A stretch of DNA of 64,000 nucleotides from Escherichia coli (GTDB lineage: Bacteria > Pseudomonadota > Gammaproteobacteria > Enterobacterales > Enterobacteriaceae), in the NCBI RefSeq assembly GCF_003334765.1, contig NZ_QOWT01000003.1. One strand, given 5' to 3'. Of the stretch, positions 1-64,000 are shown piece after piece. The position numbers and the translations under genes were made by a program. Within the stretch, counting starts at the first letter, position 1, and each line of letters begins with the position of its first letter. The notes under the pieces are model-generated. The model did not search any database, was not told the DNA's origin, and was given only the letters and a program-made list of their open reading frames with translations.

Positions 1-651
1 ATCGAAAAACGGCTTTTACAGAGCGGCGAAGATTATATTGCGATGCTTGAGGAAGCTCTTGCGGGTTACGGACGTTATCTGGATCTGCTGCAAGCGCGTG
101 CCGAGCCGGATTTAATCATTCAGGCGTTCAATGAGTACCAGCTTTTGTGCGCCCTGCGGGAAGGGCCGTTTGGCGTGGCTGGACTGAATGAGCGAATTGA
201 GCAGTTTATGCAACAGAAGCGCAAAATTCATCGTCATCCGCACTCTCGTTGGTACGAAGGTCGACCGGTGATGATTGCCCGTAATGACAGCGCGCTTGGG
301 TTGTTTAATGGCGATATCGGTATTGCGCTGGATCGCGGGCAGGGGACGCGCGTCTGGTTTGCGATGCCGGACGGCAATATTAAGTCTGTGCAACCGAGTC
401 GCTTGCCAGAGCACGAAACTACGTGGGCGATGACGGTACATAAATCGCAGGGATCGGAGTTCGACCATGCGGCGTTGATTTTGCCGAGCCAACGCACGCC
501 GGTAGTAACGCGAGAGCTGGTTTATACCGCGGTGACCCGCGCGCGTCGCCGTCTGTCGCTGTATGCCGATGAGCGCATATTAAGTGCGGCAATCGCCACT
601 CGTACTGAGCGGCGCAGTGGTCTGGCGGCGTTGTTTAGTTCACGGGAATAA
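1..651 (+). CDS. recD: RecBCD exonuclease V alpha subunit RecD, C-terminal part (5' end lies outside the window)
   Basis: Open frame from nt 1 with stop at 649-651; translation matches the RecD C-terminus (helicase motif ...[11 protein letters not shown]...); gene-order context next to argA. Confidence 0.85.
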
Positions 652-712
652 ACGTAATTGCCGGATGCGACGTACGAGTGTTACGCATGTCGCATCCGAC
701 GATTTTCATCGC

Positions 713-2044
713 TTACCCTAAATCCGCCATCAACACTTTGGATTTACGCTGGTAGTTGTACAACTGCTTTTTGCTCTCGGGCAGTAAATCAATATCCACT
801 GGGGTAAATCCACGTTCCTGGAACCAGTGAATACTGCGCGTGGTCAGCACAAACAATTTGCTTAAGCCGCTCTGCTTCGCCTGAGCGGCAATGCGTTCCA
901 GCAGAACTTCACCCCTTGATGAACTGCGGTAATCCGGGTGAACTGCCACACAGGCCATTTCCCCAATCTTCTCTTCCGGGAACGGATAGAGCGCGGCGCA
1001 GGCAATAGTCGTGTTATCGCGCTGAATAATGGTGAATTTGTCGATTTCCATCTCCAGCTGCTCGCGAGAACGGCGTACCAGAATACCTTGCTGCTCCAGT
1101 GGGCGAATCAACTCCAGAATACCGCCAATATCGTTGATTGTTGCGCGACGAATCTGCTCGGCGCTTTCCATCACAATCTGCGTACCGATACCGTCGCGTG
1201 AGAACAACTCTTGCAACAGCGCGCCATCTTCCTGATAACTGATTAAATGACAGCGACGCACGCCGCTGCGGCAGGCTTTCACTGCGCCACGCAAAAAGCG
1301 CACCGTACCGGAGTTGTAATCGCCTTTCTCTTCCTGGGCTTCTACCCGCGCTTGCGCTTCGTTAGGGAAAAGTTCGGAGACAATATCACCGTCGTCATTA
1401 GTGACGCCCTGGGAAGAGCAAAAACCAATCATCTTTTCAGCTTTCAGTTTGATGGCCAGTTGAGTGGCAATCTCTTCCGAGGTCAGGTTAAAGCTCTCGC
1501 CAGTGACTGAAACAGCGACCGGCCCCATTAGCACTATTGCACCGCTGTCCAGTTGACGATGGATCGCGTCTTCATCAATCCGCCGGATACGCCCGCTATG
1601 GCAGTAATCCACGCCGTCATCGACGCCCAGCGGCTGGGCAATAATAAAATTGCCACTGACGACGTTGATATGCGCGCCCTGCAGCGGCGTGTTATTGAGA
1701 CTCATCGACAGGCGAGCAGTAATATCCAGTTGCAATGTTCCCGCAGCCTGCTTCACCAGTTCCAGTGTTTTGGCGTCGGTCACACGTATATTCTTGTGAT
1801 ACAGCGGTTCGTGGTGATGCGCAGCCAGATTTGCGTCGATCTGCGGACGTGCGCCATAGACCACCACCAGACGGATGCCGAGGCTGTGCAACAACCCGAT
1901 ATCATTAACGATACTGGAGAAATTCTCATGCTCAATGGCTTCACCGCCGAGCATGATGACAAACGTTTTTCCCCGGTGGGTATTGATATAGGGAACCGAA
2001 TGGCGGAATCCCTCGACCAACTCGGTTTTACGTTCCTTTACCAC
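713..2044 (-). CDS. argA: N-acetylglutamate synthase
   Basis: ORF-track frame 713..2110; the 443-aa product begins at the GTG at 2044 ([13 protein letters not shown]...), which matches ArgA; the upstream extension in the track is probably not translated. Confidence 0.93.
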
Positions 2045-2275
2045 GGCACACCTCTTTGCATGATTATTCGAAATTAGTGTATTTTTATTCTGTTTTTTCG
2101 CAGGGTGCAAGTGTAAATTTTATGCGAGAGCGACTTTTTTATCAGTAATGCCGTGAATATAAAAAGAATGTTTACCGTTTATTAGATGACAGATTATGCG
2201 TCTTTCGCTAAAGTTTCCGGTCAAATTAGTCGTTTACTTGTTACACAGCTTAGATTTCTTTTGCTCGGGAGAGGC

Positions 2276-3529
2276 ATGTCAGGATCCAACACTGCAATCA
2301 GCCGTCGTCGTTTACTGCAAGGCGCGGGTGCCATGTGGCTATTGAGCGTAAGTCAGGTCAGTCTGGCTGCGGTCAGCCAGGTCGTGGCGGTGCGCGTCTG
2401 GCCTGCGTCCAGCTACACCCGCGTGACGGTGGAATCAAATCGTCAGCTGAAATATAAGCAGTTCGCGTTGAGTAACCCTGAACGCGTGGTGGTGGATATC
2501 GAAGATGTAAACCTGAACTCGGTACTCAAGGGGATGGCGGCACAAATTCGTGCAGACGACCCGTTCATCAAGTCGGCGCGCGTCGGGCAATTTGACCCGC
2601 AAACCGTACGGATGGTTTTTGAATTAAAGCAAAACGTAAAACCGCAGCTGTTTGCCCTTGCGCCGGTCGCCGGGTTTAAAGAGCGTCTGGTGATGGACCT
2701 CTATCCGGCCAATGCACAGGATATGCAGGACCCGCTGCTGGCGCTGCTGGAGGATTACAACAAAGGCGACCTCGAAAAGCAGGTGCCGCCAGCGCAAAGT
2801 GGTCCACAACCGGGTAAAGCAGGGCGCGATCGTCCGATTGTCATTATGCTTGACCCTGGCCACGGTGGCGAAGACTCCGGTGCGGTGGGGAAATACAAAA
2901 CGCGCGAAAAAGATGTGGTATTGCAAATAGCTCGCCGTTTGCGCTCTCTGATCGAGAAAGAGGGCAATATGAAGGTGTACATGACGCGCAATGAAGACAT
3001 CTTCATTCCATTGCAAGTGCGCGTAGCAAAAGCCCAGAAACAGCGTGCTGACCTGTTTGTCTCTATCCATGCCGACGCCTTTACCAGTCGTCAGCCGAGC
3101 GGTTCCTCTGTGTTTGCGCTCTCAACCAAAGGTGCAACCAGTACTGCGGCAAAATATCTGGCACAAACCCAGAACGCCTCGGACTTGATTGGTGGCGTGA
3201 GCAAAAGCGGTGACCGCTATGTCGACCACACCATGTTCGATATGGTACAGTCGCTGACCATTGCCGACAGCCTGAAGTTTGGTAAAGCGGTACTGAATAA
3301 GCTCGGTAAAATCAACAAGCTGCATAAAAATCAAGTTGAACAGGCCGGGTTTGCCGTACTAAAGGCACCAGATATTCCCTCCATTCTGGTCGAAACGGCG
3401 TTTATCAGTAACGTTGAGGAAGAGCGTAAACTGAAAACGGCGACTTTCCAGCAGGAAGTTGCGGAGTCTATTCTTGCGGGGATTAAAGCGTATTTTGCCG
3501 ATGGGGCGACGCTGGCGAGAAGGGGATGA
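2276..3529 (+). CDS. amiC: N-acetylmuramoyl-L-alanine amidase AmiC (Tat signal, RRRLLQGAG)
   Basis: ORF-track frame 2186..3529; ATG at 2276 gives [18 protein letters not shown]... with a twin-arginine motif and an amidase_3 domain (DPGHGG). Confidence 0.93.
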
Positions 3530-3571
3530 TAAAAAGGCGCTGAATGGCGCTTTTTTATGGGAGACCAGAAA

Positions 3572-3596
3572 CAAAAAAACACCCGTTAGGGTGTTC
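3572..3596 (-). terminator. Rho-independent terminator downstream of the tRNA gene
   Basis: Minus-strand hairpin aacaccc-taa-cgggtgtt followed by a run of T, immediately 3' of the tRNA. Coordinates approximate. Confidence 0.55.
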
Positions 3597-3602
3597 AATA
3601 AT

Positions 3603-3679
<77 letters not shown>

Positions 3680-3887
3680 TCCGTGGATGCGCACTATACT
3701 CCGCTCGCGTTTTCATGCAACCTTTTTTTTACCCCGATCACGGATTTGGCATGATTTTGAACAAAAACAAATCACTAAAGCCTATTTTTTGTGCAAAATT
3801 TGCGTCAGGGAGAGGCTGCTCATTTCATTAAACGCGGCGGTTTGTTATCTTCGTTGCGCCTTATTTTTTAACCTGAAGAAGAGAACA

Positions 3888-4985
3888 ATGAAAGGACGTT
3901 GGGTAAAGTACCTTCTTATGGGCACGGTTGTGGCAATGCTTGCCGCCTGCTCTTCCAAACCAACCGATCGCGGACAGCAATATAAAGACGGGAAATTTAC
4001 CCAGCCTTTCTCTCTGGTGAACCAGCCAGATGCCGTTGGCGCGCCGATTAACGCCGGTGATTTTGCCGAGCAAATTAACCATATCCGTAATTCGTCACCG
4101 CGTCTGTATGGCAACCAGAGTAATGTTTATAACGCGGTGCAAGAGTGGCTGCGCGCAGGCGGTGATACCCGCAATATGCGCCAGTTCGGCATTGATGCCT
4201 GGCAGATGGAAGGTGCCGACAACTATGGTAACGTGCAGTTTACCGGTTATTACACGCCGGTAATTCAGGCGCGCCATACCCGCCAGGGCGAGTTCCAGTA
4301 TCCTATTTACCGTATGCCGCCAAAACGTGGTCGTCTGCCGTCTCGTGCGGAGATCTACGCGGGGGCATTGAGTGATAAATATATTCTCGCTTACAGTAAC
4401 TCCCTGATGGATAACTTCATTATGGATGTGCAGGGTAGTGGGTATATCGACTTTGGTGATGGCAGTCCGCTTAACTTTTTCAGCTATGCAGGGAAAAACG
4501 GTCATGCCTATCGCAGCATTGGTAAGGTGCTGATCGACCGTGGCGAAGTGAAAAAAGAAGATATGTCGATGCAGGCGATTCGTCACTGGGGCGAAACACA
4601 CAGTGAAGCCGAGGTTCGCGAGCTGCTGGAACAGAACCCGTCTTTCGTCTTCTTTAAACCGCAATCTTTTGCTCCGGTGAAAGGGGCAAGTGCGGTGCCG
4701 CTGGTTGGTCGCGCGTCAGTTGCCTCTGATCGTTCCATTATTCCGCCAGGTACTACCTTGCTGGCAGAAGTGCCGTTGCTGGATAATAACGGCAAATTTA
4801 ATGGTCAGTACGAACTGCGTCTGATGGTGGCGCTGGATGTCGGTGGTGCAATCAAAGGCCAACACTTCGATATCTATCAAGGGATCGGGCCGGAAGCCGG
4901 ACACCGCGCAGGTTGGTACAACCACTATGGACGTGTCTGGGTGCTGAAAACCGCCCCGGGCGCAGGTAACGTCTTTAGCGGCTGA
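3888..4985 (+). CDS. mltA: Membrane-bound lytic murein transglycosylase A (lipoprotein)
   Basis: ORF-track frame 3459..4985; the real start is the ATG at 3888 (MKGRWVKYLLMGTVVAMLAACSS, lipobox); the upstream part of the track ORF runs across the tRNA and is an artefact. Confidence 0.93.
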   Translation: MKGRWVKYLLMGTVVAMLAACSSKPTDRGQQYKDGKFTQPFSLVNQPDAVGAPINAGDFAEQINHIRNSSPRLYGNQSNVYNAVQEWLRAGGDTRNMRQFGIDAWQMEGADNYGNVQFTGYYTPVIQARHTRQGEFQYPIYRMPPKRGRLPSRAEIYAGALSDKYILAYSNSLMDNFIMDVQGSGYIDFGDGSPLNFFSYAGKNGHAYRSIGKVLIDRGEVKKEDMSMQAIRHWGETHSEAEVRELLEQNPSFVFFKPQSFAPVKGASAVPLVGRASVASDRSIIPPGTTLLAEVPLLDNNGKFNGQYELRLMVALDVGGAIKGQHFDIYQGIGPEAGHRAGWYNHYGRVWVLKTAPGAGNVFSG

Positions 4986-5073
4986 TGTGATATTCTGTAT
5001 GCCGTTTTTACGGATATGACAGGGTGAGGGGTAACCTCACATCCTGATTATTGACTAAGTGCGCGTTGTTCAT

Positions 5074-5171
5074 GCCGGATGCGGCGTGAACGCCTTATCC
5101 GGCCTACAAATCATGCAAATCCAAAATATTGCAGGAGTTATGTAGGCCTGATAAGCGTAGCGCATCAGGCA
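5074..5171. repeat. REP/BIME element (two inverted REP units)
   Basis: gccggatgcggcgtgaacgccttatccggcctaca and tgtaggcctgataagcgtagcgcatcaggca, a typical REP consensus in opposite orientation. Coordinates approximate. Confidence 0.8.
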
Positions 5172-5223
5172 TTTATGCGTTTAGGGTGAGGGATAACCTC
5201 GCCCTTTTTAATTCTGAGGTGCT

Positions 5224-6030
5224 ATGTCTGTGGTAATTAGTGATGCATGGCGTCAGCGTTTTGGTGGCACAGCGCGTCTGTATGGTGAAAAAGCGTTGCA
5301 ACTGTTTGCTGACGCGCATATTTGTGTGGTTGGTATCGGTGGTGTCGGTTCCTGGGCGGCGGAAGCGCTGGCGCGCACGGGGATTGGCGCAATCACGCTT
5401 ATCGATATGGATGATGTGTGCGTCACCAATACCAATCGGCAAATTCATGCCCTGCGCGATAACGTTGGGCTGGCAAAAGCGGAAGTTATGGCGGAGCGTA
5501 TTCGCCAGATTAACCCGGAGTGCCGTGTAACGGTGGTGGATGATTTCGTGACGCCGGATAACGTAGCGCAGTATATGAGCGTGGGTTATTCGTACGTGAT
5601 TGATGCCATTGATAGTGTACGGCCCAAAGCGGCGCTGATTGCTTATTGTCGGCGCAATAAAATCCCACTGGTCACAACCGGTGGCGCGGGTGGGCAGATT
5701 GATCCGACGCAGATTCAGGTTACCGATCTGGCGAAAACGATTCAGGACCCGCTGGCGGCGAAGTTGCGCGAGCGCCTGAAAAGCGATTTTGGCGTAGTGA
5801 AAAACAGTAAAGGTAAGCTCGGCGTGGATTGCGTGTTTTCTACTGAAGCGCTGGTGTACCCGCAGTCAGACGGTACGGTGTGTGCGATGAAAGCCACGGC
5901 AGAAGGGCCGAAGCGGATGGATTGTGCATCTGGATTTGGCGCGGCAACGATGGTGACCGCCACCTTTGGGTTTGTTGCGGTTTCTCATGCGCTGAAGAAG
6001 ATGATGGCGAAAGCGGCGCGTCAGGGTTAA
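5224..6030 (+). CDS. tcdA: tRNA threonylcarbamoyladenosine dehydratase (E1-like, ThiF/MoeB fold)
   Basis: 268-aa ORF with the GxGxxG motif VGIGGVGSWAAEAL; matches TcdA (CsdL/YgdL); adjacent to csdE-csdA. Confidence 0.9.
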   Translation: MSVVISDAWRQRFGGTARLYGEKALQLFADAHICVVGIGGVGSWAAEALARTGIGAITLIDMDDVCVTNTNRQIHALRDNVGLAKAEVMAERIRQINPECRVTVVDDFVTPDNVAQYMSVGYSYVIDAIDSVRPKAALIAYCRRNKIPLVTTGGAGGQIDPTQIQVTDLAKTIQDPLAAKLRERLKSDFGVVKNSKGKLGVDCVFSTEALVYPQSDGTVCAMKATAEGPKRMDCASGFGAATMVTATFGFVAVSHALKKMMAKAARQG

Positions 6031-6037
6031 ACAATCA

Positions 6038-6069
6038 GGTCGGATGAGACGCGAACGTCTTATCCGACC
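6038..6069. terminator. Bidirectional hairpin between convergent tcdA and csdE
   Basis: Inverted repeat ggtcggatgagacg ... cgtcttatccgacc in the 50-bp gap between two convergent genes. Coordinates approximate. Confidence 0.5.
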
Positions 6070-6080
6070 CGGTTCTGTGC

Positions 6081-6524
6081 TTAAACCTGCTTCGTCGCAG
6101 CGATAATCGCCTCGCTTAACGCATTTAACCCCTGGCTGCGTGAGGCGCTAAGCTGCGCACGTAATCCCAGCTCATCAAACAATGCCAGTGGTGACTGTGC
6201 CTGCAACTCGGCGGCGGTTTTCCCCTCAACGGCAGTCAACAACACCGCCAGCAGGCCGCGCACAATGCGCCCTTCGCTGTCGCCAAAGAAATGCATTTTG
6301 CCGTTTTCAGCCACTGTATATCCCAGCCAGACGCGGTTTTCGCATCCGGCAATCTCTTTAGCCTGCGCTTTTAACTCGTCTGGCAATGCCGGAAGCTGTT
6401 TCCCCAGCATGATCAACTGGCGATATTTATCTTCCCATTGCGTCAACGGTGCGAAGGTATTGCGTAACGTTTCTGCGGTTACGGTTGTGCCGAACGGATG
6501 TCCGGCGAATTGCGGGTTTGTCAT
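6081..6524 (-). CDS. csdE: Sulfur acceptor protein CsdE (SufE-like)
   Basis: 147-aa ORF matching CsdE/YgdK; start codon overlaps the csdA stop by 1 nt. Confidence 0.92.
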
Positions 6525-7729
6525 TAATCCACCAATAATTCCAGCGCGCGGTCAACGGCATTCACCAGCGCATCCACATCACTCTTTGTATTATATGGCG
6601 CAAAAGAGGCGCGCAGTGTGCCGGTTACGCCTAATTCTGCCAGTAGCGGCTGAGCGCAATGCTGCCCGGCCCGCAGGGCAATACCGTACTCCGCCAGCAG
6701 CGTCACCATATCGCTATGATGAACGCCAGCAAAATCAAAGGCCAGCAGGCTGGAATCCTGGCAGCGGAATGAACGAAAGCCGGGACGTTTCGCCAGCGCA
6801 TCTTCCGCCAGCGTTGCTAAGCTACGGCTCCAGCTTTCGGCCTGGTTGATATCGTAATCTGCCAGCCATTCCAGCGCCGCGCTTAATCCTATGACACCAG
6901 CGACATTTGGCGTTCCAGCTTCCAGTTTCCACGGCGCAGATTGAGTCGTGAAGCCGTCAAAACTCACTTCGTGAACCATTTTGCCGCCGCCCAGCCAGGG
7001 CGACATCGCCTCCAGCAGTTCTGATTTACCATACAGCACGCCGATACCTGTCGGGCCATACAGTTTGTGACCTGAAAAAGCATAGAAATCAATATCCAGT
7101 TGCTGAACATCCGCGGGGAAATGCACTGCCCCCTGAGCACCATCAACCATCACCACCATCCCGGCTGAATGAGCAAAGGTAATCGCTCGCGCCAGATCCG
7201 GGCAACCGCCAGTAACGTTCGACATCTGACCCAACGCCAGAATCCGACTACGGGGAGTAATCAGTTCTGGCAACAAATCGACATCCGGCAGTCGCTGCGC
7301 ATTAAGCGGCAATTTCACCACTTTGGCTCCAGTTTGTTGGGCGACCATCAGCCAGGGGACGAGGTTGGCGTGGTGTTCTGCCACGCTGACAATAATCTCA
7401 TCGCCCGGTTGCAGACGCGGACGCGCATAGCATTGTGCCACCATGTTGATGGATTCAGTGGTGCCGCGCGTCCAGACGATAGTTTTATCATCCGGTGCAT
7501 TCAGTAATTGCGCCACTTTCTCTCGTGCAGCTTCATAACGCGCGGTCAGGCGTTGGGCTTCGGCAAACTGGCTGCGATGGACGTTTCCGGCGCTCAGACT
7601 GTAAAACTGTTGGGTGGCTTCAACCACGGCTTCAGGTTTAAGCGCGGTCGCGGCGCTGTCGAGATAGACGCCCGCATCCTGTAGTGCGGGAAACTGGGCG
7701 CGAAACTGCGCGGGATTAAAAACGTTCAT
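6524..7729 (-). CDS. csdA: Cysteine sulfinate desulfinase / cysteine desulfurase CsdA (PLP-dependent)
   Basis: ORF-track frame 6524..7765; the 401-aa product starts at the ATG at 7729 ([16 protein letters not shown]...); class V aminotransferase fold. Confidence 0.93.
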
Positions 7730-7917
7730 GGTACTCCTCGGCTTGATGCACCGATCGTGACGCAAAATTCACTTTGATACAAGGAGAGTGCTAACCATCA
7801 GAATTATCTGGATATCCTGGCGAAGCCGCGTAAGTAACATATGCTGAATAGTGTTAGGCGTTAATTTTAGCCTGTTAATCAATACTATTAAGATTTATTA
7901 ATCACTTTAAGGAGAAG

Positions 7918-8148
7918 ATGATGAAAAAGACTGCCGCAATTATTTCTGCCTGTATGCTGACTTTTGCCCTGAGCGCCTGTTCCGGTTCGAACTATGTGAT
8001 GCACACCAATGACGGACGTACCATCGTCTCTGACGGCAAACCACAGACTGATAACGATACCGGTATGATTTCGTATAAAGACGCTAATGGCAACAAACAG
8101 CAGATCAACCGTACTGACGTGAAAGAGATGGTCGAACTGGATCAGTAA
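7918..8148 (+). CDS. ygdI: DUF903 family lipoprotein YgdI
   Basis: ORF starting [23 protein letters not shown] (signal peptide plus lipobox); the true start may be the second ATG at 7921. Confidence 0.85.
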
Positions 8149-8165
8149 TTCGCGATCGCAAGGTA

Positions 8166-8370
8166 AAAAAAAGCACCGCAATTAGGCGGTGCTACATTAA
8201 TCACTATGGACAGACAGGGTAAATGTACAGGAAGTGAAAAAAGGTAGCTTTGCTACCATGGTCTGAATCGCAGACCAATTGCAAACACAACAACACAACA
8301 TCACAACCGTAAGCCAAAAGTTCACCAGAACACGCATTCCGATAAAACTTTTCGTTCCGGCTCAGGAAGT
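8166..8370 (-). ncRNA. gcvB: GcvB small regulatory RNA, divergent from gcvA
   Basis: The reverse complement matches the GcvB sequence as I recall it (ACTTCCTGAGCCGGAACGAAAAGTTTTATCGG ... GCACCGCCTAATTGCGGTGCTTTTTTT), including the GU-rich region and terminal terminator. Ends approximate. Confidence 0.9.
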
Positions 8371-8498
8371 GCCGCCACTATAGGTATTTGCTGGTAGAAG
8401 CTCAACGGACAATTTATAATGGCTAAGATTAAAAAAACTAATAGGTTACATAGTGTGATCTAATTGTTAAATTCATTTAACATCAAAGTTTAATAGCC

Positions 8499-9416
8499 AT
8501 GTCTAAACGATTACCACCGCTAAATGCCTTACGAGTTTTTGATGCCGCAGCACGCCATTTAAGTTTCACTCGCGCAGCAGAAGAGCTTTTTGTGACCCAA
8601 GCCGCAGTAAGTCATCAAATCAAGTCTCTTGAGGATTTTTTGGGGCTAAAACTGTTCCGCCGCCGTAATCGTTCACTCCTGCTGACCGAGGAAGGGCAAA
8701 GCTATTTCCTCGATATCAAAGAGATATTTTCGCAATTAACCGAAGCGACGCGTAAACTCCAGGCCCGTAGCGCCAAGGGGGCGTTGACGGTCAGTTTACT
8801 CCCCAGTTTCGCCATTCATTGGTTGGTTCCGCGACTTTCCAGCTTTAATTCAGCTTATCCGGGAATTGACGTTCGAATCCAGGCGGTTGATCGTCAGGAA
8901 GATAAGCTGGCGGATGATGTTGATGTGGCGATATTTTATGGTCGGGGCAACTGGCCGGGGCTACGGGTGGAAAAACTGTACGCCGAATATTTATTGCCGG
9001 TGTGTTCGCCGCTACTGCTGACTGGCGAAAAACCCTTGAAGACACCGGAAGATCTGGCTAAACATACGTTATTACATGATGCTTCGCGCCGTGACTGGCA
9101 GACATATACCCGACAGTTGGGGTTAAATCATATCAACGTTCAGCAAGGGCCAATTTTTAGCCATAGCGCCATGGTGCTGCAAGCGGCTATCCACGGGCAG
9201 GGAGTGGCGCTGGCAAATAACGTGATGGCGCAATCTGAAATCGAGGCCGGACGTCTTGTTTGCCCGTTTAATGATGTTCTGGTCAGTAAAAATGCTTTTT
9301 ATCTGGTTTGTCATGACAGTCAGGCAGAACTGGGTAAAATAGCCGCCTTTCGCCAATGGATCCTGGCGAAAGCCGCTGCTGAACAAGAAAAATTCCGCTT
9401 TCGTTATGAACAATAA
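8499..9416 (+). CDS. gcvA: LysR-family regulator of the glycine cleavage system
   Basis: 305-aa ORF with an N-terminal HTH (LNALRVFDAAARHLSFTRAAEELFVTQAAVSHQIK); matches GcvA. Confidence 0.95.
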   Translation: MSKRLPPLNALRVFDAAARHLSFTRAAEELFVTQAAVSHQIKSLEDFLGLKLFRRRNRSLLLTEEGQSYFLDIKEIFSQLTEATRKLQARSAKGALTVSLLPSFAIHWLVPRLSSFNSAYPGIDVRIQAVDRQEDKLADDVDVAIFYGRGNWPGLRVEKLYAEYLLPVCSPLLLTGEKPLKTPEDLAKHTLLHDASRRDWQTYTRQLGLNHINVQQGPIFSHSAMVLQAAIHGQGVALANNVMAQSEIEAGRLVCPFNDVLVSKNAFYLVCHDSQAELGKIAAFRQWILAKAAAEQEKFRFRYEQ

Positions 9417-9434
9417 TTTACGTAGGGTACGACC

Positions 9435-9830
9435 ATGACCAGCCGTTTTATGCTGATTTTCGCCGCCATTAGCGGCTTCATTTTTGTGGCTCTGGGCGCT
9501 TTTGGCGCGCATGTGTTAAGTAAAACCATGGGGGCCGTTGAGATGGGCTGGATCCAGACCGGCCTCGAATACCAGGCGTTTCATACGCTGGCGATCTTAG
9601 GTCTGGCGGTGGCAATGCAGCGTCGCATCAGTATCTGGTTTTACTGGAGTAGCGTTTTCCTCGCGTTAGGCACGGTGTTGTTCAGCGGCAGCCTTTATTG
9701 CCTGGCGCTGTCCCATCTGCGTTTGTGGGCGTTTGTCACTCCGGTTGGCGGCGTGAGCTTCCTCGCGGGCTGGGCGTTAATGTTAGTTGGTGCTATCCGT
9801 TTAAAGCGCAAGGGCGTAAGTCATGAATAA
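9435..9830 (+). CDS. ygdD: DUF423 inner membrane protein
   Basis: 131-aa hydrophobic ORF; matches YgdD by sequence and position. Confidence 0.85.
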
Positions 9831-10923
9831 GGTTGTATTGCTGTGCCGTCCGGGCTTTGAAAAAGAGTGCGCCGCAGAAATTACCGATAAAGCCGGCCAG
9901 CGGGAAATTTTCGGTTTTGCCCGCGTGAAAGAGAATGCGGGTTATGTCATTTATGAATGTTATCAACCTGATGATGGCGATAAGTTAATCCGTGAGCTGC
10001 CGTTCAGTTCATTAATTTTTGCCCGCCAGTGGTTTGTGGTGGGGGAACTCCTGCAGCATTTGCCGCCAGAAGATCGTATTACCCCCATTGTCGGCATGTT
10101 ACAGGGCGTAGTAGAGAAGGGCGGTGAACTGCGTGTTGAAGTTGCCGATACCAACGAAAGCAAAGAGTTACTGAAATTCTGCCGTAAATTTACTGTTCCG
10201 CTACGCGCTGCCTTGCGCGATGCCGGGGTGCTGGCGAACTATGAAACGCCGAAGCGTCCGGTTGTGCATGTATTCTTTATTGCACCAGGCTGCTGCTATA
10301 CCGGTTACTCATACAGCAACAATAATTCGCCGTTCTATATGGGCATTCCGCGCCTGAAATTTCCGGCAGATGCGCCGAGTCGTTCCACGCTCAAACTGGA
10401 AGAGGCATTTCATGTGTTTATTCCTGCGGATGAGTGGGATGAACGCCTGGCGAACGGGATGTGGGCGGTGGATTTAGGCGCTTGCCCTGGCGGCTGGACC
10501 TACCAACTGGTGAAGCGCAACATGTGGGTTTATTCCGTCGACAACGGCCCGATGGCGCAAAGTCTGATGGATACCGGACAGGTGACGTGGCTGCGGGAAG
10601 ACGGTTTCAAATTCCGTCCGACGCGCAGCAATATCTCCTGGATGGTATGCGATATGGTTGAAAAACCGGCGAAAGTTGCGGCATTGATGGCGCAGTGGCT
10701 GGTTAATGGCTGGTGCCGTGAAACCATTTTCAACCTCAAACTGCCGATGAAAAAACGCTACGAAGAAGTGTCACACAATCTGGCGTATATTCAGGCACAG
10801 CTTGATGAACATGGCATAAATGCTCAGATTCAGGCGCGGCAGTTGTATCACGATCGCGAAGAAGTGACGGTGCACGTCCGCCGCATCTGGGCTGCGGTGG
10901 GTGGTCGTCGCGACGAGCGATAA
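9823..10923 (+). CDS. rlmM: 23S rRNA 2'-O-ribose C2498 methyltransferase
   Basis: 366-aa ORF matching RlmM (YgdE); overlaps the ygdD stop by 8 nt. Confidence 0.9.
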
Positions 10924-10966
10924 CAGGCAAGGCCGGGGCGTCGTCTCCGGCCTGCTACCCTTTCCG

Positions 10967-11698
10967 TCAGGCTGTTACCAAAGAAGTTGCAACCTGGCGC
11001 TCATCAGAAATAATGTGCGTTACCTCATCCAGATGCCCGATGCGGGCTTCCCCTGAACGATTAAATTTACTTTTATCAATCAATAACAACGATTGCGCGG
11101 CACGTTTTAATAGCATCGATTTGTAATCAGCGTTGATCGCATTGGAGTCCCACAGTGCGCCGCTGCTATCGATCCCTTCACAAGAAAAAATAAACAGATC
11201 GATTTCCAGCGATTTAAGTTGGGAAATCAGCGAGGGATTGACGTAACAGCCATATTTGCGCTCAAGTGTGCCGCCGGAACTGATCAGTTGAATGCGTTCG
11301 CGTTTACCGAGTTCATGGCAAATCGGATGGCTATTGGTGAAGACCTGAATGTTGATGTCAGGCAACTGGCGTGCCAGATACCAGCAAGTTGAACTGGCGT
11401 CTAAGGCTATCACCATCCCTTCTTCAATCCACGCGAGCGCCTCGCGCGCGATATCTGCTTTATGCGCATAATGGCTTTTCAGCCTGATGTGAAAGGGATC
11501 GCCACTGTCTTGATTTTGACGGTGGATATATTTAGCGCGTCCATGATTGCGCAGAATTTTACCCTGCGTCTGTAATTCATTGAGATCGCGACGAATGGTT
11601 TCTTTACTGACCTTTAGCTGTTCAGAGAGAGCTTCCGTGGTCAGGCTGGTATGGTTCAGCAGCAGGTCGACTATCGCTTGCTGGCGTGCCGCTTTCAT
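10967..11698 (-). CDS. fucR: DeoR-family activator of the L-fucose regulon
   Basis: ORF-track frame 10967..11707; the product MKAARQQAIVDLLLNHTSLTTEALSEQLKVSKETIRRDLNEL has a DeoR-type HTH; start taken as the ATG at 11698 (243 aa). Confidence 0.9.
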   Translation of the reverse strand: MKAARQQAIVDLLLNHTSLTTEALSEQLKVSKETIRRDLNELQTQGKILRNHGRAKYIHRQNQDSGDPFHIRLKSHYAHKADIAREALAWIEEGMVIALDASSTCWYLARQLPDINIQVFTNSHPICHELGKRERIQLISSGGTLERKYGCYVNPSLISQLKSLEIDLFIFSCEGIDSSGALWDSNAINADYKSMLLKRAAQSLLLIDKSKFNRSGEARIGHLDEVTHIISDERQVATSLVTA

Positions 11699-11755
11699 AT
11701 TTTTCACCCCATCATTCGATAACCGCCCGCGTCATGCGGGCGTACCGGTATGAGA

Positions 11756-12178
11756 TTACGGTGTTACCCCTTTTTTTAAAAGAATATTCCCGTACTTCGC
11801 TCGTTCGCCTGTGATAACGATCGCAAAGGCTTTTTGCGCCCGTTCATAAAACGCAAAACGATTGATGCGGATGATGTCAGGACACGGGGCTTGTAGTGAA
11901 AGCGCATTACGGTAACGTCGTTCTACTTCAGGATCGAGAGTGTCACCTTCTACCGCCGCCATCATCACCAGCGGCGGTGCATAACTGTCCAGTTCAAATA
12001 ACGGGATAATCGCCTGGAGCAAGTCGCTCACCAACAGGCCATCAGCGCGGATCACCTGCGGTCCCATCGAATGGGCGGGAAAGTGAGCATCGGAAAAAAT
12101 AATTTCATCTCCATGTCCCATCTCTGCCAGCACTTTCAATAGTTCGGGAGAAATTAACGGCGAAATTGTTTTCAGCAT
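11756..12178 (-). CDS. fucU: L-fucose mutarotase
   Basis: 140-aa ORF matching FucU (RbsD/FucU family), at the end of fucPIKU. Confidence 0.92.
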
Positions 12179-12179
12179 T

Positions 12180-13598
12180 TCACACTTCCTCTATAAATTC
12201 AGGTTCAGTTTGCGGGTAGAAATAACGGTACTGATAATGAATCTGTGCGCGGGCTTCTTCCGGGCTGTTAAATTCCCCTACGCCATACCAACCGAACAGC
12301 GCAGCTCCTGCGACGGTCGTTTCGGCGTCGTCGAGAACTTTTACCGGAATATCAAGCATATTGGCTTTAATCTGATTCCACAATGTGTTGCGACTTCCTC
12401 CACCGACTAACAATAATTCAGAGGCCTTAAAGTGCCCGATTTTTTCCAGCATCTGTAGATTGCGCTGTAATTGCGCAGTTAACCCTTCCAGCGCCGCGCG
12501 ATAGAAATGCCCCCGCGTGGTATTAAGCGTCACTCCTTGCCAGCCAGCGTTCTGACACGACAATAAATCACACTGCATTTTTACGCCATCCGCGCCAGGC
12601 GCGATCAGACGAGCTTCTTCAATCAACATTTGCCAGGGTGTTTCAGCCGTCCAGAACAGTTTTCTCACCCATTCCAGCACGCCGGATGCCAGCCATTGCA
12701 TACCTGGGTTATACAACCCTGCCTGGCTATCCAGTTCGCAGGTGGAACCGGCGTACTGACTTAACAGCGAAGTATCAACCTGGGCGCTGCGAACCATTAA
12801 AATTTCCCATGTACCGGAAGAGAGCACGGGTTCATTTTGTTCAGCACCAGCGCCAAAAAGGGCGAACTGGGTATCGTGACCTGCGGAAATCACCGGTATG
12901 CCAACGGGTAAGCCGAGCATTGCTGCGGCGCTGTTCTGTAGCGTACCAATCTGTTCACCCGCTTCCACCAGACGAGGGAAGAGTCGGCGTGGAATACCGG
13001 TGGCTTGTAAAATTTGCGGACTGAAATCGCGTTGCTGGATATCCAGCATCTGGCTGGTTCCGGCCATCGTGATATCAGTAGTGAATTCGCCGGTTAAACG
13101 GTGGTTAATCAGCGACGAAATAAAGAGCCAGGCGTGCGCGCGTTCCAGCAGTTGTGGATGATTTTCTTTCAACCACACCAACTTATATAACGTATTGAAA
13201 CTAAAGGCTCCGACGCCAGAAATAGCCTGCAACCGCTGTGCGGAGATTAACCGTTCAATATTGTCCATAACCGCTGCTGTTCGCGGACATTTCCAGCTAA
13301 TAATCGGATAGAGCAGATTGCCTTGCTTATCTACCAGAGCGCCATCCACACCAAAGGTGGTGACGGCGATACCGCGGATGTGGCATTCAGTCAGTTCACT
13401 ATTGATTTGCCGACAGCAATCAGCAAAGCGTTGCAAAATGGCGTCTAAAGACCACTGGTGCCAGGTGTTGTTTTCCATCGCGATATCGCTGGCATTAGGC
13501 GTTGAGGCGCGGGCAACAATTTTGCCCTGCCGATTAACCGCGATGGCCCTGACATTGGTCGCGCCACAGTCGAGTACCAGGATAACTTCTTGTTTCAT
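12180..13598 (-). CDS. fucK: L-fuculokinase
   Basis: ORF-track frame 12180..13628; FGGY kinase starting [21 protein letters not shown] at the ATG at 13598. Confidence 0.92.
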
Positions 13599-13706
13599 AA
13601 TCGCTCCTGCAATATAGCCGGATAACATTGCTTATCCGGCTAACCACTCTTGCTTGTTCAGGCCCGGTAGCCGGAGCGACCGGGCATCACATCAGGGAGT
13701 AATGTA

Positions 13707-15482
13707 TTAACGCTTGTACAACGGACCGTAGTTCTGGCAAGCGCGGTAATCCTGGCCTTCAATATCCATGCCGTGCGCAGCCCAGGCAGAAGGACGATAC
13801 ACTTTGGTCTCTTCAACGTTGTGCATACATACCGGGATACGCAGCATGGAGGCGAGAGTGATAAAGTCTGCGCCAACGTGGCCGATGGTCAGAACCCCAT
13901 GGTTAGCGCCCCAGTTCGCCATTACCGAGTACACATCCGTAAACGGCCCTTTACCGGTGAGGCGCGGTGCAAACCAGGTGGTTGGCCAGGTTGAGTTGGT
14001 GCGTTTGTTGAGGATGTCATGCACATCCTTCGGCAATTCCACGCTCCAGCCTTCCGCGATTTGCAGTACCGGTCCCAGGCCTTTGATGATGTTGACACGA
14101 GTCATGGTGAACGGGACGCCGCCTTCGGTAAGGAAGCGGGAAGAGTAACCGCCGCCACGGAAGTATTCGTGGATCGCCGGGCACCATTCGGTAGCGGCGA
14201 GGCAAGCGTCAGCCTCTTGCTGAGAGATTTCCCAGTGTGGCTTCATCGTCGGGTTACCTTCGCTGTCGCGTTGTTTACAGGAACCGTCCAGCGCAGCAGA
14301 ACCGGAGTTGATCAAATGGATGATGCCGTGTTCTGCCAGTCCATCCAGTTTATGCCCCGTTACACGCTCAATTGCTTCTGGTGACCAGTAGGTACGCACA
14401 TCGGCAAATACCTGAGCGGTGCCGGTGAGCTGGTGACCCATTAGCATTGCCACGCCGTTAAGACTGTCGTTTTCGGTCGCCACGACAAAGGGTTCGCGCA
14501 CGCCATTCCAGTCAAATGAACTGTTGAGGATCGCTTCGGCGGTGTCACCATTGGGATATTGATCGGTCCAGTGACGTTGCCCCTGGAAGCCCGCAGCGAT
14601 GGCGTTGTAGCCAAGTGATTCTTCCACGCGACCAATATCGGCCAGTTTGCTGTTGCCTTGCATCATGTCGCGGATACACATCGCCATCAGTAAACTTTCG
14701 CGCAGAACTGCGCGGCTTTGCTCGGCATTACGTTGATACTGTTTGTTATTTTCATCTTCGCCATAGCGGAAGTTTTTATCAGCCCAGGCCAGTGCCATTT
14801 CCAATTCGGCTTCGTCGTAAATCTTCTGATCGATACGGCGACGCAGTTCGGTCATATCCACCGCCTGGACTTTCATTCCCAGCCAGGATTCAAAGAAGTT
14901 GTGATCAACAATGGAACCGGCGATACCCATCGAAACGCCGCCCAGCGACAGATAGCTTTTACCTTTCATGCTGGCGACGGCCAAACCGGCGCGGGCAAAG
15001 CGCAGCAGTTTTTCTTCAACATCGGCAGGAATCGATGTGTCATCGGCATCCTGAACGTCATGACCGTAAATGGAGAATGCTGGGATGCCTTTCTGGCTGT
15101 GAGCTGCCAGAGCCGCTGCCAGGTAAACAGCGCCGGGGCGTTCAGTGCCGTTAAAGCCCCAAATGGCCTTCGGGCGGGTTGGATCCATGTCGATGGTTTC
15201 ACTGCCATAGCACCAGCAAGGCGTTACCGTAATGGTGAGGCCTACATTCTGACTGCTGAATTTTTCTTCGCAAGCAGCGGCTTCAGCCATACCCGCGATA
15301 CAGGTATCGGAAATGACACACTCGACGGCAGCTCCGCAGGCATGGCGCAGTTTCTCGGTCAGCAGTGCGGCCGTAGCTTTCGCCATATTCATTGTTTGTT
15401 CTTCAAGCGACTCACGAACACCCATGCGACGACCGTCAATAACCGGGCGGATACCAATTTTCGGTAAGCTGATTTTTTTCAT
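13707..15482 (-). CDS. fucI: L-fucose isomerase
   Basis: 591-aa ORF starting [19 protein letters not shown]; matches FucI. Confidence 0.95.
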
Positions 15483-15514
15483 TACAGATTCCTCACTTTA
15501 TTCGGAAAATATGT

Positions 15515-16831
15515 TCAGTTAGTTGCCGTTTGAGAACGGAAACGGGCAAAGATAAAGATGACCGCGAAGCAGAGTGCGGGGATCAGTTCAGCAGTGGGGA
15601 TGTTGCCCGCCGCGTCACTGACAAAACCCATGACCGGAGTGACAATACCGCCGCCAATAATGGTCATAACGATGAAGGACGAACCATATTTGGTGTCCTG
15701 GCCGAGATTCTTAATGCCCAGCGAGAAGATTGTTGGGTACTGAATCGACATAAAGGCGCTGCATAAAGTCAGGGCTATTAAGCCCACATGACCGCCAGCG
15801 AAGGCTGAGATCAGGCACAGTGCCATAGCGATTAATGCGTAGGCGGCCAGGACTTTGTGTGGTGCGAAGCGACTGATGAGCCAGGTACCGGTGAAACGAC
15901 CAATAAAGAAGCACACCATGGTTCCGGTTAAATAGTTAGCGGCAAAGCCTGCAGTCATACCTGGAATTTCTTCTACAGCGTAGCGAATCAAATAGCTCCA
16001 GCAGGCCGTTTGTGCGCCGACATAGCAGAATTGCGCTAATACCGCCCAGCGCCAGTGGCGAATACGCGCCAGGCGAGAAAGCGATGCGGAGAACGATCCT
16101 TGTTTGGCGTCACTGTGATTATCACTCTGCAATGCCGGGAATTTCGTCAGCATGATCAGCAGGGCGACCAGTAACACGATAGCCACGATGATCATATAAG
16201 GTGTCTGTACCGATAATACCAGGCTGTGTTTATACGCACTCAATTGCTCTGGAGACATTTTATCGAGAACGTCTTGCGATTGATGTGGCACGTTAGACAA
16301 AATAAGACTTTGCCCAAAGACAACCGCGATAATTGCGCCAAACGAGTTAAATGTTTGCGCAAGATTTAAGCGGAAGTGACCACTACTTTCCGGCCCTAAT
16401 ACCGTAACAAAAGGGTTTGCGGCAGTTTCCAGACAACCTAATCCGGCTGCAATAATAAATAGGCCAACTAAAAATAAGGTGTAGTTCATTATTTCTGCGG
16501 CGGGCCAGAATAATGCAGCACCCAAGGCATATAAAAATAACCCGGTAATAATCCCTGCTTTATAACTGAGTTTTTTCATCAATATCCCAGCAGGGATTGG
16601 GATAATGAAATAACCAAAGTAAAAGGCCGATTGGATCAGGCCAGCCTGGAAATTTGTCAGCGTAAAAGCCTGCTGGAATTGAGGTAATAAAATGTCGTTA
16701 AGGTTATTGGCTACCGCCCAAAGAAAAAACAGTGAGCACAGCAGCGCGAATGGAATAATGTAACTTCTGCTTTGCCCTGCATCTTTATCTACCGCACGGT
16801 AACTCTGCGTTTGTATTGATGTGTTTCCCAT
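15515..16831 (-). CDS. fucP: L-fucose:H+ symporter (MFS)
   Basis: 438-aa polytopic membrane ORF matching FucP. Confidence 0.95.
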   Translation of the reverse strand: MGNTSIQTQSYRAVDKDAGQSRSYIIPFALLCSLFFLWAVANNLNDILLPQFQQAFTLTNFQAGLIQSAFYFGYFIIPIPAGILMKKLSYKAGIITGLFLYALGAALFWPAAEIMNYTLFLVGLFIIAAGLGCLETAANPFVTVLGPESSGHFRLNLAQTFNSFGAIIAVVFGQSLILSNVPHQSQDVLDKMSPEQLSAYKHSLVLSVQTPYMIIVAIVLLVALLIMLTKFPALQSDNHSDAKQGSFSASLSRLARIRHWRWAVLAQFCYVGAQTACWSYLIRYAVEEIPGMTAGFAANYLTGTMVCFFIGRFTGTWLISRFAPHKVLAAYALIAMALCLISAFAGGHVGLIALTLCSAFMSIQYPTIFSLGIKNLGQDTKYGSSFIVMTIIGGGIVTPVMGFVSDAAGNIPTAELIPALCFAVIFIFARFRSQTATN

Positions 16832-17377
16832 AGCATCCTCTTAGGTTCAGAAGCTTAAGCACGTAATCGGTTATGTTTTCAAAAGTGCAAAACCAGCGAG
16901 TTCGGGCTTCATATCAGTGAATATTTGCCTGTCTGAAATGAACTCATGGATTCATTTTCAAATAAAAAACGCTCTGTAATATGACGGCGGTCACACTTAT
17001 TAGCTAGAAGGTGACTTTATGTGACTACCATCACTTTAATAATCGAAATTTCATGCCCGTTTCAGAAAATAAATCATAAAAAACACAAATCAGATGACCG
17101 TATTAATTGTTTGTGCCGAAAACGGTCATTCCGGGCTTGGAGGAATAGAAAAATGACCGTTTTGATAAATATTTTTAAGAGCGGTCATTTTTAATGGGGT
17201 TATAAAAAGAGAACTTGCAGTTATTTACTGTGATTAGTTGAACCAGGTCACAAAATATAAGCTTGTGAATTTCTTTCTTGTTAATCAGGAAGAAGATGGT
17301 GGGTAATTAAACGGCTAATTCAATAGTGTGAAAGGAACAACATTATTGCCCTGTTTTGAATCAGAGAGAGGTAGCTA
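16832..17377. promoter_or_regulatory. Divergent fucPIKUR / fucAO control region
   Basis: 546-bp AT-rich gap between divergent operons; contains two tandem inverted repeats of the form atgaccg-N20/22-cggtcat at about 17094-17130 and 17153-17188 (see findings). Confidence 0.6.
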
Positions 17378-18025
17378 ATGGAACGAAATAAACTTGCTCG
17401 TCAGATTATTGACACTTGCCTGGAAATGACCCGCCTGGGACTGAACCAGGGGACAGCGGGGAACGTCAGTGTACGTTATCAGGATGGGATGCTGATTACG
17501 CCTACAGGCATTCCATATGAAAAACTGACGGAGTCGCATATTGTCTTTATTGATGGCAACGGTAAACATGAGGAAGGAAAGCTCCCCTCAAGCGAATGGC
17601 GTTTCCATATGGCAGCCTATCAAAGCAGACCGGATGCCAACGCGGTTGTTCACAATCATGCCGTTCATTGCACGGCAGTTTCCATTCTTAACCGATCGAT
17701 CCCCGCTATTCACTACATGATTGCGGCGGCTGGCGGTAATTCTATTCCTTGCGCGCCTTATGCGACCTTTGGAACACGCGAACTTTCTGAACATGTTGCG
17801 CTGGCTCTCAAAAATCGTAAGGCAACTTTGTTACAACATCATGGGCTTATCGCTTGTGAGGTGAATCTGGAAAAAGCGTTATGGCTGGCGCATGAAGTTG
17901 AAGTGCTGGCGCAACTTTACCTGACGACCCTGGCGATTACGGACCCGGTGCCAGTGCTGAGCGATGAAGAGATTGCCGTAGTGCTGGAGAAATTCAAAAC
18001 CTATGGGTTACGAATTGAAGAGTAA
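17378..18025 (+). CDS. fucA: L-fuculose-phosphate aldolase
   Basis: 215-aa ORF starting MERNKLARQIIDTCLEMTRLGLNQGTAGNVSVR; class II aldolase; matches FucA. Confidence 0.95.
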   Translation: MERNKLARQIIDTCLEMTRLGLNQGTAGNVSVRYQDGMLITPTGIPYEKLTESHIVFIDGNGKHEEGKLPSSEWRFHMAAYQSRPDANAVVHNHAVHCTAVSILNRSIPAIHYMIAAAGGNSIPCAPYATFGTRELSEHVALALKNRKATLLQHHGLIACEVNLEKALWLAHEVEVLAQLYLTTLAITDPVPVLSDEEIAVVLEKFKTYGLRIEE

Positions 18026-18052
18026 TTTCGTAAAGCAACAAGGAGAAGGATG

Positions 18053-19201
18053 ATGGCTAACAGAATGATTCTGAACGAAACGGCATGGTTTGGTCGGGGT
18101 GCTGTTGGGGCTTTAACCGATGAGGTGAAACGCCGTGGTTATCAGAAGGCGCTGATCGTCACCGATAAAACGCTGGTGCAATGCGGCGTGGTGGCGAAAG
18201 TGACCGATAAGATGGATGCTGCAGGGCTGGCATGGGCGATTTACGACGGCGTAGTGCCCAACCCAACAATTACTGTCGTCAAAGAAGGGCTCGGTGTATT
18301 CCAGAATAGCGGCGCGGATTACCTGATCGCTATTGGTGGTGGTTCTCCACAGGATACTTGTAAAGCGATTGGCATTATCAGCAACAACCCGGAGTTTGCC
18401 GATGTGCGTAGCCTGGAAGGGCTTTCCCCGACCAATAAACCCAGTGTACCGATTCTGGCAATTCCTACCACAGCAGGTACTGCGGCAGAAGTGACCATTA
18501 ACTACGTGATCACTGACGAAGAGAAACGGCGCAAGTTTGTTTGCGTTGATCCGCATGATATCCCGCAGGTGGCGTTTATTGACGCTGACATGATGGATGG
18601 TATGCCTCCAGCGCTGAAAGCTGCGACGGGTGTCGATGCGCTCACTCATGCTATTGAGGGGTATATTACCCGTGGCGCGTGGGCGCTAACCGATGCACTG
18701 CACATTAAAGCGATTGAAATCATTGCTGGGGCGCTGCGAGGATCGGTTGCTGGTGATAAGGATGCCGGAGAAGAAATGGCGCTCGGGCAGTATGTTGCGG
18801 GTATGGGCTTCTCGAATGTTGGGTTAGGGTTGGTGCATGGTATGGCGCATCCACTGGGCGCGTTTTATAACACTCCACACGGTGTTGCGAACGCCATCCT
18901 GTTACCGCATGTCATGCGTTATAACGCTGACTTTACCGGTGAGAAGTACCGCGATATCGCGCGCGTTATGGGCGTGAAAGTGGAAGGTATGAGCCTGGAA
19001 GAGGCGCGTAATGCCGCTGTTGAAGCGGTGTTTGCTCTCAACCGTGATGTCGGTATTCCGCCACATTTGCGTGATGTTGGTGTACGCAAGGAAGACATTC
19101 CGGCACTGGCGCAGGCGGCACTGGATGATGTTTGTACCGGTGGCAACCCGCGTGAAGCAACGCTTGAGGATATTGTAGAGCTTTACCATACCGCCTGGTA
19201 A
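18053..19201 (+). CDS. fucO: L-1,2-propanediol oxidoreductase (iron-containing alcohol dehydrogenase)
   Basis: ORF-track frame 18050..19201; product MANRMILNETAWFGRGAVGAL... matches FucO; start taken as the second ATG. Confidence 0.93.
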   Translation: MANRMILNETAWFGRGAVGALTDEVKRRGYQKALIVTDKTLVQCGVVAKVTDKMDAAGLAWAIYDGVVPNPTITVVKEGLGVFQNSGADYLIAIGGGSPQDTCKAIGIISNNPEFADVRSLEGLSPTNKPSVPILAIPTTAGTAAEVTINYVITDEEKRRKFVCVDPHDIPQVAFIDADMMDGMPPALKAATGVDALTHAIEGYITRGAWALTDALHIKAIEIIAGALRGSVAGDKDAGEEMALGQYVAGMGFSNVGLGLVHGMAHPLGAFYNTPHGVANAILLPHVMRYNADFTGEKYRDIARVMGVKVEGMSLEEARNAAVEAVFALNRDVGIPPHLRDVGVRKEDIPALAQAALDDVCTGGNPREATLEDIVELYHTAW

Positions 19202-19255
19202 ATGCGCTGATGTGATAATGCCGGATACGACGTTTGCGGCGTATCCGGCTCGCCG

Positions 19256-20122
<867 letters not shown>

Positions 20123-21490
20123 TTAATCGCAGGCAACGATCTTCATTGCCAGGCCGCCGCGAGAGGTTTCGCGGTACTTGGCGTTCATATCTTTACCTGT
20201 TTCGTACATGGTTTCGATAACTTTATCGAGGCAGACGCGCGGCTCGCTGGTACGGCGCAGCGCCATACGTGCGGCGTTCACCGCTTTTACTGCCGCAATG
20301 GCGTTACGCTCGATGCATGGCACCTGTACCTGTCCGGCGACCGGGTCACACGTCAGACCGAGGTTGTGCTCCATGGCGATTTCCGCCGCGATGCACACCT
20401 GCGCCGGGCTTGCGCCTAATAGTTCTGCCAGACCAGCCGCCGCCATTGAGCACGCCACGCCAACTTCACCCTGGCAACCCACTTCAGCACCAGAAATCGA
20501 CGCGTTCATCTTATAAAGAGAACCAATGGCGCTGGCTACCAGCAGGTAACGAGCCAGTGAGTTAGCGTTCACTTCGCGGATAAACTTGTCGTAGTACGCC
20601 AGAACTGCCGGGATAATCCCGCACGCACCGTTAGTCGGCGCAGTCACCACGCGACCGCCAGCAGCGTTCTCTTCGTTCACTGCCAGTGCAAACATGTTGA
20701 TCCAGTCAACAACCGCCATCGGGTCAGTGGTGGTTTTATCCTGGCTGACCAGCATCCGGCGTAGTGCCGCAGCACGGCGTGGAACGCGCAGTTTGCCAGG
20801 CAACACGCCTTCGGTGGAAATACCGCGCTCAATACCGCCGCGCATGACTTCCCAGACGTTCGCCAGGTGCTGTTCCAGCTCTTCTTTGCTGTGCAGCGCC
20901 AGCTCGTTTTTCATCATCAGGCCAGAGAGTGACAGCCCGGTTTCCTGACAATGTTTTTGCAGATCGGCTGCTGAACTGTACGGATAAGGAACTTCAACCG
21001 GTGCGCTATCCTGCTGGCCAAAATGCTCTTCATCAACGATAAAGCCACCGCCAATAGAGTAGTAAGTCTGGCTGTAAACGACTTTATCGCCCGCCAGCGC
21101 GGTAATGCGCATACCGTTTTCATGCAGAGAAAGGTTGTCGGCGTGGAAGTTCATGCACTGATCAACCGGGAACTCCACTTCATGCTGACCGTTTGCCAGC
21201 ATCAGGCGACCATGAGTATTCACATCCTGAATAAAACTGGGGATGGAATCGATATCCACGGTATCCGGCAGGTTACCCGCCAGGCCCATAATAATGGCGA
21301 TATCAGTGTGGTGGCCTTTACCGGTCAGAGAGAGCGAGCCGTACACGTCAACCACCACGCGGGTCACGTCTTTAAGCAGGTTACGGGCAATCAGATCGTC
21401 GGTAAATTGTTTACCCGCTTTCATTGGTCCAACGGTATGAGAACTGGAAGGGCCAATGCCGATTTTGAAAATATCGAATACGCTAATCAT
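20123..21490 (-). CDS. sdaB: L-serine dehydratase 2
   Basis: 455-aa ORF starting MISVFDIFKIGIGPSSSHTVGPM, the Fe-S L-serine dehydratase signature. Confidence 0.95.
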   Translation of the reverse strand: MISVFDIFKIGIGPSSSHTVGPMKAGKQFTDDLIARNLLKDVTRVVVDVYGSLSLTGKGHHTDIAIIMGLAGNLPDTVDIDSIPSFIQDVNTHGRLMLANGQHEVEFPVDQCMNFHADNLSLHENGMRITALAGDKVVYSQTYYSIGGGFIVDEEHFGQQDSAPVEVPYPYSSAADLQKHCQETGLSLSGLMMKNELALHSKEELEQHLANVWEVMRGGIERGISTEGVLPGKLRVPRRAAALRRMLVSQDKTTTDPMAVVDWINMFALAVNEENAAGGRVVTAPTNGACGIIPAVLAYYDKFIREVNANSLARYLLVASAIGSLYKMNASISGAEVGCQGEVGVACSMAAAGLAELLGASPAQVCIAAEIAMEHNLGLTCDPVAGQVQVPCIERNAIAAVKAVNAARMALRRTSEPRVCLDKVIETMYETGKDMNAKYRETSRGGLAMKIVACD

Positions 21491-21547
21491 AGGAAATACA
21501 TCGCGTTAAAACGGAGGAAGCGCCGCCCGAAAGCGGCGCGAAAGGAC

Positions 21548-22837
21548 TTAGCTGAACAGAGAGTAGAAGATTGCGGAGATTGCAATCAGACCCATCACGA
21601 CAACGAATACGTTGCTGATGTGACCGCTGTACTTACGCATTGCCGGTACTTTCTGAATTGCGTACATCGGCATCAGGAACAGGATCATCGCGATGATTGG
21701 ACCGCCCAGGGTTTCAATCATACCCAGGATGCTCGGGTTCAGGGTGGCAACAATCCAGGTCGTTACCAGCATGAACAGCGCAGTGATACGGTTCAGCTTG
21801 TTGATTTCGATAGACTTACCTTTACCACGCAGAGATTTAATCACCATACCGTTGAAGCCTTCACGTGCGCCCAGGTAGTGACCGAGGAAGGATTTGGTGA
21901 TAGCGATAATCGCGATAATCGGAGCCATCCACGCGATAACCGGTGCGTTAAAGTGGTTAGCCAGGTAAGACAGAATCGAGATGTTCTGCTCTTTAGCCGC
22001 AGCCAGGTCTGCCGGAGTCAGGCTCAGTACACAGCTGAAGACGAAGAACATTACGGTCAGCACCATCATGATGTGTGCGAATGCCAGGATCTTCGAGCAT
22101 TTCTGTTCTGCCATATCGCCGTACTCTTCACGCTTCGCAACGGCGAAAGAAGAGATGATCGGAGAGTGGTTGAACGAGAACACCATTACCGGAATTGCCA
22201 GCCACAGGGTCATCCACAGACCGTTTCCGGTTGCAGATGCAGTGTCCAGAGACAGCGTTTCCAGTGCAGCGCCGTTCCACTGCGGGATCAGGTACAGAGC
22301 CAGCAGCATCAGTACGCCAACAAACGGGAATACCAGAATACTCATCGCTTTAACGATCATCTGCTCACCGAAGCGAACGATGGTCATCATACCCACGATC
22401 AGGATCAGCGACAGAATCGCACGCGGCGGTGGCGTCATACCCAGCTGGTGAGACATGAAGCTTTCAACGGTATTGGTGATTGCCACGCTATAAACCAGCA
22501 GGATCGGGTAGATAGCGAAGAAGTAGAGCAGGGTAATCAGTTTACCTGCGCCAATACCAAAGTGTTCTTCTACAACCTCGGTGATGTCTTCGCCCGGGTT
22601 TTTACCAGACAGTACGAAGCGAGTCAGGCCGCGGTGAGCAAAAAACGTCATCGGGAACGCAAGGATAGCCATGATGATCAGCGGGATCATACCGCCAACA
22701 CCGGCGTTGATTGGCAGGAACAGCACGCCCGCGCCGATTGCCGTGCCGTAAAGGCCCAGCATCCACATGGTGTCTGTCTTGCGCCAGGCACTACGAGAGT
22801 CTTTCGACGCAATCGTGCTGGTTTGAGTCGTTTCCAT
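21548..22837 (-). CDS. sdaC: Serine:H+ symporter
   Basis: 429-aa polytopic membrane ORF matching SdaC, upstream of sdaB in the same operon. Confidence 0.95.
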
Positions 22838-23393
22838 CTATTTCTCCTGGAGGAATGCAAATAATTCAGCTTTTAGCCAGTTCAGCCCGGGAAGGTGCCT
22901 GACCGTAAAAATGAAATCTGTCTATCGGCGATGGCTTAATCATTTACCGCCGTAATAATTTGAGGGCGGAAAGATACACACAAGTTATGTATCTATCAGT
23001 GATCTTGATCTCAAATACAATAATCTACTTGGAAGATAGATTATCCCAACGCTTTACTCTGTAAATCAAAAGTAAAAGAGAATTTAAGGGCAATATTTGC
23101 CCATTAAACGACATCTGACTTCTTCCGGGGCGCGCAATATATGTAGGTTGAACTGAAAAAATCAATACTTTTAGTTAATCATGGCGATAATTTCTTTTTC
23201 ATAGCGATAAAATACGGTTTATGAAAATAGGGAAACGTTTGCGTTGCAACATAAATTGTATGACATATTAACTGTGATGATATTTGTCGCGTGAGGGTGG
23301 TAAGAAACATTCATATAACAAATGAAATGAGTTGATGAGTAAGTGACCAAAAACGAGAAAACCCGGCAACAAACGTCACCGGGGGAGCGGAGA

Positions 23394-24758
23394 TTACGTG
23401 CAGATTTCGTAGCAAGGGATGTAGGCTGAGCCTGGCAACTTCATACGATGCTGGGCAACAAAACCCTGTAGCAGGTCGTCCATACGACGCATAATCTCTT
23501 TATCGCCGTTGATTTTGTAAGGACCAAACTCTTCAATGGCGCGAATACCGACTTCTTTTACGTTACCCGCCACAATACCGGAGAACGCACGGCGCAGGTC
23601 GGCAGCCAGCACTTCAACAGGTTGATCCGGGTAAAGCTTCAGATTAGCCATATTCTCGTGAGACGGCTCAAACGGCATTTGCAAATCTGGCGCAATGCGC
23701 ATTGACCAGTTAAAGCTGTAGGCATCGCCTGTATCACGGCGATTTTCTTTCACCAGCGGCATCGATTTTTTCATCTGACGAGCGACTTCAGCTGCGTCAT
23801 CAATGATGATGCGGTAATGGCGGCGCGCGTTTTCACCCAGCGTATGCACGACAAACTCGTCCAGTACGCGGAAGTAGTCGGCGCTCTCTTTCGGGCCGGT
23901 GAGGATCAATGGTAAAACCTGATCTTTGTTGGCCGGGTTCATTAAAATTCCCAGCAAATAGAGCAACTCTTCTGCCGTACCCACACCGCCAGGGAAGATA
24001 ATGATACCGTGAGCGATACGGACAAACGCTTCCAGACGTTTTTCGATATCTGGCATGATGATCAATTCGTTGACCAGCGGGTTAGGCGGTTCAGCGGCGA
24101 TAATCGACGGCTCTGTCATACCAATAAAACGACTGTCTTTGTAACGCTGCTGCGCGTGTCCGACCGCAGCACCTTTCATCGGCGCTTCCATCGCTCCCGG
24201 ACCACAGCCGGTGCAGATATTCAGCTCACGCAGGCCCAGCTGGTTTCCGACGCGACGGGCATACAAATACTCGTTTTCGTTAATTGAGTGACCGCCCCAG
24301 CAGACCACCATATTTGGCGCTTCACCCACATGCAGCGCGCGAGCGTTACGCAAGATGGAAAAGACCAGGTTAGTGATGTGGACGGAGTTGTCGAGATTCA
24401 GGTTGGGAAAACGAACGGTGTTATGGATTTGCCCGTAAACGAAGAGAATGTCACGCAGGACCGCGAACAAGTTGGCCTGCAAAGCGCGAATAATTCGCCC
24501 ATCGACAAAAGCCTCTTCCGGGGGATTAATCAGTTCCAGCTTTACGCCGCGTTCACGGCGCAAGACGTTAATATCGAAATTTTCAAAACGAGACAGCAAT
24601 TCTTTGCTGTTATCGGTCAAACTACCGGAGTTCAGTACGGCAAGTGAACAGTTGCGAAACAGTTGATAGAGGTCGCTGCTGGCGGTGCGTTTAAGCATAT
24701 CCACTTCCAGCTGCGACAACATATCCATGGAGCCAAGCGGGCTAATATGTGTAATCAA
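23394..24758 (-). CDS. ppnN: Pyrimidine/purine nucleotide 5'-monophosphate nucleosidase (LOG-family)
   Basis: 454-aa ORF matching PpnN (YgdH); hairpin plus T-run terminator just downstream at about 23355-23390. Confidence 0.9.
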
Positions 24759-24869
24759 GAAAAACTCCTTATGGGACGAATATCGTCATTCCCTTTGATT
24801 ACAATAGCCCTGCCTGATGACCTTTCACAACCTTCTGCGTGAATCCAGCACGCAAAATTGAGAAAAAAT

Positions 24870-25718
24870 TTATTGCCGAACCAGTCTTGTGGTCGATGGG
24901 ACAAAATCGCTATTACTGCGCCACGGGTTAATGTCCAGACCGCCACGACGGGTATAACGTGCGTAAACGCTCAATTTTTCTGGCTGGCAGAAGCGTAACA
25001 GGTCATTAAAGATGCGTTCCACGCACTGTTCGTGGAACTCGTTGTGATGACGGAATGAGACCAGGTAACGCAGCAGTTTTTCTCTGTCAATTTGGCGTCC
25101 ACGATACTGAATTTGGAGCGAACCCCAATCTGGTTGATGGGTGATCAGGCAGTTTGATTTCAGCAGGTGGCTGACAAGCGTCTCTTCCACTACTTTTTCA
25201 CCACAGGTGGCATTCTCCAGATAGTCAGTAGTGAATTCATAGTTATCGATAGTGATATCCTGGTCATCAATGCAAGTGCCATTAAAATGACCTATCGGCT
25301 GGCCTTCCAGTTCATCAAGACGATATAACGCCACGCTAATCTTACCCTGAGCGCAAGTGCTTAAGTCGCGCTCCAGCGTCTGGCGCACCTCATCCCAGTT
25401 ATTAAAACGCGTCTGGTTAAAACTGTTGAGATAGAGCTTAAAACTCTTCGACTCAATCAGATTTACGCTGGTGTAATCAAGTTCAACATGACCGACAGCG
25501 ACCTGCGGCAAACCTTTCGCATTCAGCCAGGAAAGTTCATACAGCGTCCAGATATCCGTACCGTGAAAAGGCAGGTTATCCGCTTTCAGACCCAGCGGGT
25601 CGCGATTCAGGCTGCGTGGAACGCCTTGCAGTAGGCTGGCGTCATAGGTATCCCGGTAATCGGTTGATTTTCCAAGAGTCAGGCCCGCAAGTGCCTGATG
25701 GTTTGCATAAGAAGACAT
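24870..25718 (-). CDS. queF: NADPH-dependent 7-cyano-7-deazaguanine (preQ0) reductase
   Basis: 282-aa ORF matching QueF (YqcD). Confidence 0.92.
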
Positions 25719-25785
25719 GTTTCACCGTCATAAACCAGATAAACTAAACGACAAGTGTATCTGGTTTAAGTGAAGAGAGAAATTA

Positions 25786-26331
25786 GTGGACGATTTGACC
25801 GCACAAGCCCTGAAAGATTTTACTGCACGCTACTGCGATGCGTGGCATGAAGAGCATAAAAGCTGGCCGTTAAGTGAGGAACTGTACGGTGTTCCTTCAC
25901 CGTGCATTATTTCAACTACCGAAGATGCCGTATACTGGCAACCCCAGCCGTTTACCGGGGAACAAAATGTAAACGCGGTTGAACGCGCTTTTGATATTGT
26001 GATACAACCCACAATTCATACCTTTTATACGACTCAGTTTGCCGGGGATATGCACGCGCAGTTTGGCGATATCAAACTGACATTGCTGCAAACCTGGAGT
26101 GAAGACGACTTCCGTCGGGTGCAGGAAAATCTGATTGGTCATCTGGTGACTCAGAAAAGGCTAAAACTGCCGCCCACACTATTTATCGCGACGCTGGAAG
26201 AAGAGTTAGAGGTCATCTCGGTGTGTAATCTCTCCGGTGAAGTGTGCAAAGAGACGCTGGGAACACGTAAACGGACGCATTTAGCCTCAAATCTTGCGGA
26301 ATTCCTTAATCAACTTAAGCCTCTTCTGTAA
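25786..26331 (+). CDS. syd: SecY-interacting protein Syd
   Basis: 181-aa ORF matching Syd. Confidence 0.9.
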
Positions 26332-26350
26332 TCCAAATACCCCATCTGGT

Positions 26351-26368
26351 TGTGAGAGATCTCTTACA
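26351..26368. promoter_or_regulatory. UvrY (BarA/UvrY) binding box upstream of csrB
   Basis: Near-palindrome tgtgagagatctcttaca about 170 bp upstream of the csrB 5' end; matches the UvrY/SirA box as I recall it. Confidence 0.7.
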
Positions 26369-26541
26369 GACTCTGTAGGAGATCGCCAGGAAATAAGCGA
26401 ATACTTAAAAAGATAAGAATCGTTATTTTCATTTAAAATCAAAATGTTGATTGTTAATTCTTAACTTTCATATGAAATTTTCCTTAAGGCATTGTCTGTA
26501 AGCGCCTTGTAAGACTTCGCGAAAAAGACGATTCTATCTTC

Positions 26542-26908
26542 GTCGACAGGGAGTCAGACAACGAAGTGAACATCAGGATGATGACACTTCTGCAGGACAC
26601 ACCAGGATGGTGTTTCAGGGAAAGGCTTCTGGATGAAGCGAAGAGGATGACGCAGGACGCGTTAAAGGACACCTCCAGGATGGAGAATGAGAACCGGTCA
26701 GGATGATTCGGTGGGTCAGGAAGGCCAGGGACACTTCAGGATGAAGTATCACATCGGGGTGGTGTGAGCAGGAAGCAATAGTTCAGGATGAACGATTGGC
26801 CGCAAGGCCAGAGGAAAAGTTGTCAAGGATGAGCAGGGAGCAACAAAAGTAGCTGGAATGCTGCGAAACGAACCGGGAGCGCTGTGAATACAGTGCTCCC
26901 TTTTTTTA
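26542..26908 (+). ncRNA. csrB: CsrB regulatory RNA (CsrA-sequestering sRNA)
   Basis: About 367-nt non-coding stretch starting GTCGACAGGGAGTCAGACAACG, with six exact CAGGATG repeats plus about ten further GGA-containing variants (AAGGATG, CTGGATG, GAGGATG, CAGGAAG), ending in the hairpin gggagcgctgtgaatacagtgctccc followed by TTTTTTT. Confidence 0.93.
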
Positions 26909-26952
26909 TTCCTGCTATCCTTCGCGGCAGTTTTTCTTATTGAGGTTGCTTT

Positions 26953-27282
26953 ATGACCACTCATGACCGCGTTCGTCTCCAGTTGCAGGCGCTTGAAGCG
27001 TTACTGCGTGAACATCAGCACTGGCGAAACGATGAACCCCAGCCGCATCAATTTAATAGTACCCAACCGTTCTTTATGGACACCATGGAACCACTGGAGT
27101 GGTTGCAGTGGGTGCTGATCCCGCGAATGCACGATTTGTTAGATAACAAACAGCCGTTACCGGGCGCTTTTGCCGTTGCACCCTATTATGAAATGGCGCT
27201 GGCGACGGACCATCCGCAACGCGCGCTTATTCTGGCTGAGCTGGAAAAACTGGATGCTCTTTTTGCGGATGATGCGAGCTAA
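26953..27282 (+). CDS. yqcC: DUF446 family protein
   Basis: 109-aa ORF; matches YqcC by sequence and position upstream of truC. Confidence 0.85.
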   Translation: MTTHDRVRLQLQALEALLREHQHWRNDEPQPHQFNSTQPFFMDTMEPLEWLQWVLIPRMHDLLDNKQPLPGAFAVAPYYEMALATDHPQRALILAELEKLDALFADDAS

Positions 27283-28064
27283 TGCTGGAAATACTCTATC
27301 AGGATGAATGGCTGGTTGCGGTAAATAAACCCTCCGGCTGGCTGGTTCACCGCAGCTGGCTGGATCGCGACGAGAAAGTAGTGGTCATGCAAACCGTGCG
27401 TGACCAGATAGGCCAGCATGTTTTTACTGCTCATCGTCTGGACCGACCCACTTCTGGTGTGTTGTTGATGGGATTATCCAGCGAGGCCGGACGGCTGCTG
27501 GCACAACAGTTTGAACAGCACCAAATCCAGAAACGTTACCATGCGATTGTGCGCGGCTGGTTGATGGAAGAAGCGGTGCTGGATTATCCACTGGTGGAAG
27601 AACTGGACAAAATCGCTGATAAATTTGCCCGCGAAGATAAAGGCCCGCAGCCAGCAGTGACGCATTATCGCGGTCTGGCGACCGTAGAAATGCCGGTAGC
27701 GACCGGACGTTACCCGACCACGCGCTACGGCCTGGTGGAACTGGAGCCGAAAACCGGACGCAAACATCAGCTTCGCCGACATCTTGCCCATTTGCGTCAT
27801 CCGATTATTGGCGATAGCAAACATGGCGATTTACGCCAGAATCGCAGCGGTGCTGAGCATTTTGGCCTCCAGCGGTTAATGCTACATGCCAGTCAGTTGT
27901 CATTGACGCATCCTTTTACTGGCGAGCCGCTGACTATTCACGCGGGCCTGGACGACACCTGGATGCAGGCGTTATCACAATTTGGCTGGCGCGGTCTGCT
28001 TCCTGAAAATGAAAGGGTTGAGTTCAGTGCGCCATCGGGTCAGGATGGAGAGATAAGTTCCTAA
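27282..28064 (+). CDS. truC: tRNA pseudouridine(65) synthase
   Basis: 260-aa ORF with the RluA-family motif [12 protein letters not shown]; start overlaps the yqcC stop. Confidence 0.92.
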
Positions 28065-28081
28065 TCCAGGGAGAAAACGGT

Positions 28082-28531
28082 ATGGCGGAAATTGGTATTT
28101 TTGTCGGCACCATGTACGGGAATTCACTGTTAGTGGCCGAAGAAGCGGAAGCGATTCTGACCGCGCAGGGCCACAAAGCAACGGTATTTGAAGATCCTGA
28201 ATTAAGCGACTGGCTGCCCTATCAGGATAAGTATGTTCTGGTGGTTACGTCCACGACCGGGCAGGGCGACCTTCCTGATAGCATTGTGCCACTCTTTCAG
28301 GGAATCAAAGATAGTCTGGGCTTCCAGCCGAATCTGCGTTATGGCGTGATTGCGCTCGGCGACAGTAGTTATGTGAATTTCTGCAATGGCGGCAAACAGT
28401 TCGATGCCTTGTTGCAGGAACAGAGCGCTCAGCGGGTTGGCGAAATGCTGTTGATTGACGCCAGTGAGAACCCGGAACCGGAAACGGAATCAAATCCGTG
28501 GGTCGAACAGTGGGGCACGCTGTTGTCCTGA
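28082..28531 (+). CDS. yqcA: Flavodoxin-like protein
   Basis: 149-aa ORF with flavodoxin signature ([12 protein letters not shown]); matches YqcA. Confidence 0.88.
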
Positions 28532-28965
28532 TATGTTCAGCGAGCGGTAAATGTCGTTTTAGCGGTGCTGAATCGAATCTTTTCAGGCAAATGTCAGTAA
28601 AAACTGCTTCATAGCGCGGATTTTTACTGGCGTTTGCCTGGAGTCAAGCGATCCATTTCATACTCTTCTTTATTTCTTCGTTTTAACCCTTCCTTTCTTG
28701 TTCTTGTTTTCATTTCCGTGAAGTGGATTCCACCGTCCAGGGCTAATGCCAAAATCGGGCCTCATTGAACGCATTAATGTTGTGTTGTTGCACGGTGAGC
28801 CGCTATGGCGCGCTTTTTATACTGCTATTGCCAGATATAAACACGCGCCGTATTCGGCGAACGACCTATAAAAACGGCAAAAAACACCCTACGTCACCTC
28901 TGATTTCCTGGCGATGTCGCAGTCCAGAGTGAGCGTGGCTAACGCGAATTTTCAGGAGTGCAACA

Positions 28966-30318
28966 ATGAGTTCTTTAAGTCAGGCTGCGAGCAGTGTGGA
29001 AAAACGCACAAATGCTCGTTACTGGATAGTGGTGATGTTGTTTATCGTCACATCCTTCAACTACGGCGACCGCGCTACGCTCTCTATCGCCGGTTCGGAA
29101 ATGGCCAAAGATATCGGCCTTGATCCCGTGGGAATGGGCTATGTGTTCTCTGCTTTCTCATGGGCTTATGTTATCGGGCAGATCCCTGGTGGCTGGTTGC
29201 TGGACCGTTTTGGTTCAAAACGCGTCTACTTCTGGTCGATCTTTATCTGGTCGATGTTTACCTTGCTGCAAGGCTTCGTCGATATCTTTAGTGGATTCGG
29301 CATTATCGTTGCCCTGTTTACGCTGCGCTTCCTGGTCGGGCTTGCTGAAGCGCCATCTTTCCCCGGCAACAGTCGCATTGTTGCGGCCTGGTTTCCGGCG
29401 CAGGAAAGGGGAACGGCGGTGTCGATTTTTAACTCCGCTCAATACTTCGCAACGGTGATCTTCGCGCCGATTATGGGCTGGCTGACGCATGAAGTGGGCT
29501 GGTCACACGTCTTCTTCTTTATGGGCGGTCTGGGGATTGTCATCAGCTTTATCTGGTTGAAAGTCATCCACGAGCCAAATCAACATCCGGGGGTAAATAA
29601 GAAAGAGCTGGAGTACATCGCCGCGGGTGGTGCGCTGATCAATATGGATCAGCAAAACACCAAAGTTAAAGTGCCGTTCAGCGTGAAGTGGGGGCAGATC
29701 AAACAGCTGCTAGGGTCACGGATGATGATCGGCGTTTATATCGGTCAGTACTGTATCAACGCCCTGACTTACTTCTTTATTACCTGGTTCCCGGTTTATC
29801 TGGTGCAGGCACGCGGGATGTCGATTCTGAAAGCGGGCTTTGTGGCTTCCGTGCCGGCGGTTTGCGGTTTTATCGGCGGTGTGCTGGGTGGGATTATTTC
29901 CGACTGGCTGATGCGCCGCACGGGATCGCTGAACATTGCGCGTAAAACACCGATCGTAATGGGCATGTTGCTGTCGATGGTGATGGTGTTCTGCAACTAC
30001 GTCAACGTTGAGTGGATGATCATCGGCTTTATGGCGCTGGCCTTCTTCGGTAAGGGCATCGGGGCGCTGGGTTGGGCAGTAATGGCAGATACCGCGCCAA
30101 AAGAGATCAGCGGTCTTTCCGGTGGCCTGTTCAACATGTTCGGTAACATTTCTGGCATCGTCACGCCAATCGCAATTGGTTATATCGTTGGCACGACTGG
30201 CTCGTTTAATGGGGCGCTGATTTATGTTGGTGTTCATGCCTTAATCGCGGTACTGAGCTACCTGGTGCTGGTGGGCGATATCAAGCGTATCGAGTTGAAA
30301 CCTGTTGCGGGGCAATAA
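28966..30318 (+). CDS. gudP: Glucarate/galactarate MFS transporter
   Basis: 450-aa 12-TM ORF matching GudP; first gene of gudPXD. Confidence 0.92.
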
Positions 30319-30319
30319 G

Positions 30320-31660
30320 ATGGCGACACAATCCAGTCCTGTTATTACTGATATGAAAGTCATTCCGGTGGCCGGGCATGACAGCATGTTGCTTAATATT
30401 GGTGGGGCACATAACGCATATTTCACCCGCAATATTGTGGTACTCACCGATAACGCCGGGCATACCGGCATTGGTGAAGCGCCGGGCGGAGATGTGATTT
30501 ATCAGACGCTTGTCGATGCTATTCCGATGGTTCTGGGCCAGGAAGTTGCGCGACTGAATAAAGTGGTCCAGCAGGTGCATAAAGGTAATCAGGCCGCCGA
30601 TTTTGATACCTTCGGTAAAGGTGCCTGGACCTTTGAATTACGCGTTAACGCCGTGGCGGCGCTGGAAGCCGCTTTGCTTGACCTGCTAGGTAAGGCGCTG
30701 AATGTTCCGGTCTGCGAACTGTTAGGGCCAGGCAAGCAACGCGAGGCTATTACCGTCCTCGGTTATCTGTTTTATATCGGTGATCGGACCAAAACCGATC
30801 TTCCTTATGTGGAAAATACGCCGGGCAACCATGAGTGGTATCAGTTGCGGCATCAGAAAGCAATGAACAGCGAAGCCGTTGTGCGTCTGGCGGAAGCCTC
30901 ACAGGATCGCTACGGCTTTAAAGATTTCAAACTTAAGGGCGGCGTGTTACCTGGCGAGCAAGAAATCGACACTGTTCGTGCATTGAAGAAACGCTTCCCG
31001 GATGCGCGGATTACCGTTGATCCCAACGGTGCATGGCTGCTTGATGAAGCCATTTCTTTATGCAAAGGGCTGAATGATGTTCTTACCTATGCCGAAGATC
31101 CATGCGGCGCAGAACAGGGCTTCTCCGGACGTGAAGTGATGGCGGAATTTCGACGGGCGACCGGCTTGCCCGTCGCGACTAACATGATCGCCACCAACTG
31201 GCGCGAAATGGGTCATGCGGTGATGCTCAATGCGGTAGATATTCCACTTGCCGATCCGCACTTCTGGACGCTTTCCGGTGCAGTCCGTGTGGCGCAGCTT
31301 TGCGACGACTGGGGGCTGACCTGGGGCTGCCATTCTAATAACCATTTCGATATCTCTCTGGCGATGTTTACCCATGTGGGCGCGGCGGCACCGGGTAATC
31401 CTACCGCTATCGATACCCACTGGATTTGGCAGGAGGGCGATTGTCGCCTGACCCAAAATCCGCTGGAGATTAAAAACGGAAAAATTGCCGTTCCTGATGC
31501 GCCCGGTCTGGGCGTGGAACTGGACTGGGAACAGGTACAAAAGGCACATGAGGCCTATAAACGTCTGCCTGGCGGTGCGCGTAACGACGCAGGTCCGATG
31601 CAGTACCTGATCCCCGGCTGGACCTTTGACCGTAAACGTCCCGTTTTCGGCCGTCATTGA
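30320..31660 (+). CDS. gudX: Glucarate dehydratase-related protein (enolase superfamily)
   Basis: ORF-track frame 30305..31660; product [31 protein letters not shown]... starts at the ATG at 30320. Confidence 0.92.
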
Positions 31661-31680
31661 TTCTGAAAAAGGACATAAAT

Positions 31681-33021
31681 ATGAGTTCTCAATTTACGAC
31701 GCCTGTTGTTACTGAAATGCAGGTTATCCCGGTGGCGGGTCATGACAGTATGCTGATGAATCTGAGTGGTGCACACGCACCGTTCTTTACGCGTAATATT
31801 GTGATTATCAAAGATAATTCTGGTCACACTGGCGTAGGGGAAATTCCCGGCGGCGAGAAAATCCGTAAAACGCTGGAAGATGCGATTCCGCTGGTGGTAG
31901 GTAAAACGCTGGGTGAATACAAAAACGTTCTGACGCTGGTGCGTAATACTTTTGCCGATCGTGATGCTGGTGGGCGCGGTTTGCAGACATTTGACCTACG
32001 TACCACTATTCATGTAGTTACCGGGATAGAAGCGGCAATGCTGGATCTGCTGGGGCAGCATCTGGGGGTAAACGTGGCATCGCTGCTGGGCGATGGTCAA
32101 CAGCGTAGCGAAGTCGAAATGCTCGGTTATCTGTTCTTCGTCGGTAATCGCAAAGCCACGCCGCTGCCGTATCAAAGCCAGCCGGATGACTCATGCGACT
32201 GGTATCGCCTGCGTCATGAAGAAGCGATGACGCCGGATGCGGTGGTGCGCCTGGCGGAAGCGGCATATGAAAAATATGGCTTCAACGATTTCAAACTGAA
32301 GGGCGGTGTACTGGCCGGGGAAGAAGAGGCCGAGTCTATTGTGGCACTGGCGCAACGCTTCCCGCAGGCGCGTATTACGCTCGATCCTAACGGTGCCTGG
32401 TCGCTGAACGAAGCGATTAAAATCGGTAAATACCTGAAAGGTTCGCTGGCTTATGCAGAAGATCCGTGTGGTGCGGAGCAAGGTTTCTCCGGGCGTGAAG
32501 TGATGGCAGAGTTCCGTCGCGCGACAGGTCTACCGACTGCAACCAATATGATCGCCACCGACTGGCGGCAAATGGGCCATACGCTCTCCCTGCAATCCGT
32601 TGATATCCCGCTGGCGGATCCGCATTTCTGGACAATGCAAGGTTCGGTACGTGTGGCGCAAATGTGCCATGAATTTGGCCTGACCTGGGGTTCACACTCT
32701 AACAACCACTTCGATATTTCCCTGGCGATGTTTACCCATGTTGCCGCCGCTGCACCGGGTAAAATTACTGCTATTGATACGCACTGGATTTGGCAGGAAG
32801 GCAATCAGCGCCTGACCAAAGAACCGTTTGAGATCAAAGGCGGGCTGGTACAGGTGCCAGAAAAACCGGGGCTGGGTGTAGAAATCGATATGGATCAAGT
32901 GATGAAAGCCCATGAGCTGTATCAGAAACACGGGCTTGGCGCGCGTGACGATGCGATGGGAATGCAGTATCTGATTCCTGGCTGGACGTTCGATAACAAG
33001 CGCCCGTGCATGGTGCGTTAA
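31681..33021 (+). CDS. gudD: D-glucarate dehydratase
   Basis: ORF-track frame 31657..33021; product [32 protein letters not shown]... starts at the ATG at 31681; paralogous to gudX. Confidence 0.93.
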
Positions 33022-33143
33022 GACAGAAAACCAAAACCGGCTCTATCTGGAGCCGGTTTGAGACTGATGCTAAACGCAAAATAGCCTGTTGTGCTATGTA
33101 TCAGGTCTACATCATTTTTTAATTCATTGAATTTAATTGGTTT

Positions 33144-33180
33144 TGTAGGCCGGATAAGGCGTTAACGCCGCATCCGGCAT
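33144..33180. repeat. REP element
   Basis: tgtaggccggataaggcgttaacgccgcatccggcat between convergent gudD and barA. Coordinates approximate. Confidence 0.75.
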
Positions 33181-33252
33181 AAACACAGGCACTTTGTCAC
33201 CAATCTGAAACCAGCGTCATAAAAAGCCGATTGCTACTCGACAAGACATCCA

Positions 33253-36009
33253 TTACCCGAGAATTTTGCTGGCTTCGCGCGCGACATTATCCATCTCGTC
33301 CAACAGTTCCAGCAGCTCCGGTTCCAAATCTTCTTCTTTAGTACCGCTACGTAGCTGTTGTTCGATCAGTTGGCAGAGATTCTTCATACGTGGCACACCG
33401 CTATAGCCGCAACTGCCATGCAGTTTATGAATCAAATCAACCAGGCCTTCCGGGTTTTCTCCAACCAGCTGTTCCTCAACTTTGTTGCGAACTTCAGGCA
33501 GGAAATCGAGTAACATTTGCAGCATATCGCGCGCTAAATCGGTTTTTCCTGCTGCCTGGCGTAGTGCCAGTTGCCAGTCGAGGGTCGCATTCGGGTTCAC
33601 CACAATTTCGTTGACTTCGGGCGTCACGACGCGAGAGGAAATACCGCTGCCAGGCTTGTAGCGCAACAACAAATTATGCAATCGCTCTTCTTCAATCGGT
33701 TTCGCCAGATAATCGCTCATCCCTGCGCCAAGCAGCTTCTCTTTTTGCCCGGCCATTGCATGCGCCGTTACCGCGATAACCGGCGTTTGTTGCTGATGCG
33801 GGAGTTGGTGGATGAGTTCGCAGGCCCGAATGCCATCCATGTCCGGCATTTGAATATCCATTAAGATCAAATCGAACGGCATCTGTTTCGCCCGTTCAAC
33901 CGCCTGATGCCCGCTATCGCAAAGTTCCACATGTTGCACCATATCTTCCAGCAATGCGCCGATAAGTTTCAGGTTAGCGGGGTTGTCATCAACCGCCATG
34001 ACTGTCATTGCCAGCTTACTTTCATCGGTTACAGGCAAAAGCGTGTTTTGTTTGTGATGACAAAATTCCGTCAGGGCAGGCAACAGGCGTGTAGGTGTTA
34101 ATGGTTTCAGCAGACACGCGCCGATACCATCTTGCTTGAGTTTTTCAGCATTGACTTGTGCATGGCAAGGAAGTGCCAGCATCAGGAAATCGGTCATCGA
34201 TACCGCTTTCGCTAATCGCTCATGTTGCATTGTTAGCGGCTCGCGGAAGGTCACCGCGATGCCTAACAACATCATGTCGTAATGCGCGGGAGGCAGCGCG
34301 GAGAACGTTGGGCTATAAACCACTTCCAGCGGCGTTTCACTTAAAATATCCAGCGTGCATTGCGCTGCTGCGGAGTTTGGTTCGACATAGGCCAGGCGCT
34401 TACCTGCGAGGCACTGGGTGGATGGCCCTTCGATAATAATGTTCGGGTTCAGATCGAGATTAATGTGGAACCAGAAAGTTGAACCGCGATTCGGCTGGCT
34501 ATGGAACGAAATATCGCCGCCCATTTCATTAACCAGTTTTTGTGTAATCACCAGCCCCAGCCCGGTGCCACCATGACGGCGGGAAATACTGGCATCAGCC
34601 TGTCGGAAGGCCTGGAATAAGCGCGATTGATCGCGTTCAGGAATACCAATGCCGGTATCCCGAATCTGCACTTCAATCTGCACTTTGGTATTACTCAGCG
34701 CACGTTTTTCTACCAGAATATCAATGTTGCCATTCTCGGTGAATTTAATTGCATTCCCCACCAGGTTAGTGATGATTTGCTGTAATCGCAGCGGGTCGCC
34801 GATCACGTTATCAGGCACGTCGCTTTTAATATTGAGCGTCAGTTCTAACCCTTTATCGTGAGAAGAATGTGCCAGCAGAGTAACGACTTCATCCAGCGTG
34901 CTGCGTAGTGGGAATGGAATACTTTCCAGAATCAGCTTACCTGCTTCCAGTTTCGAGAAGTCGAGAACATCATTAATAATTGCCAGCAAATTATTTGCCG
35001 AACGTTCAATCGTATTCAGGTGATCGCGCTGCGTTGGTGTTAATTCTGTTTTCAGCGTCAGGCGGGTAAAGCCAATAACACCATTCAGTGGTGTACGCAG
35101 CTCGTGTGACATATTTGCCAGAAACTCGGATTTAATACGCGCCGCTTCCTGGGCGCGCTTTTTCGCCAGATCTAACTCAACGTTCTGAATTTCCATCTGC
35201 TCCAGCGTTTCACGCAGATCGGACGTCGCCTGGTCGATATTGTGCTGCATCTCTTCGTGATAAGCAGCCAGCGACATTGCCATCGAGTTGATACCGTTTT
35301 TCAGCATATCCAGCTCGCCGAGCATAAATCCTTCCACCCGGCTGTCGAGTTGCCCGCGACGGATGCGGTCGACGGTATTCACCATGTTGCGAATCGGACC
35401 GGTTACATCGCGCATTAAGCGCCAGCCAAAAATAAGCGCAATACCGATACAAAACAGCATCATCACGCTGGAAATAAAGATCTCTTTATATTGCTGCAAG
35501 CGAACCGATTTAAGATCCAGCTCCAGCGCAATATATCCCAACATATTTTGACTATTTTTGGCATCGCTACTGGGCGATTCGTCGGGGGAGTAACTCTCAG
35601 AAATAATCGGCGTGCGGAGGATCATAATATCGCCGTCACGAGTGACAGTGAGCTGGCGAGGAAACGGCACGTTGCTGCCGAGCTGCATTGATGAGGGATC
35701 AAGATGAAAATTGGAGGTGACAAAGAGTCGGTTATTTTCATCATAAACCGAAATCGCGCGAACAATATCGGAATGGCGACGATGCAGTACGCTTATTAAC
35801 TGACCGATAGATTCGCGATTTTGCAGGCTCATGCCATATTCAGTAGAAACTGCAAGCGGCTCAATAATGCTGGCACCGGCATCTTCCAGTTGACGCTGCA
35901 AGTCGTTATAGCGATGCACGACGAAAAAGATACTCAGCAATAAACCAATAAGGACGGTCGGTGCCAGGATCAGAATCATCATGCGTGCGCGCAGGCTGTA
36001 GTTGGTCAT
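33253..36009 (-). CDS. barA: Tripartite hybrid sensor histidine kinase BarA
   Basis: 918-aa ORF with HAMP, HisKA (SHELRTPLN), HATPase, receiver (D...K) and HPt domains. Confidence 0.95.
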
Positions 36010-36065
36010 GGAGTTCCGTTATGGGACAATTAAGGTCACACTGTTAAATTGAGAAAGTCTCGCCA

Positions 36066-37367
36066 ATGGCGCAATTCTACTCTGCAAAACGACGCACGAC
36101 GACGCGTCAGATCATAACCGTTTCAGTCAACGACCTCGACTCTTTTGGTCAGGGCGTGGCGCGACATAACGGCAAAACGCTATTTATCCCCGGATTATTG
36201 CCGCAGGAAAACGCGGAAGTTACTGTTACTGAAGATAAAAAACAGTATGCCCGCGCTAAAGTCGTACGCCGGTTAAGCGATAGCCCGGAACGCGAAACGC
36301 CACGCTGTCCTCATTTTGGCGTATGCGGTGGCTGTCAGCAACAACACGCCAGCGTGGATTTACAGCAGCGAAGCAAAAGTGCGGCACTCGCCCGATTAAT
36401 GAAACACGATGTCTCTGAAGTGATCGCCGATGTTCCCTGGGGCTATCGCCGTCGCGCGCGTTTAAGTCTGAACTACTTACCGAAAACACAGCAACTTCAG
36501 ATGGGGTTTCGCAAAGCGGGCTCCAGTGACATTGTCGACGTCAAACAATGCCCCATTTTAGCGCCCCAACTTGAAGCATTGCTGCCCAAAGTCAGGGCAT
36601 GTCTGGGCAGCTTACAAGCTATGCGCCATCTTGGTCATGTTGAACTGGTACAGGCAACCAGCGGCACGCTGATGATTTTGCGCCATACCGCACCGCTAAG
36701 TTCGGCAGATCGCGAAAAACTGGAACGCTTTTCGCATTCTGAAGGCCTGGATCTGTATCTCGCCCCCGATAGTGAGATACTCGAAACCGTCTCTGGTGAG
36801 ATGCCCTGGTATGACTCAAACGGGTTGCGCTTAACTTTTAGCCCGCGCGATTTTATTCAGGTCAATGCGGGTGTGAACCAAAAAATGGTAGCGCGTGCGT
36901 TGGAATGGCTGGATGTGCAACCTGAAGATCGCGTACTGGATCTGTTCTGCGGTATGGGCAACTTTACACTGCCATTGGCGACACAAGCTGCCAGTGTGGT
37001 CGGTGTAGAAGGTGTTCCGGCGCTGGTGGAAAAAGGCCAGCAGAATGCGCGTCTTAATGGCTTACAGAATGTGACGTTTTATCACGAAAATCTTGAAGAA
37101 GATGTCACAAAGCAGCCGTGGGCGAAAAACGGCTTCGATAAAGTGTTGCTGGACCCGGCGCGAGCAGGTGCCGCAGGTGTTATGCAGCAAATTATAAAAC
37201 TGGAACCTATTCGTATAGTTTATGTATCCTGTAACCCTGCAACGCTGGCTCGGGATAGCGAAGCGTTATTAAAAGCAGGATATACCATTGCGCGACTGGC
37301 GATGCTGGATATGTTCCCACACACGGGACATCTGGAATCGATGGTACTTTTCTCGCGCGTTAAATAG
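36066..37367 (+). CDS. rlmD: 23S rRNA m5U1939 methyltransferase (TRAM domain, Fe-S)
   Basis: 433-aa ORF matching RlmD (RumA), with the cysteine cluster [11 protein letters not shown]. Confidence 0.93.
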
Positions 37368-37414
37368 TTGCGATTTGCCGATTTCGGCAGGTCTGGTCCC
37401 TAAAGGAGAGGACG

Positions 37415-39649
37415 ATGGTTGCGGTAAGAAGTGCACATATCAATAAGGCTGGTGAATTTGATCCGGAAAAATGGATCGCAAGTCTGGGTATTACCAGCCA
37501 GAAGTCGTGTGAGTGCTTAGCCGAAACCTGGGCGTATTGTCTGCAACAGACGCAGGGGCATCCGGATGCCAGTCTGTTATTGTGGCGTGGTGTTGAGATG
37601 GTGGAGATCCTCTCGACATTAAGTATGGACATTGACACGCTGCGGGCGGCGCTGCTTTTCCCTCTGGCGGATGCCAACGTAGTCAGCGAAGATGTGCTGC
37701 GTGAGAGCGTCGGTAAGTCGGTCGTTAACCTTATTCACGGCGTGCGTGATATGGCGGCGATCCGCCAGCTGAAAGCGACGCACACTGATTCTGTTTCCTC
37801 CGAACAGGTCGATAACGTTCGCCGGATGTTATTGGCGATGGTCGATGATTTTCGCTGCGTAGTCATCAAACTGGCGGAGCGTATTGCTCATCTGCGCGAA
37901 GTAAAAGATGCGCCGGAAGATGAACGTGTACTGGCGGCAAAAGAGTGTACCAACATCTACGCACCGCTGGCTAACCGTCTCGGAATCGGACAACTGAAAT
38001 GGGAACTGGAAGATTACTGCTTCCGTTACCTCCATCCAACCGAATACAAACGAATTGCCAAACTGCTGCATGAACGGCGTCTCGACCGCGAACACTACAT
38101 CGAAGAGTTCGTTGGTCATCTGCGCGCTGAGATGAAAGCTGAAGGCGTTAAAGCGGAAGTGTATGGTCGTCCGAAACACATCTACAGCATCTGGCGTAAA
38201 ATGCAGAAAAAGAACCTCGCCTTTGATGAGCTGTTTGATGTGCGTGCGGTACGTATTGTCGCCGAGCGTTTACAGGATTGCTATGCCGCACTGGGGATAG
38301 TGCACACTCACTATCGCCACCTGCCGGATGAGTTTGACGATTACGTCGCTAACCCGAAACCAAACGGTTATCAGTCTATTCATACCGTGGTTCTGGGGCC
38401 GGGTGGAAAAACCGTTGAGATCCAAATCCGCACCAAACAGATGCATGAAGATGCAGAGTTGGGTGTTGCTGCGCACTGGAAATATAAAGAGGGCGCGGCT
38501 GCTGGCGGCGCACGTTCGGGACATGAAGACCGGATTGCCTGGCTGCGTAAACTGATTGCGTGGCAGGAAGAGATGGCTGATTCCGGCGAAATGCTCGACG
38601 AAGTACGTAGTCAGGTCTTTGACGACCGGGTGTACGTCTTTACGCCGAAAGGTGATGTCGTTGATTTGCCTGCGGGATCAACGCCGCTGGACTTCGCTTA
38701 CCACATCCACAGTGATGTCGGACACCGCTGCATCGGGGCAAAAATTGGCGGGCGCATTGTGCCGTTCACCTACCAGCTGCAGATGGGCGACCAGATTGAA
38801 ATTATCACCCAGAAACAGCCGAACCCCAGCCGTGACTGGTTAAACCCAAACCTCGGTTACGTCACAACCAGCCGTGGGCGTTCGAAAATTCACGCCTGGT
38901 TCCGTAAACAGGACCGTGACAAAAACATTCTGGCTGGGCGGCAAATCCTTGACGACGAGCTGGAACATCTGGGGATCAGCCTGAAAGAAGCAGAAAAACA
39001 TCTGCTGCCGCGTTACAACTTCAATGATGTCGACGAGTTGCTGGCGGCGATTGGTGGCGGGGATATCCGTCTCAATCAGATGGTGAACTTCCTGCAATCG
39101 CAATTTAATAAGCCGAGTGCCGAAGAGCAGGACGCCGCCGCGCTGAAGCAACTTCAGCAAAAAAGCTACACGCCGCAAAACCGCAGTAAAGATAACGGTC
39201 GCGTGGTAGTCGAAGGTGTTGGCAACCTGATGCACCACATCGCGCGCTGCTGCCAGCCGATTCCTGGAGATGAGATTGTCGGCTTCATTACCCAGGGGCG
39301 CGGTATTTCAGTACACCGCGCCGATTGCGAACAACTGGCGGAACTGCGCTCCCATGCGCCAGAACGCATTGTTGACGCGGTATGGGGTGAGAGCTACTCC
39401 GCCGGATATTCGCTGGTGGTCCGCGTGGTAGCTAATGATCGTAGTGGGTTGTTACGTGATATCACGACCATTCTCGCCAACGAGAAGGTGAACGTGCTTG
39501 GCGTTGCCAGCCGTAGCGACACCAAACAGCAACTGGCGACCATCGACATGACCATTGAGATTTACAACCTGCAAGTGCTGGGGCGCGTGCTGGGTAAACT
39601 CAACCAGGTGCCGGATGTTATCGACGCGCGTCGGTTGCACGGGAGTTAG
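37415..39649 (+). CDS. relA: GTP pyrophosphokinase ((p)ppGpp synthetase I)
   Basis: 744-aa ORF matching RelA, with the RelA/SpoT synthetase domain, TGS and ACT. Confidence 0.96.
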   Translation: MVAVRSAHINKAGEFDPEKWIASLGITSQKSCECLAETWAYCLQQTQGHPDASLLLWRGVEMVEILSTLSMDIDTLRAALLFPLADANVVSEDVLRESVGKSVVNLIHGVRDMAAIRQLKATHTDSVSSEQVDNVRRMLLAMVDDFRCVVIKLAERIAHLREVKDAPEDERVLAAKECTNIYAPLANRLGIGQLKWELEDYCFRYLHPTEYKRIAKLLHERRLDREHYIEEFVGHLRAEMKAEGVKAEVYGRPKHIYSIWRKMQKKNLAFDELFDVRAVRIVAERLQDCYAALGIVHTHYRHLPDEFDDYVANPKPNGYQSIHTVVLGPGGKTVEIQIRTKQMHEDAELGVAAHWKYKEGAAAGGARSGHEDRIAWLRKLIAWQEEMADSGEMLDEVRSQVFDDRVYVFTPKGDVVDLPAGSTPLDFAYHIHSDVGHRCIGAKIGGRIVPFTYQLQMGDQIEIITQKQPNPSRDWLNPNLGYVTTSRGRSKIHAWFRKQDRDKNILAGRQILDDELEHLGISLKEAEKHLLPRYNFNDVDELLAAIGGGDIRLNQMVNFLQSQFNKPSAEEQDAAALKQLQQKSYTPQNRSKDNGRVVVEGVGNLMHHIARCCQPIPGDEIVGFITQGRGISVHRADCEQLAELRSHAPERIVDAVWGESYSAGYSLVVRVVANDRSGLLRDITTILANEKVNVLGVASRSDTKQQLATIDMTIEIYNLQVLGRVLGKLNQVPDVIDARRLHGS

Positions 39650-39664
39650 GCCGAAATTTGCTCG

Positions 39665-39707
39665 TATCTACAATGTAGATTGATATATACTGTATCTACA
39701 TATGATA
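39665..39707. promoter_or_regulatory. mazEF promoter with alternating-palindrome operator
   Basis: atctacaatgtagattgatatatactgtatctacatatgatag immediately upstream of mazE; overlapping palindromes typical of the MazE/MazF autoregulation site. Coordinates approximate. Confidence 0.65.
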
Positions 39708-39726
39708 GCGGTTTGAGGAAAGGGTT

Positions 39727-39975
39727 ATGATCCACAGTAGCGTAAAGCGTTGGGGAAATTCACCGGCGGTGCGGATCCCGGCTACGTTAATGCAGGCGCT
39801 CAATCTGAATATTGATGATGAAGTGAAGATTGACCTGGTGGATGGCAAATTAATTATTGAGCCAGTGCGTAAAGAGCCCGTATTTACGCTTGCTGAACTG
39901 GTCAACGACATCACGCCGGAAAACCTCCACGAGAATATCGACTGGGGAGAGCCGAAAGATAAGGAAGTCTGGTAA
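39727..39975 (+). CDS. mazE: Antitoxin MazE (type II TA, AbrB/SpoVT fold)
   Basis: 82-aa [30 protein letters not shown]...; exact MazE. Confidence 0.97.
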
Positions 39976-40310
39976 TGGTAAGCCGATACGTACCCGATAT
40001 GGGCGATCTGATTTGGGTTGATTTTGACCCGACAAAAGGTAGCGAGCAAGCTGGACATCGTCCAGCTGTTGTCCTGAGTCCTTTCATGTACAACAACAAA
40101 ACAGGTATGTGTCTGTGTGTTCCTTGTACAACGCAATCAAAAGGATATCCGTTCGAAGTTGTTTTATCCGGTCAGGAACGTGATGGCGTAGCGTTAGCTG
40201 ATCAGGTAAAAAGTATCGCCTGGCGGGCAAGAGGAGCAACGAAGAAAGGAACAGTTGCCCCAGAGGAATTACAACTCATTAAAGCCAAAATTAACGTACT
40301 GATTGGGTAG
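39975..40310 (+). CDS. mazF: Toxin MazF (ACA-specific mRNA interferase)
   Basis: 111-aa [39 protein letters not shown]...; start overlaps the mazE stop. Confidence 0.97.
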   Translation: MVSRYVPDMGDLIWVDFDPTKGSEQAGHRPAVVLSPFMYNNKTGMCLCVPCTTQSKGYPFEVVLSGQERDGVALADQVKSIAWRARGATKKGTVAPEELQLIKAKINVLIG

Positions 40311-40380
40311 TGTTACTAACTCACTTCTATTCTGGTCACAGGTTTCCACCTGACAGACCCGCAATTTTCAGGACAATTCA

Positions 40381-41172
40381 ATGAATCAAATCGACCGTTT
40401 GCTCACTATTATGCAGCGCCTGCGCGATCCGGAAAACGGCTGCCCGTGGGATAAAGAGCAGACATTTGCCACCATTGCGCCTTACACCCTTGAAGAAACC
40501 TACGAAGTGCTGGACGCCATCGCCCGTGAAGATTTTGACGATCTTCGCGGTGAACTGGGCGATCTGCTATTCCAGGTGGTGTTTTACGCGCAAATGGCTC
40601 AGGAAGAAGGGCGCTTTGACTTTAATGATATTTGCGCTGCTATTAGCGATAAATTAGAGCGTCGCCATCCGCATGTTTTTGCTGATAGTTCTGCCGAAAA
40701 CAGTAGTGAAGTGCTTGCCCGTTGGGAGCAAATCAAAACCGAAGAGCGCGCGCAGAAAGCGCAGCATTCGGCGCTGGACGATATTCCTCGTAGTTTACCG
40801 GCTTTAATGCGTGCGCAAAAAATCCAGAAACGTTGCGCCAACGTTGGCTTCGATTGGACGACGCTTGGTCCGGTAGTCGATAAAGTCTACGAAGAGATCG
40901 ACGAGGTGATGTACGAAGCGCGGCAGGCTGTTGTCGACCAGGCTAAACTGGAGGAGGAAATGGGGGACCTGCTGTTTGCCACGGTTAATCTGGCTCGCCA
41001 TTTAGGGACGAAAGCAGAAATCGCATTGCAAAAAGCGAACGAAAAATTCGAGCGTCGTTTTCGCGAAGTGGAGCGTATTGTTGCCGCGCGTGGACTGGAA
41101 ATGACAGGTGTTGACCTCGAAACAATGGAAGAAGTCTGGCAACAGGTAAAACGGCAGGAAATTGATCTCTAA
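40381..41172 (+). CDS. mazG: Nucleoside triphosphate pyrophosphohydrolase MazG
   Basis: 263-aa ORF matching MazG (tandem MazG domains), third gene of mazEFG. Confidence 0.93.
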   Translation: MNQIDRLLTIMQRLRDPENGCPWDKEQTFATIAPYTLEETYEVLDAIAREDFDDLRGELGDLLFQVVFYAQMAQEEGRFDFNDICAAISDKLERRHPHVFADSSAENSSEVLARWEQIKTEERAQKAQHSALDDIPRSLPALMRAQKIQKRCANVGFDWTTLGPVVDKVYEEIDEVMYEARQAVVDQAKLEEEMGDLLFATVNLARHLGTKAEIALQKANEKFERRFREVERIVAARGLEMTGVDLETMEEVWQQVKRQEIDL

Positions 41173-41384
41173 GGGAATTACGCGGTCAAGCGCCATTTGT
41201 GTCATTTTTTAAATGACAAGCGCTTGATTTGCGTCAAAAACATTTACCCCAAAGGGGCTATTTTCTCACTCCTGATTTCAATAGTGCGCTGGCGAAGAGG
41301 AGGGATAATGAAAGTTTGTGGCACAGGTCATGTTCGGGTATACTGCTTTCCCGTCTTGGTTATTCCATCGTCTTTTCAACCTAA

Positions 41385-43037
<1,653 letters not shown>

Positions 43038-43056
43038 GTAAAAAAGTTAGAGCGGC

Positions 43057-43081
43057 AACGCGTACCCTGGGTACGCGTTGT
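43057..43081 (+). terminator. Hairpin between pyrG and eno (partial terminator)
   Basis: caacgcgtaccc-tgg-gtacgcgttg followed by tttgt. Coordinates approximate. Confidence 0.5.
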
Positions 43082-43109
43082 TTGTCTGGAGTTTCAGTTT
43101 AACTAGTGA

Positions 43110-44423
<1,314 letters not shown>

Positions 44424-44442
44424 GACTGACTTTATCTGATTT

Positions 44443-44473
44443 AAAAATGCCAGCCTCCGGGCTGGCATTTTTT
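44443..44473. terminator. Bidirectional rho-independent terminator between eno and ygcG
   Basis: aaaaatgccagcc-tccg-ggctggcatttttt, a GC stem flanked by an A-run and a T-run, between convergent genes. Coordinates approximate. Confidence 0.7.
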
Positions 44474-44482
44474 ATGGTTGAG

Positions 44483-45355
44483 TTACCAGCGGCCGGATGC
44501 GCCGCCACCTCCAGAAGAACCGCCCCCGCCGCTAAATCCGCCGCTATCTGAGCCTCCAGCGGAACCGCTGTTGTCTGAATGATAACTTCTACCAGATGCT
44601 CTTTTCTGAAGTACACATAAACAGGTAAAGACCATAAATATGGTGAAAGTAAAAAAGAAGGAAAATACAGCAATGGAAAAAATTTTATCGGAGAACAGGA
44701 ATAAATCTAAAAGATAGATTGCTGAAATACAGACTCCACTTTTACATGCGCGACAAAAATTACTGCCTTGATGAAAAAACCAGAAAGGGAAGAACATCAC
44801 TGCAAATACCCAAAAAATAGCAAAGTAATAATGATCACTGGAAGACGCTGATTCACTTTCTGAAGGATTAGTCGGATATTGGTGTTGTGAAGTGAGTTGG
44901 TTATTCAAAGCGTTTATAGCTAGCTCTAATCCCTTAGCTAATTTTTGTTGTTTAAATGCGGGTATCATGTTGCTACGGATGATATCTCCAGCCAGAGCAT
45001 CGGTTACCTTTTCTTCCAGCCCATAACCTACCTGGATGCGGACAGTGCGATCCGACCAGGCAACAACGATCAGTATCCCATCATTACGTTTGGCATCTCC
45101 TAAACGCCAATTGTCAAAAACTCTTGTAGCATATTGTTCAATTGTCTCGTCTTTGGTTGTGGGAACAATTAATACGGCAATTTGCACTTGGGTATTATTG
45201 AAAATAGATTCTAACTTGTGCGTCAGTTCTTTCTTTTCTTGTGAGTTTAAGCTACTCGTAAGATCCGTAACTTGTTGCTGTAATTGTGGGACAATAGTTG
45301 GTTGGGCTGCAACAAAGGAACATACGAAAGTGAACATTAGTATGAAATAGCGCAT
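44483..45355 (-). CDS. ygcG: TPM-domain membrane protein with Gly/Ser-rich C-terminal tail
   Basis: ORF-track frame 44483..45424; probable start at the ATG at 45355 ([17 protein letters not shown], signal peptide); C-terminus ...[24 protein letters not shown]. Confidence 0.8.
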
Positions 45356-45647
45356 TATAAATTTCTCATTAAATCTGGATAAATAAATTGACGGCGGCAT
45401 CGGTAATTTTATATTCGTTATCATTAAAAACTAATACAGAAAAAATAAATATAATTTTGGTGAATGTTTTGACATGATTAAATCCATTTTCTTTATTTTC
45501 TTCTGACATAATACGTTACTCCCTTTAATTATTAACGATATGTTTCGCATTTTTCTTTAAACCTGCCTGTAACAGAATGTTAATAAGACATGATTGTTGT
45601 GGCAGGATCTGCAATAATTAACAATTATCCACTTCACAGAGAATGCT

Positions 45648-46319
45648 ATGCAGTACCCGATTAACGAGATGTTCCAGACCCTGCAAGGTGAGGGTTACTT
45701 TACCGGCGTTCCCGCCATTTTTATTCGTTTACAGGGATGCCCGGTTGGCTGTGCCTGGTGCGACACCAAACACACCTGGGAAAAGCTTGAGGATCGGGAA
45801 GTCTCCCTTTTCAGCATTCTGGCGAAGACCAAAGAGAGTGATAAGTGGGGGGCTGCGAGCAGTGAAGATTTGCTGGCTGTCATTGGTCGCCAGGGATACA
45901 CCGCGCGGCATGTGGTGATTACGGGTGGTGAGCCTTGCATTCATGATTTGCTGCCACTGACTGATCTGCTCGAAAAGAACGGTTTTAGCTGCCAGATCGA
46001 AACCAGTGGTACTCATGAGGTACGCTGCACACCGAATACCTGGGTTACCGTATCGCCAAAGCTGAACATGCGCGGCGGCTATGAAGTGTTGTCACAGGCA
46101 CTGGAGCGAGCCAACGAAATCAAGCATCCAGTGGGGCGCGTACGCGATATTGAAGCACTGGATGAACTACTGGCAACGCTGACCGATGATAAACCGCGAG
46201 TCATTGCACTGCAGCCGATTAGCCAAAAGGATGATGCCACACGTTTGTGCATTGAAACCTGCATTGCGCGTAATTGGCGTTTGTCGATGCAAACACATAA
46301 ATATCTAAATATTGCCTGA
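45648..46319 (+). CDS. queE: 7-carboxy-7-deazaguanine synthase (radical SAM)
   Basis: 223-aa ORF with CxxxCxxC-type motif (GCPVGCAWCDT); matches QueE (YgcF). Confidence 0.92.
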   Translation: MQYPINEMFQTLQGEGYFTGVPAIFIRLQGCPVGCAWCDTKHTWEKLEDREVSLFSILAKTKESDKWGAASSEDLLAVIGRQGYTARHVVITGGEPCIHDLLPLTDLLEKNGFSCQIETSGTHEVRCTPNTWVTVSPKLNMRGGYEVLSQALERANEIKHPVGRVRDIEALDELLATLTDDKPRVIALQPISQKDDATRLCIETCIARNWRLSMQTHKYLNIA

Positions 46320-46439
46320 TTAAACATTTATAAGCGTTATAAATGGGTGGAACCTGTAAAGACTTCTACTCATTTATATTGTTTGTCGCCTCTGAAAACT
46401 CCTCCATTTTACCCATCCAGGGCTAATCATTAGCATTCT

Positions 46440-46658
46440 CTACAAATTCTGTGGCATTAATTTTTCGCTGGAGTGAAAATTATTGCGGTAAAGTTTGGTA
46501 GATTTTAGTTTGTATAGAGTTATTTTAAATATTTACCTTTTTAATCAATGGATTAAGTGCTCTTTAACATAATGGATGTGTTGTTTGTGTGATACTATAA
46601 AGTTGGTAGATTGTGACTGGCTTAAAAAATCATTAATTAATAATAGGTTATGTTTAGA
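46440..46658 (+). promoter_or_regulatory. CRISPR leader (AT-rich)
   Basis: AT-rich stretch ending ...cattaattaataataggttatgtttaga immediately 5' of the first repeat; the distal repeat is the degenerate one, so transcription runs on the + strand. Confidence 0.6.
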
Positions 46659-47053
46659 GTGTTCCCCGCGCCAGCGGGGATAAACCGGCAAAAACCGGGC
46701 AATCGCAAAAAGGCGTAATGTGTTCCCCGCGCCAGCGGGGATAAACCTGTGTTTGCGGCATTAACGCTCACCAGCATTTCGTGTTCCCCGCGCCAGCGGG
46801 GATAAACCGACGTGGTCATGGGTGCTGCTGTTGCAGAGCCAGTGTTCCCCGCGCCAGCGGGGATAAACCGAGCAGATACACGGCTTTGTATTCCGTGCGC
46901 CCGTGTTCCCCGCGCCAGCGGGGATAAACCGAATAGCAATAGTCCATAGATTTGCGAAAACAGGTGTTCCCCGCGCCAGCGGGGATAAACCGGAGCCTGA
47001 CGAGACTACTGAGGCCGTTCTGTCGAGTTCCCCGCGCCAGCGGGGATAAACCA
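46659..47053 (+). CRISPR. Type I-E CRISPR array, 7 repeats and 6 spacers, no cas genes in window
   Basis: 29-bp repeat GTGTTCCCCGCGCCAGCGGGGATAAACCG starting at 46659, 46720, 46781, 46842, 46903, 46964 and 47025 (exact 61-bp period, 32-bp spacers); the last repeat is degenerate (GAG..., final base A). Positions cross-checked against ORF-track frames that translate the repeats. Confidence 0.97.
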
Positions 47054-47523
47054 CCATATAACCCGTTATCTCTTTCTCAAGTTTTTATATTAGCAGTACT
47101 TGTAATAAGCAACATATCCACGTAACACCTCATGTTCAAAATAGTTCTCCATGCCAGAGAGGTTCACAATTATCGATACAAAAAATTAAATTTAATCAAA
47201 GTGTTATTTGTATGATTCTTAAATCGTTAAGAAATTTTAATCTATTATTTTTTTAATATTGAATTAATGCCTGTTAATTTTTTCTTTAGAATAACAGTAT
47301 ATTTTTTAAGCTTGTTATTCATTGGTTAAGTAATAAATCTGGAAGTTTGTCTTTGTTTTGAGGCTAATGAGTGGTTTTACATAACCGCCTCTATACGCTG
47401 TTGATGAATAGTTCTTATGAATAAAGATATCCAGTTCATACTTTAAGTGAAAATTGATAAAGTGCGATTCGTATTGTCTTTTATTCTAAAGACATCGAGT
47501 GTAGTTAATATTCCTTGTAAAAA

Positions 47524-47644
47524 CAGGGATAAACCGAACTAGTTAAAGTTTTTATTATGTTCCCTGCATCAGCGGGGATAAACCGGACTTGTTATCATTT
47601 TTTAAGTTGTCGAACTTATGTTCCCCGCGTCAGCGGGGATAACC
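47524..47644 (+). CRISPR. Degenerate CRISPR mini-array (2 decayed repeats plus a partial repeat)
   Basis: cagggataaaccg (partial), atgttccctgcatcagcggggataaaccg at 47557 and atgttccccgcgtcagcggggataacc at 47618; 61-bp period between the last two; preceded by about 470 bp of very AT-rich DNA. Confidence 0.8.
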
Positions 47645-47691
47645 ATTCAGGTATGTTCAGGCCGGGCAGTTTCCCGCCCGGCCTTCCTCAC

Positions 47692-49170
47692 TTACGCATT
47701 CGACCAGCTCTGGATCGAATCCACATTCCCCAATTCCCCATGCATCACTTCATACGATTTTTTCAGGATCACATCAGTATGTTTGGTTAGGTCTTTGAAA
47801 ATGCCTTTATTCATCGCGTCGTAGCGTTTGGCATTGCTCTCAATCGGTATAAAGATATCTTTCACGCGAACCATGTTATCGACAGCCGTTGCGTAATCCG
47901 GGTATAGCCCCAGACCTACCGCTGTATTAATCGCTGCCCCCAGGCTTGCACAACCGTTAATGGCGTTACGTCGTGCCGGAAGGTTGAACACGTCGGCAAA
48001 AATCTGCATAAACAGATCGCTGTTCGAACCGCCGCCAGTAATGATCACATGCTTCGCAAAGTGATTCATTTCATTACACATATTGTCGTAATTGTTCTTC
48101 AGCGTCAGCGCCACGCTTTCCAGTATCGAACGATATATCCATGCGTAATCCATGCTGGAATCAAAGCCGATCATAATCCCGCGTTTGTACGGTTCCCACG
48201 GATTGGTCAGCCAGTCCAGCACCGTCATCAGACCATTACAGCCTGGCGGCACACAAGAAGCTTTTTTGTTGAGTAAATCTTCCGGTGAAAGATCCTGCGC
48301 CCTGGCATCCTGAATTAACGACTCGCCTAGCATGTCGCGCAGCCAGCTCACCGTCCACATGCCTTTGCGAATACCGTAACCTTCATACAGCAATGTTTGC
48401 GGAATAGAAGACATAATCGGCCAGTACGCTACTGGATCTTTCGGCAGTGCTTTGCCGTTCATCATCAATGCGATGTAAGTGCCAAGAGAAATTACCGCCG
48501 TTTCATCATCCAGTAATCCGGCCCCCAGAGCTTCTACCGGTTTATCACTGGTGGTACAAACAACCGGCAGTCCTGCCGGGAAATGTGTCGCCAGTGCGGC
48601 TTGTGGTGTGATATGTCCGAGGACGGTGCCAGGCATTTGCACATCAAACAGCATATGACGGGGGATATTAAACTTATCCATTACCGCAGCATCTTCGCTC
48701 CATGCCCAGCTCTTATAATCCACCGGCCACTGACCAAAATAGTTGGCGATATTGTCTTTAAACTCGCCGGTTAAGCGATGCGTCAGATAACCCGAAAAAG
48801 AGGTGACATATGCCACGTCAGGGTTAGTGTGTTCGTAAGGGCGTGTAACGCGTGCATCCTGCCAGCTAATCAACGGCGCAGCAGGCGTGCCATCGGCTTT
48901 CAATAACGCACGGCAGCAACGGATGGATCCCAGACCAATACCGACAATATCTTCTTTATTCCCGGCAAACTGACTCATCAAATCGTGACCGGCAAAACAT
49001 AATGATGCCCATAAATCGTCGTCAGGATGTTCTGCAGTATCGGCATCTGGCGTGTGCATCGGCTGTAATAAGCCTTTGCCTTCGCAAACCACGTTACCTT
49101 CCAGATCGTACATCACCACTTTTGTGCTCTGACTTCCGCCATCAATCCCTATGATGTATTTTTTCGACAT
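47692..49170 (-). CDS. ygcE: FGGY-family sugar kinase (substrate unknown)
   Basis: 492-aa ORF with the FGGY N-terminus MSKKYIIGIDGGSQSTKVVMYD; matches YgcE. Confidence 0.88.
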   Translation of the reverse strand: MSKKYIIGIDGGSQSTKVVMYDLEGNVVCEGKGLLQPMHTPDADTAEHPDDDLWASLCFAGHDLMSQFAGNKEDIVGIGLGSIRCCRALLKADGTPAAPLISWQDARVTRPYEHTNPDVAYVTSFSGYLTHRLTGEFKDNIANYFGQWPVDYKSWAWSEDAAVMDKFNIPRHMLFDVQMPGTVLGHITPQAALATHFPAGLPVVCTTSDKPVEALGAGLLDDETAVISLGTYIALMMNGKALPKDPVAYWPIMSSIPQTLLYEGYGIRKGMWTVSWLRDMLGESLIQDARAQDLSPEDLLNKKASCVPPGCNGLMTVLDWLTNPWEPYKRGIMIGFDSSMDYAWIYRSILESVALTLKNNYDNMCNEMNHFAKHVIITGGGSNSDLFMQIFADVFNLPARRNAINGCASLGAAINTAVGLGLYPDYATAVDNMVRVKDIFIPIESNAKRYDAMNKGIFKDLTKHTDVILKKSYEVMHGELGNVDSIQSWSNA

Positions 49171-49196
49171 GATTTTTCTCCTGTAATTTTCCTGGC

Positions 49197-50474
49197 TTAC
49201 TTGCTGCTAGCCATTGCGGGGGCGCTATCAGCAGTACGAATTTTTTGGAACAGCAAAAAGGTAAAGACAATCACCATGCCAAGCGCCGCCATGCCCATCA
49301 GCCACATATTGCGGTAGGCTTCTGCAGCGGGCAGGGTGTCTTGCCAGTGGCCGATAATTGGGTAAACGAAGACATCCGGCAGGAATCCAATCACCGAACA
49401 AATACCTACCGTGGTGCCCATAATGTAAGACGGTGTTCTCGCTTCGCCAGGGCAGGCCCAGTACAGCCCGCGTGAGGCGTAACAGGTGAATCCCAGCAGT
49501 AAAATCAGGCCAATCCCCATCGCGACCGATTGCGGGTTAGAGTTCGTGACGAGCAGGGCAGTTAACGTCAGCAGGCCGAGTACGGAAAGGATTTGGATCA
49601 CGCGGGTAGGGGATTTCACTTTGCTGTAGGTGGTGATTATGCCGCCAAGTGGGCCGCACAGCGCGCGGAATATTTTGTTGATCACAATCCCCATGTAGCT
49701 CGCCGCCACCAGCGACATGCCATACATTTCGGTCAGATAGTTGGTGGAGTAACTCAGAATGGCGTAGATGGTGAAGACGCCAAAAATCACCATGCTGCAA
49801 TACCAGGTGGTGCTGATACGCAAAACGGCCAGGATGTCGCTAAGCTGGAATGACTGTTTTTCTTCGTTATTGGCACTGCGCAGGTTGTTGTTATCGCTAA
49901 CAAAAAACCAGCACAGAATCCCCAACAAGATGTAAACCACACTATAGATGATAATGACCGTTTTCAGGCTGGTGCTGTCATCCGGTGCAAAGCGAGAAAA
50001 GACCCACATGGTAAACACCGCCAGCGACATTACACCGACGCCGCGCAGCCCTTCCATCCAGCCCATAATTTTCCCTTGCTCGCTATGATCGCCAAGCAAC
50101 GATGCAGCTTTAATCGACACCGACCACAGCATTAAAATCGTCGTTATCGCAAAGGCGATCTGAATACAGAGCATTACCCACAGCGGTGGATACGTTGCCA
50201 TTAACAGACCCAGTAATCCGGTAATGATCATCGCGGAAGTAATCATTTTGCGGTGTGAAAATTTATCGGCAATAACGCCGCTGGGGGCATAAAGAATAAT
50301 GGCCGCAATACCAAAGGTACTCATTATTAAACCTATCTCGGTATTGCTGAATCCCATAAATTTCGCCATGGGAATTTGATAAATATAACGTAAATAAGCC
50401 AGGTCGAAACTAACGCCGCCGCTAAAACTAATTATCGCGAGGGTTATCCAACGGCGATATGAGTTGTGTTGCAT
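49197..50474 (-). CDS. yqcE: MFS transporter (substrate unknown)
   Basis: 425-aa polytopic membrane ORF; matches YqcE; co-oriented with ygcE. Confidence 0.85.
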   Translation of the reverse strand: MQHNSYRRWITLAIISFSGGVSFDLAYLRYIYQIPMAKFMGFSNTEIGLIMSTFGIAAIILYAPSGVIADKFSHRKMITSAMIITGLLGLLMATYPPLWVMLCIQIAFAITTILMLWSVSIKAASLLGDHSEQGKIMGWMEGLRGVGVMSLAVFTMWVFSRFAPDDSTSLKTVIIIYSVVYILLGILCWFFVSDNNNLRSANNEEKQSFQLSDILAVLRISTTWYCSMVIFGVFTIYAILSYSTNYLTEMYGMSLVAASYMGIVINKIFRALCGPLGGIITTYSKVKSPTRVIQILSVLGLLTLTALLVTNSNPQSVAMGIGLILLLGFTCYASRGLYWACPGEARTPSYIMGTTVGICSVIGFLPDVFVYPIIGHWQDTLPAAEAYRNMWLMGMAALGMVIVFTFLLFQKIRTADSAPAMASSK

Positions 50475-50653
50475 ATCGTATTCCCATTTGTAATAGACAA
50501 AAAAAAGAGAAAAGTAAGCCGCCCTTTCAGGTGGATTACTTTTCTCAGGTCTCTAGTAATTGAAATAATAAATAACATGGAAAGCAGAGGTGTTGTGTGA
50601 GAGTAATCACGCTTCTGCTTTTTAAAATTATTTGACAATACGAATATCACACT

Positions 50654-50669
50654 GTGATTACGATCACAT
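50654..50669. promoter_or_regulatory. Consensus CRP site in the yqcE/ygcW divergent region
   Basis: TGTGAttacgaTCACA, a perfect TGTGA-N6-TCACA. Coordinates approximate. Confidence 0.6.
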
Positions 50670-50720
50670 TAGCAGTTATGCCCTTATGCTAAAAATTATC
50701 TCCAGTTACCAGAGATAATG

Positions 50721-50768
50721 AGAAAGGTAACTTCCCTCTCGCGGGGGAAGTTACCTTTCTTTTTTTTT
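50721..50768 (+). terminator. Strong intrinsic terminator hairpin in the ygcW 5' leader (candidate attenuator)
   Basis: agaaaggtaacttccc-tctcgcgg-gggaagttacctttct, a perfect 16-bp stem, followed by about 9 T; ends about 25 nt before the ygcW ATG; no upstream + strand gene to terminate. Confidence 0.7.
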
Positions 50769-50792
50769 GCCTTACGGAAATTGGAGCTAACT

Positions 50793-51578
50793 ATGTCAAT
50801 CGAATCTCTCAATGCGTTCTCAATGGATTTTTTCTCCCTGAAAGGTAAAACCGCAATTGTTACCGGTGGGAATAGCGGTTTAGGCCAGGCATTTGCCATG
50901 GCGTTGGCCAAAGCTGGCGCAAATATCTTTATTCCTAGTTTCGTCAAAGATAACGGCGAAACAAAGGAAATGATTGAAAAACAGGGTGTTGAGGTGGACT
51001 TCATGCAGGTGGATATCACCGCAGAAGGCGCGCCGCAGAAGATTATCGCTGCTTGCTGTGAGCGTTTCGGTACAGTTGATATTCTGGTTAACAATGCCGG
51101 TATTTGTAAGCTGAATAAGGTGCTGGACTTCGGTCGTGCCGACTGGGATCCGATGATTGATGTGAACCTGACCGCCGCATTCGAGTTAAGCTATGAAGCT
51201 GCAAAAATTATGATCCCGCAGAAAAGCGGCAAAATTATTAATATCTGTTCATTGTTCTCTTACTTAGGTGGACAATGGTCACCTGCATATTCTGCCACTA
51301 AACATGCTCTTGCCGGGTTCACCAAAGCTTATTGTGATGAACTAGGTCAATATAATATTCAGGTAAATGGTATCGCCCCTGGCTATTATGCAACAGATAT
51401 TACGCTGGCGACACGCAGTAATCCAGAAACCAATCAGCGCGTTCTTGATCATATTCCGGCAAACCGTTGGGGCGATACTCAGGATTTAATGGGCGCAGCC
51501 GTATTCCTCGCAAGTCCGGCATCGAATTATGTCAACGGGCATTTATTAGTGGTTGATGGCGGTTATTTAGTGCGCTAA
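50793..51578 (+). CDS. ygcW: Short-chain dehydrogenase/reductase (KduD-like)
   Basis: ORF-track frame 50718..51578; the 261-aa product starts at the ATG at 50793 (MSIESLNAF...), with Rossmann motif TGGNSGLG and catalytic YxxxK. Confidence 0.88.
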   Translation: MSIESLNAFSMDFFSLKGKTAIVTGGNSGLGQAFAMALAKAGANIFIPSFVKDNGETKEMIEKQGVEVDFMQVDITAEGAPQKIIAACCERFGTVDILVNNAGICKLNKVLDFGRADWDPMIDVNLTAAFELSYEAAKIMIPQKSGKIINICSLFSYLGGQWSPAYSATKHALAGFTKAYCDELGQYNIQVNGIAPGYYATDITLATRSNPETNQRVLDHIPANRWGDTQDLMGAAVFLASPASNYVNGHLLVVDGGYLVR

Positions 51579-51647
51579 CCCATAACGGTGGTTTCTGTTT
51601 TCTCTTATTAATGATTATTCCATTTTTATTATCAGGAAGGAATTACT

Positions 51648-53102
51648 ATGTCTTTATCTCGCGCAGCGATTGTCGACCAGCTAAAGGAAATTGTTGGTGC
51701 AGATCGCGTAATTACCGATGAAACAGTATTAAAGAAAAACAGTATTGACCGTTTTCGTAAATTTCCGGATATTCATGGCATTTATACTTTGCCGATTCCG
51801 GCAGCGGTCGTAAAACTCGGTTCCACAGAGCAAGTATCCCGTGTGCTGAATTTTATGAATGCGCACAAAATTAACGGTGTGCCGCGTACCGGTGCTTCCG
51901 CCACCGAAGGTGGGCTGGAAACTGTTGTAGAAAACTCGGTGGTGCTCGACGGCTCCGCCATGAATCAAATCATTAATATTGATATTGAGAATATGCAGGC
52001 GACGGCGCAATGTGGTGTTCCGCTGGAAGTGCTGGAAAACGCGTTGCGTGAAAAAGGTTACACCACGGGGCATTCTCCGCAGTCAAAGCCGCTGGCGCAG
52101 ATGGGCGGCCTGGTAGCAACCCGAAGTATCGGGCAGTTCTCCACACTCTACGGCGCAATCGAAGATATGGTCGTTGGTCTGGAAGCAGTATTGGCTGATG
52201 GCACCGTCACACGCATTAAAAACGTGCCACGCCGCGCGGCTGGCCCGGACATTCGTCACATCATCATCGGCAACGAAGGTGCATTGTGCTATATCACTGA
52301 AGTAACAGTGAAAATCTTTAAATTCACCCCGGAAAACAACCTCTTCTACGGCTATATCCTGGAAGACATGAAAACCGGCTTCAACATCCTGCGTGAAATC
52401 ATGGTGGAAGGGTATCGTCCGTCAATCGCTCGTTTGTATGACGCTGAAGATGGCACCCAACACTTCACCCATTTTGCCGACGGAAAATGCGTGCTGATCT
52501 TTATGGCTGAAGGTAACCCTCGCATTGCGAAGGTGACGGGCGAAGGGATTGCGGAAATCGTTGCCCGCTACCCGCAATGCCAGCGCGTGGACAGCAAGCT
52601 GATCGAAACCTGGTTTAACAACCTGAACTGGGGACCGGATAAAGTGGCTGCCGAACGTGTGCAGATCCTCAAAACCGGCAACATGGGCTTTACCACCGAA
52701 GTATCCGGCTGCTGGAGCTGCATCCACGAAATCTACGAAAGCGTTATTAACCGTATTCGTACTGAGTTCCCGCACGCCGACGACATCACCATGCTGGGCG
52801 GTCATTCCTCTCATAGCTATCAGAACGGCACCAACATGTACTTCGTCTACGATTACAACGTCGTTGACTGTAAGCCGGAAGAGGAAATCGACAAGTACCA
52901 CAATCCGCTCAACAAGATCATCTGTGAAGAAACCATTCGCCTCGGCGGTTCGATGGTGCACCACCACGGTATCGGTAAACATCGCGTTCACTGGAGCAAA
53001 CTGGAACACGGCAGCGCGTGGGCGTTGCTGGAAGGGCTGAAAAAGCAGTTCGATCCTAATGGCATTATGAATACGGGTACTATCTATCCGATTGAAAAAT
53101 AA
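51648..53102 (+). CDS. ygcU: FAD-linked oxidoreductase (FAD-binding PCMH type)
   Basis: 484-aa ORF matching YgcU. Confidence 0.85.
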   Translation: MSLSRAAIVDQLKEIVGADRVITDETVLKKNSIDRFRKFPDIHGIYTLPIPAAVVKLGSTEQVSRVLNFMNAHKINGVPRTGASATEGGLETVVENSVVLDGSAMNQIINIDIENMQATAQCGVPLEVLENALREKGYTTGHSPQSKPLAQMGGLVATRSIGQFSTLYGAIEDMVVGLEAVLADGTVTRIKNVPRRAAGPDIRHIIIGNEGALCYITEVTVKIFKFTPENNLFYGYILEDMKTGFNILREIMVEGYRPSIARLYDAEDGTQHFTHFADGKCVLIFMAEGNPRIAKVTGEGIAEIVARYPQCQRVDSKLIETWFNNLNWGPDKVAAERVQILKTGNMGFTTEVSGCWSCIHEIYESVINRIRTEFPHADDITMLGGHSSHSYQNGTNMYFVYDYNVVDCKPEEEIDKYHNPLNKIICEETIRLGGSMVHHHGIGKHRVHWSKLEHGSAWALLEGLKKQFDPNGIMNTGTIYPIEK

Positions 53103-53195
53103 TGTGTCAGGCAGCGTTCCGCGATGACGGGGCGTTGCCTTTTCGGCTTCTCAGGCGAGAAGCCGTTCTTATTACCGGACAATGAAGGGGTAAAG

Positions 53196-54533
53196 ATGAA
53201 CACTTCACCGGTGCGAATGGATGATTTACCGCTTAACCGTTTTCACTGCCGCATTGCTGCGCTCACTTTCGGCGCACACCTGACCGACGGTTATGTTCTC
53301 GGCGTCATTGGTTACGCCATTATTCAGCTTACGCCCGCCATGCAACTGACGCCGTTTATGGCGGGAATGATCGGCGGCTCGGCGCTCCTTGGTTTGTTCC
53401 TTGGCAGCCTGGTTCTTGGGTGGATCTCCGACCATATTGGTCGGCAAAAAATCTTCACCTTCAGCTTTTTGCTGATTACGCTTGCTTCGTTTTTACAATT
53501 TTTTGCCACCACGCCAGAGCATCTTATTGGACTGCGCATTTTGATTGGCATTGGTCTGGGAGGCGATTATTCAGTAGGTCACACCTTGCTGGCTGAATTT
53601 TCCCCGCGCCGCCATCGCGGTATTTTGCTGGGCGCATTCAGCGTGGTGTGGACCGTAGGCTATGTGCTGGCAAGTATTGCCGGACATCACTTTATTTCCG
53701 AAAACCCGGAGGCCTGGCGCTGGCTACTGGCATCGGCAGCTCTGCCCGCGTTGTTGATTACGTTATTACGCTGGGGAACGCCAGAATCACCACGCTGGCT
53801 ACTGCGCCAGGGGCGTTTTGCAGAAGCTCACGCTATCGTGCATCGCTATTTTGGTCCCCATGTTTTACTGGGCGATGAAGTGGTAACGGCGACCCATAAA
53901 CACATCAAAACCTTGTTCTCTTCGCGTTACTGGCGGCGCACGGCGTTTAACAGCGTCTTCTTTGTCTGCCTCGTAATCCCATGGTTTGTGATTTATACCT
54001 GGCTGCCAACTATCGCCCAGACTATTGGTCTGGAAGATGCGCTGACTGCCAGCCTGATGCTTAATGCGTTGTTAATTGTGGGCGCGCTGCTGGGATTAGT
54101 TCTGACGCACCTGCTGGCACATCGCAAATTTTTGCTGGGAAGTTTTTTGCTGCTGGCGGCAACGCTGGTAGTCATGGCCTGTTTGCCTTCCGGCAGTTCA
54201 TTAACGCTGCTGCTTTTTGTTCTCTTCAGCACCACCATTTCGGCAGTCAGTAATCTGGTGGGCATTTTGCCTGCGGAAAGTTTTCCTACTGACATTCGCT
54301 CGCTGGGCGTCGGTTTTGCCACTGCCATGAGTCGACTTGGCGCGGCGGTAAGTACTGGCCTGCTGCCGTGGGTGCTGGCGCAGTGGGGAATGCAAGTCAC
54401 CTTATTGCTCCTGGCGACAGTGTTGTTGGTTGGTTTTGTTGTGACCTGGCTATGGGCACCAGAAACTAAAGCCCTCCCGCTGGTGGCGGCGGGAAATGTA
54501 GGAGGTGCGAATGAACATTCTGTTAGCGTTTAA
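53196..54533 (+). CDS. ygcS: MFS sugar-porter-family transporter
   Basis: ORF-track frame 53124..54533; the 445-aa product starts at the ATG at 53196 (MNTSPVRMDDLPLNRFH...). Confidence 0.85.
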   Translation: MNTSPVRMDDLPLNRFHCRIAALTFGAHLTDGYVLGVIGYAIIQLTPAMQLTPFMAGMIGGSALLGLFLGSLVLGWISDHIGRQKIFTFSFLLITLASFLQFFATTPEHLIGLRILIGIGLGGDYSVGHTLLAEFSPRRHRGILLGAFSVVWTVGYVLASIAGHHFISENPEAWRWLLASAALPALLITLLRWGTPESPRWLLRQGRFAEAHAIVHRYFGPHVLLGDEVVTATHKHIKTLFSSRYWRRTAFNSVFFVCLVIPWFVIYTWLPTIAQTIGLEDALTASLMLNALLIVGALLGLVLTHLLAHRKFLLGSFLLLAATLVVMACLPSGSSLTLLLFVLFSTTISAVSNLVGILPAESFPTDIRSLGVGFATAMSRLGAAVSTGLLPWVLAQWGMQVTLLLLATVLLVGFVVTWLWAPETKALPLVAAGNVGGANEHSVSV

Positions 54534-55290
54534 AGCCGAACCGGATGCCGGAATGCTGGCGGAAAAAGAGTGGCAGGCGGCGGCTCAGGGTAAAAGCGGA
54601 CCGGATATTTCGCTACTGCGAAGTTTACTCGGTGCTGATGAACAGGCCGCTGCCGCGCTGCTGTTGGCGCAGAGAAAAAACGGTACGCCGATGTCTTTAA
54701 CCGCGTTGAGCATGGGGGATGAACGGGCATTGCACTGGCTGCGCTATCTCATGGCTCTTGGGTTTGAGGAAGCTGTATTGCTGGAGACGGCGGCAGATCT
54801 GCGCTTTGCGCCGGAATTTGTCGCTCGCCATATTGCCGAATGGCAGCATCAGAATCCGCTGGATCTGATAATTACCGGCTGCCAAAGCAGCGAAGGGCAG
54901 AATGGGCAAACGCCATTTTTGCTGGCGGAAATGCTGGGCTGGCCCTGCTTCACCCAGGTGGAGCGTTTCACTCTCGACGCGCTGTTTATCACCCTCGAAC
55001 AGCGTACTGAACATGGGTTGCGTTGTTGCCGGGTTCGCTTGCCTGCGGTGATTGCCGTGCGTCAGTGCGGTGAAGTGGCCTTGCCAGTACCGGGAATGCG
55101 CCAGCGAATGGCTGCGGGGAAAGCAGAAATTATCCGTAAAACTGTTGCTGCCGAAATGCCAGCGATGCAGTGTCTGCAACTGGCAAGAGCAGAGCAACGA
55201 CGCGGAGCGACGCTGATTGATGGGCAAACGGTAGCAGAAAAAGCTCAAAAGCTATGGCAGGACTATTTACGCCAAAGGATGCAGCCATGA
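54511..55290 (+). CDS. ygcR: Electron-transfer-flavoprotein beta-subunit-like protein
   Basis: ORF-track frame 54505..55290 (GTG); the ATG at 54511 is preceded by GGAGG; matches YgcR; overlaps the ygcS 3' end. Confidence 0.85.
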   Translation: MNILLAFKAEPDAGMLAEKEWQAAAQGKSGPDISLLRSLLGADEQAAAALLLAQRKNGTPMSLTALSMGDERALHWLRYLMALGFEEAVLLETAADLRFAPEFVARHIAEWQHQNPLDLIITGCQSSEGQNGQTPFLLAEMLGWPCFTQVERFTLDALFITLEQRTEHGLRCCRVRLPAVIAVRQCGEVALPVPGMRQRMAAGKAEIIRKTVAAEMPAMQCLQLARAEQRRGATLIDGQTVAEKAQKLWQDYLRQRMQP

Positions 55291-56147
55291 ATATCGCAAT
55301 TGTGACAATAAATCAGGAGAATGCCGCAATAGCAAGCTGGCTGGCGGCGCAGGATTTCAGCGGTTGTACCCTGGCGCACTGGCAGATTGAACCTCAGCCT
55401 GTAGTGGCGGAACAGGTGCTGGATGCGTTGGTGGAACAGTGGCAGCGAACGCCTGCGGACGTTGTTCTCTTTCCGCCGGGAACGTTTGGCGATGAACTGT
55501 CGACCCGGCTGGCCTGGCGTTTACATGGTGCAAGCATCTGCCAGGTGACTTCGTTAGATATTCCAACCGTAAGCGTGCGCAAATCCCACTGGGGAAATGC
55601 GCTAACGGCGACGCTGCAAACAGAAAAACGCCCGCTATGCCTTTCCCTGGCGCGTCAGGCGGGAGCAGCGAAAAACGCCACGTTGCCCTCTGGAATGCAA
55701 CAACTGAACATTGTCCCGGGTGCGCTTCCGGACTGGCTGGTTAGCACAGAGGATCTGAAAAATGTTACCCGCGACCCATTAGCTGAGGCCAGACGGGTGC
55801 TGGTGGTGGGGCAGGGCGGAGAGGCAGATAACCAGGAAATCGCTATGCTGGCAGAAAAGCTGGGAGCCGAAGTGGGCTACAGTCGGGCGCGAGTGATGAA
55901 CGGTGGCGTTGATGCTGAAAAAGTGATTGGTATTTCCGGACATCTGCTGGCACCTGAGGTGTGTATTGTTGTTGGCGCTTCTGGCGCAGCAGCGTTAATG
56001 GCGGGCGTACGCAATAGCAAGTTTGTGGTGGCGATTAATCATGACGCCAGCGCTGCGGTATTTTCACAGGCAGATGTTGGCGTGGTTGATGACTGGAAAG
56101 TGGTGCTGGAGGCACTGGTGACAAACATTCACGCAGATTGCCAATAA
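55287..56147 (+). CDS. ygcQ: Electron-transfer-flavoprotein alpha-subunit-like protein
   Basis: ORF-track frame 55254..56147; ATG at 55287 (MNIAIVTINQ...) overlaps the ygcR stop (ATGA). Confidence 0.85.
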   Translation: MNIAIVTINQENAAIASWLAAQDFSGCTLAHWQIEPQPVVAEQVLDALVEQWQRTPADVVLFPPGTFGDELSTRLAWRLHGASICQVTSLDIPTVSVRKSHWGNALTATLQTEKRPLCLSLARQAGAAKNATLPSGMQQLNIVPGALPDWLVSTEDLKNVTRDPLAEARRVLVVGQGGEADNQEIAMLAEKLGAEVGYSRARVMNGGVDAEKVIGISGHLLAPEVCIVVGASGAAALMAGVRNSKFVVAINHDASAAVFSQADVGVVDDWKVVLEALVTNIHADCQ

Positions 56148-56153
56148 CGTGTT

Positions 56154-56260
56154 GCCGGATGATCCTGCCTACGGTTCTGGCCTGGGGACTTGTAGGCCTG
56201 ATAAGACGCGTCAAGCGTCGCATCAGGCGCTGAATGTCGGATGTGGCGTGCGGCCTACAA
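56154..56260. repeat. REP/BIME cluster (about 3 REP units)
   Basis: gccggatgatcctgcctacgg / tgtaggcctgataagacgcgtcaagcgtcgcatcaggcgc / gtcggatgtggcgtgcggcctacaa between convergent ygcQ and ygcP. Coordinates approximate. Confidence 0.8.
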
Positions 56261-56294
56261 ATCAAACCAAATTCAATTGGTTACGATTATCCCG

Positions 56295-56870
56295 TCAAAG
56301 TAATTTTTTCGCTAACGTCCAGACCCCGGTATTCGTGGTGGAAAGCGCCACGACACCCGCGTTAATCGCATTACGCGCATCTTCTTCATCGCACACCAGC
56401 CCACCGGCAATCAGCGGTTGGCGGATTTTCTCTGTCACCCAGCCCAGCACTTTGGGCATACAGCCTGGCAGGATCTCAATACAATCCGGATTCGATTGCG
56501 CAACTTGCTTATCAATGTTGTGAAACGAAATTGAATCAACAATAAACAGGCGATGAATACAGAAAAAACCTTCCGCTCTTGCCGCTTTCAACATTGAGGC
56601 TTTGGTACTGATAATGCCGTCCGCCTCGGTCACCAGTTTCAAAAACTGAATAACGACTTCTTTATTTGACGCGCCTTCCAGCAAATCAACATGAATAAAA
56701 GCATATTTCCCGGCGTTCTTAATCTTTTTAACGATATTACTGATGGTGCAGATATTGCCGTACAACACGGAAATAAATTGGCATTCAGAATCGATTGCCA
56801 GTTGCAGGCTGGCATTATCTTTAACGGCAGCAATCACCGGATTCTGGCGGAGCAGGTGTAAGAGGGGCAT
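56295..56870 (-). CDS. ygcP: GlpP-family (glycerol-3-phosphate-responsive antiterminator-like) regulator
   Basis: 191-aa ORF matching YgcP. Confidence 0.85.
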   Translation of the reverse strand: MPLLHLLRQNPVIAAVKDNASLQLAIDSECQFISVLYGNICTISNIVKKIKNAGKYAFIHVDLLEGASNKEVVIQFLKLVTEADGIISTKASMLKAARAEGFFCIHRLFIVDSISFHNIDKQVAQSNPDCIEILPGCMPKVLGWVTEKIRQPLIAGGLVCDEEDARNAINAGVVALSTTNTGVWTLAKKLL

Positions 56871-56886
56871 AAATTATCCTTATTAT

Positions 56887-57147
56887 TTATCCAAAGCGGT
56901 AGGTGATGCCGAATCCGGAAGGCGGATAGCGCCACTGTTGTAGTGTTGATTCGTCGCACAGCAAACGGCAGGTGCCACACTCCAGGCAACTGCGATAGTC
57001 AATACGTAAGTTACCTTCCGGTGTGAGCGAAAAAAGACCTGCCGGACAGGCGTTAATCAACCGTTCTGCCGTCTGGCGCTCAACGGAGTCAGCCGGAACA
57101 ATGTGCGGCGCATCAGCAACGCGCCAGAGATTACGGGCTACAGACAT
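56887..57147 (-). CDS. ygcO: Ferredoxin-like protein (FixX-like)
   Basis: ORF-track frame 56887..57183; the 86-aa product starts at the ATG at 57147 (MSVARNLWRV...), with Cys cluster C..C..C...C. Confidence 0.82.
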   Translation of the reverse strand: MSVARNLWRVADAPHIVPADSVERQTAERLINACPAGLFSLTPEGNLRIDYRSCLECGTCRLLCDESTLQQWRYPPSGFGITYRFG

Positions 57148-58409
57148 CGCAGACTCCTGATAACATCGCCCGCCAGATGCCACAGGCCGTGACGACGTAA
57201 ATGATGCCAGAATAACTGGCGCAGCGGTGGAACAGGTTTATCACCCTGATCCCATAAATCGCGGGAAATATCCTGCATTAACGCAGGCCACGTACGGTAC
57301 CATCCCGGGCGTTGCAAAAGCGCCGGAACATGCTGATAACGCTGTAGAACATCCCACAGCAGGCTGCGCTCTACGTTGTGATGATAAAGCGGAAACAGAT
57401 TTTGCGGCTCGCGGTGCTGGCAGGCGCTTATCAGCGTTTGTGCCGCCGCCTGCGCGCCAGTCAGCGCCATATCCATGCCGCGCACGGAAATTCCGGTATT
57501 GACGCAACTGCGCAACGCATCGCCCACCAGCAGCCAGCCGTTACCGGCGTATTGCACCGGCATACTGTGCAAGCCACCTTCTGGCACCAGATGCGCACCA
57601 TACTCCAGTGATTCCGTGTTTTTGATAAGCGGGCGCACTGCCGGATGCGCTTTAAAGCGAGTCAGCAGCTCGCTTGCCGGAACACGACTTTGCGTAAGGG
57701 AAGAGAGCGGGCAAACAATCCCTAACGAGAGCGTTTGTTGATTAGTATAAAGAAATGCGCCGCCGGGTAAGTCATCACAGATCCTGCCGCTGAACAGCAA
57801 CGCTGCGCCTTCGTTATTCTCCAGATGAAAACGTTCTTCAATAGCGGATGTTTCCAGCGACAGCACTTCTTTGATCCCCAACGCCATCGCTTCGCCAGCA
57901 GGACGAGCCACTAACCCGTGACGTTCAGCCAGGACGCTGTTGGCACCTTCTGCCAGCACCACATAACGGGCGCGGAGAATATCGTCACCACAAATAACGC
58001 CACAGACTCTGCCGTTTTCTTCATACAGTGCATCCACCGTCGCTCCGGGGATGCATTCGACACCTTCTTTTTCGGCTTCGGCAACCAGCCACGGATCGAA
58101 TCGTGCACGTAATACACTCCAGGATTCACCGCCGGGCTGTAAGCTGGAAAACGTCGTTACGCCATCGGGCGTTAACAGGGAAAGGCTTTCGTGAGTGATG
58201 CGTCGTTCAAGAGGCGCGGTCAGATGAAATTGCGGGAGGAGTTCCGCGAGTGCATGGGTATATAACCGCCCGCCGGAAAGATTTTTGCTGCCGGGGATTT
58301 CAGCGCGTTCCAGTAACAAAACGGATAAACCCGCTCGCGCGCAGCGTAACGCGCAAGCGGTGCCTGCAATACCGGCACCAATAATAATAATGTCGCAGTC
58401 GTCTTCCAT
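57138..58409 (-). CDS. ygcN: FAD-dependent oxidoreductase (ETF-QO / FixC-like)
   Basis: ORF-track frame 57138..58439; the 423-aa product starts at the ATG at 58409 (MEDDCDIIIIGAGIAGTACA, FAD GxGxxG). Confidence 0.85.
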   Translation of the reverse strand: MEDDCDIIIIGAGIAGTACALRCARAGLSVLLLERAEIPGSKNLSGGRLYTHALAELLPQFHLTAPLERRITHESLSLLTPDGVTTFSSLQPGGESWSVLRARFDPWLVAEAEKEGVECIPGATVDALYEENGRVCGVICGDDILRARYVVLAEGANSVLAERHGLVARPAGEAMALGIKEVLSLETSAIEERFHLENNEGAALLFSGRICDDLPGGAFLYTNQQTLSLGIVCPLSSLTQSRVPASELLTRFKAHPAVRPLIKNTESLEYGAHLVPEGGLHSMPVQYAGNGWLLVGDALRSCVNTGISVRGMDMALTGAQAAAQTLISACQHREPQNLFPLYHHNVERSLLWDVLQRYQHVPALLQRPGWYRTWPALMQDISRDLWDQGDKPVPPLRQLFWHHLRRHGLWHLAGDVIRSLRCL

Positions 58410-58486
58410 GTCATGCCCCAGATATCCAGAACACAACACCCTAACATAGCGTTACTTAAGGGAAATTGACCGCCGACACACTCTTA

Positions 58487-58852
58487 TCATTCGCCGCGAT
58501 AGATACAACCTGCGGTGCAGGTTTCTTTTACCATCACCGCACTTAACAGCGGCACAACGGGTTTAACCTGATCCCAAATCCATTTTGCTAAAACCTCGCT
58601 GGTTGGGTTTTCCAGACCTGGAATATCATTGAGATAATGGTGATCGAGGCGCTCGTAGGTTGGTTTAAACGCCGCTTTTAGTTCAGCGAAATCGATAATC
58701 CAGCCCGTATGCGGATCGACTTCCCCGGTAATTTCCAGTCGCACCATAAAGGAATGCCCGTGCAGGCGACCACATTTATGCCCTTCCGGGACGTGTGGTA
58801 AGCGGTGAGCGGCTTCGAAGGTGAAATCTTTAAATAACGTGGTGGACATCAT
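58487..58852 (-). CDS. queD: 6-carboxy-5,6,7,8-tetrahydropterin synthase
   Basis: ORF-track frame 58487..58936 (TTG); the 121-aa product starts at the ATG at 58852 ([34 protein letters not shown]). Confidence 0.9.
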
Positions 58853-59167
58853 AATTTCTCTACAGGACGATAAAACCGCCGTAGAGTACCGGAAAGGCTG
58901 TTTTTTCGCATTATCTAAAACGACTTTGTTGCGCAAAATCGCTGATTTATCTTAATGATTGGCTAAATTCATTTGTTTTTCATTAGGTTGGTTAATCTAT
59001 TTTGTTGTTAAAGACTATTGCTAAAACAGGTTAGTCGATTTGGTTATTAGTTATCGCTATCCCGTCTTTAATCCACACCGTTTGCCCCGTTAACCTTACC
59101 TTCTCTTCTGTTTTATGGGCGCTGACAGGGCGCAGAAACAGCTTTGCTTACTGGAACATAACGACGC

Positions 59168-60967
59168 ATGACGACACAGGTCCCACCTTCCGCGTTGCTT
59201 CCGTTGAACCCGGAGCAACTGGCACGCCTTCAGGCGGCCACGACCGATTTAACTCCCACCCAGCTTGCCTGGGTTTCTGGCTATTTCTGGGGCGTACTCA
59301 ATCAGCAGCCTGCTGCGCTTGCAGCGACGCCAGCGCCAGCCGCAGAAATGCCGGGTATAACTATTATCTCCGCCTCGCAAACCGGCAATGCGCGCCGGGT
59401 TGCTGAAGCATTACGTGATGATTTATTAGCAGCAAAACTGAACGTTAAGCTGGTGAACGCGGGCGACTATAAATTCAAACAAATCGCCAGCGAAAAACTG
59501 CTCATCGTAGTGACGTCAACGCAAGGGGAAGGGGAACCGCCGGAAGAAGCCGTCGCGCTGCATAAGTTCCTGTTCTCCAAAAAAGCGCCAAAGCTGGAAA
59601 ACACCGCGTTTGCCGTGTTTAGCCTCGGCGATAGCTCTTATGAATTTTTCTGCCAGTCCGGGAAAGATTTCGACAGCAAGCTGGCGGAACTGGGTGGTGA
59701 ACGCCTGCTCGACCGTGTCGATGCCGATGTTGAATACCAGGCTGCTGCCAGCGAGTGGCGCGCCCGCGTGGTTGATGCGCTTAAATCGCGTGCGCCTGTC
59801 GCGGCACCTTCGCAATCCGTCGCTACTGGCGCGGTAAATGAAATCCACACCAGCCCGTACAGCAAAGACGCGCCGCTGGTGGCTAGCCTCTCTGTTAACC
59901 AGAAAATTACCGGGCGTAACTCTGAAAAAGACGTTCGCCATATCGAAATTGACTTAGGTGACTCGGGCCTGCGTTACCAGCCGGGTGACGCGCTGGGCGT
60001 CTGGTATCAGAACGATCCGGCACTGGTGAAAGAACTTGTCGAACTGCTGTGGCTGAAAGGCGATGAACCTGTCACCGTCGAGGGCAAAACGTTGCCTCTG
60101 AACGAAGCGCTACAGTGGCACTTCGAACTGACCGTCAACACCGCCAACATTGTTGAGAATTACGCCACGCTTACCCGCAGTGAAACACTGCTGCCGCTGG
60201 TGGGCGATAAAGCGAAGTTACAGCATTACGCCGCGACGACGCCGATTGTTGACATGGTGCGTTTCTCCCCGGCACAGCTTGATGCCGAAGCGCTAATTAA
60301 TCTGCTGCGCCCGCTGACGCCGCGTCTCTATTCCATTGCCTCCTCGCAGGCGGAAGTCGAGAACGAAGTACACGTCACCGTTGGTGTGGTGCGTTACGAC
60401 GTGGAAGGCCGCGCCCGTGCCGGTGGTGCCTCCAGCTTCCTCGCTGACCGCGTGGAAGAAGAGGGCGAAGTCCGCGTATTTATCGAACATAACGATAACT
60501 TCCGCCTGCCAGCCAATCCAGAAACCCCGGTGATTATGATTGGCCCAGGCACCGGCATCGCGCCGTTCCGCGCCTTTATGCAGCAACGTGCTGCCGATGA
60601 AGCGCCGGGAAAAAACTGGCTGTTCTTTGGCAACCCGCACTTTACGGAAGATTTCCTCTACCAGGTGGAGTGGCAGCGCTACGTCAAAGAGGGTGTGCTG
60701 ACGCGGATCGATCTCGCCTGGTCGCGCGACCAAAAAGAAAAAGTTTACGTACAAGACAAACTGCGCGAACAGGGCGCGGAGCTGTGGCGCTGGATCAATG
60801 ACGGTGCCCACATTTATGTCTGCGGTGACGCTAATCGCATGGCGAAAGACGTTGAGCAGGCACTTCTGGAAGTGATTGCCGAATTTGGTGGCATGGACAC
60901 CGAAGCGGCGGATGAATTTTTAAGTGAGCTGCGCGTAGAGCGCCGTTATCAGCGAGATGTCTACTAA
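59168..60967 (+). CDS. cysJ: Sulfite reductase [NADPH] flavoprotein alpha subunit
   Basis: 599-aa ORF with flavodoxin plus FAD/NADPH reductase domains; matches CysJ. Confidence 0.96.
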
Positions 60968-62679
60968 TGAGCGAAAAACATCCAGGGCCTTTAGTGGTCG
61001 AAGGAAAACTGACAGACGCCGAGCGCATGAAGCTTGAAAGCAACTACCTGCGCGGCACCATTGCGGAAGATTTAAACGACGGTCTGACCGGCGGCTTTAA
61101 GGGCGACAACTTCCTGCTGATCCGCTTCCACGGCATGTATCAGCAGGATGACCGCGACATCCGCGCCGAACGTGCTGAACAGAAGCTGGAGCCGCGCCAC
61201 GCGATGCTGTTGCGCTGCCGTCTGCCGGGTGGGGTGATTACCACTAAACAGTGGCAGGCGATAGACAAATTTGCCGGTGAAAACACCATCTATGGCAGCA
61301 TTCGCCTGACCAACCGCCAGACGTTTCAGTTCCACGGCATTCTGAAAAAGAACGTCAAACCGGTGCACCAGATGCTGCACTCGGTTGGTCTTGATGCGCT
61401 GGCGACCGCTAACGACATGAACCGTAACGTACTCTGCACCTCGAACCCTTACGAGTCGCAGCTACACGCGGAAGCGTACGAGTGGGCGAAGAAGATTTCT
61501 GAGCATCTGCTGCCGCGTACCCGCGCGTATGCGGAGATCTGGCTCGACCAGGAAAAAGTCGCCACTACTGATGAAGAACCGATCCTCGGCCAGACCTACC
61601 TGCCGCGTAAATTCAAAACCACGGTAGTGATCCCGCCACAGAACGATATCGATCTGCACGCCAACGACATGAACTTCGTGGCGATCGCCGAAAACGGCAA
61701 GCTGGTGGGCTTTAACCTGTTGGTGGGCGGTGGGCTTTCCATCGAACACGGCAACAAGAAAACCTACGCCCGCACCGCGAGTGAGTTTGGCTATCTGCCG
61801 CTGGAGCATACGCTGGCGGTGGCCGAAGCCGTCGTGACAACTCAGCGTGACTGGGGTAACCGAACCGATCGTAAAAATGCCAAAACCAAATACACGCTGG
61901 AGCGCGTGGGGGTTGAGACGTTTAAAGCGGAAGTGGAGCGTCGCGCGGGGATCAAATTTGAACCGATCCGTCCATATGAGTTCACCGGACGAGGCGATCG
62001 TATTGGCTGGGTTAAGGGCATTGATGATAACTGGCACCTGACGCTGTTTATCGAAAATGGTCGCATCCTTGATTATCCGGCGCGTCCGCTGAAAACCGGC
62101 CTGCTGGAGATCGCGAAGATCCACAAAGGCGATTTCCGCATTACGGCGAACCAGAATCTGATCATCGCCGGTGTACCGGAAAGCGAGAAAGCGAAGATCG
62201 AGAAGATCGCCAAAGAGAGCGGGTTAATGAATGCCGTCACGCCGCAGCGTGAAAACTCAATGGCCTGCGTGTCATTCCCGACTTGCCCGCTGGCGATGGC
62301 GGAAGCGGAGCGTTTCCTGCCGTCTTTTATCGACAACATCGATAATTTAATGGCGAAACATGGTGTCAGCGATGAGCATATCGTGATGCGTGTAACAGGC
62401 TGCCCGAACGGTTGTGGTCGCGCGATGCTGGCGGAAGTGGGCCTGGTGGGTAAAGCGCCGGGTCGCTACAACCTGCATCTTGGCGGCAACCGCATTGGGA
62501 CACGTATCCCTCGGATGTATAAAGAAAACATCACCGAGCCGGAAATCCTGGCGTCGCTTGATGAACTGATAGGGCGCTGGGCGAAAGAGCGCGAAGCGGG
62601 TGAAGGCTTCGGCGACTTTACGGTGCGTGCGGGCATCATTCGCCCGGTGCTCGATCCGGCGCGCGATTTGTGGGATTAA
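60967..62679 (+). CDS. cysI: Sulfite reductase [NADPH] hemoprotein beta subunit
   Basis: 570-aa ORF; ATG overlaps the cysJ stop; siroheme/4Fe-4S Cys motifs (CPNGC, TGCPNGC). Confidence 0.96.
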
Positions 62680-62695
62680 CCATCAGCCCGGTCTT

Positions 62696-62733
62696 GTAGG
62701 CCTGATAAGACGCGTGAGCGTCGCATCAGGCAA
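62696..62733. repeat. REP element between cysI and cysH
   Basis: tgtaggcctgataagacgcgtgagcgtcgcatcaggca. Coordinates approximate. Confidence 0.75.
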
Positions 62734-62752
62734 GGCAAACAGTGAGGAATCT

Positions 62753-63487
62753 ATGTCCAAACTCGATCTAAACGCCCTGAACGAACTGCCGAAGGTAGAT
62801 CGCATTCTGGCGCTGGCGGAAACTAACGCCCAACTGGAAAAACTGGACGCTGAAGGCCGCGTAGCCTGGGCGCTGGATAATCTGCCCGGTGAATATGTGC
62901 TTTCTTCCAGCTTCGGCATTCAGGCGGCGGTGAGCCTGCATCTGGTGAATCAGATTCGGCCGGATATTCCAGTGATCCTCACCGATACCGGTTATCTGTT
63001 TCCGGAAACCTACCGCTTTATTGACGAGTTAACGGACAAACTCAAGCTCAACCTGAAAGTGTACCGTGCTACCGAAAGCGCCGCCTGGCAGGAAGCACGC
63101 TACGGCAAACTGTGGGAACAGGGCGTTGAAGGCATTGAAAAGTACAATGACATCAACAAAGTCGAACCGATGAACCGGGCGCTGAAAGAACTTAACGCGC
63201 AAACCTGGTTTGCTGGCCTGCGCCGCGAACAATCCGGCAGCCGCGCCAATTTACCGGTGCTGGCAATTCAGCGTGGCGTATTTAAAGTGCTGCCGATTAT
63301 CGACTGGGATAACCGAACTATTTATCAGTACCTGCAAAAACATGGCCTGAAATATCACCCATTATGGGATGAAGGATATTTATCGGTCGGTGATACCCAT
63401 ACAACCCGTAAATGGGAACCTGGCATGTCGGAAGAAGAAACACGTTTCTTTGGCTTAAAAAGGGAATGTGGATTGCACGAAGGGTAA
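62753..63487 (+). CDS. cysH: Phosphoadenosine phosphosulfate (PAPS) reductase
   Basis: ORF-track frame 62600..63487; the 244-aa product starts at the ATG at 62753 ([21 protein letters not shown]...), ending ...ECGLHEG. Confidence 0.95.
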
Positions 63488-63751
63488 ATATTGCCGGATA
63501 AATTAAACGCCTCTGTCAGAAATGATGGGGGCGTTTTTATTTTGCGAGCAGTATTCCTGATTTTAAACGTGAACGCCGCTGGAAGAATTATCAGGTATAG
63601 AATGGCGTCGGGTGCTTGAGGCTGTCTGGCGTTAAGCATTCGCGAGGTTCCAGATGGACAAAAGCCCCAGGCGATATTTCTATCAACCTGAGGCTTACGT
63701 TCGAACCCAAACAATTCGAATGTTAGTCTCTTCTTTGCAGGGAGGCAAGAC

Positions 63752-63904
63752 ATGCTGACAAAATATGCCCTTGTGGCAATCATAGTGCTGTGTTTTACAG
63801 TACTGGGATTCACGCTGATGGTAGGCGACTCGTTGTGTGAGTTGAGTATCAGAGAACGTGGTATGGAGTTTAAGGCAGTTCTCGCTTACGAATCGAAGAA
63901 GTAG
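63752..63904 (+). CDS. Hok/Gef-family type I toxin-like small membrane protein (50 aa)
   Basis: Not in the ORF track (under 60 aa). ATG at 63752 preceded by GGAGG 6 nt upstream; product [50 protein letters not shown] has one TM helix, the conserved LCE motif and the C-terminal AYES motif of Hok/Gef proteins. Confidence 0.75.
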
Positions 63905-64000
63905 CCACCACGCGGGGGTAAAACCCATAAGCGCTAACTTAAGGGTTGAACCATCTGAAGAATGCGACGCCTCGGTGCCTCGTTAAGACGATGCCTCGCG

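Follow-up and report, generated by a model that had tools for sequence, protein, structure and literature searches.

What does the ygc cluster of Escherichia coli break down, and which of its genes form the heart of that pathway? The cluster occupies positions 47692-58409 of the 64 kb stretch of DNA analysed here (the window), its edges in the ORF list being the ygcE stop and the ygcN start. A 100% identical RefSeq record names ygcE, yqcE, ygcW, ygcU, ygcS, ygcR, ygcQ, ygcP, ygcO and ygcN at the locus, and none of the ten ORFs is disrupted in the window; the count of eleven genes given in the original prediction was wrong. Its family assignments were each reproduced by NCBIfam and Pfam: an FGGY kinase, two MFS transporters, an SDR, a FAD-binding oxidase, ETF beta and alpha subunits, and FixC-like, FixX-like and GlpP-like proteins. 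None of the ten proteins reached an equivalog cut-off in the NCBIfam search, consistent with the earlier statement that the substrate is not established. The CRISPR neighbourhood was also correctly described, with a type I-E array ~640 bp from ygcE (annotated at 46720-47053 in the identical record, repeat seen at 46781-46932). In E. coli the predicted transcription units are the divergent yqcE-ygcE and ygcW-U-S-R-Q, plus ygcN-ygcO-ygcP. The island is present in ~5060 of 5426 complete E. coli genomes (at least 80% query coverage).

The conserved enzymes

The ten proteins were compared by tblastn against 83 loci; 80 loci from other species entered the comparison, and 51 diverse loci were used for presence and absence. 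YgcW, YgcU, YgcE, YgcP and a transporter are kept together from Enterobacterales to Bacillota, Desulfobacterota, SAR324, Vibrionaceae and Actinomycetota. The ygc genes are a real nutrient-breakdown cluster, and its conserved heart consists of the kinase, the dehydrogenase and a flavoenzyme resembling an ether-lipid synthase.

The kinase YgcE (47692..49170, minus strand; 492 aa) is encoded by the second gene of the yqcE-ygcE operon and belongs to the FGGY family. Its best NCBIfam matches are XylB (142 bits) and LsrK (137 bits), all far under the cut-offs, and its best PDB match is LsrK (5ya0, 1.9e-29). A YgcE homologue adjoins YgcU in 28 of 37 non-enterobacterial loci. YgcW (50793..51578, plus strand; 261 aa) is a KduD/gluconate-5-dehydrogenase-like SDR, scoring 350.6 bits on the KduD model NF005390 (cut-off 369) and matching the structure 4z9y (1.8e-58). 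In nearly all loci a homologue, at 65-97% identity, is encoded immediately upstream of YgcU.

YgcU (51648..53102, plus strand; 484 aa) is a FAD_binding_4/FAD-oxidase_C flavoenzyme resembling alkyl-DHAP synthase (ADPS/AGPS), with homologues 65-75% identical in Bacillota, Desulfobacterota, SAR324, Actinomycetota and Vibrionaceae. ADPS is its best solved relative (4bby, profile E 1.4e-55), and the top Foldseek matches of a low-confidence YgcU model are all AGPS. ADPS residues Arg419, Tyr578 and His615-617 align with YgcU R262, Y398 and H438-440, which are invariant in alignment A1, so all three alkyl-DHAP-synthase catalytic elements (Arg, Tyr and HHH loop) are retained. The metal site of the 2-hydroxyacid dehydrogenases is missing from YgcU, unlike the paralogue FAD2 of anaerobes, which has the GH..H/EHG dehydrogenase site (His/His/Glu).

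Electron transfer, transport and neighbouring genes

The electron-transfer genes are less conserved. YgcR (54511..55290, plus strand; 259 aa; 23-nt overlap with ygcS) is a divergent ETF beta subunit, weak on ETF-beta models and structures (43 bits; 1efp_B 3e-11). YgcQ (55287..56147, plus strand; 286 aa; 4-nt overlap with ygcR) is a short, divergent ETF alpha subunit. Its FAD domain matches human ETF alpha (1efv, 8e-23), with 'SGAAAL' in place of 'SGAIQH'; an N-terminal ferredoxin domain is missing. On the minus strand, ygcO (56887..57147; 86 aa) encodes a FixX-like ferredoxin (82 bits on the FixX model, cut-off 166), and ygcN (57138..58409; 423 aa; 10-nt overlap with ygcO) a FixC/ETF-quinone-oxidoreductase-like flavoprotein that scores 380 bits on PRK10015 (cut-off 466) and 359 bits on FixC (cut-off 610).

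Among the 51 loci, ETF genes are missing from otherwise complete clusters in Erwinia, Pantoea, several Serratia, Halobacillus, Thalassobacillus, Alkalihalobacillus, SAR324 and Saccharopolyspora. The FixCX homologues YgcN and YgcO are restricted to Enterobacterales, YgcN occurring only in loci of that order that also carry YgcR/Q. Measured against E. coli, the Klebsiella and Citrobacter proteins show 93-97% identity for YgcW, YgcU and YgcP, but 56-63% for YgcQ, 70-74% for YgcR and 62-78% for YgcN/O. These comparisons mark YgcR/Q as dispensable and fast-diverging, and the electron-transfer genes as an optional add-on rather than the ETF/FixABCX core of the original prediction.

The transporters vary with the host. 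YqcE (49197..50474, minus strand; 425 aa) is an MFS transporter of anion:cation-symporter type, scoring 64 bits on the D-galactonate-transporter subfamily. It is 69-93% identical in all Enterobacterales loci, and a Photobacterium copy, 58% identical, has its own leader element (see below) ahead of it. The second MFS transporter, YgcS (53124..54533, plus strand; 469 aa), is sugar-porter- or aromatic-acid-symporter-like and confined to Enterobacterales clusters, both with and without ETF; ygcS overexpression increased the NMN titre of an engineered strain, in work that defined no substrate (PMC8601175). The cluster transporter is of MFS type in Enterobacterales and of BCCT or OpuA type elsewhere, a BCCT gene adjoining the cluster in 14 non-enterobacterial loci. 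OpuAC/ProW-type ABC genes, MttB-superfamily genes, one Pyl-type MtbB gene and a BetI-like gene also lie near non-enterobacterial clusters, with which methylamine or formaldehyde genes travel. Fae and an aldo-keto reductase are common to ETF-less Enterobacterales and SAR324 (55% and 71% identity). Outside Enterobacterales, then, the substrate is probably a quaternary amine; since E. coli has MFS rather than BCCT transporters, this may not carry over to E. coli.

These observations bear on the first interpretation of the locus as ordinary sugar or polyol oxidation, in which the kinase makes a phosphate of the polyol or sugar, YgcU is a GlpD/EryB- or LctD-like dehydrogenase, and two electrons pass from YgcU through a central ETF (YgcRQ) and YgcNO to quinone. 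YgcU does belong to the GlcD/D-LDH/LctD superfamily, ygcU, etfB and etfA are contiguous in most anaerobes as in LctBCD (7qh2, which matches both YgcU and YgcQ), FixC- and FixX-like genes are present, and the regulator YgcP is of glycerol-3-phosphate type. However, YgcU has the ADPS Arg/Tyr/HHH set while its neighbouring paralogue FAD2 keeps His/His/Glu, many complete clusters have no ETF and all non-enterobacterial ones no FixCX, and the transporters and neighbours outside Enterobacterales suggest onium compounds, not sugars. We therefore consider this interpretation unlikely, and oxidation of a sugar or polyol too simple a description. The idea of a catabolic island whose flavoprotein could feed an ETF and then a FixCX-type quinone reductase was right; the emphasis on the ETF found no support, and the regulatory RNA and CRP sites had been missed.

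Leader RNAs, YgcP and the promoter region

Both divergent E. coli operons open with a leader of ~66 nt that combines a strong terminator with a short competing helix. The yqcE leader (50499..50563, minus strand) ends 24 nt ahead of the yqcE start codon; its antiterminator strands lie at 50560-50555 (AUUACU) and 50540-50535 (AGUAAU), its terminator stem at 50546-50507 and its U tract at 50506-50499. It scores 66.6 bits on CM R1 (E 3.9e-11), with a dG of -20.5 kcal/mol for the terminator (z -4.45) and -1.4 kcal/mol for the antiterminator. The ygcW leader (50702..50769, plus strand) ends ~23 nt ahead of the ygcW start codon, with antiterminator strands at 50705-50710 (GUUACC) and 50726-50731 (GGUAAC), a 19 bp terminator stem at 50720-50761 and a U tract at 50762-50770. 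Recovered in a terminator scan, it scores 66.5 bits on CM R1 (E 4.2e-11), with values of -31 kcal/mol (z -7.8) and -6.7 kcal/mol. Of 5426 E. coli genomes, 5064 carry this leader, 4871 of them with at least 99% identity, and no annotated feature lies beneath it; nor did the element match any Rfam family.

A regex search returned 115 instances of the leader, and CM R1 66 matches in the 51 loci; in the 64 kb window it matched only the two leaders. The element stands before SDR operons, before genes for MFS and BCCT transporters and, in Clostridia, before ygcU. Covariation supports both of its structures. Pairing in the antiterminator helix reaches 98-100%, against 18-65% in slid controls, and 15 sequences exchange G-C for A-U in compensation; in the terminator 96% is paired, and 10 of its 15 pairs have changed in a compensatory way. 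YgcP (56295..56870, minus strand; 191 aa), encoded last in ygcN-ygcO-ygcP, is a predicted RNA-binding antiterminator of the GlpP family (G3P_antiterm), matching Pfam PF04309 over its full length (1.6e-62) and Listeria GlpP (3kts, 1.2e-27). Across the 51 loci, counted irrespective of kinship, YgcP and the element occur together in 32, the element alone in three, YgcP alone in none and neither in 16. YgcP is presumably a ligand-loaded regulator of the leader terminators.

The palindromic hairpins yield a score on either strand, which would also fit plain intrinsic terminators or insulators, YgcP then being no regulator but, for example, an enzyme with a TIM-barrel-like fold. We regard this as very improbable. 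Each hairpin sits between one of the divergent promoters and the start codon that follows it, and so cannot act as a terminator for genes further upstream; the helix competing with the terminator is conserved through compensatory changes, YgcP is always accompanied by the element at the 51 loci, and GlpP, the prototype of the family, is firmly known to act as an antiterminator at leader terminators (PMC10573289; PMC9604022).

The promoter region points to catabolite control. A CRP-like site, TGTGAGAGTAATCACG (50596..50611), has one mismatch to TGTGA-N6-TCACA and is conserved in the Enterobacteriaceae upstream regions compared; its centre lies ~40.5 nt before the first base of the yqcE leader, a spacing that suggests a class II CRP site if the leaders begin at the putative transcription starts. 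The sole perfect CRP match in the window, TGTGATTACGATCACA (50653..50668), has its centre 41.5 nt before the ygcW leader begins. CRP ChIP in ETEC placed this site at ygcW/yqcE (PMC4287617), and in vitro Footprint-seq gave a Kd of ~1.7 nM (PMC12871828).

Genomic SELEX also placed H-NS on the ygcW/yqcE spacer (PMC3946193), and because H-NS binds this promoter region, little of the island may be expressed in the laboratory. The island might even be a cryptic, H-NS-silenced horizontal remnant, working elsewhere but without a role in E. coli, its ETF/FixCX genes decaying. YgcU is 70% identical across phyla, which implies horizontal spread; YgcR, YgcQ, YgcN and YgcO show a several-fold higher rate of divergence than the core; ~360 of the 5426 genomes do not carry the island; and a literature search found no experiment, phenotype or substrate tied to any ygc gene. 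Set against this are ten intact ORFs, the island's coverage across E. coli, the near-identity of the ygcW leader in 4871 genomes, a high-affinity CRP site bound in vivo and maintained translational coupling between the genes, so that a remnant seems quite doubtful.

A possible pathway and its relation to known systems

The model we favour, to which we give about even chances, is an inducible pathway controlled by CRP and antitermination that converts a 1-substituted glycerol-like compound to a DHAP analogue, which YgcU cleaves. CRP-cAMP would activate both divergent promoters, and the yqcE-ygcE and ygcW-U-S-R-Q transcripts would terminate in their leaders by default. YgcP, presumably carrying a phosphorylated pathway intermediate, would stabilise the short competing helix with its purine-rich AGAG..GAGAAA loop, blocking terminator formation and allowing RNA polymerase to read through. 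YgcW would oxidise the secondary alcohol beside a terminal CH2OH that YgcE phosphorylates, together turning X-CH2-CHOH-CH2OH into X-CH2-CO-CH2-OP. YgcU could then use covalent flavin chemistry of the alkyl-DHAP-synthase type at the X-bearing carbon, splitting off X and leaving a C3 phosphate, which would be DHAP or, in the case of an oxidative step, a 2-oxoaldehyde phosphate. The most likely X outside Enterobacterales is a methylamine, quaternary or tertiary, or a group bearing a betaine; the E. coli analogue, imported by the MFS transporters, may be anionic or neutral. YgcR/Q and YgcN/O may form an accessory branch from the YgcU flavin to the quinone pool without oxygen.

The suggested substrate class derives by analogy from KduD/gluconate 5-dehydrogenase regiochemistry and the ADPS residues. 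Many SDRs and FGGY kinases work on ordinary sugars, which speaks against this class. Since the ADPS reaction is redox-neutral, it offers no obvious use for a dedicated ETF, and the close association of ygcU, etfB and etfA in strict anaerobes argues for a genuine dehydrogenase reaction and against the favoured model.

ADPS (EC 2.5.1.26), an ether-lipid enzyme, is the closest solved relative of YgcU by sequence and fold. YgcU, however, has no counterpart of its ~190-residue N-terminal region, is encoded in a soluble-nutrient catabolic operon with kinase, SDR and transporters, and is often followed by ETF genes for which ADPS would have no need; lipid substrates are without support. In LctBCD, the lactate dehydrogenase-ETF complex of Acetobacterium woodii (7qh2), a GlcD-family flavoenzyme gene likewise adjoins etfB and etfA, and LctD and LctC are recognisably related to YgcU and YgcQ, but YgcU has no EHG-type site and YgcQ no N-terminal ferredoxin domain. 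Clostridia and Photobacterium carry an LctBCD-like set (FAD2, EtfB2 and EtfA with a ferredoxin domain) beside the YgcU-type set, and as the two sets are separate at the same loci the systems are distinct.

The ygc genes include homologues of all four subunit types of FixABCX/EtfABCX, as in E. coli fixABCX (carnitine) and ydiQRST. All ygc scores fall under the cut-offs, the ETF subunits, at 43-76 bits, have diverged far beyond FixAB, ygcRQ and ygcNOP lie in two convergent operons, and there is no linkage to cai, nif or acyl-CoA dehydrogenase genes. With GlpK/GlpD and Brucella EryA/EryB the cluster shares an FGGY kinase, a flavoenzyme that would work on the kinase product, and presumably induction by a phosphorylated intermediate; its flavoenzyme is of the VAO/ADPS superfamily, whereas theirs are DAO/GlpD, and an extra SDR step is always present.

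The regulation resembles that of Bacillus subtilis GlpP, which acts by glycerol-3-phosphate-dependent antitermination at the glpD, glpFK and glpTQ leaders and shares full-length PF04309 with YgcP. There too operons open with leader terminators, the kinase product being the presumed inducer in ygc, and catabolite control adds a second layer. The genes regulated in ygc are not glpF, glpK, glpD or glpT, and YgcP is only about 33-35% identical to Listeria and Enterococcus GlpP. To our knowledge, a GlpP-type mechanism has not been described in Gram-negative enterobacteria, the hosts of ygc. A canonical Enterococcus glpP locus, which includes a G3P-dehydrogenase operon, has a weaker leader with the same layout of helix, AGAGA..GAGAG loop and terminator, while the ygc leaders form a tight family of their own, scoring 66-80 bits on model R1 against 22 bits for the glp leader.

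Layout and control region of the ygc island

The ygc cluster was confirmed at 47692-58409 by an ORF listing of the window and by a RefSeq record with 100% identity over 47000-59500, which supplies the gene annotation. This annotation counts ten genes where eleven had been predicted: ygcE (47692-49170) and yqcE (49197-50474) on the minus strand, ygcW (50793-51578), ygcU (51648-53102), ygcS (53124-54533), ygcR (54511-55290) and ygcQ (55287-56147) on the plus strand, and ygcP (56295-56870), ygcO (56887-57147) and ygcN (57138-58409) on the minus strand. They form three transcription units (yqcE-ygcE, ygcWUSRQ and ygcNOP), with overlaps of 23 nt between ygcS and ygcR, 4 nt between ygcR and ygcQ and 10 nt between ygcN and ygcO. 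One flank holds queE and the predicted CRISPR neighbour, a type I-E array (annotated at 46720-47053; repeat confirmed), and the other holds queD and cysJIH. On megablast against 5426 complete Escherichia coli genomes, 5060 hold at least 80% of the ygc query, and about 360 lack both most of the island and the leader RNA.

The ygc genes themselves are already known as a set, with no assigned function. NCBIfam and Pfam reproduced the family originally named for every protein, and none of the ten reached an equivalog cut-off. YgcE was tested against the equivalogs XylB, GlpK, LsrK, GntK, AraB, FucK and RhaB, and its best FGGY-kinase equivalog score (142 bits) falls below the cut-off of 380. YgcW lies near KduD (2-dehydro-3-deoxy-D-gluconate 5-dehydrogenase) yet is no member, scoring 350.6 bits with the KduD model NF005390 (cut-off 369) and 276 with TIGR01832 (cut-off 339). 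A full-text literature search by gene names and family combinations found no functional study of the ygc genes; it found binding data for CRP, H-NS and RpoD, and an effect of YgcS on nicotinamide mononucleotide (NMN) production. The original statement that the substrate is not established stands.

On the minus strand at 56195-56268, in the 147-bp gap between the convergent ygcQ and ygcP where two operons meet, Rfam naRNA4 is matched weakly, at 34 bits against a gathering score of 59.5. The sequence resembles a palindromic element of the REP/BIME type, GCCTGATAAGACGCG...CGCATCAGGC.

The only perfect TGTGA-N6-TCACA in the window is a CRP site at 50653-50668, its centre lying 41.5 nt ahead of where the ygcW leader element starts, and a CRP-like site with one mismatch (50596-50611) has its centre about 40.5 nt ahead of the yqcE element. 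From this spacing alone we infer class II action of both sites, and transcription start positions near 50702 and 50563. CRP occupies the 50653-50668 site in vivo in ETEC (PMC4287617) and binds it in vitro with a Kd of about 1.7 nM (PMC12871828). Genomic SELEX has also shown binding of H-NS and the RpoD holoenzyme to the ygcW/yqcE spacer, 50475-50792 (PMC3946193). The island may be silenced in standard laboratory conditions, which could explain absent phenotypes.

Leader RNAs and the GlpP-like protein YgcP

The 318-bp spacer between yqcE and ygcW carries two very strong intrinsic terminators, each sense to the gene it precedes. The hairpin before ygcW (50720-50761, plus strand, followed by U9) has 19 bp, -31 kcal/mol and a z of -7.8, and that before yqcE (50546-50507, minus strand, followed by U8) has -20.5 kcal/mol. 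Because yqcE and ygcW diverge, these hairpins cannot terminate upstream genes. Both are preceded by RUUACY-AGAG-N3-5-GAGAAARGUAAY, and the same element of 60-70 nt stands ahead of ygcW homologues in Photobacterium, Halobacillus, Thalassobacillus, Geosporobacter, Dethiosulfatibacter, Sporomusa, Syntrophomonadaceae and Saccharopolyspora. A regular expression for the element gave 115 instances. The covariance model R1, built from 31 copies, detects no sites in the 64-kb window beyond these two (66.6 and 66.5 bits), and 66 sites across 51 diverse loci. The genes preceded by the element are SDR operons, MFS and BCCT transporter genes and, in Clostridia, ygcU. Of 5426 E. coli genomes, 5064 carry the element; the RefSeq annotation has no feature at the E. 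coli copy, and no Rfam family was matched at E<=1 by the leaders of the window region and three other loci.

In the 5' arm of the terminator, RGUAAY is complementary to the upstream RUUACY, giving a six-pair competing helix. This pairing holds at 100% in the seed alignment and at 98.2% among 66 sequences whose alignment had been fitted to the terminator, not to the competing helix. Compensatory exchanges are G-C to A-U in 15 sequences, U-A to C-G in three and A-U to G-C in one, and sliding the partner by 1-3 columns as a control brings pairing down to 18-65%. The covarying U35 is unpaired in the yqcE terminator of E. coli, so the helix signal is no echo of the terminator arms. Pairing in the terminator itself is 96%, and 10 of its 15 pairs show compensatory changes. 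Since the competing hairpin is weak (-1.4 to -6.7 kcal/mol), termination would be the default and the alternative fold would need a stabilising factor. The covariation thus supports a predicted GlpP-type leader RNA, present twice in E. coli, which is new here.

The stabilising factor is very probably YgcP, judging from its co-occurrence with the element, the placement of the elements and its membership of the G3P_antiterm family. YgcP residues 12-184 cover the full length of the PF04309 model (1-173 of 173; E 1.6e-62), and the structure 3kts is matched at E 1.2e-27. Leader terminators were also found in 32 loci with YgcP: among the 51 loci, YgcP and the element occur together in these 32, YgcP alone in none, the element alone in three (two of them short contigs) and neither in 16 (Fisher p 1.4e-10, uncorrected for phylogeny).

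A glp leader for comparison was taken from an Enterococcus locus, not from B. subtilis. There, a distant YgcP homologue adjoins a canonical G3P dehydrogenase operon whose leader has the same layout (CUGCU / AGAGAGAUGAGAGUAU / AGCGG, overlapping the terminator) and scores only 22 bits with the ygc model. Another such leader is found at a Lacticaseibacillus variant cluster encoding an iron alcohol dehydrogenase (Fe-ADH), a GlpP-like protein, an FGGY kinase and a YgcU-like protein. The ygc leaders therefore look like a tight subfamily of a general RNA target of the GlpP family. Together, YgcP and the two 66-nt leaders would be a defined RNA-protein switch, usable as an inducer reporter, and the leader would be a new entry for RNA-family databases and, in Enterobacterales, the first attenuator of the GlpP type to be recognised.

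Core, accessory modules and a candidate pathway

Eighty loci were fetched, with one genome per species, the ten E. coli proteins were mapped onto them and neighbouring ORFs were clustered. YgcU is unusually conserved, with 65-75% identity in Sporomusa, Halobacillus, Alkalihalobacillus, Clostridia, Desulfobacula, SAR324, Photobacterium and Actinomycetota, and in the fetched loci it is always or nearly always accompanied by the SDR YgcW (65-97% identity to E. coli), the FGGY kinase YgcE (43-92%), the GlpP-like YgcP (50-97%) and a transporter. In Enterobacterales this last is a YqcE-type MFS protein, in 14 non-enterobacterial loci a BCCT protein and in some Bacillota an OpuAC/ProW-type ABC system. 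The cluster BCCT proteins have only generic NCBIfam matches and thus give no substrate clue. The Halobacillus cluster consists of YgcP, YgcW, YgcE, YgcU and BCCT and nothing else, so these five can form a complete unit. This cross-phylum core of the ygc cluster is newly defined here.

Three further observations concern single loci or genes. The kinase YgcE of E. coli is 54-57% identical to that of Bacillota clusters versus 43-49% to those of Erwinia, Serratia and Budviciaceae, unlike YgcU and YgcW, whose similarity tracks taxonomy; this suggests either kinase replacement or two kinase lineages in Enterobacterales. A YgcU with 100% identity to that of E. coli, on a contig labelled as a Planctomycetota MAG (JADFMM010000147.1; locus L005), most likely reached the metagenome bin as E. 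coli contamination and is no planctomycete gene. In Lacticaseibacillus (CP132485.1; locus L087, 6342-11668), the leader element is followed by a 72-aa ORF, the Fe-ADH and GlpP-like genes and then the genes for an FGGY kinase and for a YgcU homologue that has 49% identity and retains the HHH loop; here an iron alcohol dehydrogenase takes the place of the SDR, and the pathway family is therefore wider than the ygc type.

The ETF pair YgcR/Q is common in strict anaerobes and Enterobacteriaceae, and is missing from Erwinia, Pantoea, Izhakiella, Ewingella, several Serratia, Halobacillus, Thalassobacillus, Alkalihalobacillus, SAR324 and Saccharopolyspora. FixC/FixX homologues are restricted to those Enterobacterales with an ETF. 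Divergence of the ETF and FixCX proteins within Enterobacteriaceae far outpaces that of the core, e.g. in Klebsiella spallanzanii, where identity to E. coli is 97% for YgcW, 96% for YgcP and 94% for YgcU versus 73% for YgcR, 59% for YgcQ, 71% for YgcO and 78% for YgcN. Owing to this patchy presence and fast divergence, the ETF/FixCX module, which had made the cluster look unusual, is demoted here from core to accessory. The original reading is supported in part, for gene content and a catabolic island, and not in its emphasis on the ETF module.

Other accessories differ between lineages. In strict anaerobes, the gene after the YgcR/Q-type ETF encodes FAD2, a second flavoenzyme paralogous to YgcU, and an LctBC-like second ETF with a ferredoxin domain sometimes comes next. 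In ETF-less Enterobacterales, the genes beside a YgcS-type transporter gene encode a homologue of Fae (formaldehyde-activating enzyme), an aldo-keto reductase and a GcvA-like LysR regulator. The Fae homologue is stand-alone and scores 135-143 bits, above the 118-bit cut-off; the kin of the reductase are L-glyceraldehyde-3-phosphate reductase and methylglyoxal reductase. A SAR324 genome has the reductase (71% identity) and Fae (55%) adjoining BCCT-SDR-YgcU-FGGY. The Fae/reductase sites in Erwinia, Serratia and Pantoea lie at L033 1332-2889 (minus strand), L042 1241-2801 (minus strand) and L049/L085 5033-7390 (plus strand); to our knowledge these genera are not known as makers of tetrahydromethanopterin.

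The best solved relative of YgcU is alkyl-DHAP synthase (ADPS/AGPS; 4bby, profile E 1.4e-55), with glycolate oxidase, LctD and D-lactate dehydrogenases behind. ADPS exchanges the acyl of acyl-DHAP for a fatty alcohol, by covalent flavin chemistry that is established for that enzyme. Its mutant entries locate the catalytic positions: R419H (4bc7) corresponds to YgcU R262 and Y578F (4bca) to Y398, and the His615-617 loop 'GGSLSHHHGVGKLR' is aligned with 'GGSLVHHHGIGKHR' (H438-440) of YgcU. All of these YgcU residues are invariant in the cross-phylum alignment, and the ADPS-type catalytic residues are retained even in the 49% identical Lacticaseibacillus homologue. FAD2 instead carries GH..H and EHGVGK, two motifs that are typical of D-2-hydroxyacid dehydrogenases. 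The best fold matches of an AlphaFold2 model of YgcU, made from a shallow 12-sequence alignment and of low confidence (pLDDT 66.8), were all AGPS and serve as support only. The predicted ADPS-type active site of YgcU is new here, and offers three catalytic residues as mutation targets. By analogy, it argues for a DHAP-type phosphorylated ketone as substrate, with covalent flavin chemistry at the carbon beside the carbonyl. The transporters, kinase, SDR and CRP in its context argue for soluble substrates, and the transporters, the control by CRP and the antitermination contradict a biosynthetic role in ether lipids.

The closest relatives of YgcW, KduD and gluconate 5-dehydrogenase, oxidise a secondary alcohol adjacent to a terminal CH2OH, and terminal hydroxyls next to such alcohols are targets of phosphorylation by FGGY kinases. 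YgcW and YgcE would thus convert X-CH2-CHOH-CH2OH to X-CH2-CO-CH2-OP, a DHAP analogue with a leaving group where acyl-DHAP bears its acyl in ADPS; a G3P-like intermediate would suit a GlpP-type sensor. YgcU could then act by redox-neutral substitution with water to give DHAP, which would explain why the ETF is dispensable. Alternatively, a two-electron oxidation could give a hemiaminal or hemiacetal collapsing to a 2-oxoaldehyde phosphate, which would explain both the ETF and the alternative aldo-keto reductase. In this model, the sequence of steps, the ligand and substrate, and the direction in which electrons flow are all inferred. It would narrow the candidate substrates to a short list, the 3-substituted 1,2-propanediols.

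Several neighbours bear on the nature of X. The BCCT and OpuA-type transporters, BetI- and GcvA-like regulators and Fae suggest that X is a methylated amine or betaine-bearing group outside Enterobacterales. MttB-superfamily methyltransferases lie near the cluster in six loci. In an Actinomycetota MAG (L076, 5536-6600, minus strand), MtbB (dimethylamine:corrinoid methyltransferase; 383.8 bits, cut-off 369.1) adjoins a ygc-type cluster; its ORF stops at model position 355 of 466, the expected site of an in-frame amber (pyrrolysine) codon, which suggests pyrrolysine use in an actinomycete. The suggested link of the ygc cluster to onium-compound metabolism is new here. For E. coli, the MFS transporters leave room for an anionic or neutral analogue. 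Overexpression of YgcS has been shown to raise NMN titres by as much as 68% in engineered E. coli, with nicotinamide uptake suspected by the authors (PMC8601175), an effect that is suggestive of a pyridinium or onium-type cargo.

Three other substrates were weighed and set aside. A tetritol, converted via erythrulose-1-phosphate to DHAP and formaldehyde, fits Fae but neither the BCCT/OpuA transporters nor the flavoenzyme. Carnitine leaves no role for the kinase. Glycerophosphocholine is chemically plausible, yet a simple hydrolytic route for it already exists.

The boldest reading, possible rather than probable, is that the ygc core carries out a widespread, undescribed cleavage of a hard-to-hydrolyse bond. 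A 1-substituted glycerol, once phosphorylated and oxidised, would become a DHAP analogue, from which a soluble ADPS-like flavoenzyme would expel the substituent to yield DHAP, under the control of a new GlpP-type antitermination subfamily that reaches E. coli. On this reading, the bond could be the C-N+ of a quaternary amine, the C-O of a glyceryl ether (e.g. a betaine-lipid head group) or a C-S bond. If the chemistry is true, this would be a new way for gut, marine-sediment and halophilic bacteria to degrade onium or ether compounds without oxygen, some routes could release methylamines, and the ether-lipid synthase fold would have a bacterial catabolic role. Ten E. coli genes that are found in most strains, and whose function is still missing, are now directly testable.

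Comparison with known systems

GlpP of B. subtilis, the prototype of its family, relieves the leader terminators of glpD, glpFK and glpTQ (PMC10573289; PMC9604022). A PF04309 protein and 5' leader terminators are likewise present in ygc, but the regulated genes are yqcE-ygcE and ygcWUSRQ, with no glpFK, glpD or glpTQ. Canonical glp-type neighbours occur only with distant YgcP homologues, e.g. in locus L086. Relief of termination in the GlpP system involves leader-RNA binding by the glycerol-3-phosphate-loaded protein; that YgcP may act on its leaders in a comparable way has indirect support from the covarying competing helix and the strict co-occurrence.

YgcU shares with ADPS the FAD_binding_4 and FAD-oxidase_C fold and the equivalents of Arg419, Tyr578 and His615-617. 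However, it has 484 aa against about 580-660 and is without the first 140-190 residues, its alignment beginning at ADPS residue 193 (4bby) or 137 (2uuu). YgcU is not filed as ADPS because this N-terminal region is absent.

All four FixABCX subunit types are detectable in the ygc island, each under its curated family cut-off (FixA 32/219, FixB 62/549, FixC 359/610 and FixX 82/166 bits). Compared with canonical (group 1) ETF, YgcQ has 'SGAAAL' and 'IGISGH' where human ETF alpha has 'SGAIQH' and Thr266, which we take to be conserved FAD contacts; YgcR diverges too far for residue-level assignment of the second FAD and the NADH site that the small subunit of a bifurcating ETF has. Unlike LctBCD, YgcQ (286 aa) aligns only from LctC residue 139 and has no N-terminal [4Fe-4S] ferredoxin domain, and in loci L004 and L065 the EtfA with that domain is a separate gene from the YgcQ type. 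YgcU likewise has HHHG where FAD2 and LctD-type proteins have EHG, and no D-2-hydroxyacid site (GH..H, EHG).

Follow-up and report, generated by a model that had tools for sequence, protein, structure and literature searches.

The ten-gene catabolic cluster of Escherichia coli K-12, comprising yqcE-ygcE, ygcWUSRQ and ygcNOP, has no assigned substrate, and its product YgcP carries an antiterminator annotation that is based on homology only. The locus raises the question of whether a strong hairpin in the ygcW leader is part of the control of these genes and, if so, which factor acts on it. The window, an E. coli DNA stretch of 64 kb, contains yqcE and ygcW as divergent genes separated by an intergenic region, and the following transcription units are relevant here:

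47692..50474, minus strand: yqcE-ygcE operon, encoding an MFS transporter and an FGGY-family carbohydrate kinase (RefSeq annotation, NCBIfam)
50793..56147, plus strand: ygcW-ygcU-ygcS-ygcR-ygcQ operon (RefSeq annotation of the identical locus, NCBIfam matches)
56295..56870, minus strand: ygcP, GlpP family (PF04309), last gene of ygcN-ygcO-ygcP

The ygcW operon codes for an SDR oxidoreductase (ygcW), an FAD oxidase (ygcU), an MFS transporter (ygcS) and the beta (ygcR) and alpha (ygcQ) subunits of an ETF. The ATG of ygcW lies at 50793 behind a Shine-Dalgarno sequence, GGAG, at 50783-50786; that of yqcE lies at 50474 on the minus strand. The ygcW leader contains one prominent feature:

50720..50768, plus strand: intrinsic terminator of the ygcW leader, with the hairpin at 50720-50761 and the U tract at 50760-50768 (fold, Term-seq, stem covariation)

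The perfect 16-bp stem described in the first-pass annotation, AGAAAGGTAACTTCCC / GGGAAGTTACCTTTCT, can be read directly in the sequence and lengthens to 19 pairs with a 4-nt loop. The run of about nine T reported behind it consists of exactly nine, and the distance to the start codon, put at roughly 25 nt, is 24 nt from the end of the T run to the ATG. The 126-nt leader folds with -46.1 kcal/mol (z = -5.9), a value equaled by none of 200 shuffles, and the hairpin is the top terminator-like site in the 12.5 kb scanned. The upstream neighbor yqcE is annotated as divergent, so that no co-directional gene precedes the hairpin, as had been noticed before, and the hairpin therefore ends no operon. 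The mapping of RNA 3' ends called for in the first-pass annotation is available from published Term-seq of strain MG1655 grown in LB, whose supplementary tables list a 3' end with 40,640 reads at this hairpin, 38 nt upstream of the ygcW ATG. This end, K-12 2900311(-), corresponds to window position 50755(+) and has an intrinsic score of 15.8 with Rho dependence given as "No", scores above 3 suggesting intrinsic termination. The ygcW hairpin is a working leader terminator in vivo.

Three features escaped the first-pass annotation: the yqcE leader contains a twin of this attenuator, the region has another CRP-like site, and a conserved antiterminator element lies 5' of each hairpin. The twin is located as follows:

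50499..50546, minus strand: intrinsic terminator of the yqcE leader, with the hairpin at 50546-50507 and the U tract (T8) at 50506-50499

The fold of the yqcE leader has a z score of -2.85. The same MG1655 Term-seq tables contain a 3' end in this leader at K-12 2900556(+), with 1,557 reads, an intrinsic score of 11.4 and Rho dependence "No"; it equals window position 50510(-), 36 nt before the yqcE ATG. Both leader ends appear only in the LB dataset at an OD of 0.4, and the source classes both as "orphan" and gives them no discussion in the text of the paper. The mapped ends sit 3 to 6 nt within the 3' arms of the stems and outside the U tracts, so that 3' trimming is needed as an explanation.

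Each hairpin is preceded by a 31-nt element in which a 6-bp helix, P1, closes a loop with the pattern GAGA-N3-4-GAGA. Its parts are the following:

50705..50710, plus strand: 5' strand of the ygcW P1, GUUACC (covariance-model match, pairing counts)
50711..50725, plus strand: loop of the ygcW P1, AGAGAUAAUGAGAAA, with tandem GAGA 8 nt apart; candidate YgcP-binding site
50726..50731, plus strand: 3' strand of the ygcW P1, GGUAAC, common to P1 and the terminator 5' arm
50535..50560, minus strand: yqcE antiterminator element, with the P1 5' strand AUUACU at 50560-50555, the loop AGAGACCUGAGAAA at 50554-50541 and the P1 3' strand AGUAAU at 50540-50535

Compared with the ygcW helix, the yqcE P1 is altered at both end pairs, in each case in a compensatory manner. 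The last 6 nt of the ygcW loop form the base of the terminator 5' arm. P1 and this arm overlap by 6 nt, and since the 3' strand of P1 lies within the arm, P1 and the terminator are mutually exclusive. The nascent 5' end folds as P1, with -6.7 kcal/mol for ygcW (33 nt) and -1.4 kcal/mol for yqcE. Once complete, the leaders adopt the terminator fold in the calculation (-34.2 and -22.3 kcal/mol, respectively), and the best full-leader folds compatible with P1 reach -15.6 and -6.5 kcal/mol. A leader peptide starting at the ATG at 50718, in frame with ygcW, was considered and rejected: this ATG lies inside the conserved motif, is itself not conserved, being replaced by CUGAGAAA or AAGAGAAA elsewhere, and has no Shine-Dalgarno sequence.

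A covariance model of the 31-nt element gives exactly two matches in the 64-kb window, at 50703-50733 for ygcW (48.6 bits, E value of 1.4e-11) and at 50562-50533 for yqcE (44.1 bits, E value of 3e-10). Over 1.29 Mb of related loci, the model yields 101 matches with a maximum of two per locus. Altogether, 98 distinct copies of the element are found at 58 loci, always 5' of ygc structural genes, with two copies per locus in about 50 genomes of the Enterobacterales and one or two in Firmicutes that have the same gene cluster; one Bacillus locus combines this gene set with the regulator and two copies of the element. Columns G10 A11 G12 and G18 A19 G20 A21 are invariant across 60 distinct elements. 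The GAGA-N3-4-GAGA pattern by itself is no rarer than chance in the 64-kb window, with three occurrences observed and two expected. P1 is paired in 98% of cells, and both sides change at three of its six pairs (G-C/A-U, A-U/G-C and U-A/C-G), which probably reflects about four to five independent events because many of the sequences are closely related. None of 500 shuffles matches the observed values, and slid controls give 16 to 63% pairing. These counts derive from alignment A2 and the model-guided alignment A4; the MAFFT alignment A1 was excluded because it misplaces a 3- to 4-nt loop insertion in 13 sequences. The terminator stem covaries as well. A search of the intergenic region against Rfam 15 gives no family matches up to an E value of 1, RefSeq annotates no feature beneath the element across 5,064 genomes, and no third copy is found before ygcN and ygcP, neither in the queD-ygcN spacer nor elsewhere 5' of ygcNOP. 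One locus of the collection, L032, has a single hairpin between A and T runs and no P1.

The proposal that the ygcW hairpin serves as a leader attenuator is backed by the in vivo 3' end and the conserved helix competing for its 5' arm. A conserved competing helix with compensatory changes is the hallmark of a regulated attenuator and not of a plain terminator. An inverted repeat arising by chance, or a terminator of the ordinary or bidirectional type that regulates nothing, could account for the partial symmetry of the stems (GAGAAARGTAA ... TTACYTTTCTC) and for a locus such as L032. This explanation is exceedingly improbable and conflicts with what is seen of conservation and position: no gene ends 5' of either hairpin, no shuffle folds as well, and the element persists with covariation at about 58 loci in two phyla. 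The accumulation of the terminated RNAs and their "orphan" classification would also agree with two stand-alone sRNAs ending at constitutive terminators, with ygcW and yqcE expressed from elsewhere. Such an arrangement is very unlikely, as each U tract and its start codon are only about 25 nt apart, a stretch that includes the Shine-Dalgarno sequence and is too short for a further promoter. Furthermore, the element stands directly 5' of the ygc structural genes even in Firmicutes with another gene order, and a conserved competing P1 would have no role in a constitutive terminator.

Upstream of the two elements, the intergenic region contains the predicted promoters and their CRP sites:

50653..50668, centered at 50660.5, no strand assigned: CRP site 1, TGTGATTACGATCACA, a perfect consensus and predicted class II site for the ygcW promoter
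50687..50695, plus strand: predicted extended -10 of the ygcW promoter, TGcTAAAAA, with a predicted start at about 50702-50704 (from sequence)
50596..50611, centered at 50603.5, no strand assigned: CRP-like site 2, CGTGATTACTCTCACA (minus-strand reading), with 9 of 10 consensus bases, at a predicted class II position for yqcE
50569..50577, minus strand: predicted extended -10 of the yqcE promoter, TGtTATTTA, with a predicted start at about 50562-50561 (from sequence, conserved block)

A consensus CRP site about 50 bp upstream of the ygcW hairpin had been reported; the match is indeed perfect and lies 52 bp before the hairpin, with its position to be corrected by one base to the left (50653-50668). 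CRP site 1 is a CRP target in ChIP-seq of ETEC and is bound in vitro in footprint-seq with a Kd of ∼1.7 nM. Given the start at about 50702-50704 predicted from the extended -10, this site is placed at -41.5. In nearly all Enterobacterales loci, 44.5 nt separate its center from the base at which P1 begins, and a TGnTA... block is conserved at the same distance in other genera. The second element has a CRP-like site with 8 to 10 of 10 consensus bases in all Enterobacterales loci, located 43.5 to 45.5 nt ahead of the first P1 base, in agreement with an activation of yqcE-ygcE by CRP that had been deduced earlier from expression data. Every Enterobacterales element shows the same combination of a CRP-like site centered 43.5 to 45.5 nt 5' of P1 and an extended -10. 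In the window, each of the two elements lies 2 to 3 nt past the start that its class II CRP site and its extended -10 predict. The supplements of Cappable-seq and SMRT-Cappable-seq have no entries at these coordinates or genes. Both are candidate class II CRP-dependent promoters, the -41.5 position of CRP site 1 being calculated from a predicted start. A small inverted repeat at 50696-50719, ATTATCTC...GAGATAAT, spans the predicted ygcW start and is not conserved in other genera.

The candidate reader of the element is encoded close by. ygcP, described as lying about 6 kb away in the same cluster, is found 5.5 kb away, and its assignment to the GlpP family agrees with the domain PF04309 (G3P_antiterm) and the RefSeq product name "glycerol-3-phosphate responsive antiterminator." PF04309 is present in all YgcP relatives examined. 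YgcP matches GlpP from Listeria monocytogenes (PDB 3KTS) with an E value of 1.2e-27 and shows 56% identity with a YgcP-like protein from Listeria grandensis, a far stronger match than that with L. monocytogenes GlpP; L. grandensis encodes both protein types. By sequence, the YgcP-like proteins are a separate branch of PF04309. The L. monocytogenes glpP locus (L067) has no adjoining glp genes. In Bacillus subtilis, the 5' untranslated region (UTR) of glpD makes foreign promoters inducible in a manner that depends on GlpP and glycerol. This region reads 5' AGUUAAUA..GGUC-CUGAGAUGAGGAGA-GACC, with GACC and the second GAGA within the terminator 5' arm. A ygcP-like gene lies near every locus with the element, a linkage that is kept in 58 loci and two phyla. 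In principle, this linkage could merely result from sharing a cluster, the element being a protein-independent riboswitch or the target of another factor; its high sequence conservation and the alternative helix over the terminator are features of riboswitches. This possibility is quite unlikely, however, as the conserved part of only 31 nt, a 6-bp helix with a purine-rich loop and no additional structure, is too small for known ligand pockets and has no Rfam match, its layout follows that of a leader known to need GlpP, and the regulator gene is kept beside it across phyla.

The arrangement is best read, with good probability, as CRP-activated and YgcP-dependent antitermination of both ygcWUSRQ and yqcE-ygcE; inferred in this reading are the transcription starts, the role of YgcP, whether it acts positively, and the ligand. 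The earlier model of a catabolite-activated ygcW operon controlled by antitermination is supported at each step, by the 3' end, the competing helix, the ygcP linkage, the glpD-like layout and the CRP spacing. It is too narrow in its scope, since the divergent yqcE-ygcE operon possesses the same device and a CRP-like site of its own. In the proposed mechanism, two divergent CRP-activated promoters would each be located directly 5' of a transcription attenuator, and transcripts are predicted to start 2 to 3 nt 5' of P1. P1 closes a loop of 14 to 15 nt with GAGA-N3-4-GAGA, and its 3' strand and the second GAGA are part of the 5' arm of a strong intrinsic terminator, whose end is about 25 nt away from the start codon. 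In the default state, the far more stable terminator would win, and a leader RNA of about 55 to 65 nt, presumably the RNA seen in LB cultures, would be released. In the presence of an inducer, YgcP would bind the nascent RNA at P1 and its GAGA loop and hold the 5' arm of the terminator, so that RNA polymerase could continue into both operons. As GlpP responds to glycerol-3-phosphate, the probable inducer of the ygc operons is, by analogy, a sugar or polyol phosphorylated by the YgcE kinase.

The attenuators could also be real and YgcP act in another way, by promoting termination or chiefly by stabilizing the 5' end of the mRNA. The position of the element at the predicted extreme 5' end in both phyla and the early formation of P1 in the nascent RNA are compatible with such a role, and the title of Glatz et al. 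(1996) names a dual role of B. subtilis GlpP in antitermination and glpD mRNA stability. Such a mode of action is nevertheless unlikely. The strong 3' ends indicate termination as the default in LB, the terminators are 16 to 19 kcal/mol more stable than any P1-compatible fold, so that no protein is needed to cause termination, and the sole characterized member of the family is a positive regulator. The element most likely lets YgcP turn the ygc operons on.

No description of this model was found in the searchable literature, in line with the first-pass annotation, nor was any report of YgcP binding to leader RNA or of YgcP antitermination. YgcP, known by homology alone, gains two candidate RNA targets whose anatomy is defined to the base, and two unremarked "orphan" Term-seq peaks receive an explanation. 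If the preferred reading of YgcP-dependent antitermination is true, it would be the first GlpP-type antitermination found described outside the Firmicutes in the searchable literature. A fusion of the ygcW or yqcE leader to a reporter should respond only to the true inducer, offering a handle for finding the substrate of the cluster. The comparison of about 100 elements further leads to an explicit model of the RNA determinants, consisting of the helix, the tandem GAGA loop and the overlap with the terminator 5' arm; such an explicit model for the GlpP family was not found in the searchable literature. A more speculative and rather doubtful extension is that the terminated ygcW RNA (∼55 nt, 40,640 reads) and its yqcE twin act in trans, either as decoys for YgcP that set the induction threshold and couple the operons or as sRNAs pairing with other transcripts via the GAGA loop. 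More generally, a helix-closed GAGA-N3-4-GAGA at the extreme 5' end would be the recognition code of all PF04309 proteins, with paralogues such as those of L. grandensis discriminating their own leaders.

Among known systems, the sugar-responsive RAT systems of BglG, SacY and LicT (E. coli bgl, B. subtilis sacB) resemble the proposed logic in that the 5' arm of a leader terminator is shared with a weak antiterminator hairpin, which an RNA-binding protein responding to a sugar stabilizes, and in that a catabolic operon is controlled. They differ in their CAT-PRD proteins, which have an unrelated fold, and in the sequence and structure of the RAT. None of the genes of the ygc cluster encodes a PRD or CAT protein, its only regulator belonging to PF04309, and the ygc leaders show no sign of PTS-dependent control. 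The HutP, TRAP and PyrR leaders share with the ygc leaders short repeated motifs (GAGA in ygc) beside or over the strands of the terminator or antiterminator, and the likely reader is in each case an oligomeric protein. These proteins are unrelated to PF04309, however, and the ygc element has only two repeats, which are enclosed by a helix; TRAP and PyrR promote termination, whereas the ygc system most likely prevents it.

The closest resemblance is to the glp leaders controlled by GlpP, with a PF04309 regulator, an intrinsic terminator in the 5' leader, an AGUUA start, a short helix closing a GAGA-N4-GAGA loop, and a terminator 5' arm whose base is formed by the second GAGA together with the helix 3' strand. 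The same layout of glp leaders is found in Priestia, Bacillus, Lysinibacillus and Paenibacillus, and the target in both systems is a catabolic operon including an FGGY kinase. The covariance model of the ygc element gives no matches with canonical glp leaders, and the likeness is therefore claimed for the shared layout and short motifs. In contrast to glpD, glpFK and glpTQ of B. subtilis, the ygc operons reside in a Gram-negative host, and their targets are an SDR enzyme, an FAD oxidase, ETF subunits and MFS transporters instead of glpF, glpK and glpD. In the ygc element, the GUUAC at the 5' terminus is itself part of P1 and no spacer intervenes, the promoters are predicted to be of class II CRP type as opposed to sigma-A promoters with CcpA, and the ligand of YgcP need not be glycerol-3-phosphate.

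Two divergent operons of the ygc cluster, which runs ygcE-yqcE (minus), ygcW-ygcU-ygcS-ygcR-ygcQ (plus) and ygcP-ygcO-ygcN (minus), each carry a terminator-like hairpin in the leader. The perfect 16-bp stem with about nine T reported by the first-pass annotation close upstream of ygcW is confirmed: extended to 19 pairs, it occupies 50720-50761, and the nine T at 50760-50768 end 24 nt 5' of the ATG. The leader fold is far more stable than those of shuffled sequences (z = -5.9, with 0 of 200 shuffles as good), and chance is a less likely explanation. The 501 bases around the hairpin show 98 to 100% identity in 5,043 of 5,426 complete E. coli genomes. The yqcE leader contains a second terminator-like site on the minus strand, GAGAAAAGUAAUCCACCUGAAAGGGCGGCUUACUUUUCUC plus a run of eight U (from 50546 to 50499), ending about 25 nt 5' of the yqcE ATG; the device is therefore duplicated, with one copy per divergent operon. 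Both stems open with GAGAAARGUAA.

Start codons and predicted promoter elements of the divergent operons
50474, minus: ATG of yqcE, MFS transporter, divergent from ygcW
50577-50569, minus: predicted extended -10 of yqcE, TGtTATTTA
50596-50611, minus: CRP-like site 2 (yqcE promoter), CGTGATTACTCTCACA
50653-50668: CRP site 1 (ygcW promoter), consensus TGTGATTACGATCACA
50687-50695, plus: predicted extended -10 of ygcW, TGcTAAAAA
50793, plus: ATG of ygcW, SDR oxidoreductase

Other features of the region were recorded alongside. An ATG at 50718-50720, within the conserved loop motif and in frame with ygcW, opens a mechanical 286-amino-acid reading frame through the terminator; other elements have no ATG there and a Shine-Dalgarno sequence is missing, so that it is probably meaningless as a start, though it could mislead gene callers. 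A REP-like palindromic unit lies between the convergent ygcQ and ygcP (56195-56268, minus) and resembles the Rfam family naRNA4 weakly, below threshold (34 bits versus a gathering score of 59.5). A CRISPR array at about 46781-46932 plus flanks, between queE and ygcE, has the type I-E repeat GTGTTCCCCGCGCCAGCGGGGATAAACCG. No cas genes adjoin it here, a near-identical genome carries a CRISPR annotation for it, and several Term-seq 3' ends lie within the array.

Adams et al. (eLife 2021, PMC7815308) list, in their supplementary tables, MG1655 Term-seq 3' ends at K-12 2900311(-) and 2900556(+). These were mapped to the window through the printed flanking sequence, which extends 10 nt beyond each 3' end, and through the 245 nt that separate the two ends. 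The first corresponds to 50755 on the plus strand, 38 nt upstream of the ygcW start codon (40,640 reads), and the second to 50510 on the minus strand, 36 nt upstream of the yqcE start codon (1,557 reads). Their intrinsic-terminator scores are 15.8 and 11.4, respectively (a score of >3 points to intrinsic termination), and the tables give both as Rho-independent (PMC7815308). The ends sit 3 to 6 nt inside the 3' arm, beside the A-U-rich base of each stem, which we infer to result from 3' trimming. That study classed the peaks as "orphan" and leaves the genes unmentioned in its main text (PMC7815308); stand-alone small RNAs are a less likely reading of them than attenuated leaders. Each coordinate appears a single time, in the Rho-score rows. 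Since Rho scores are given only for the LB OD 0.4 dataset (PMC7815308), both ends are absent from the listing for glucose minimal medium, an absence that weakly fits CRP dependence. A separate, Rho-dependent 3' end at K-12 2892741(+) corresponds to 58325 on the minus strand, 84 nt into ygcN (ATG 58409), the first gene of the operon whose last gene is ygcP; premature Rho termination here could limit the supply of YgcP.

The consensus CRP site noted earlier upstream of the ygcW hairpin is likewise present. CRP site 1 was predicted in 2007 (PMC1794230), is a ChIP-seq target in ETEC (PMC4287617) and has been footprinted in vitro with a Kd of about 1.7 nM (PMC12871828); expression data have led to the inference that CRP activates yqcE-ygcE (PMC8085971). 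In every Enterobacterales locus compared, a separate CRP-like site with 8 to 10 of 10 consensus bases accompanies each element. It is centered 43.5 to 45.5 nt before the first base of the P1 helix at intergenic lengths of 125 to 333 bp, and each element also has an extended -10 (TGnTA...). This geometry predicts both promoters of the window to be class II, with CRP at -41.5, and transcription to start at about 50702-50704 (ygcW) and 50562-50561 (yqcE), 2 to 3 nt before P1. Firmicute elements have ordinary -35/-10 promoters upstream at the same short distance.

With YgcP as bait, 64 loci were collected at one genome per species, spanning Escherichia, Citrobacter, Klebsiella, Enterobacter, Serratia, Rahnella, Pantoea, Erwinia, Budvicia and others, together with the Firmicutes Listeria grandensis and relatives, a Bacillus and a Thalassobacillus. 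Scans for hairpins plus T runs and for motifs yielded 98 distinct sequences of a 31-nt element in 58 loci, two per locus in Enterobacterales and one or two in Firmicutes. Five loci without an element have short flanks or a contig end near the gene, and one (L065) has only a doubtful variant. The element consists of a 6-nt strand RUURCY, a loop of 14 to 18 nt with (A/C)GAG-N3-4-GAGA(A/U)A, and a 6-nt strand complementary to the first. This last strand and the preceding GAGAAA form the base of the terminator 5' arm, so P1 and the terminator cannot coexist.

P1 variants among the 98 elements
GUUACU/AGUAAC: 34
AUUACU/AGUAAU: 27
GUUACC/GGURAC: 22
GUUACU/AGUAGC: 5
GUUGCU/AGCGAC or GUUGCC/GGCGAC: 4

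Only 6 of the 98 carry one P1 mismatch. In both a MAFFT alignment (49 sequences) and a model-guided alignment (59 distinct sequences), 98% of P1 cells are paired and three of the six pairs change on both sides; none of 500 shuffles reached the observed values, and sliding the partner strand lowered pairing to 16 to 63%. The compensatory cells probably represent about four to five independent events, which makes the covariation support solid, not overwhelming. The terminator stem also covaries (6 of 15 pairs). The covariance model of the element, R1, is specific: it has exactly two matches in the 64-kb window, at 50703-50733 plus (48.6 bits) and 50562-50533 minus (44.1 bits), and 101 in 1.29 Mb of loci, with at most two per locus. 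The locus of Limnobaculum eriocheiris (L032, 13875-13962) has a single symmetric ygc-type hairpin between an A run and a T run, lacking P1, loop element and promoters, which suggests that the regulatory region has collapsed or been rearranged; its relative L034 shows a normal divergent pair with identical hairpins.

The first 31 to 33 nt fold as P1 at -6.7 kcal/mol (ygcW) and -1.4 (yqcE). The complete leaders fold as terminators at -34.2 and -22.3, and their best P1-compatible folds reach -15.6 and -6.5, calculated energies that fit a default-off switch. In the mechanism proposed here, CRP-cAMP would switch on both promoters, and transcription would by default halt at the leader terminators. 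Ligand-charged YgcP would bind the nascent RNA at the GAGA loop and P1 and withhold the terminator 5' arm. The natural candidate for the ligand is a phosphorylated product of the YgcE kinase, analogous to glycerol-3-phosphate and GlpK. The reverse polarity of YgcP action and a riboswitch are both less likely than antitermination by YgcP.

CRP site 1, the name given to YgcP by homology and both Term-seq peaks are already public; new are the link between them, the attenuator's twin, the second CRP-like site and the covarying antiterminator element. Papers on the function of YgcP, on relatives with PF04309 outside glp or on the ygc cluster were not found in the searchable literature, Rfam 15 has no family matching the element, and RefSeq has no annotation under it in 5,064 genomes.

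The assignment of ygcP (56295-56870, minus) to the GlpP family stands: PF04309 is found on YgcP and all its relatives, and YgcP matches the solved structures of Listeria monocytogenes GlpP (3KTS, E 1.2e-27) and TM1436 (1VKF). The locus of Bacillus sp. DNRA2 contains the whole E. coli gene set (YgcU-like FAD oxidase, ETF subunits, YgcW-like SDR, YqcE-like MFS transporter and YgcE-like kinase), a YgcP-like gene and two elements, each directly 5' of a structural operon, which shows regulator, RNA element and targets traveling together across phyla. The Firmicute loci L056-L063 (Listeria, Bacillus, Thalassobacillus) share with the window the whole ygc cluster, the leader element and the regulator, at 54 to 59% identity to YgcP; promoter type differs, being sigma-A in Firmicute ygc loci and class II CRP in enterobacterial ones. 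The shared cluster, regulator and element suggest horizontal transfer of the ygc operons together with their RNA switch between Firmicutes and Enterobacterales.

The canonical glpP-glpF-glpK-glpD loci of Priestia, Bacillus, Lysinibacillus and Paenibacillus served for comparison, with the Bacillus subtilis glpD 5' UTR taken from Table S4 of PMC9604022. Placed behind unrelated constitutive promoters, this 5' UTR renders them inducible by glycerol, and induction is lost when glpP is deleted (PMC9604022). It reads AGUUAAUAAGAAC-GGUC-CUGAGAUGAGGAGA-GACC-ACAGC..., where GGUC and GACC can pair, the loop has GAGA-N4-GAGA, and the second GAGA with GACC forms the base of the terminator 5' arm. Other canonical glp leaders show the same plan. 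Nearly all those examined (L066, L069, L070, L071 and the B. subtilis glpD 5' UTR) start with a conserved AAGUUAAUA directly after the -10, replaced by AAGUUCAUA in one leader; no discussion of this 5'-terminal block was found in the literature examined, and it is similar to the AGUUAC with which the ygc element starts. That element, (CC)AGUUACC-AGAGAUAAUGAGAAA-GGUAAC, follows the glpD leader plan in compact form, but the likeness is limited to layout and short motifs: R1 has no match in the canonical glp leaders, and GAGA-N3-4-GAGA by itself occurs at chance frequency. A canonical GlpP and a YgcP-like protein occur together in Listeria grandensis, which fits a pair of paralogous systems that differ in RNA specificity. 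As proposed, the ygc system would be a further member of the GlpP kind of antitermination rather than a new kind.

Follow-up and report, generated by a model that had tools for sequence, protein, structure and literature searches.

The hokX/sokX locus beside cysH in Escherichia coli and its interruption by IS186

Known hok/sok systems and the locus beside cysH

The hok/sok system of plasmid R1 provides the established model for loci of this kind, and the mechanism put forward here for hokX is taken from it. According to this model, pairing of the tac element with the fbi element at the other end of the molecule would keep the full-length hok mRNA untranslated and closed to the antisense RNA Sok. 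Slow trimming of the 3' end would free tac, which would then pair with ucb (63632-63641 in the locus described here). Both mok and hok would then be open to translation, except where the unstable Sok RNA binds and leads to cleavage by RNase III. The Hok peptide, once made, would enter the inner membrane and the membrane potential would collapse.

On the E. coli chromosome, the interval from cysH to the cas-E genes contains a hok sok system in every strain other than carriers of the K-12-type cas-E2 module (PMC3903273). IS186 insertions are known at this spot beside cysH, and IS186 at the cysH-cas spot is a known driver of rearrangements in the neighbouring CRISPR-Cas I-E module (PMC3903273). 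In a set of 237 urinary isolates, hok and sokX adjoin cysH in 90%, and the rest, like K-12, have sokX only (PMC12736100). The gene has been published under the name hokX (PMC7232551), and hokX/sokX of E. coli B or of most E. coli is described in all three of these papers (PMC7232551, PMC3903273, PMC12736100).

The DNA analysed here, called the window, is a stretch of 64,000 nt, and the locus under study lies at its 3' end. By sequence, it is the hokX/sokX type I toxin-antitoxin locus of the E. coli chromosome, in an allele that E. coli B also has. Publications or routine annotation already cover the locus together with its name, its distribution and the IS186 insertion. The RefSeq label beside cysH is "Hok/Gef family protein"; because RefSeq annotates the gene as a matter of routine and the literature already names hokX, the frame at 63752..63904 is not an overlooked gene. 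A minimal track of open reading frames can miss a complete toxin frame together with its Sok gene, and the importance of this is slight beyond correct annotation. What the earlier reading of the window did overlook is the IS186 copy and the severed 3' UTR of the hok mRNA, as well as the fact that K-12 has retained no more of the locus than sokX and the leader. The upstream neighbourhood is as follows.

62753..63487, plus strand: cysH (PAPS reductase), the upstream neighbour, from the ORF list and the RefSeq annotation of strain 602354 mapped to the window
63505..63536, plus strand: intrinsic terminator-like hairpin of cysH followed by a T-run, from a terminator scan (14 pairs + T-run)

The hokX ORF begins 264 nt after the cysH stop at 63487, and the terminator-like hairpin separates the hok unit from cysH. 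Weak, sub-threshold Rfam matches to ctRNA_p42d and Spot_42 at 63505-63536 are terminator look-alikes. Strain 602354, identical to the last 521 bases of the window, has the gene order cysH, hok, the transposase of IS186 (IS4 family) and cas3. The initial annotation had put the locus between cysH and the cas operon, and this placement holds: the cysH stop lies upstream and, in strain 602354, cas3 lies just past the end of the window. All 5426 complete E. coli genomes match the stretch 63480-64000 in part, and 4146 of them contain 80% or more of it; the toxin gene is thus present in at least 4146, and the ORF-bearing part is lacking in ~24%.

The closest described relative is E. coli B. Strain REL606 is 100% identical to the window over 63300-64000 except for an extra IS150, and it shares both the Hok protein (WP_000956460.1) and the IS186 junction of the window. 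The IS150 of REL606 sits at the equivalent of ~63690, inside the leader and the Sok gene, whereas the leader in the window is uninterrupted. Behind IS186, REL606 has a CRISPR array remnant and iap and has lost its cas genes, whereas strain 602354 keeps cas3. The extra IS150 and the absent cas3 of REL606 rule out that the window is E. coli B itself. The K-12 sequence ceases to resemble the window precisely at the hok ATG (63754), and cas3 starts 92 bp later. The K-12 remnant thus consists of leader and sokX with no toxin ORF, in agreement with a published account in which the cas module has been replaced (PMC3903273).

Two further K-12 loci allow comparison at the level of paralogs. Of the two K-12 toxins aligned with HokX, HokE (78% identical) is closer than HokC (39%), a ranking that leaves out HokA, HokB and HokD. 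The hokE/sokE locus shares with hokX the leader family (Rfam, 84 bits), the relative position of Sok, and an IS186 located 22 nt past the toxin stop in the homologous hairpin loop. It differs in its site (ybdK-entD), in the orientation of its IS186, which is opposite, and in its 83-codon mok-type frame, which shares the reading frame of hokE and continues into it; mokX, by contrast, is read in a different frame and terminates at the hok start. The hokC (gef)/mokC/sokC locus with IS186A has the same architecture and the same IS186 orientation as hokX; its leader matches the Rfam model at 118 bits, and IS186A lies 23 nt past the stop in a GGGG-N-CCCC hairpin. Apart from its less similar toxin, it differs from hokX in that mokC is an in-frame extension of hokC.

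Plasmid R1 hok/mok/sok resembles the locus in protein family, leader family and antisense layout, and the uninterrupted hokX alleles also have tac and fbi; this likeness is drawn from established knowledge of R1. Unlike R1, hokX is chromosomal, its mok frame is much shorter and varies between alleles, fbi is displaced by IS186 in the present allele, and no plasmid-stabilisation phenotype is known for hokX.

Leader, mokX, sokX and the toxin frame

The features of the hok unit up to the toxin stop are listed below.

63598..63603, plus strand: putative -10 box (TAGAAT) of the hok promoter, which would be weak, found by eye 6 nt before the conserved 5' end of the mRNA
63610..63767, plus strand: hok mRNA leader (Rfam RF01794), which holds tac, ucb, the Sok target and the hok ribosome-binding site
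63610-63623, plus strand: tac, within the leader
63632-63641, plus strand: ucb, within the leader
63654..63758, plus strand: mokX, 34 codons, with GAGG at 63644-63647, 6 nt upstream, and a TGA stop overlapping the hok start (ATGCTGA)
63654..63712, minus strand: sokX antisense RNA gene, 59 nt, from a gap-free map of K-12 sokX (b4701), 56 of 59 bases identical
63720..63748, minus strand: putative Sok promoter, found by eye, with -35 TTGCCT (63743-63748) and -10 TAACAT (63720-63725), both given as reverse complement
63752..63904, plus strand: hokX toxin ORF, 50 aa, Phe15 allele, RefSeq WP_000956460.1 (the E. coli B protein), from the ORF list, Pfam and RefSeq

The leader is matched by Rfam RF01794 over the whole model (positions 1-157 of 157) at 113 bits, against a gathering score of 59, with E=7e-27. 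This model is labelled 'sok antitoxin', and its match falls on the hok-sense strand in the window as well as at K-12 hokC and hokE. Annotated sokC and sokE of K-12 lie on the opposite strand, inside the RF01794 match. The agreement in strand at three loci therefore indicates that the model describes the hok leader and not Sok, which is the reverse complement of approximately model positions 45-103. Automatic 'sok' annotation from RF01794 is thus on the wrong strand and ~100 nt too long.

The hok promoter and the 5' end of its mRNA are candidate assignments made from homology and by eye. At hokC, hokE and a plasmid hok, the hexamers TATAAT, TAAGAT and TACAAT, respectively, have the same spacing from GGGTGC as the proposed -10 box of hokX. 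No good -35 box was seen by eye for this promoter, and its -10 site is missing from the consensus promoter scan.

An overlapping mok frame, a short antisense Sok RNA near the 5' end and a K-12 sRNA named sokX had all been anticipated by the initial annotation. The antisense RNA, which had been left unplaced there, is SokX: K-12 sokX (b4701; NC_000913 2887353..2887411, on the strand opposite cysH) maps without gaps to 63654..63712 on the minus strand, inside the range 63650-63760 that had been suggested for it. The placement comes from a gap-free alignment of K-12 to the window in which 344 of 355 positions are identical. SokX thus runs from 63712 to 63654, near the 5' end of the hok transcript as foreseen, and its position relative to the Rfam match is the same as that of annotated sokE. 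Its complementarity to the leader is perfect and begins at the mok start codon. In the predicted fold of SokX the 5' part is mostly unpaired and is followed by a long terminator hairpin and a U-tail (z=-4.6 against shuffled sequences). In the putative Sok promoter the two boxes are separated by a 17-nt spacer and the start at 63712 is 7 nt past the -10 box. This promoter would overlap the hok Shine-Dalgarno sequence, and it is invariant in all seven alleles aligned (7/7). The consensus scan did not list it, the score being 8 of 12 consensus positions where 9 of 12 were required.

The expected mok frame is likewise present, as the 34-codon frame mokX, which begins at the 3' end of the Sok-complementary stretch. 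The overlap of its TGA with the hok ATG would fit translational coupling. The mok peptide matches no model in NCBIfam and has no protein-family match. Alleles differ in this frame. The 34-codon form is found in the window, in O26 and in the K-12 remnant, and an 18-codon form, with its stop 41 nt before the hok ATG, is found in five of eight alleles (CFT073 and four others). The stop at mokX codon 19 was created by two different mutations, and the Hok peptide is the same in all alleles with the short mok. Because the mok frame varies among hokX alleles, the coupling model of R1 may not transfer unchanged. A variable mok frame despite an invariant toxin is a loose end.

The hokX ORF runs for 50 codons from ATG to TAG, with a Shine-Dalgarno sequence at 63740-63745, 6 nt 5' of the ATG. 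The hydrophobic stretch (residues 6-24), the LCE motif (28-30) and the AYES motif (45-48) can be read from the translation, and the helix and both motifs are retained in an alignment of HokX with HokE and HokC. All that had been claimed for this frame, namely 50 codons, a good Shine-Dalgarno sequence, a hydrophobic helix, LCE and AYES, is therefore present at 63752..63904. A search with the Hok/Gef family profile had been proposed as a check, and Pfam HOK_GEF (PF01848) matches residues 5-46 of HokX over its entire length (model positions 1-42 of 42) with E=3.5e-11 and 43 bits. An NCBIfam Hok subfamily model also matches (E=1.3e-10). The ORF is thus confirmed by sequence as real, far beyond chance, and as coding for a toxin of the Hok/Gef family. 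Identity as HokA was rejected: the NCBIfam equivalog NF007290 gives 57.7 bits, below its cut-off of 89. No report of killing or depolarisation by expressed HokX was found in the literature.

Eight hokX alleles, with surrounding DNA differing by up to 6.5%, were compared for signs of selection. Nine sites of the ORF vary among them, eight of these being synonymous and one non-synonymous (C15F). This ratio argues that the peptide is kept by selection and that HokX is not a dead pseudogene; by the sequence comparison, it is under purifying selection wherever it is present. Codon 15 (window 63795) is TTT, for Phe, in the allele of the window and TGT, for Cys, in the seven other alleles. Phe15 is the sole amino-acid difference and is common to the window and E. 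coli B REL606 (WP_000956460.1). The residue of HokE aligned to position 15 is Leu. HokA presumably has Phe at the equivalent position, and for this reason the C15F change looks conservative.

The 3' end of the hok mRNA and the IS186 insertion

In O26 11368, CFT073 and other uninterrupted alleles, the toxin stop is followed by a hairpin, CGCGGGGG-TAAAA-CCCCGCG, then by GGTCTCCTGCACCC and a T-run. The fbi element is GGTCTCCTGCACCC, the 3' element just before the T-run. The hok mRNA of an intact allele, from GGGTGCTTGAGGC to the T-run, is 360 nt long. In the predicted fold of this RNA, nt 1-6 and 9-14, which lie in tac, pair with nt 341-354 (z=-3.8), and this tac/fbi pairing, the defining feature of hok mRNAs, is found in the minimum-energy and centroid structures alike. 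The corresponding region of the window is different, as follows.

63911..63926, plus strand: GC hairpin of the hok 3' UTR, left arm and loop, CGCGGGGGTAAAACCC, identified against uninterrupted alleles and the far IS186 junction of strain 602354
63915-63926, plus strand: left copy of a 12-bp target duplication, GGGGTAAAACCC, from comparison of the junctions
63927..64000, strand not assigned: first 74 bp of IS186, which runs off the window, with its terminal inverted repeat at 63927-63948

The hairpin is broken after GGGGGTAAAACCC at 63926, and IS186 begins at 63927, in the hairpin loop, 22 nt past the hokX stop. The terminal repeat is present as a single copy within the window, which holds the first 74 bp of the element; the full IS186 was read in strain 602354, identical to the end of the window. 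There the element measures 1337 bp, ends in perfect inverted repeats of 22 bp and has the 12-bp duplication GGGGTAAAACCC on either side. Its transposase has 370 aa (WP_001300563.1) and is encoded by a gene convergent with hok. The transposase is assigned by PGAP to the 'IS421 family'; identity of the element as IS421 is ruled out by its match to K-12 IS186A at 1336 of 1337 positions. The junctions fit two readings equally: an element of 1337 bp with a 12-bp duplication, or one of 1343 bp that takes in CCC/GGG and has a duplication of 6 bp. The first of these agrees with the 'IS186 +12 bp' reported at lon.

Behind IS186 in strain 602354 the hok 3' region resumes, with the other arm of the hairpin, fbi and the native end of the mRNA all displaced by 1349 bp and outside the window. 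The toxin ORF and every 5' control element lie within the window. A transcript of this allele was folded from 63610 to an arbitrary 3' end, the end of the window at 64000. No tac/fbi end closure is present in this predicted fold; nt 1-32 form a local tac/ucb hairpin in which nt 1-10 pair with nt 23-32. The locus of the window is therefore a hok/sok member by descent that at present lacks tac/fbi end closure.

State of the interrupted allele and alternative readings

The preferred reading, to which a probability of roughly 0.85 may be given, is that this is the chromosomal hokX/sokX locus, in the allele found also in E. coli B and cut by IS186. It would no longer act as a delayed killer module, though the insertion leaves the toxin ORF, mok, Sok and the two promoters untouched. 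Transcripts of the IS186 allele would have no inert, end-paired store and would be open to Sok at once, and so degraded. This expectation follows from the predicted local folding of the 5' end, which would leave the transcript accessible from the start with no stable reservoir; with no such reservoir, the locus is predicted to have lost its delayed killing. The parallel with hokC and hokE of K-12 makes it probable that this hokX no longer serves as a regulated killer module. A passage in PMC7232551, citing Pedersen and Gerdes 1999, treats the K-12 hok loci as non-functional, with insertion elements as the cause in some of them, and adds that such an element has also inactivated hokX in E. coli B.

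The strongest competitor, which is unlikely yet deserves weight, is that the locus still works despite IS186, either by means of another closing helix or terminator inside the element or through periodic precise excision that restores the mRNA. The intact toxin ORF, mok, Sok and promoter regions would suit such a reading, as would the persistence of the interrupted allele: 881 of 5426 genomes (~16%) cover 80% or more of a 60-base probe centred on the junction. The retention of an interrupted allele with an intact ORF in ~16% of genomes would also fit residual function. Sequences that might serve can be pointed to within IS186. The motif GCCTCGG in the end of the element is complementary to UUGAGGC of tac, and a terminator-like site lies ~550 nt into IS186 on the hok strand. 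Precise excision of IS186 has been reported at the lon promoter. Against this, the chimeric RNA is predicted to form the local 5' hairpin and not to pair at its ends, and the terminator-like site is a consensus match of a kind no more frequent than in shuffled sequences. The literature, as represented by the passage in PMC7232551, treats IS-flanked hok loci, E. coli B hokX among them, as inactivated. A substitute fbi supplied by the IS186 end was rejected as unused in the predicted fold and is kept as a minor rival.

The hokX gene is one of several hok genes hit by IS186 at the same point. IS186 lies in the homologous hairpin loop, 22-23 nt past the stop, in K-12 hokC, K-12 hokE, STEC308 hokE and a plasmid hokD-like gene. 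The element in STEC308 hokE is oriented opposite to that in K-12 hokE. The hokX copy of isolate 2-101, a Cys15 allele, carries an oppositely oriented IS186 and was subsequently hit by ISEc12. Taken together, these junction sequences point to at least six independent insertions, in hokX (both orientations), hokE (both orientations), hokC and a plasmid hok. A target consensus of G>=4 N3-6 C>=4 was reportedly given for IS186 by SaiSree et al. in 2001. Each of the IS186 targets at hok genes is CGGGG-N5-6-CCCCG, which fits this consensus and the GC-specific target preference of the element, a specificity that is cited in a passage of PMC3903273. The recurrent hits on the hairpins of hok paralogs are in line with a target-site preference that disables toxin loci; they extend published observations and raise no new question, though beside the variable mok frame they are a second loose end.

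A more speculative, and rather improbable, extension is that IS186 lands on the GC hairpin downstream of hok genes throughout the family and that insertion and excision form a reversible switch by which chromosomal hok toxins would be disarmed and re-armed. The idea of reversibility derives from the ability of IS186 to excise precisely. Such a switch, if true, would explain purifying selection on HokX in alleles with seemingly broken regulation, that is, with IS186 in the 3' UTR or with the 18-codon mok.

It is less probable still that the SokX small RNA itself is the selected part, acting on other hok mRNAs or on unrelated targets, with hokX a dispensable passenger. K-12 offers an argument for this, its leader and sokX being 97-98% identical up to the hok ATG, yet with no ORF behind them. 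The ORF-bearing stretch is also missing in ~24% of genomes, and data sets from K-12 and EHEC list sokX as an expressed sRNA. However, replacement of the adjacent cas module accounts for the K-12 state (PMC3903273), and where HokX is present its ORF bears the signature of purifying selection (8 synonymous sites against 1 non-synonymous). SokX has no known trans target, and hokE, the paralog with the closest leader, differs from hokX in the segment facing the 5' end of Sok. A frame that is open by chance, or a dead pseudogene that codes for nothing, as the very short length of the ORF and the many ORFs of equal length overlapping the region on both strands could suggest, can be dismissed on the sequence evidence in view of the full-length Hok/Gef profile match, the constancy of the peptide between alleles despite differences of up to 6.5% in the flanking DNA, and the Shine-Dalgarno sequence and conserved hok leader that precede it.

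In practical terms, a latent membrane toxin gene adjoins cysH and cas3 in strain backgrounds of this kind. Elsewhere in the window, Rfam matches at gathering level were obtained for CsrB (26551-26910, plus strand), GcvB (8165-8370, minus strand), ES036 (5107-5149, plus strand) and one tRNA (3606-3679, minus strand), all of them ordinary features of E. coli.
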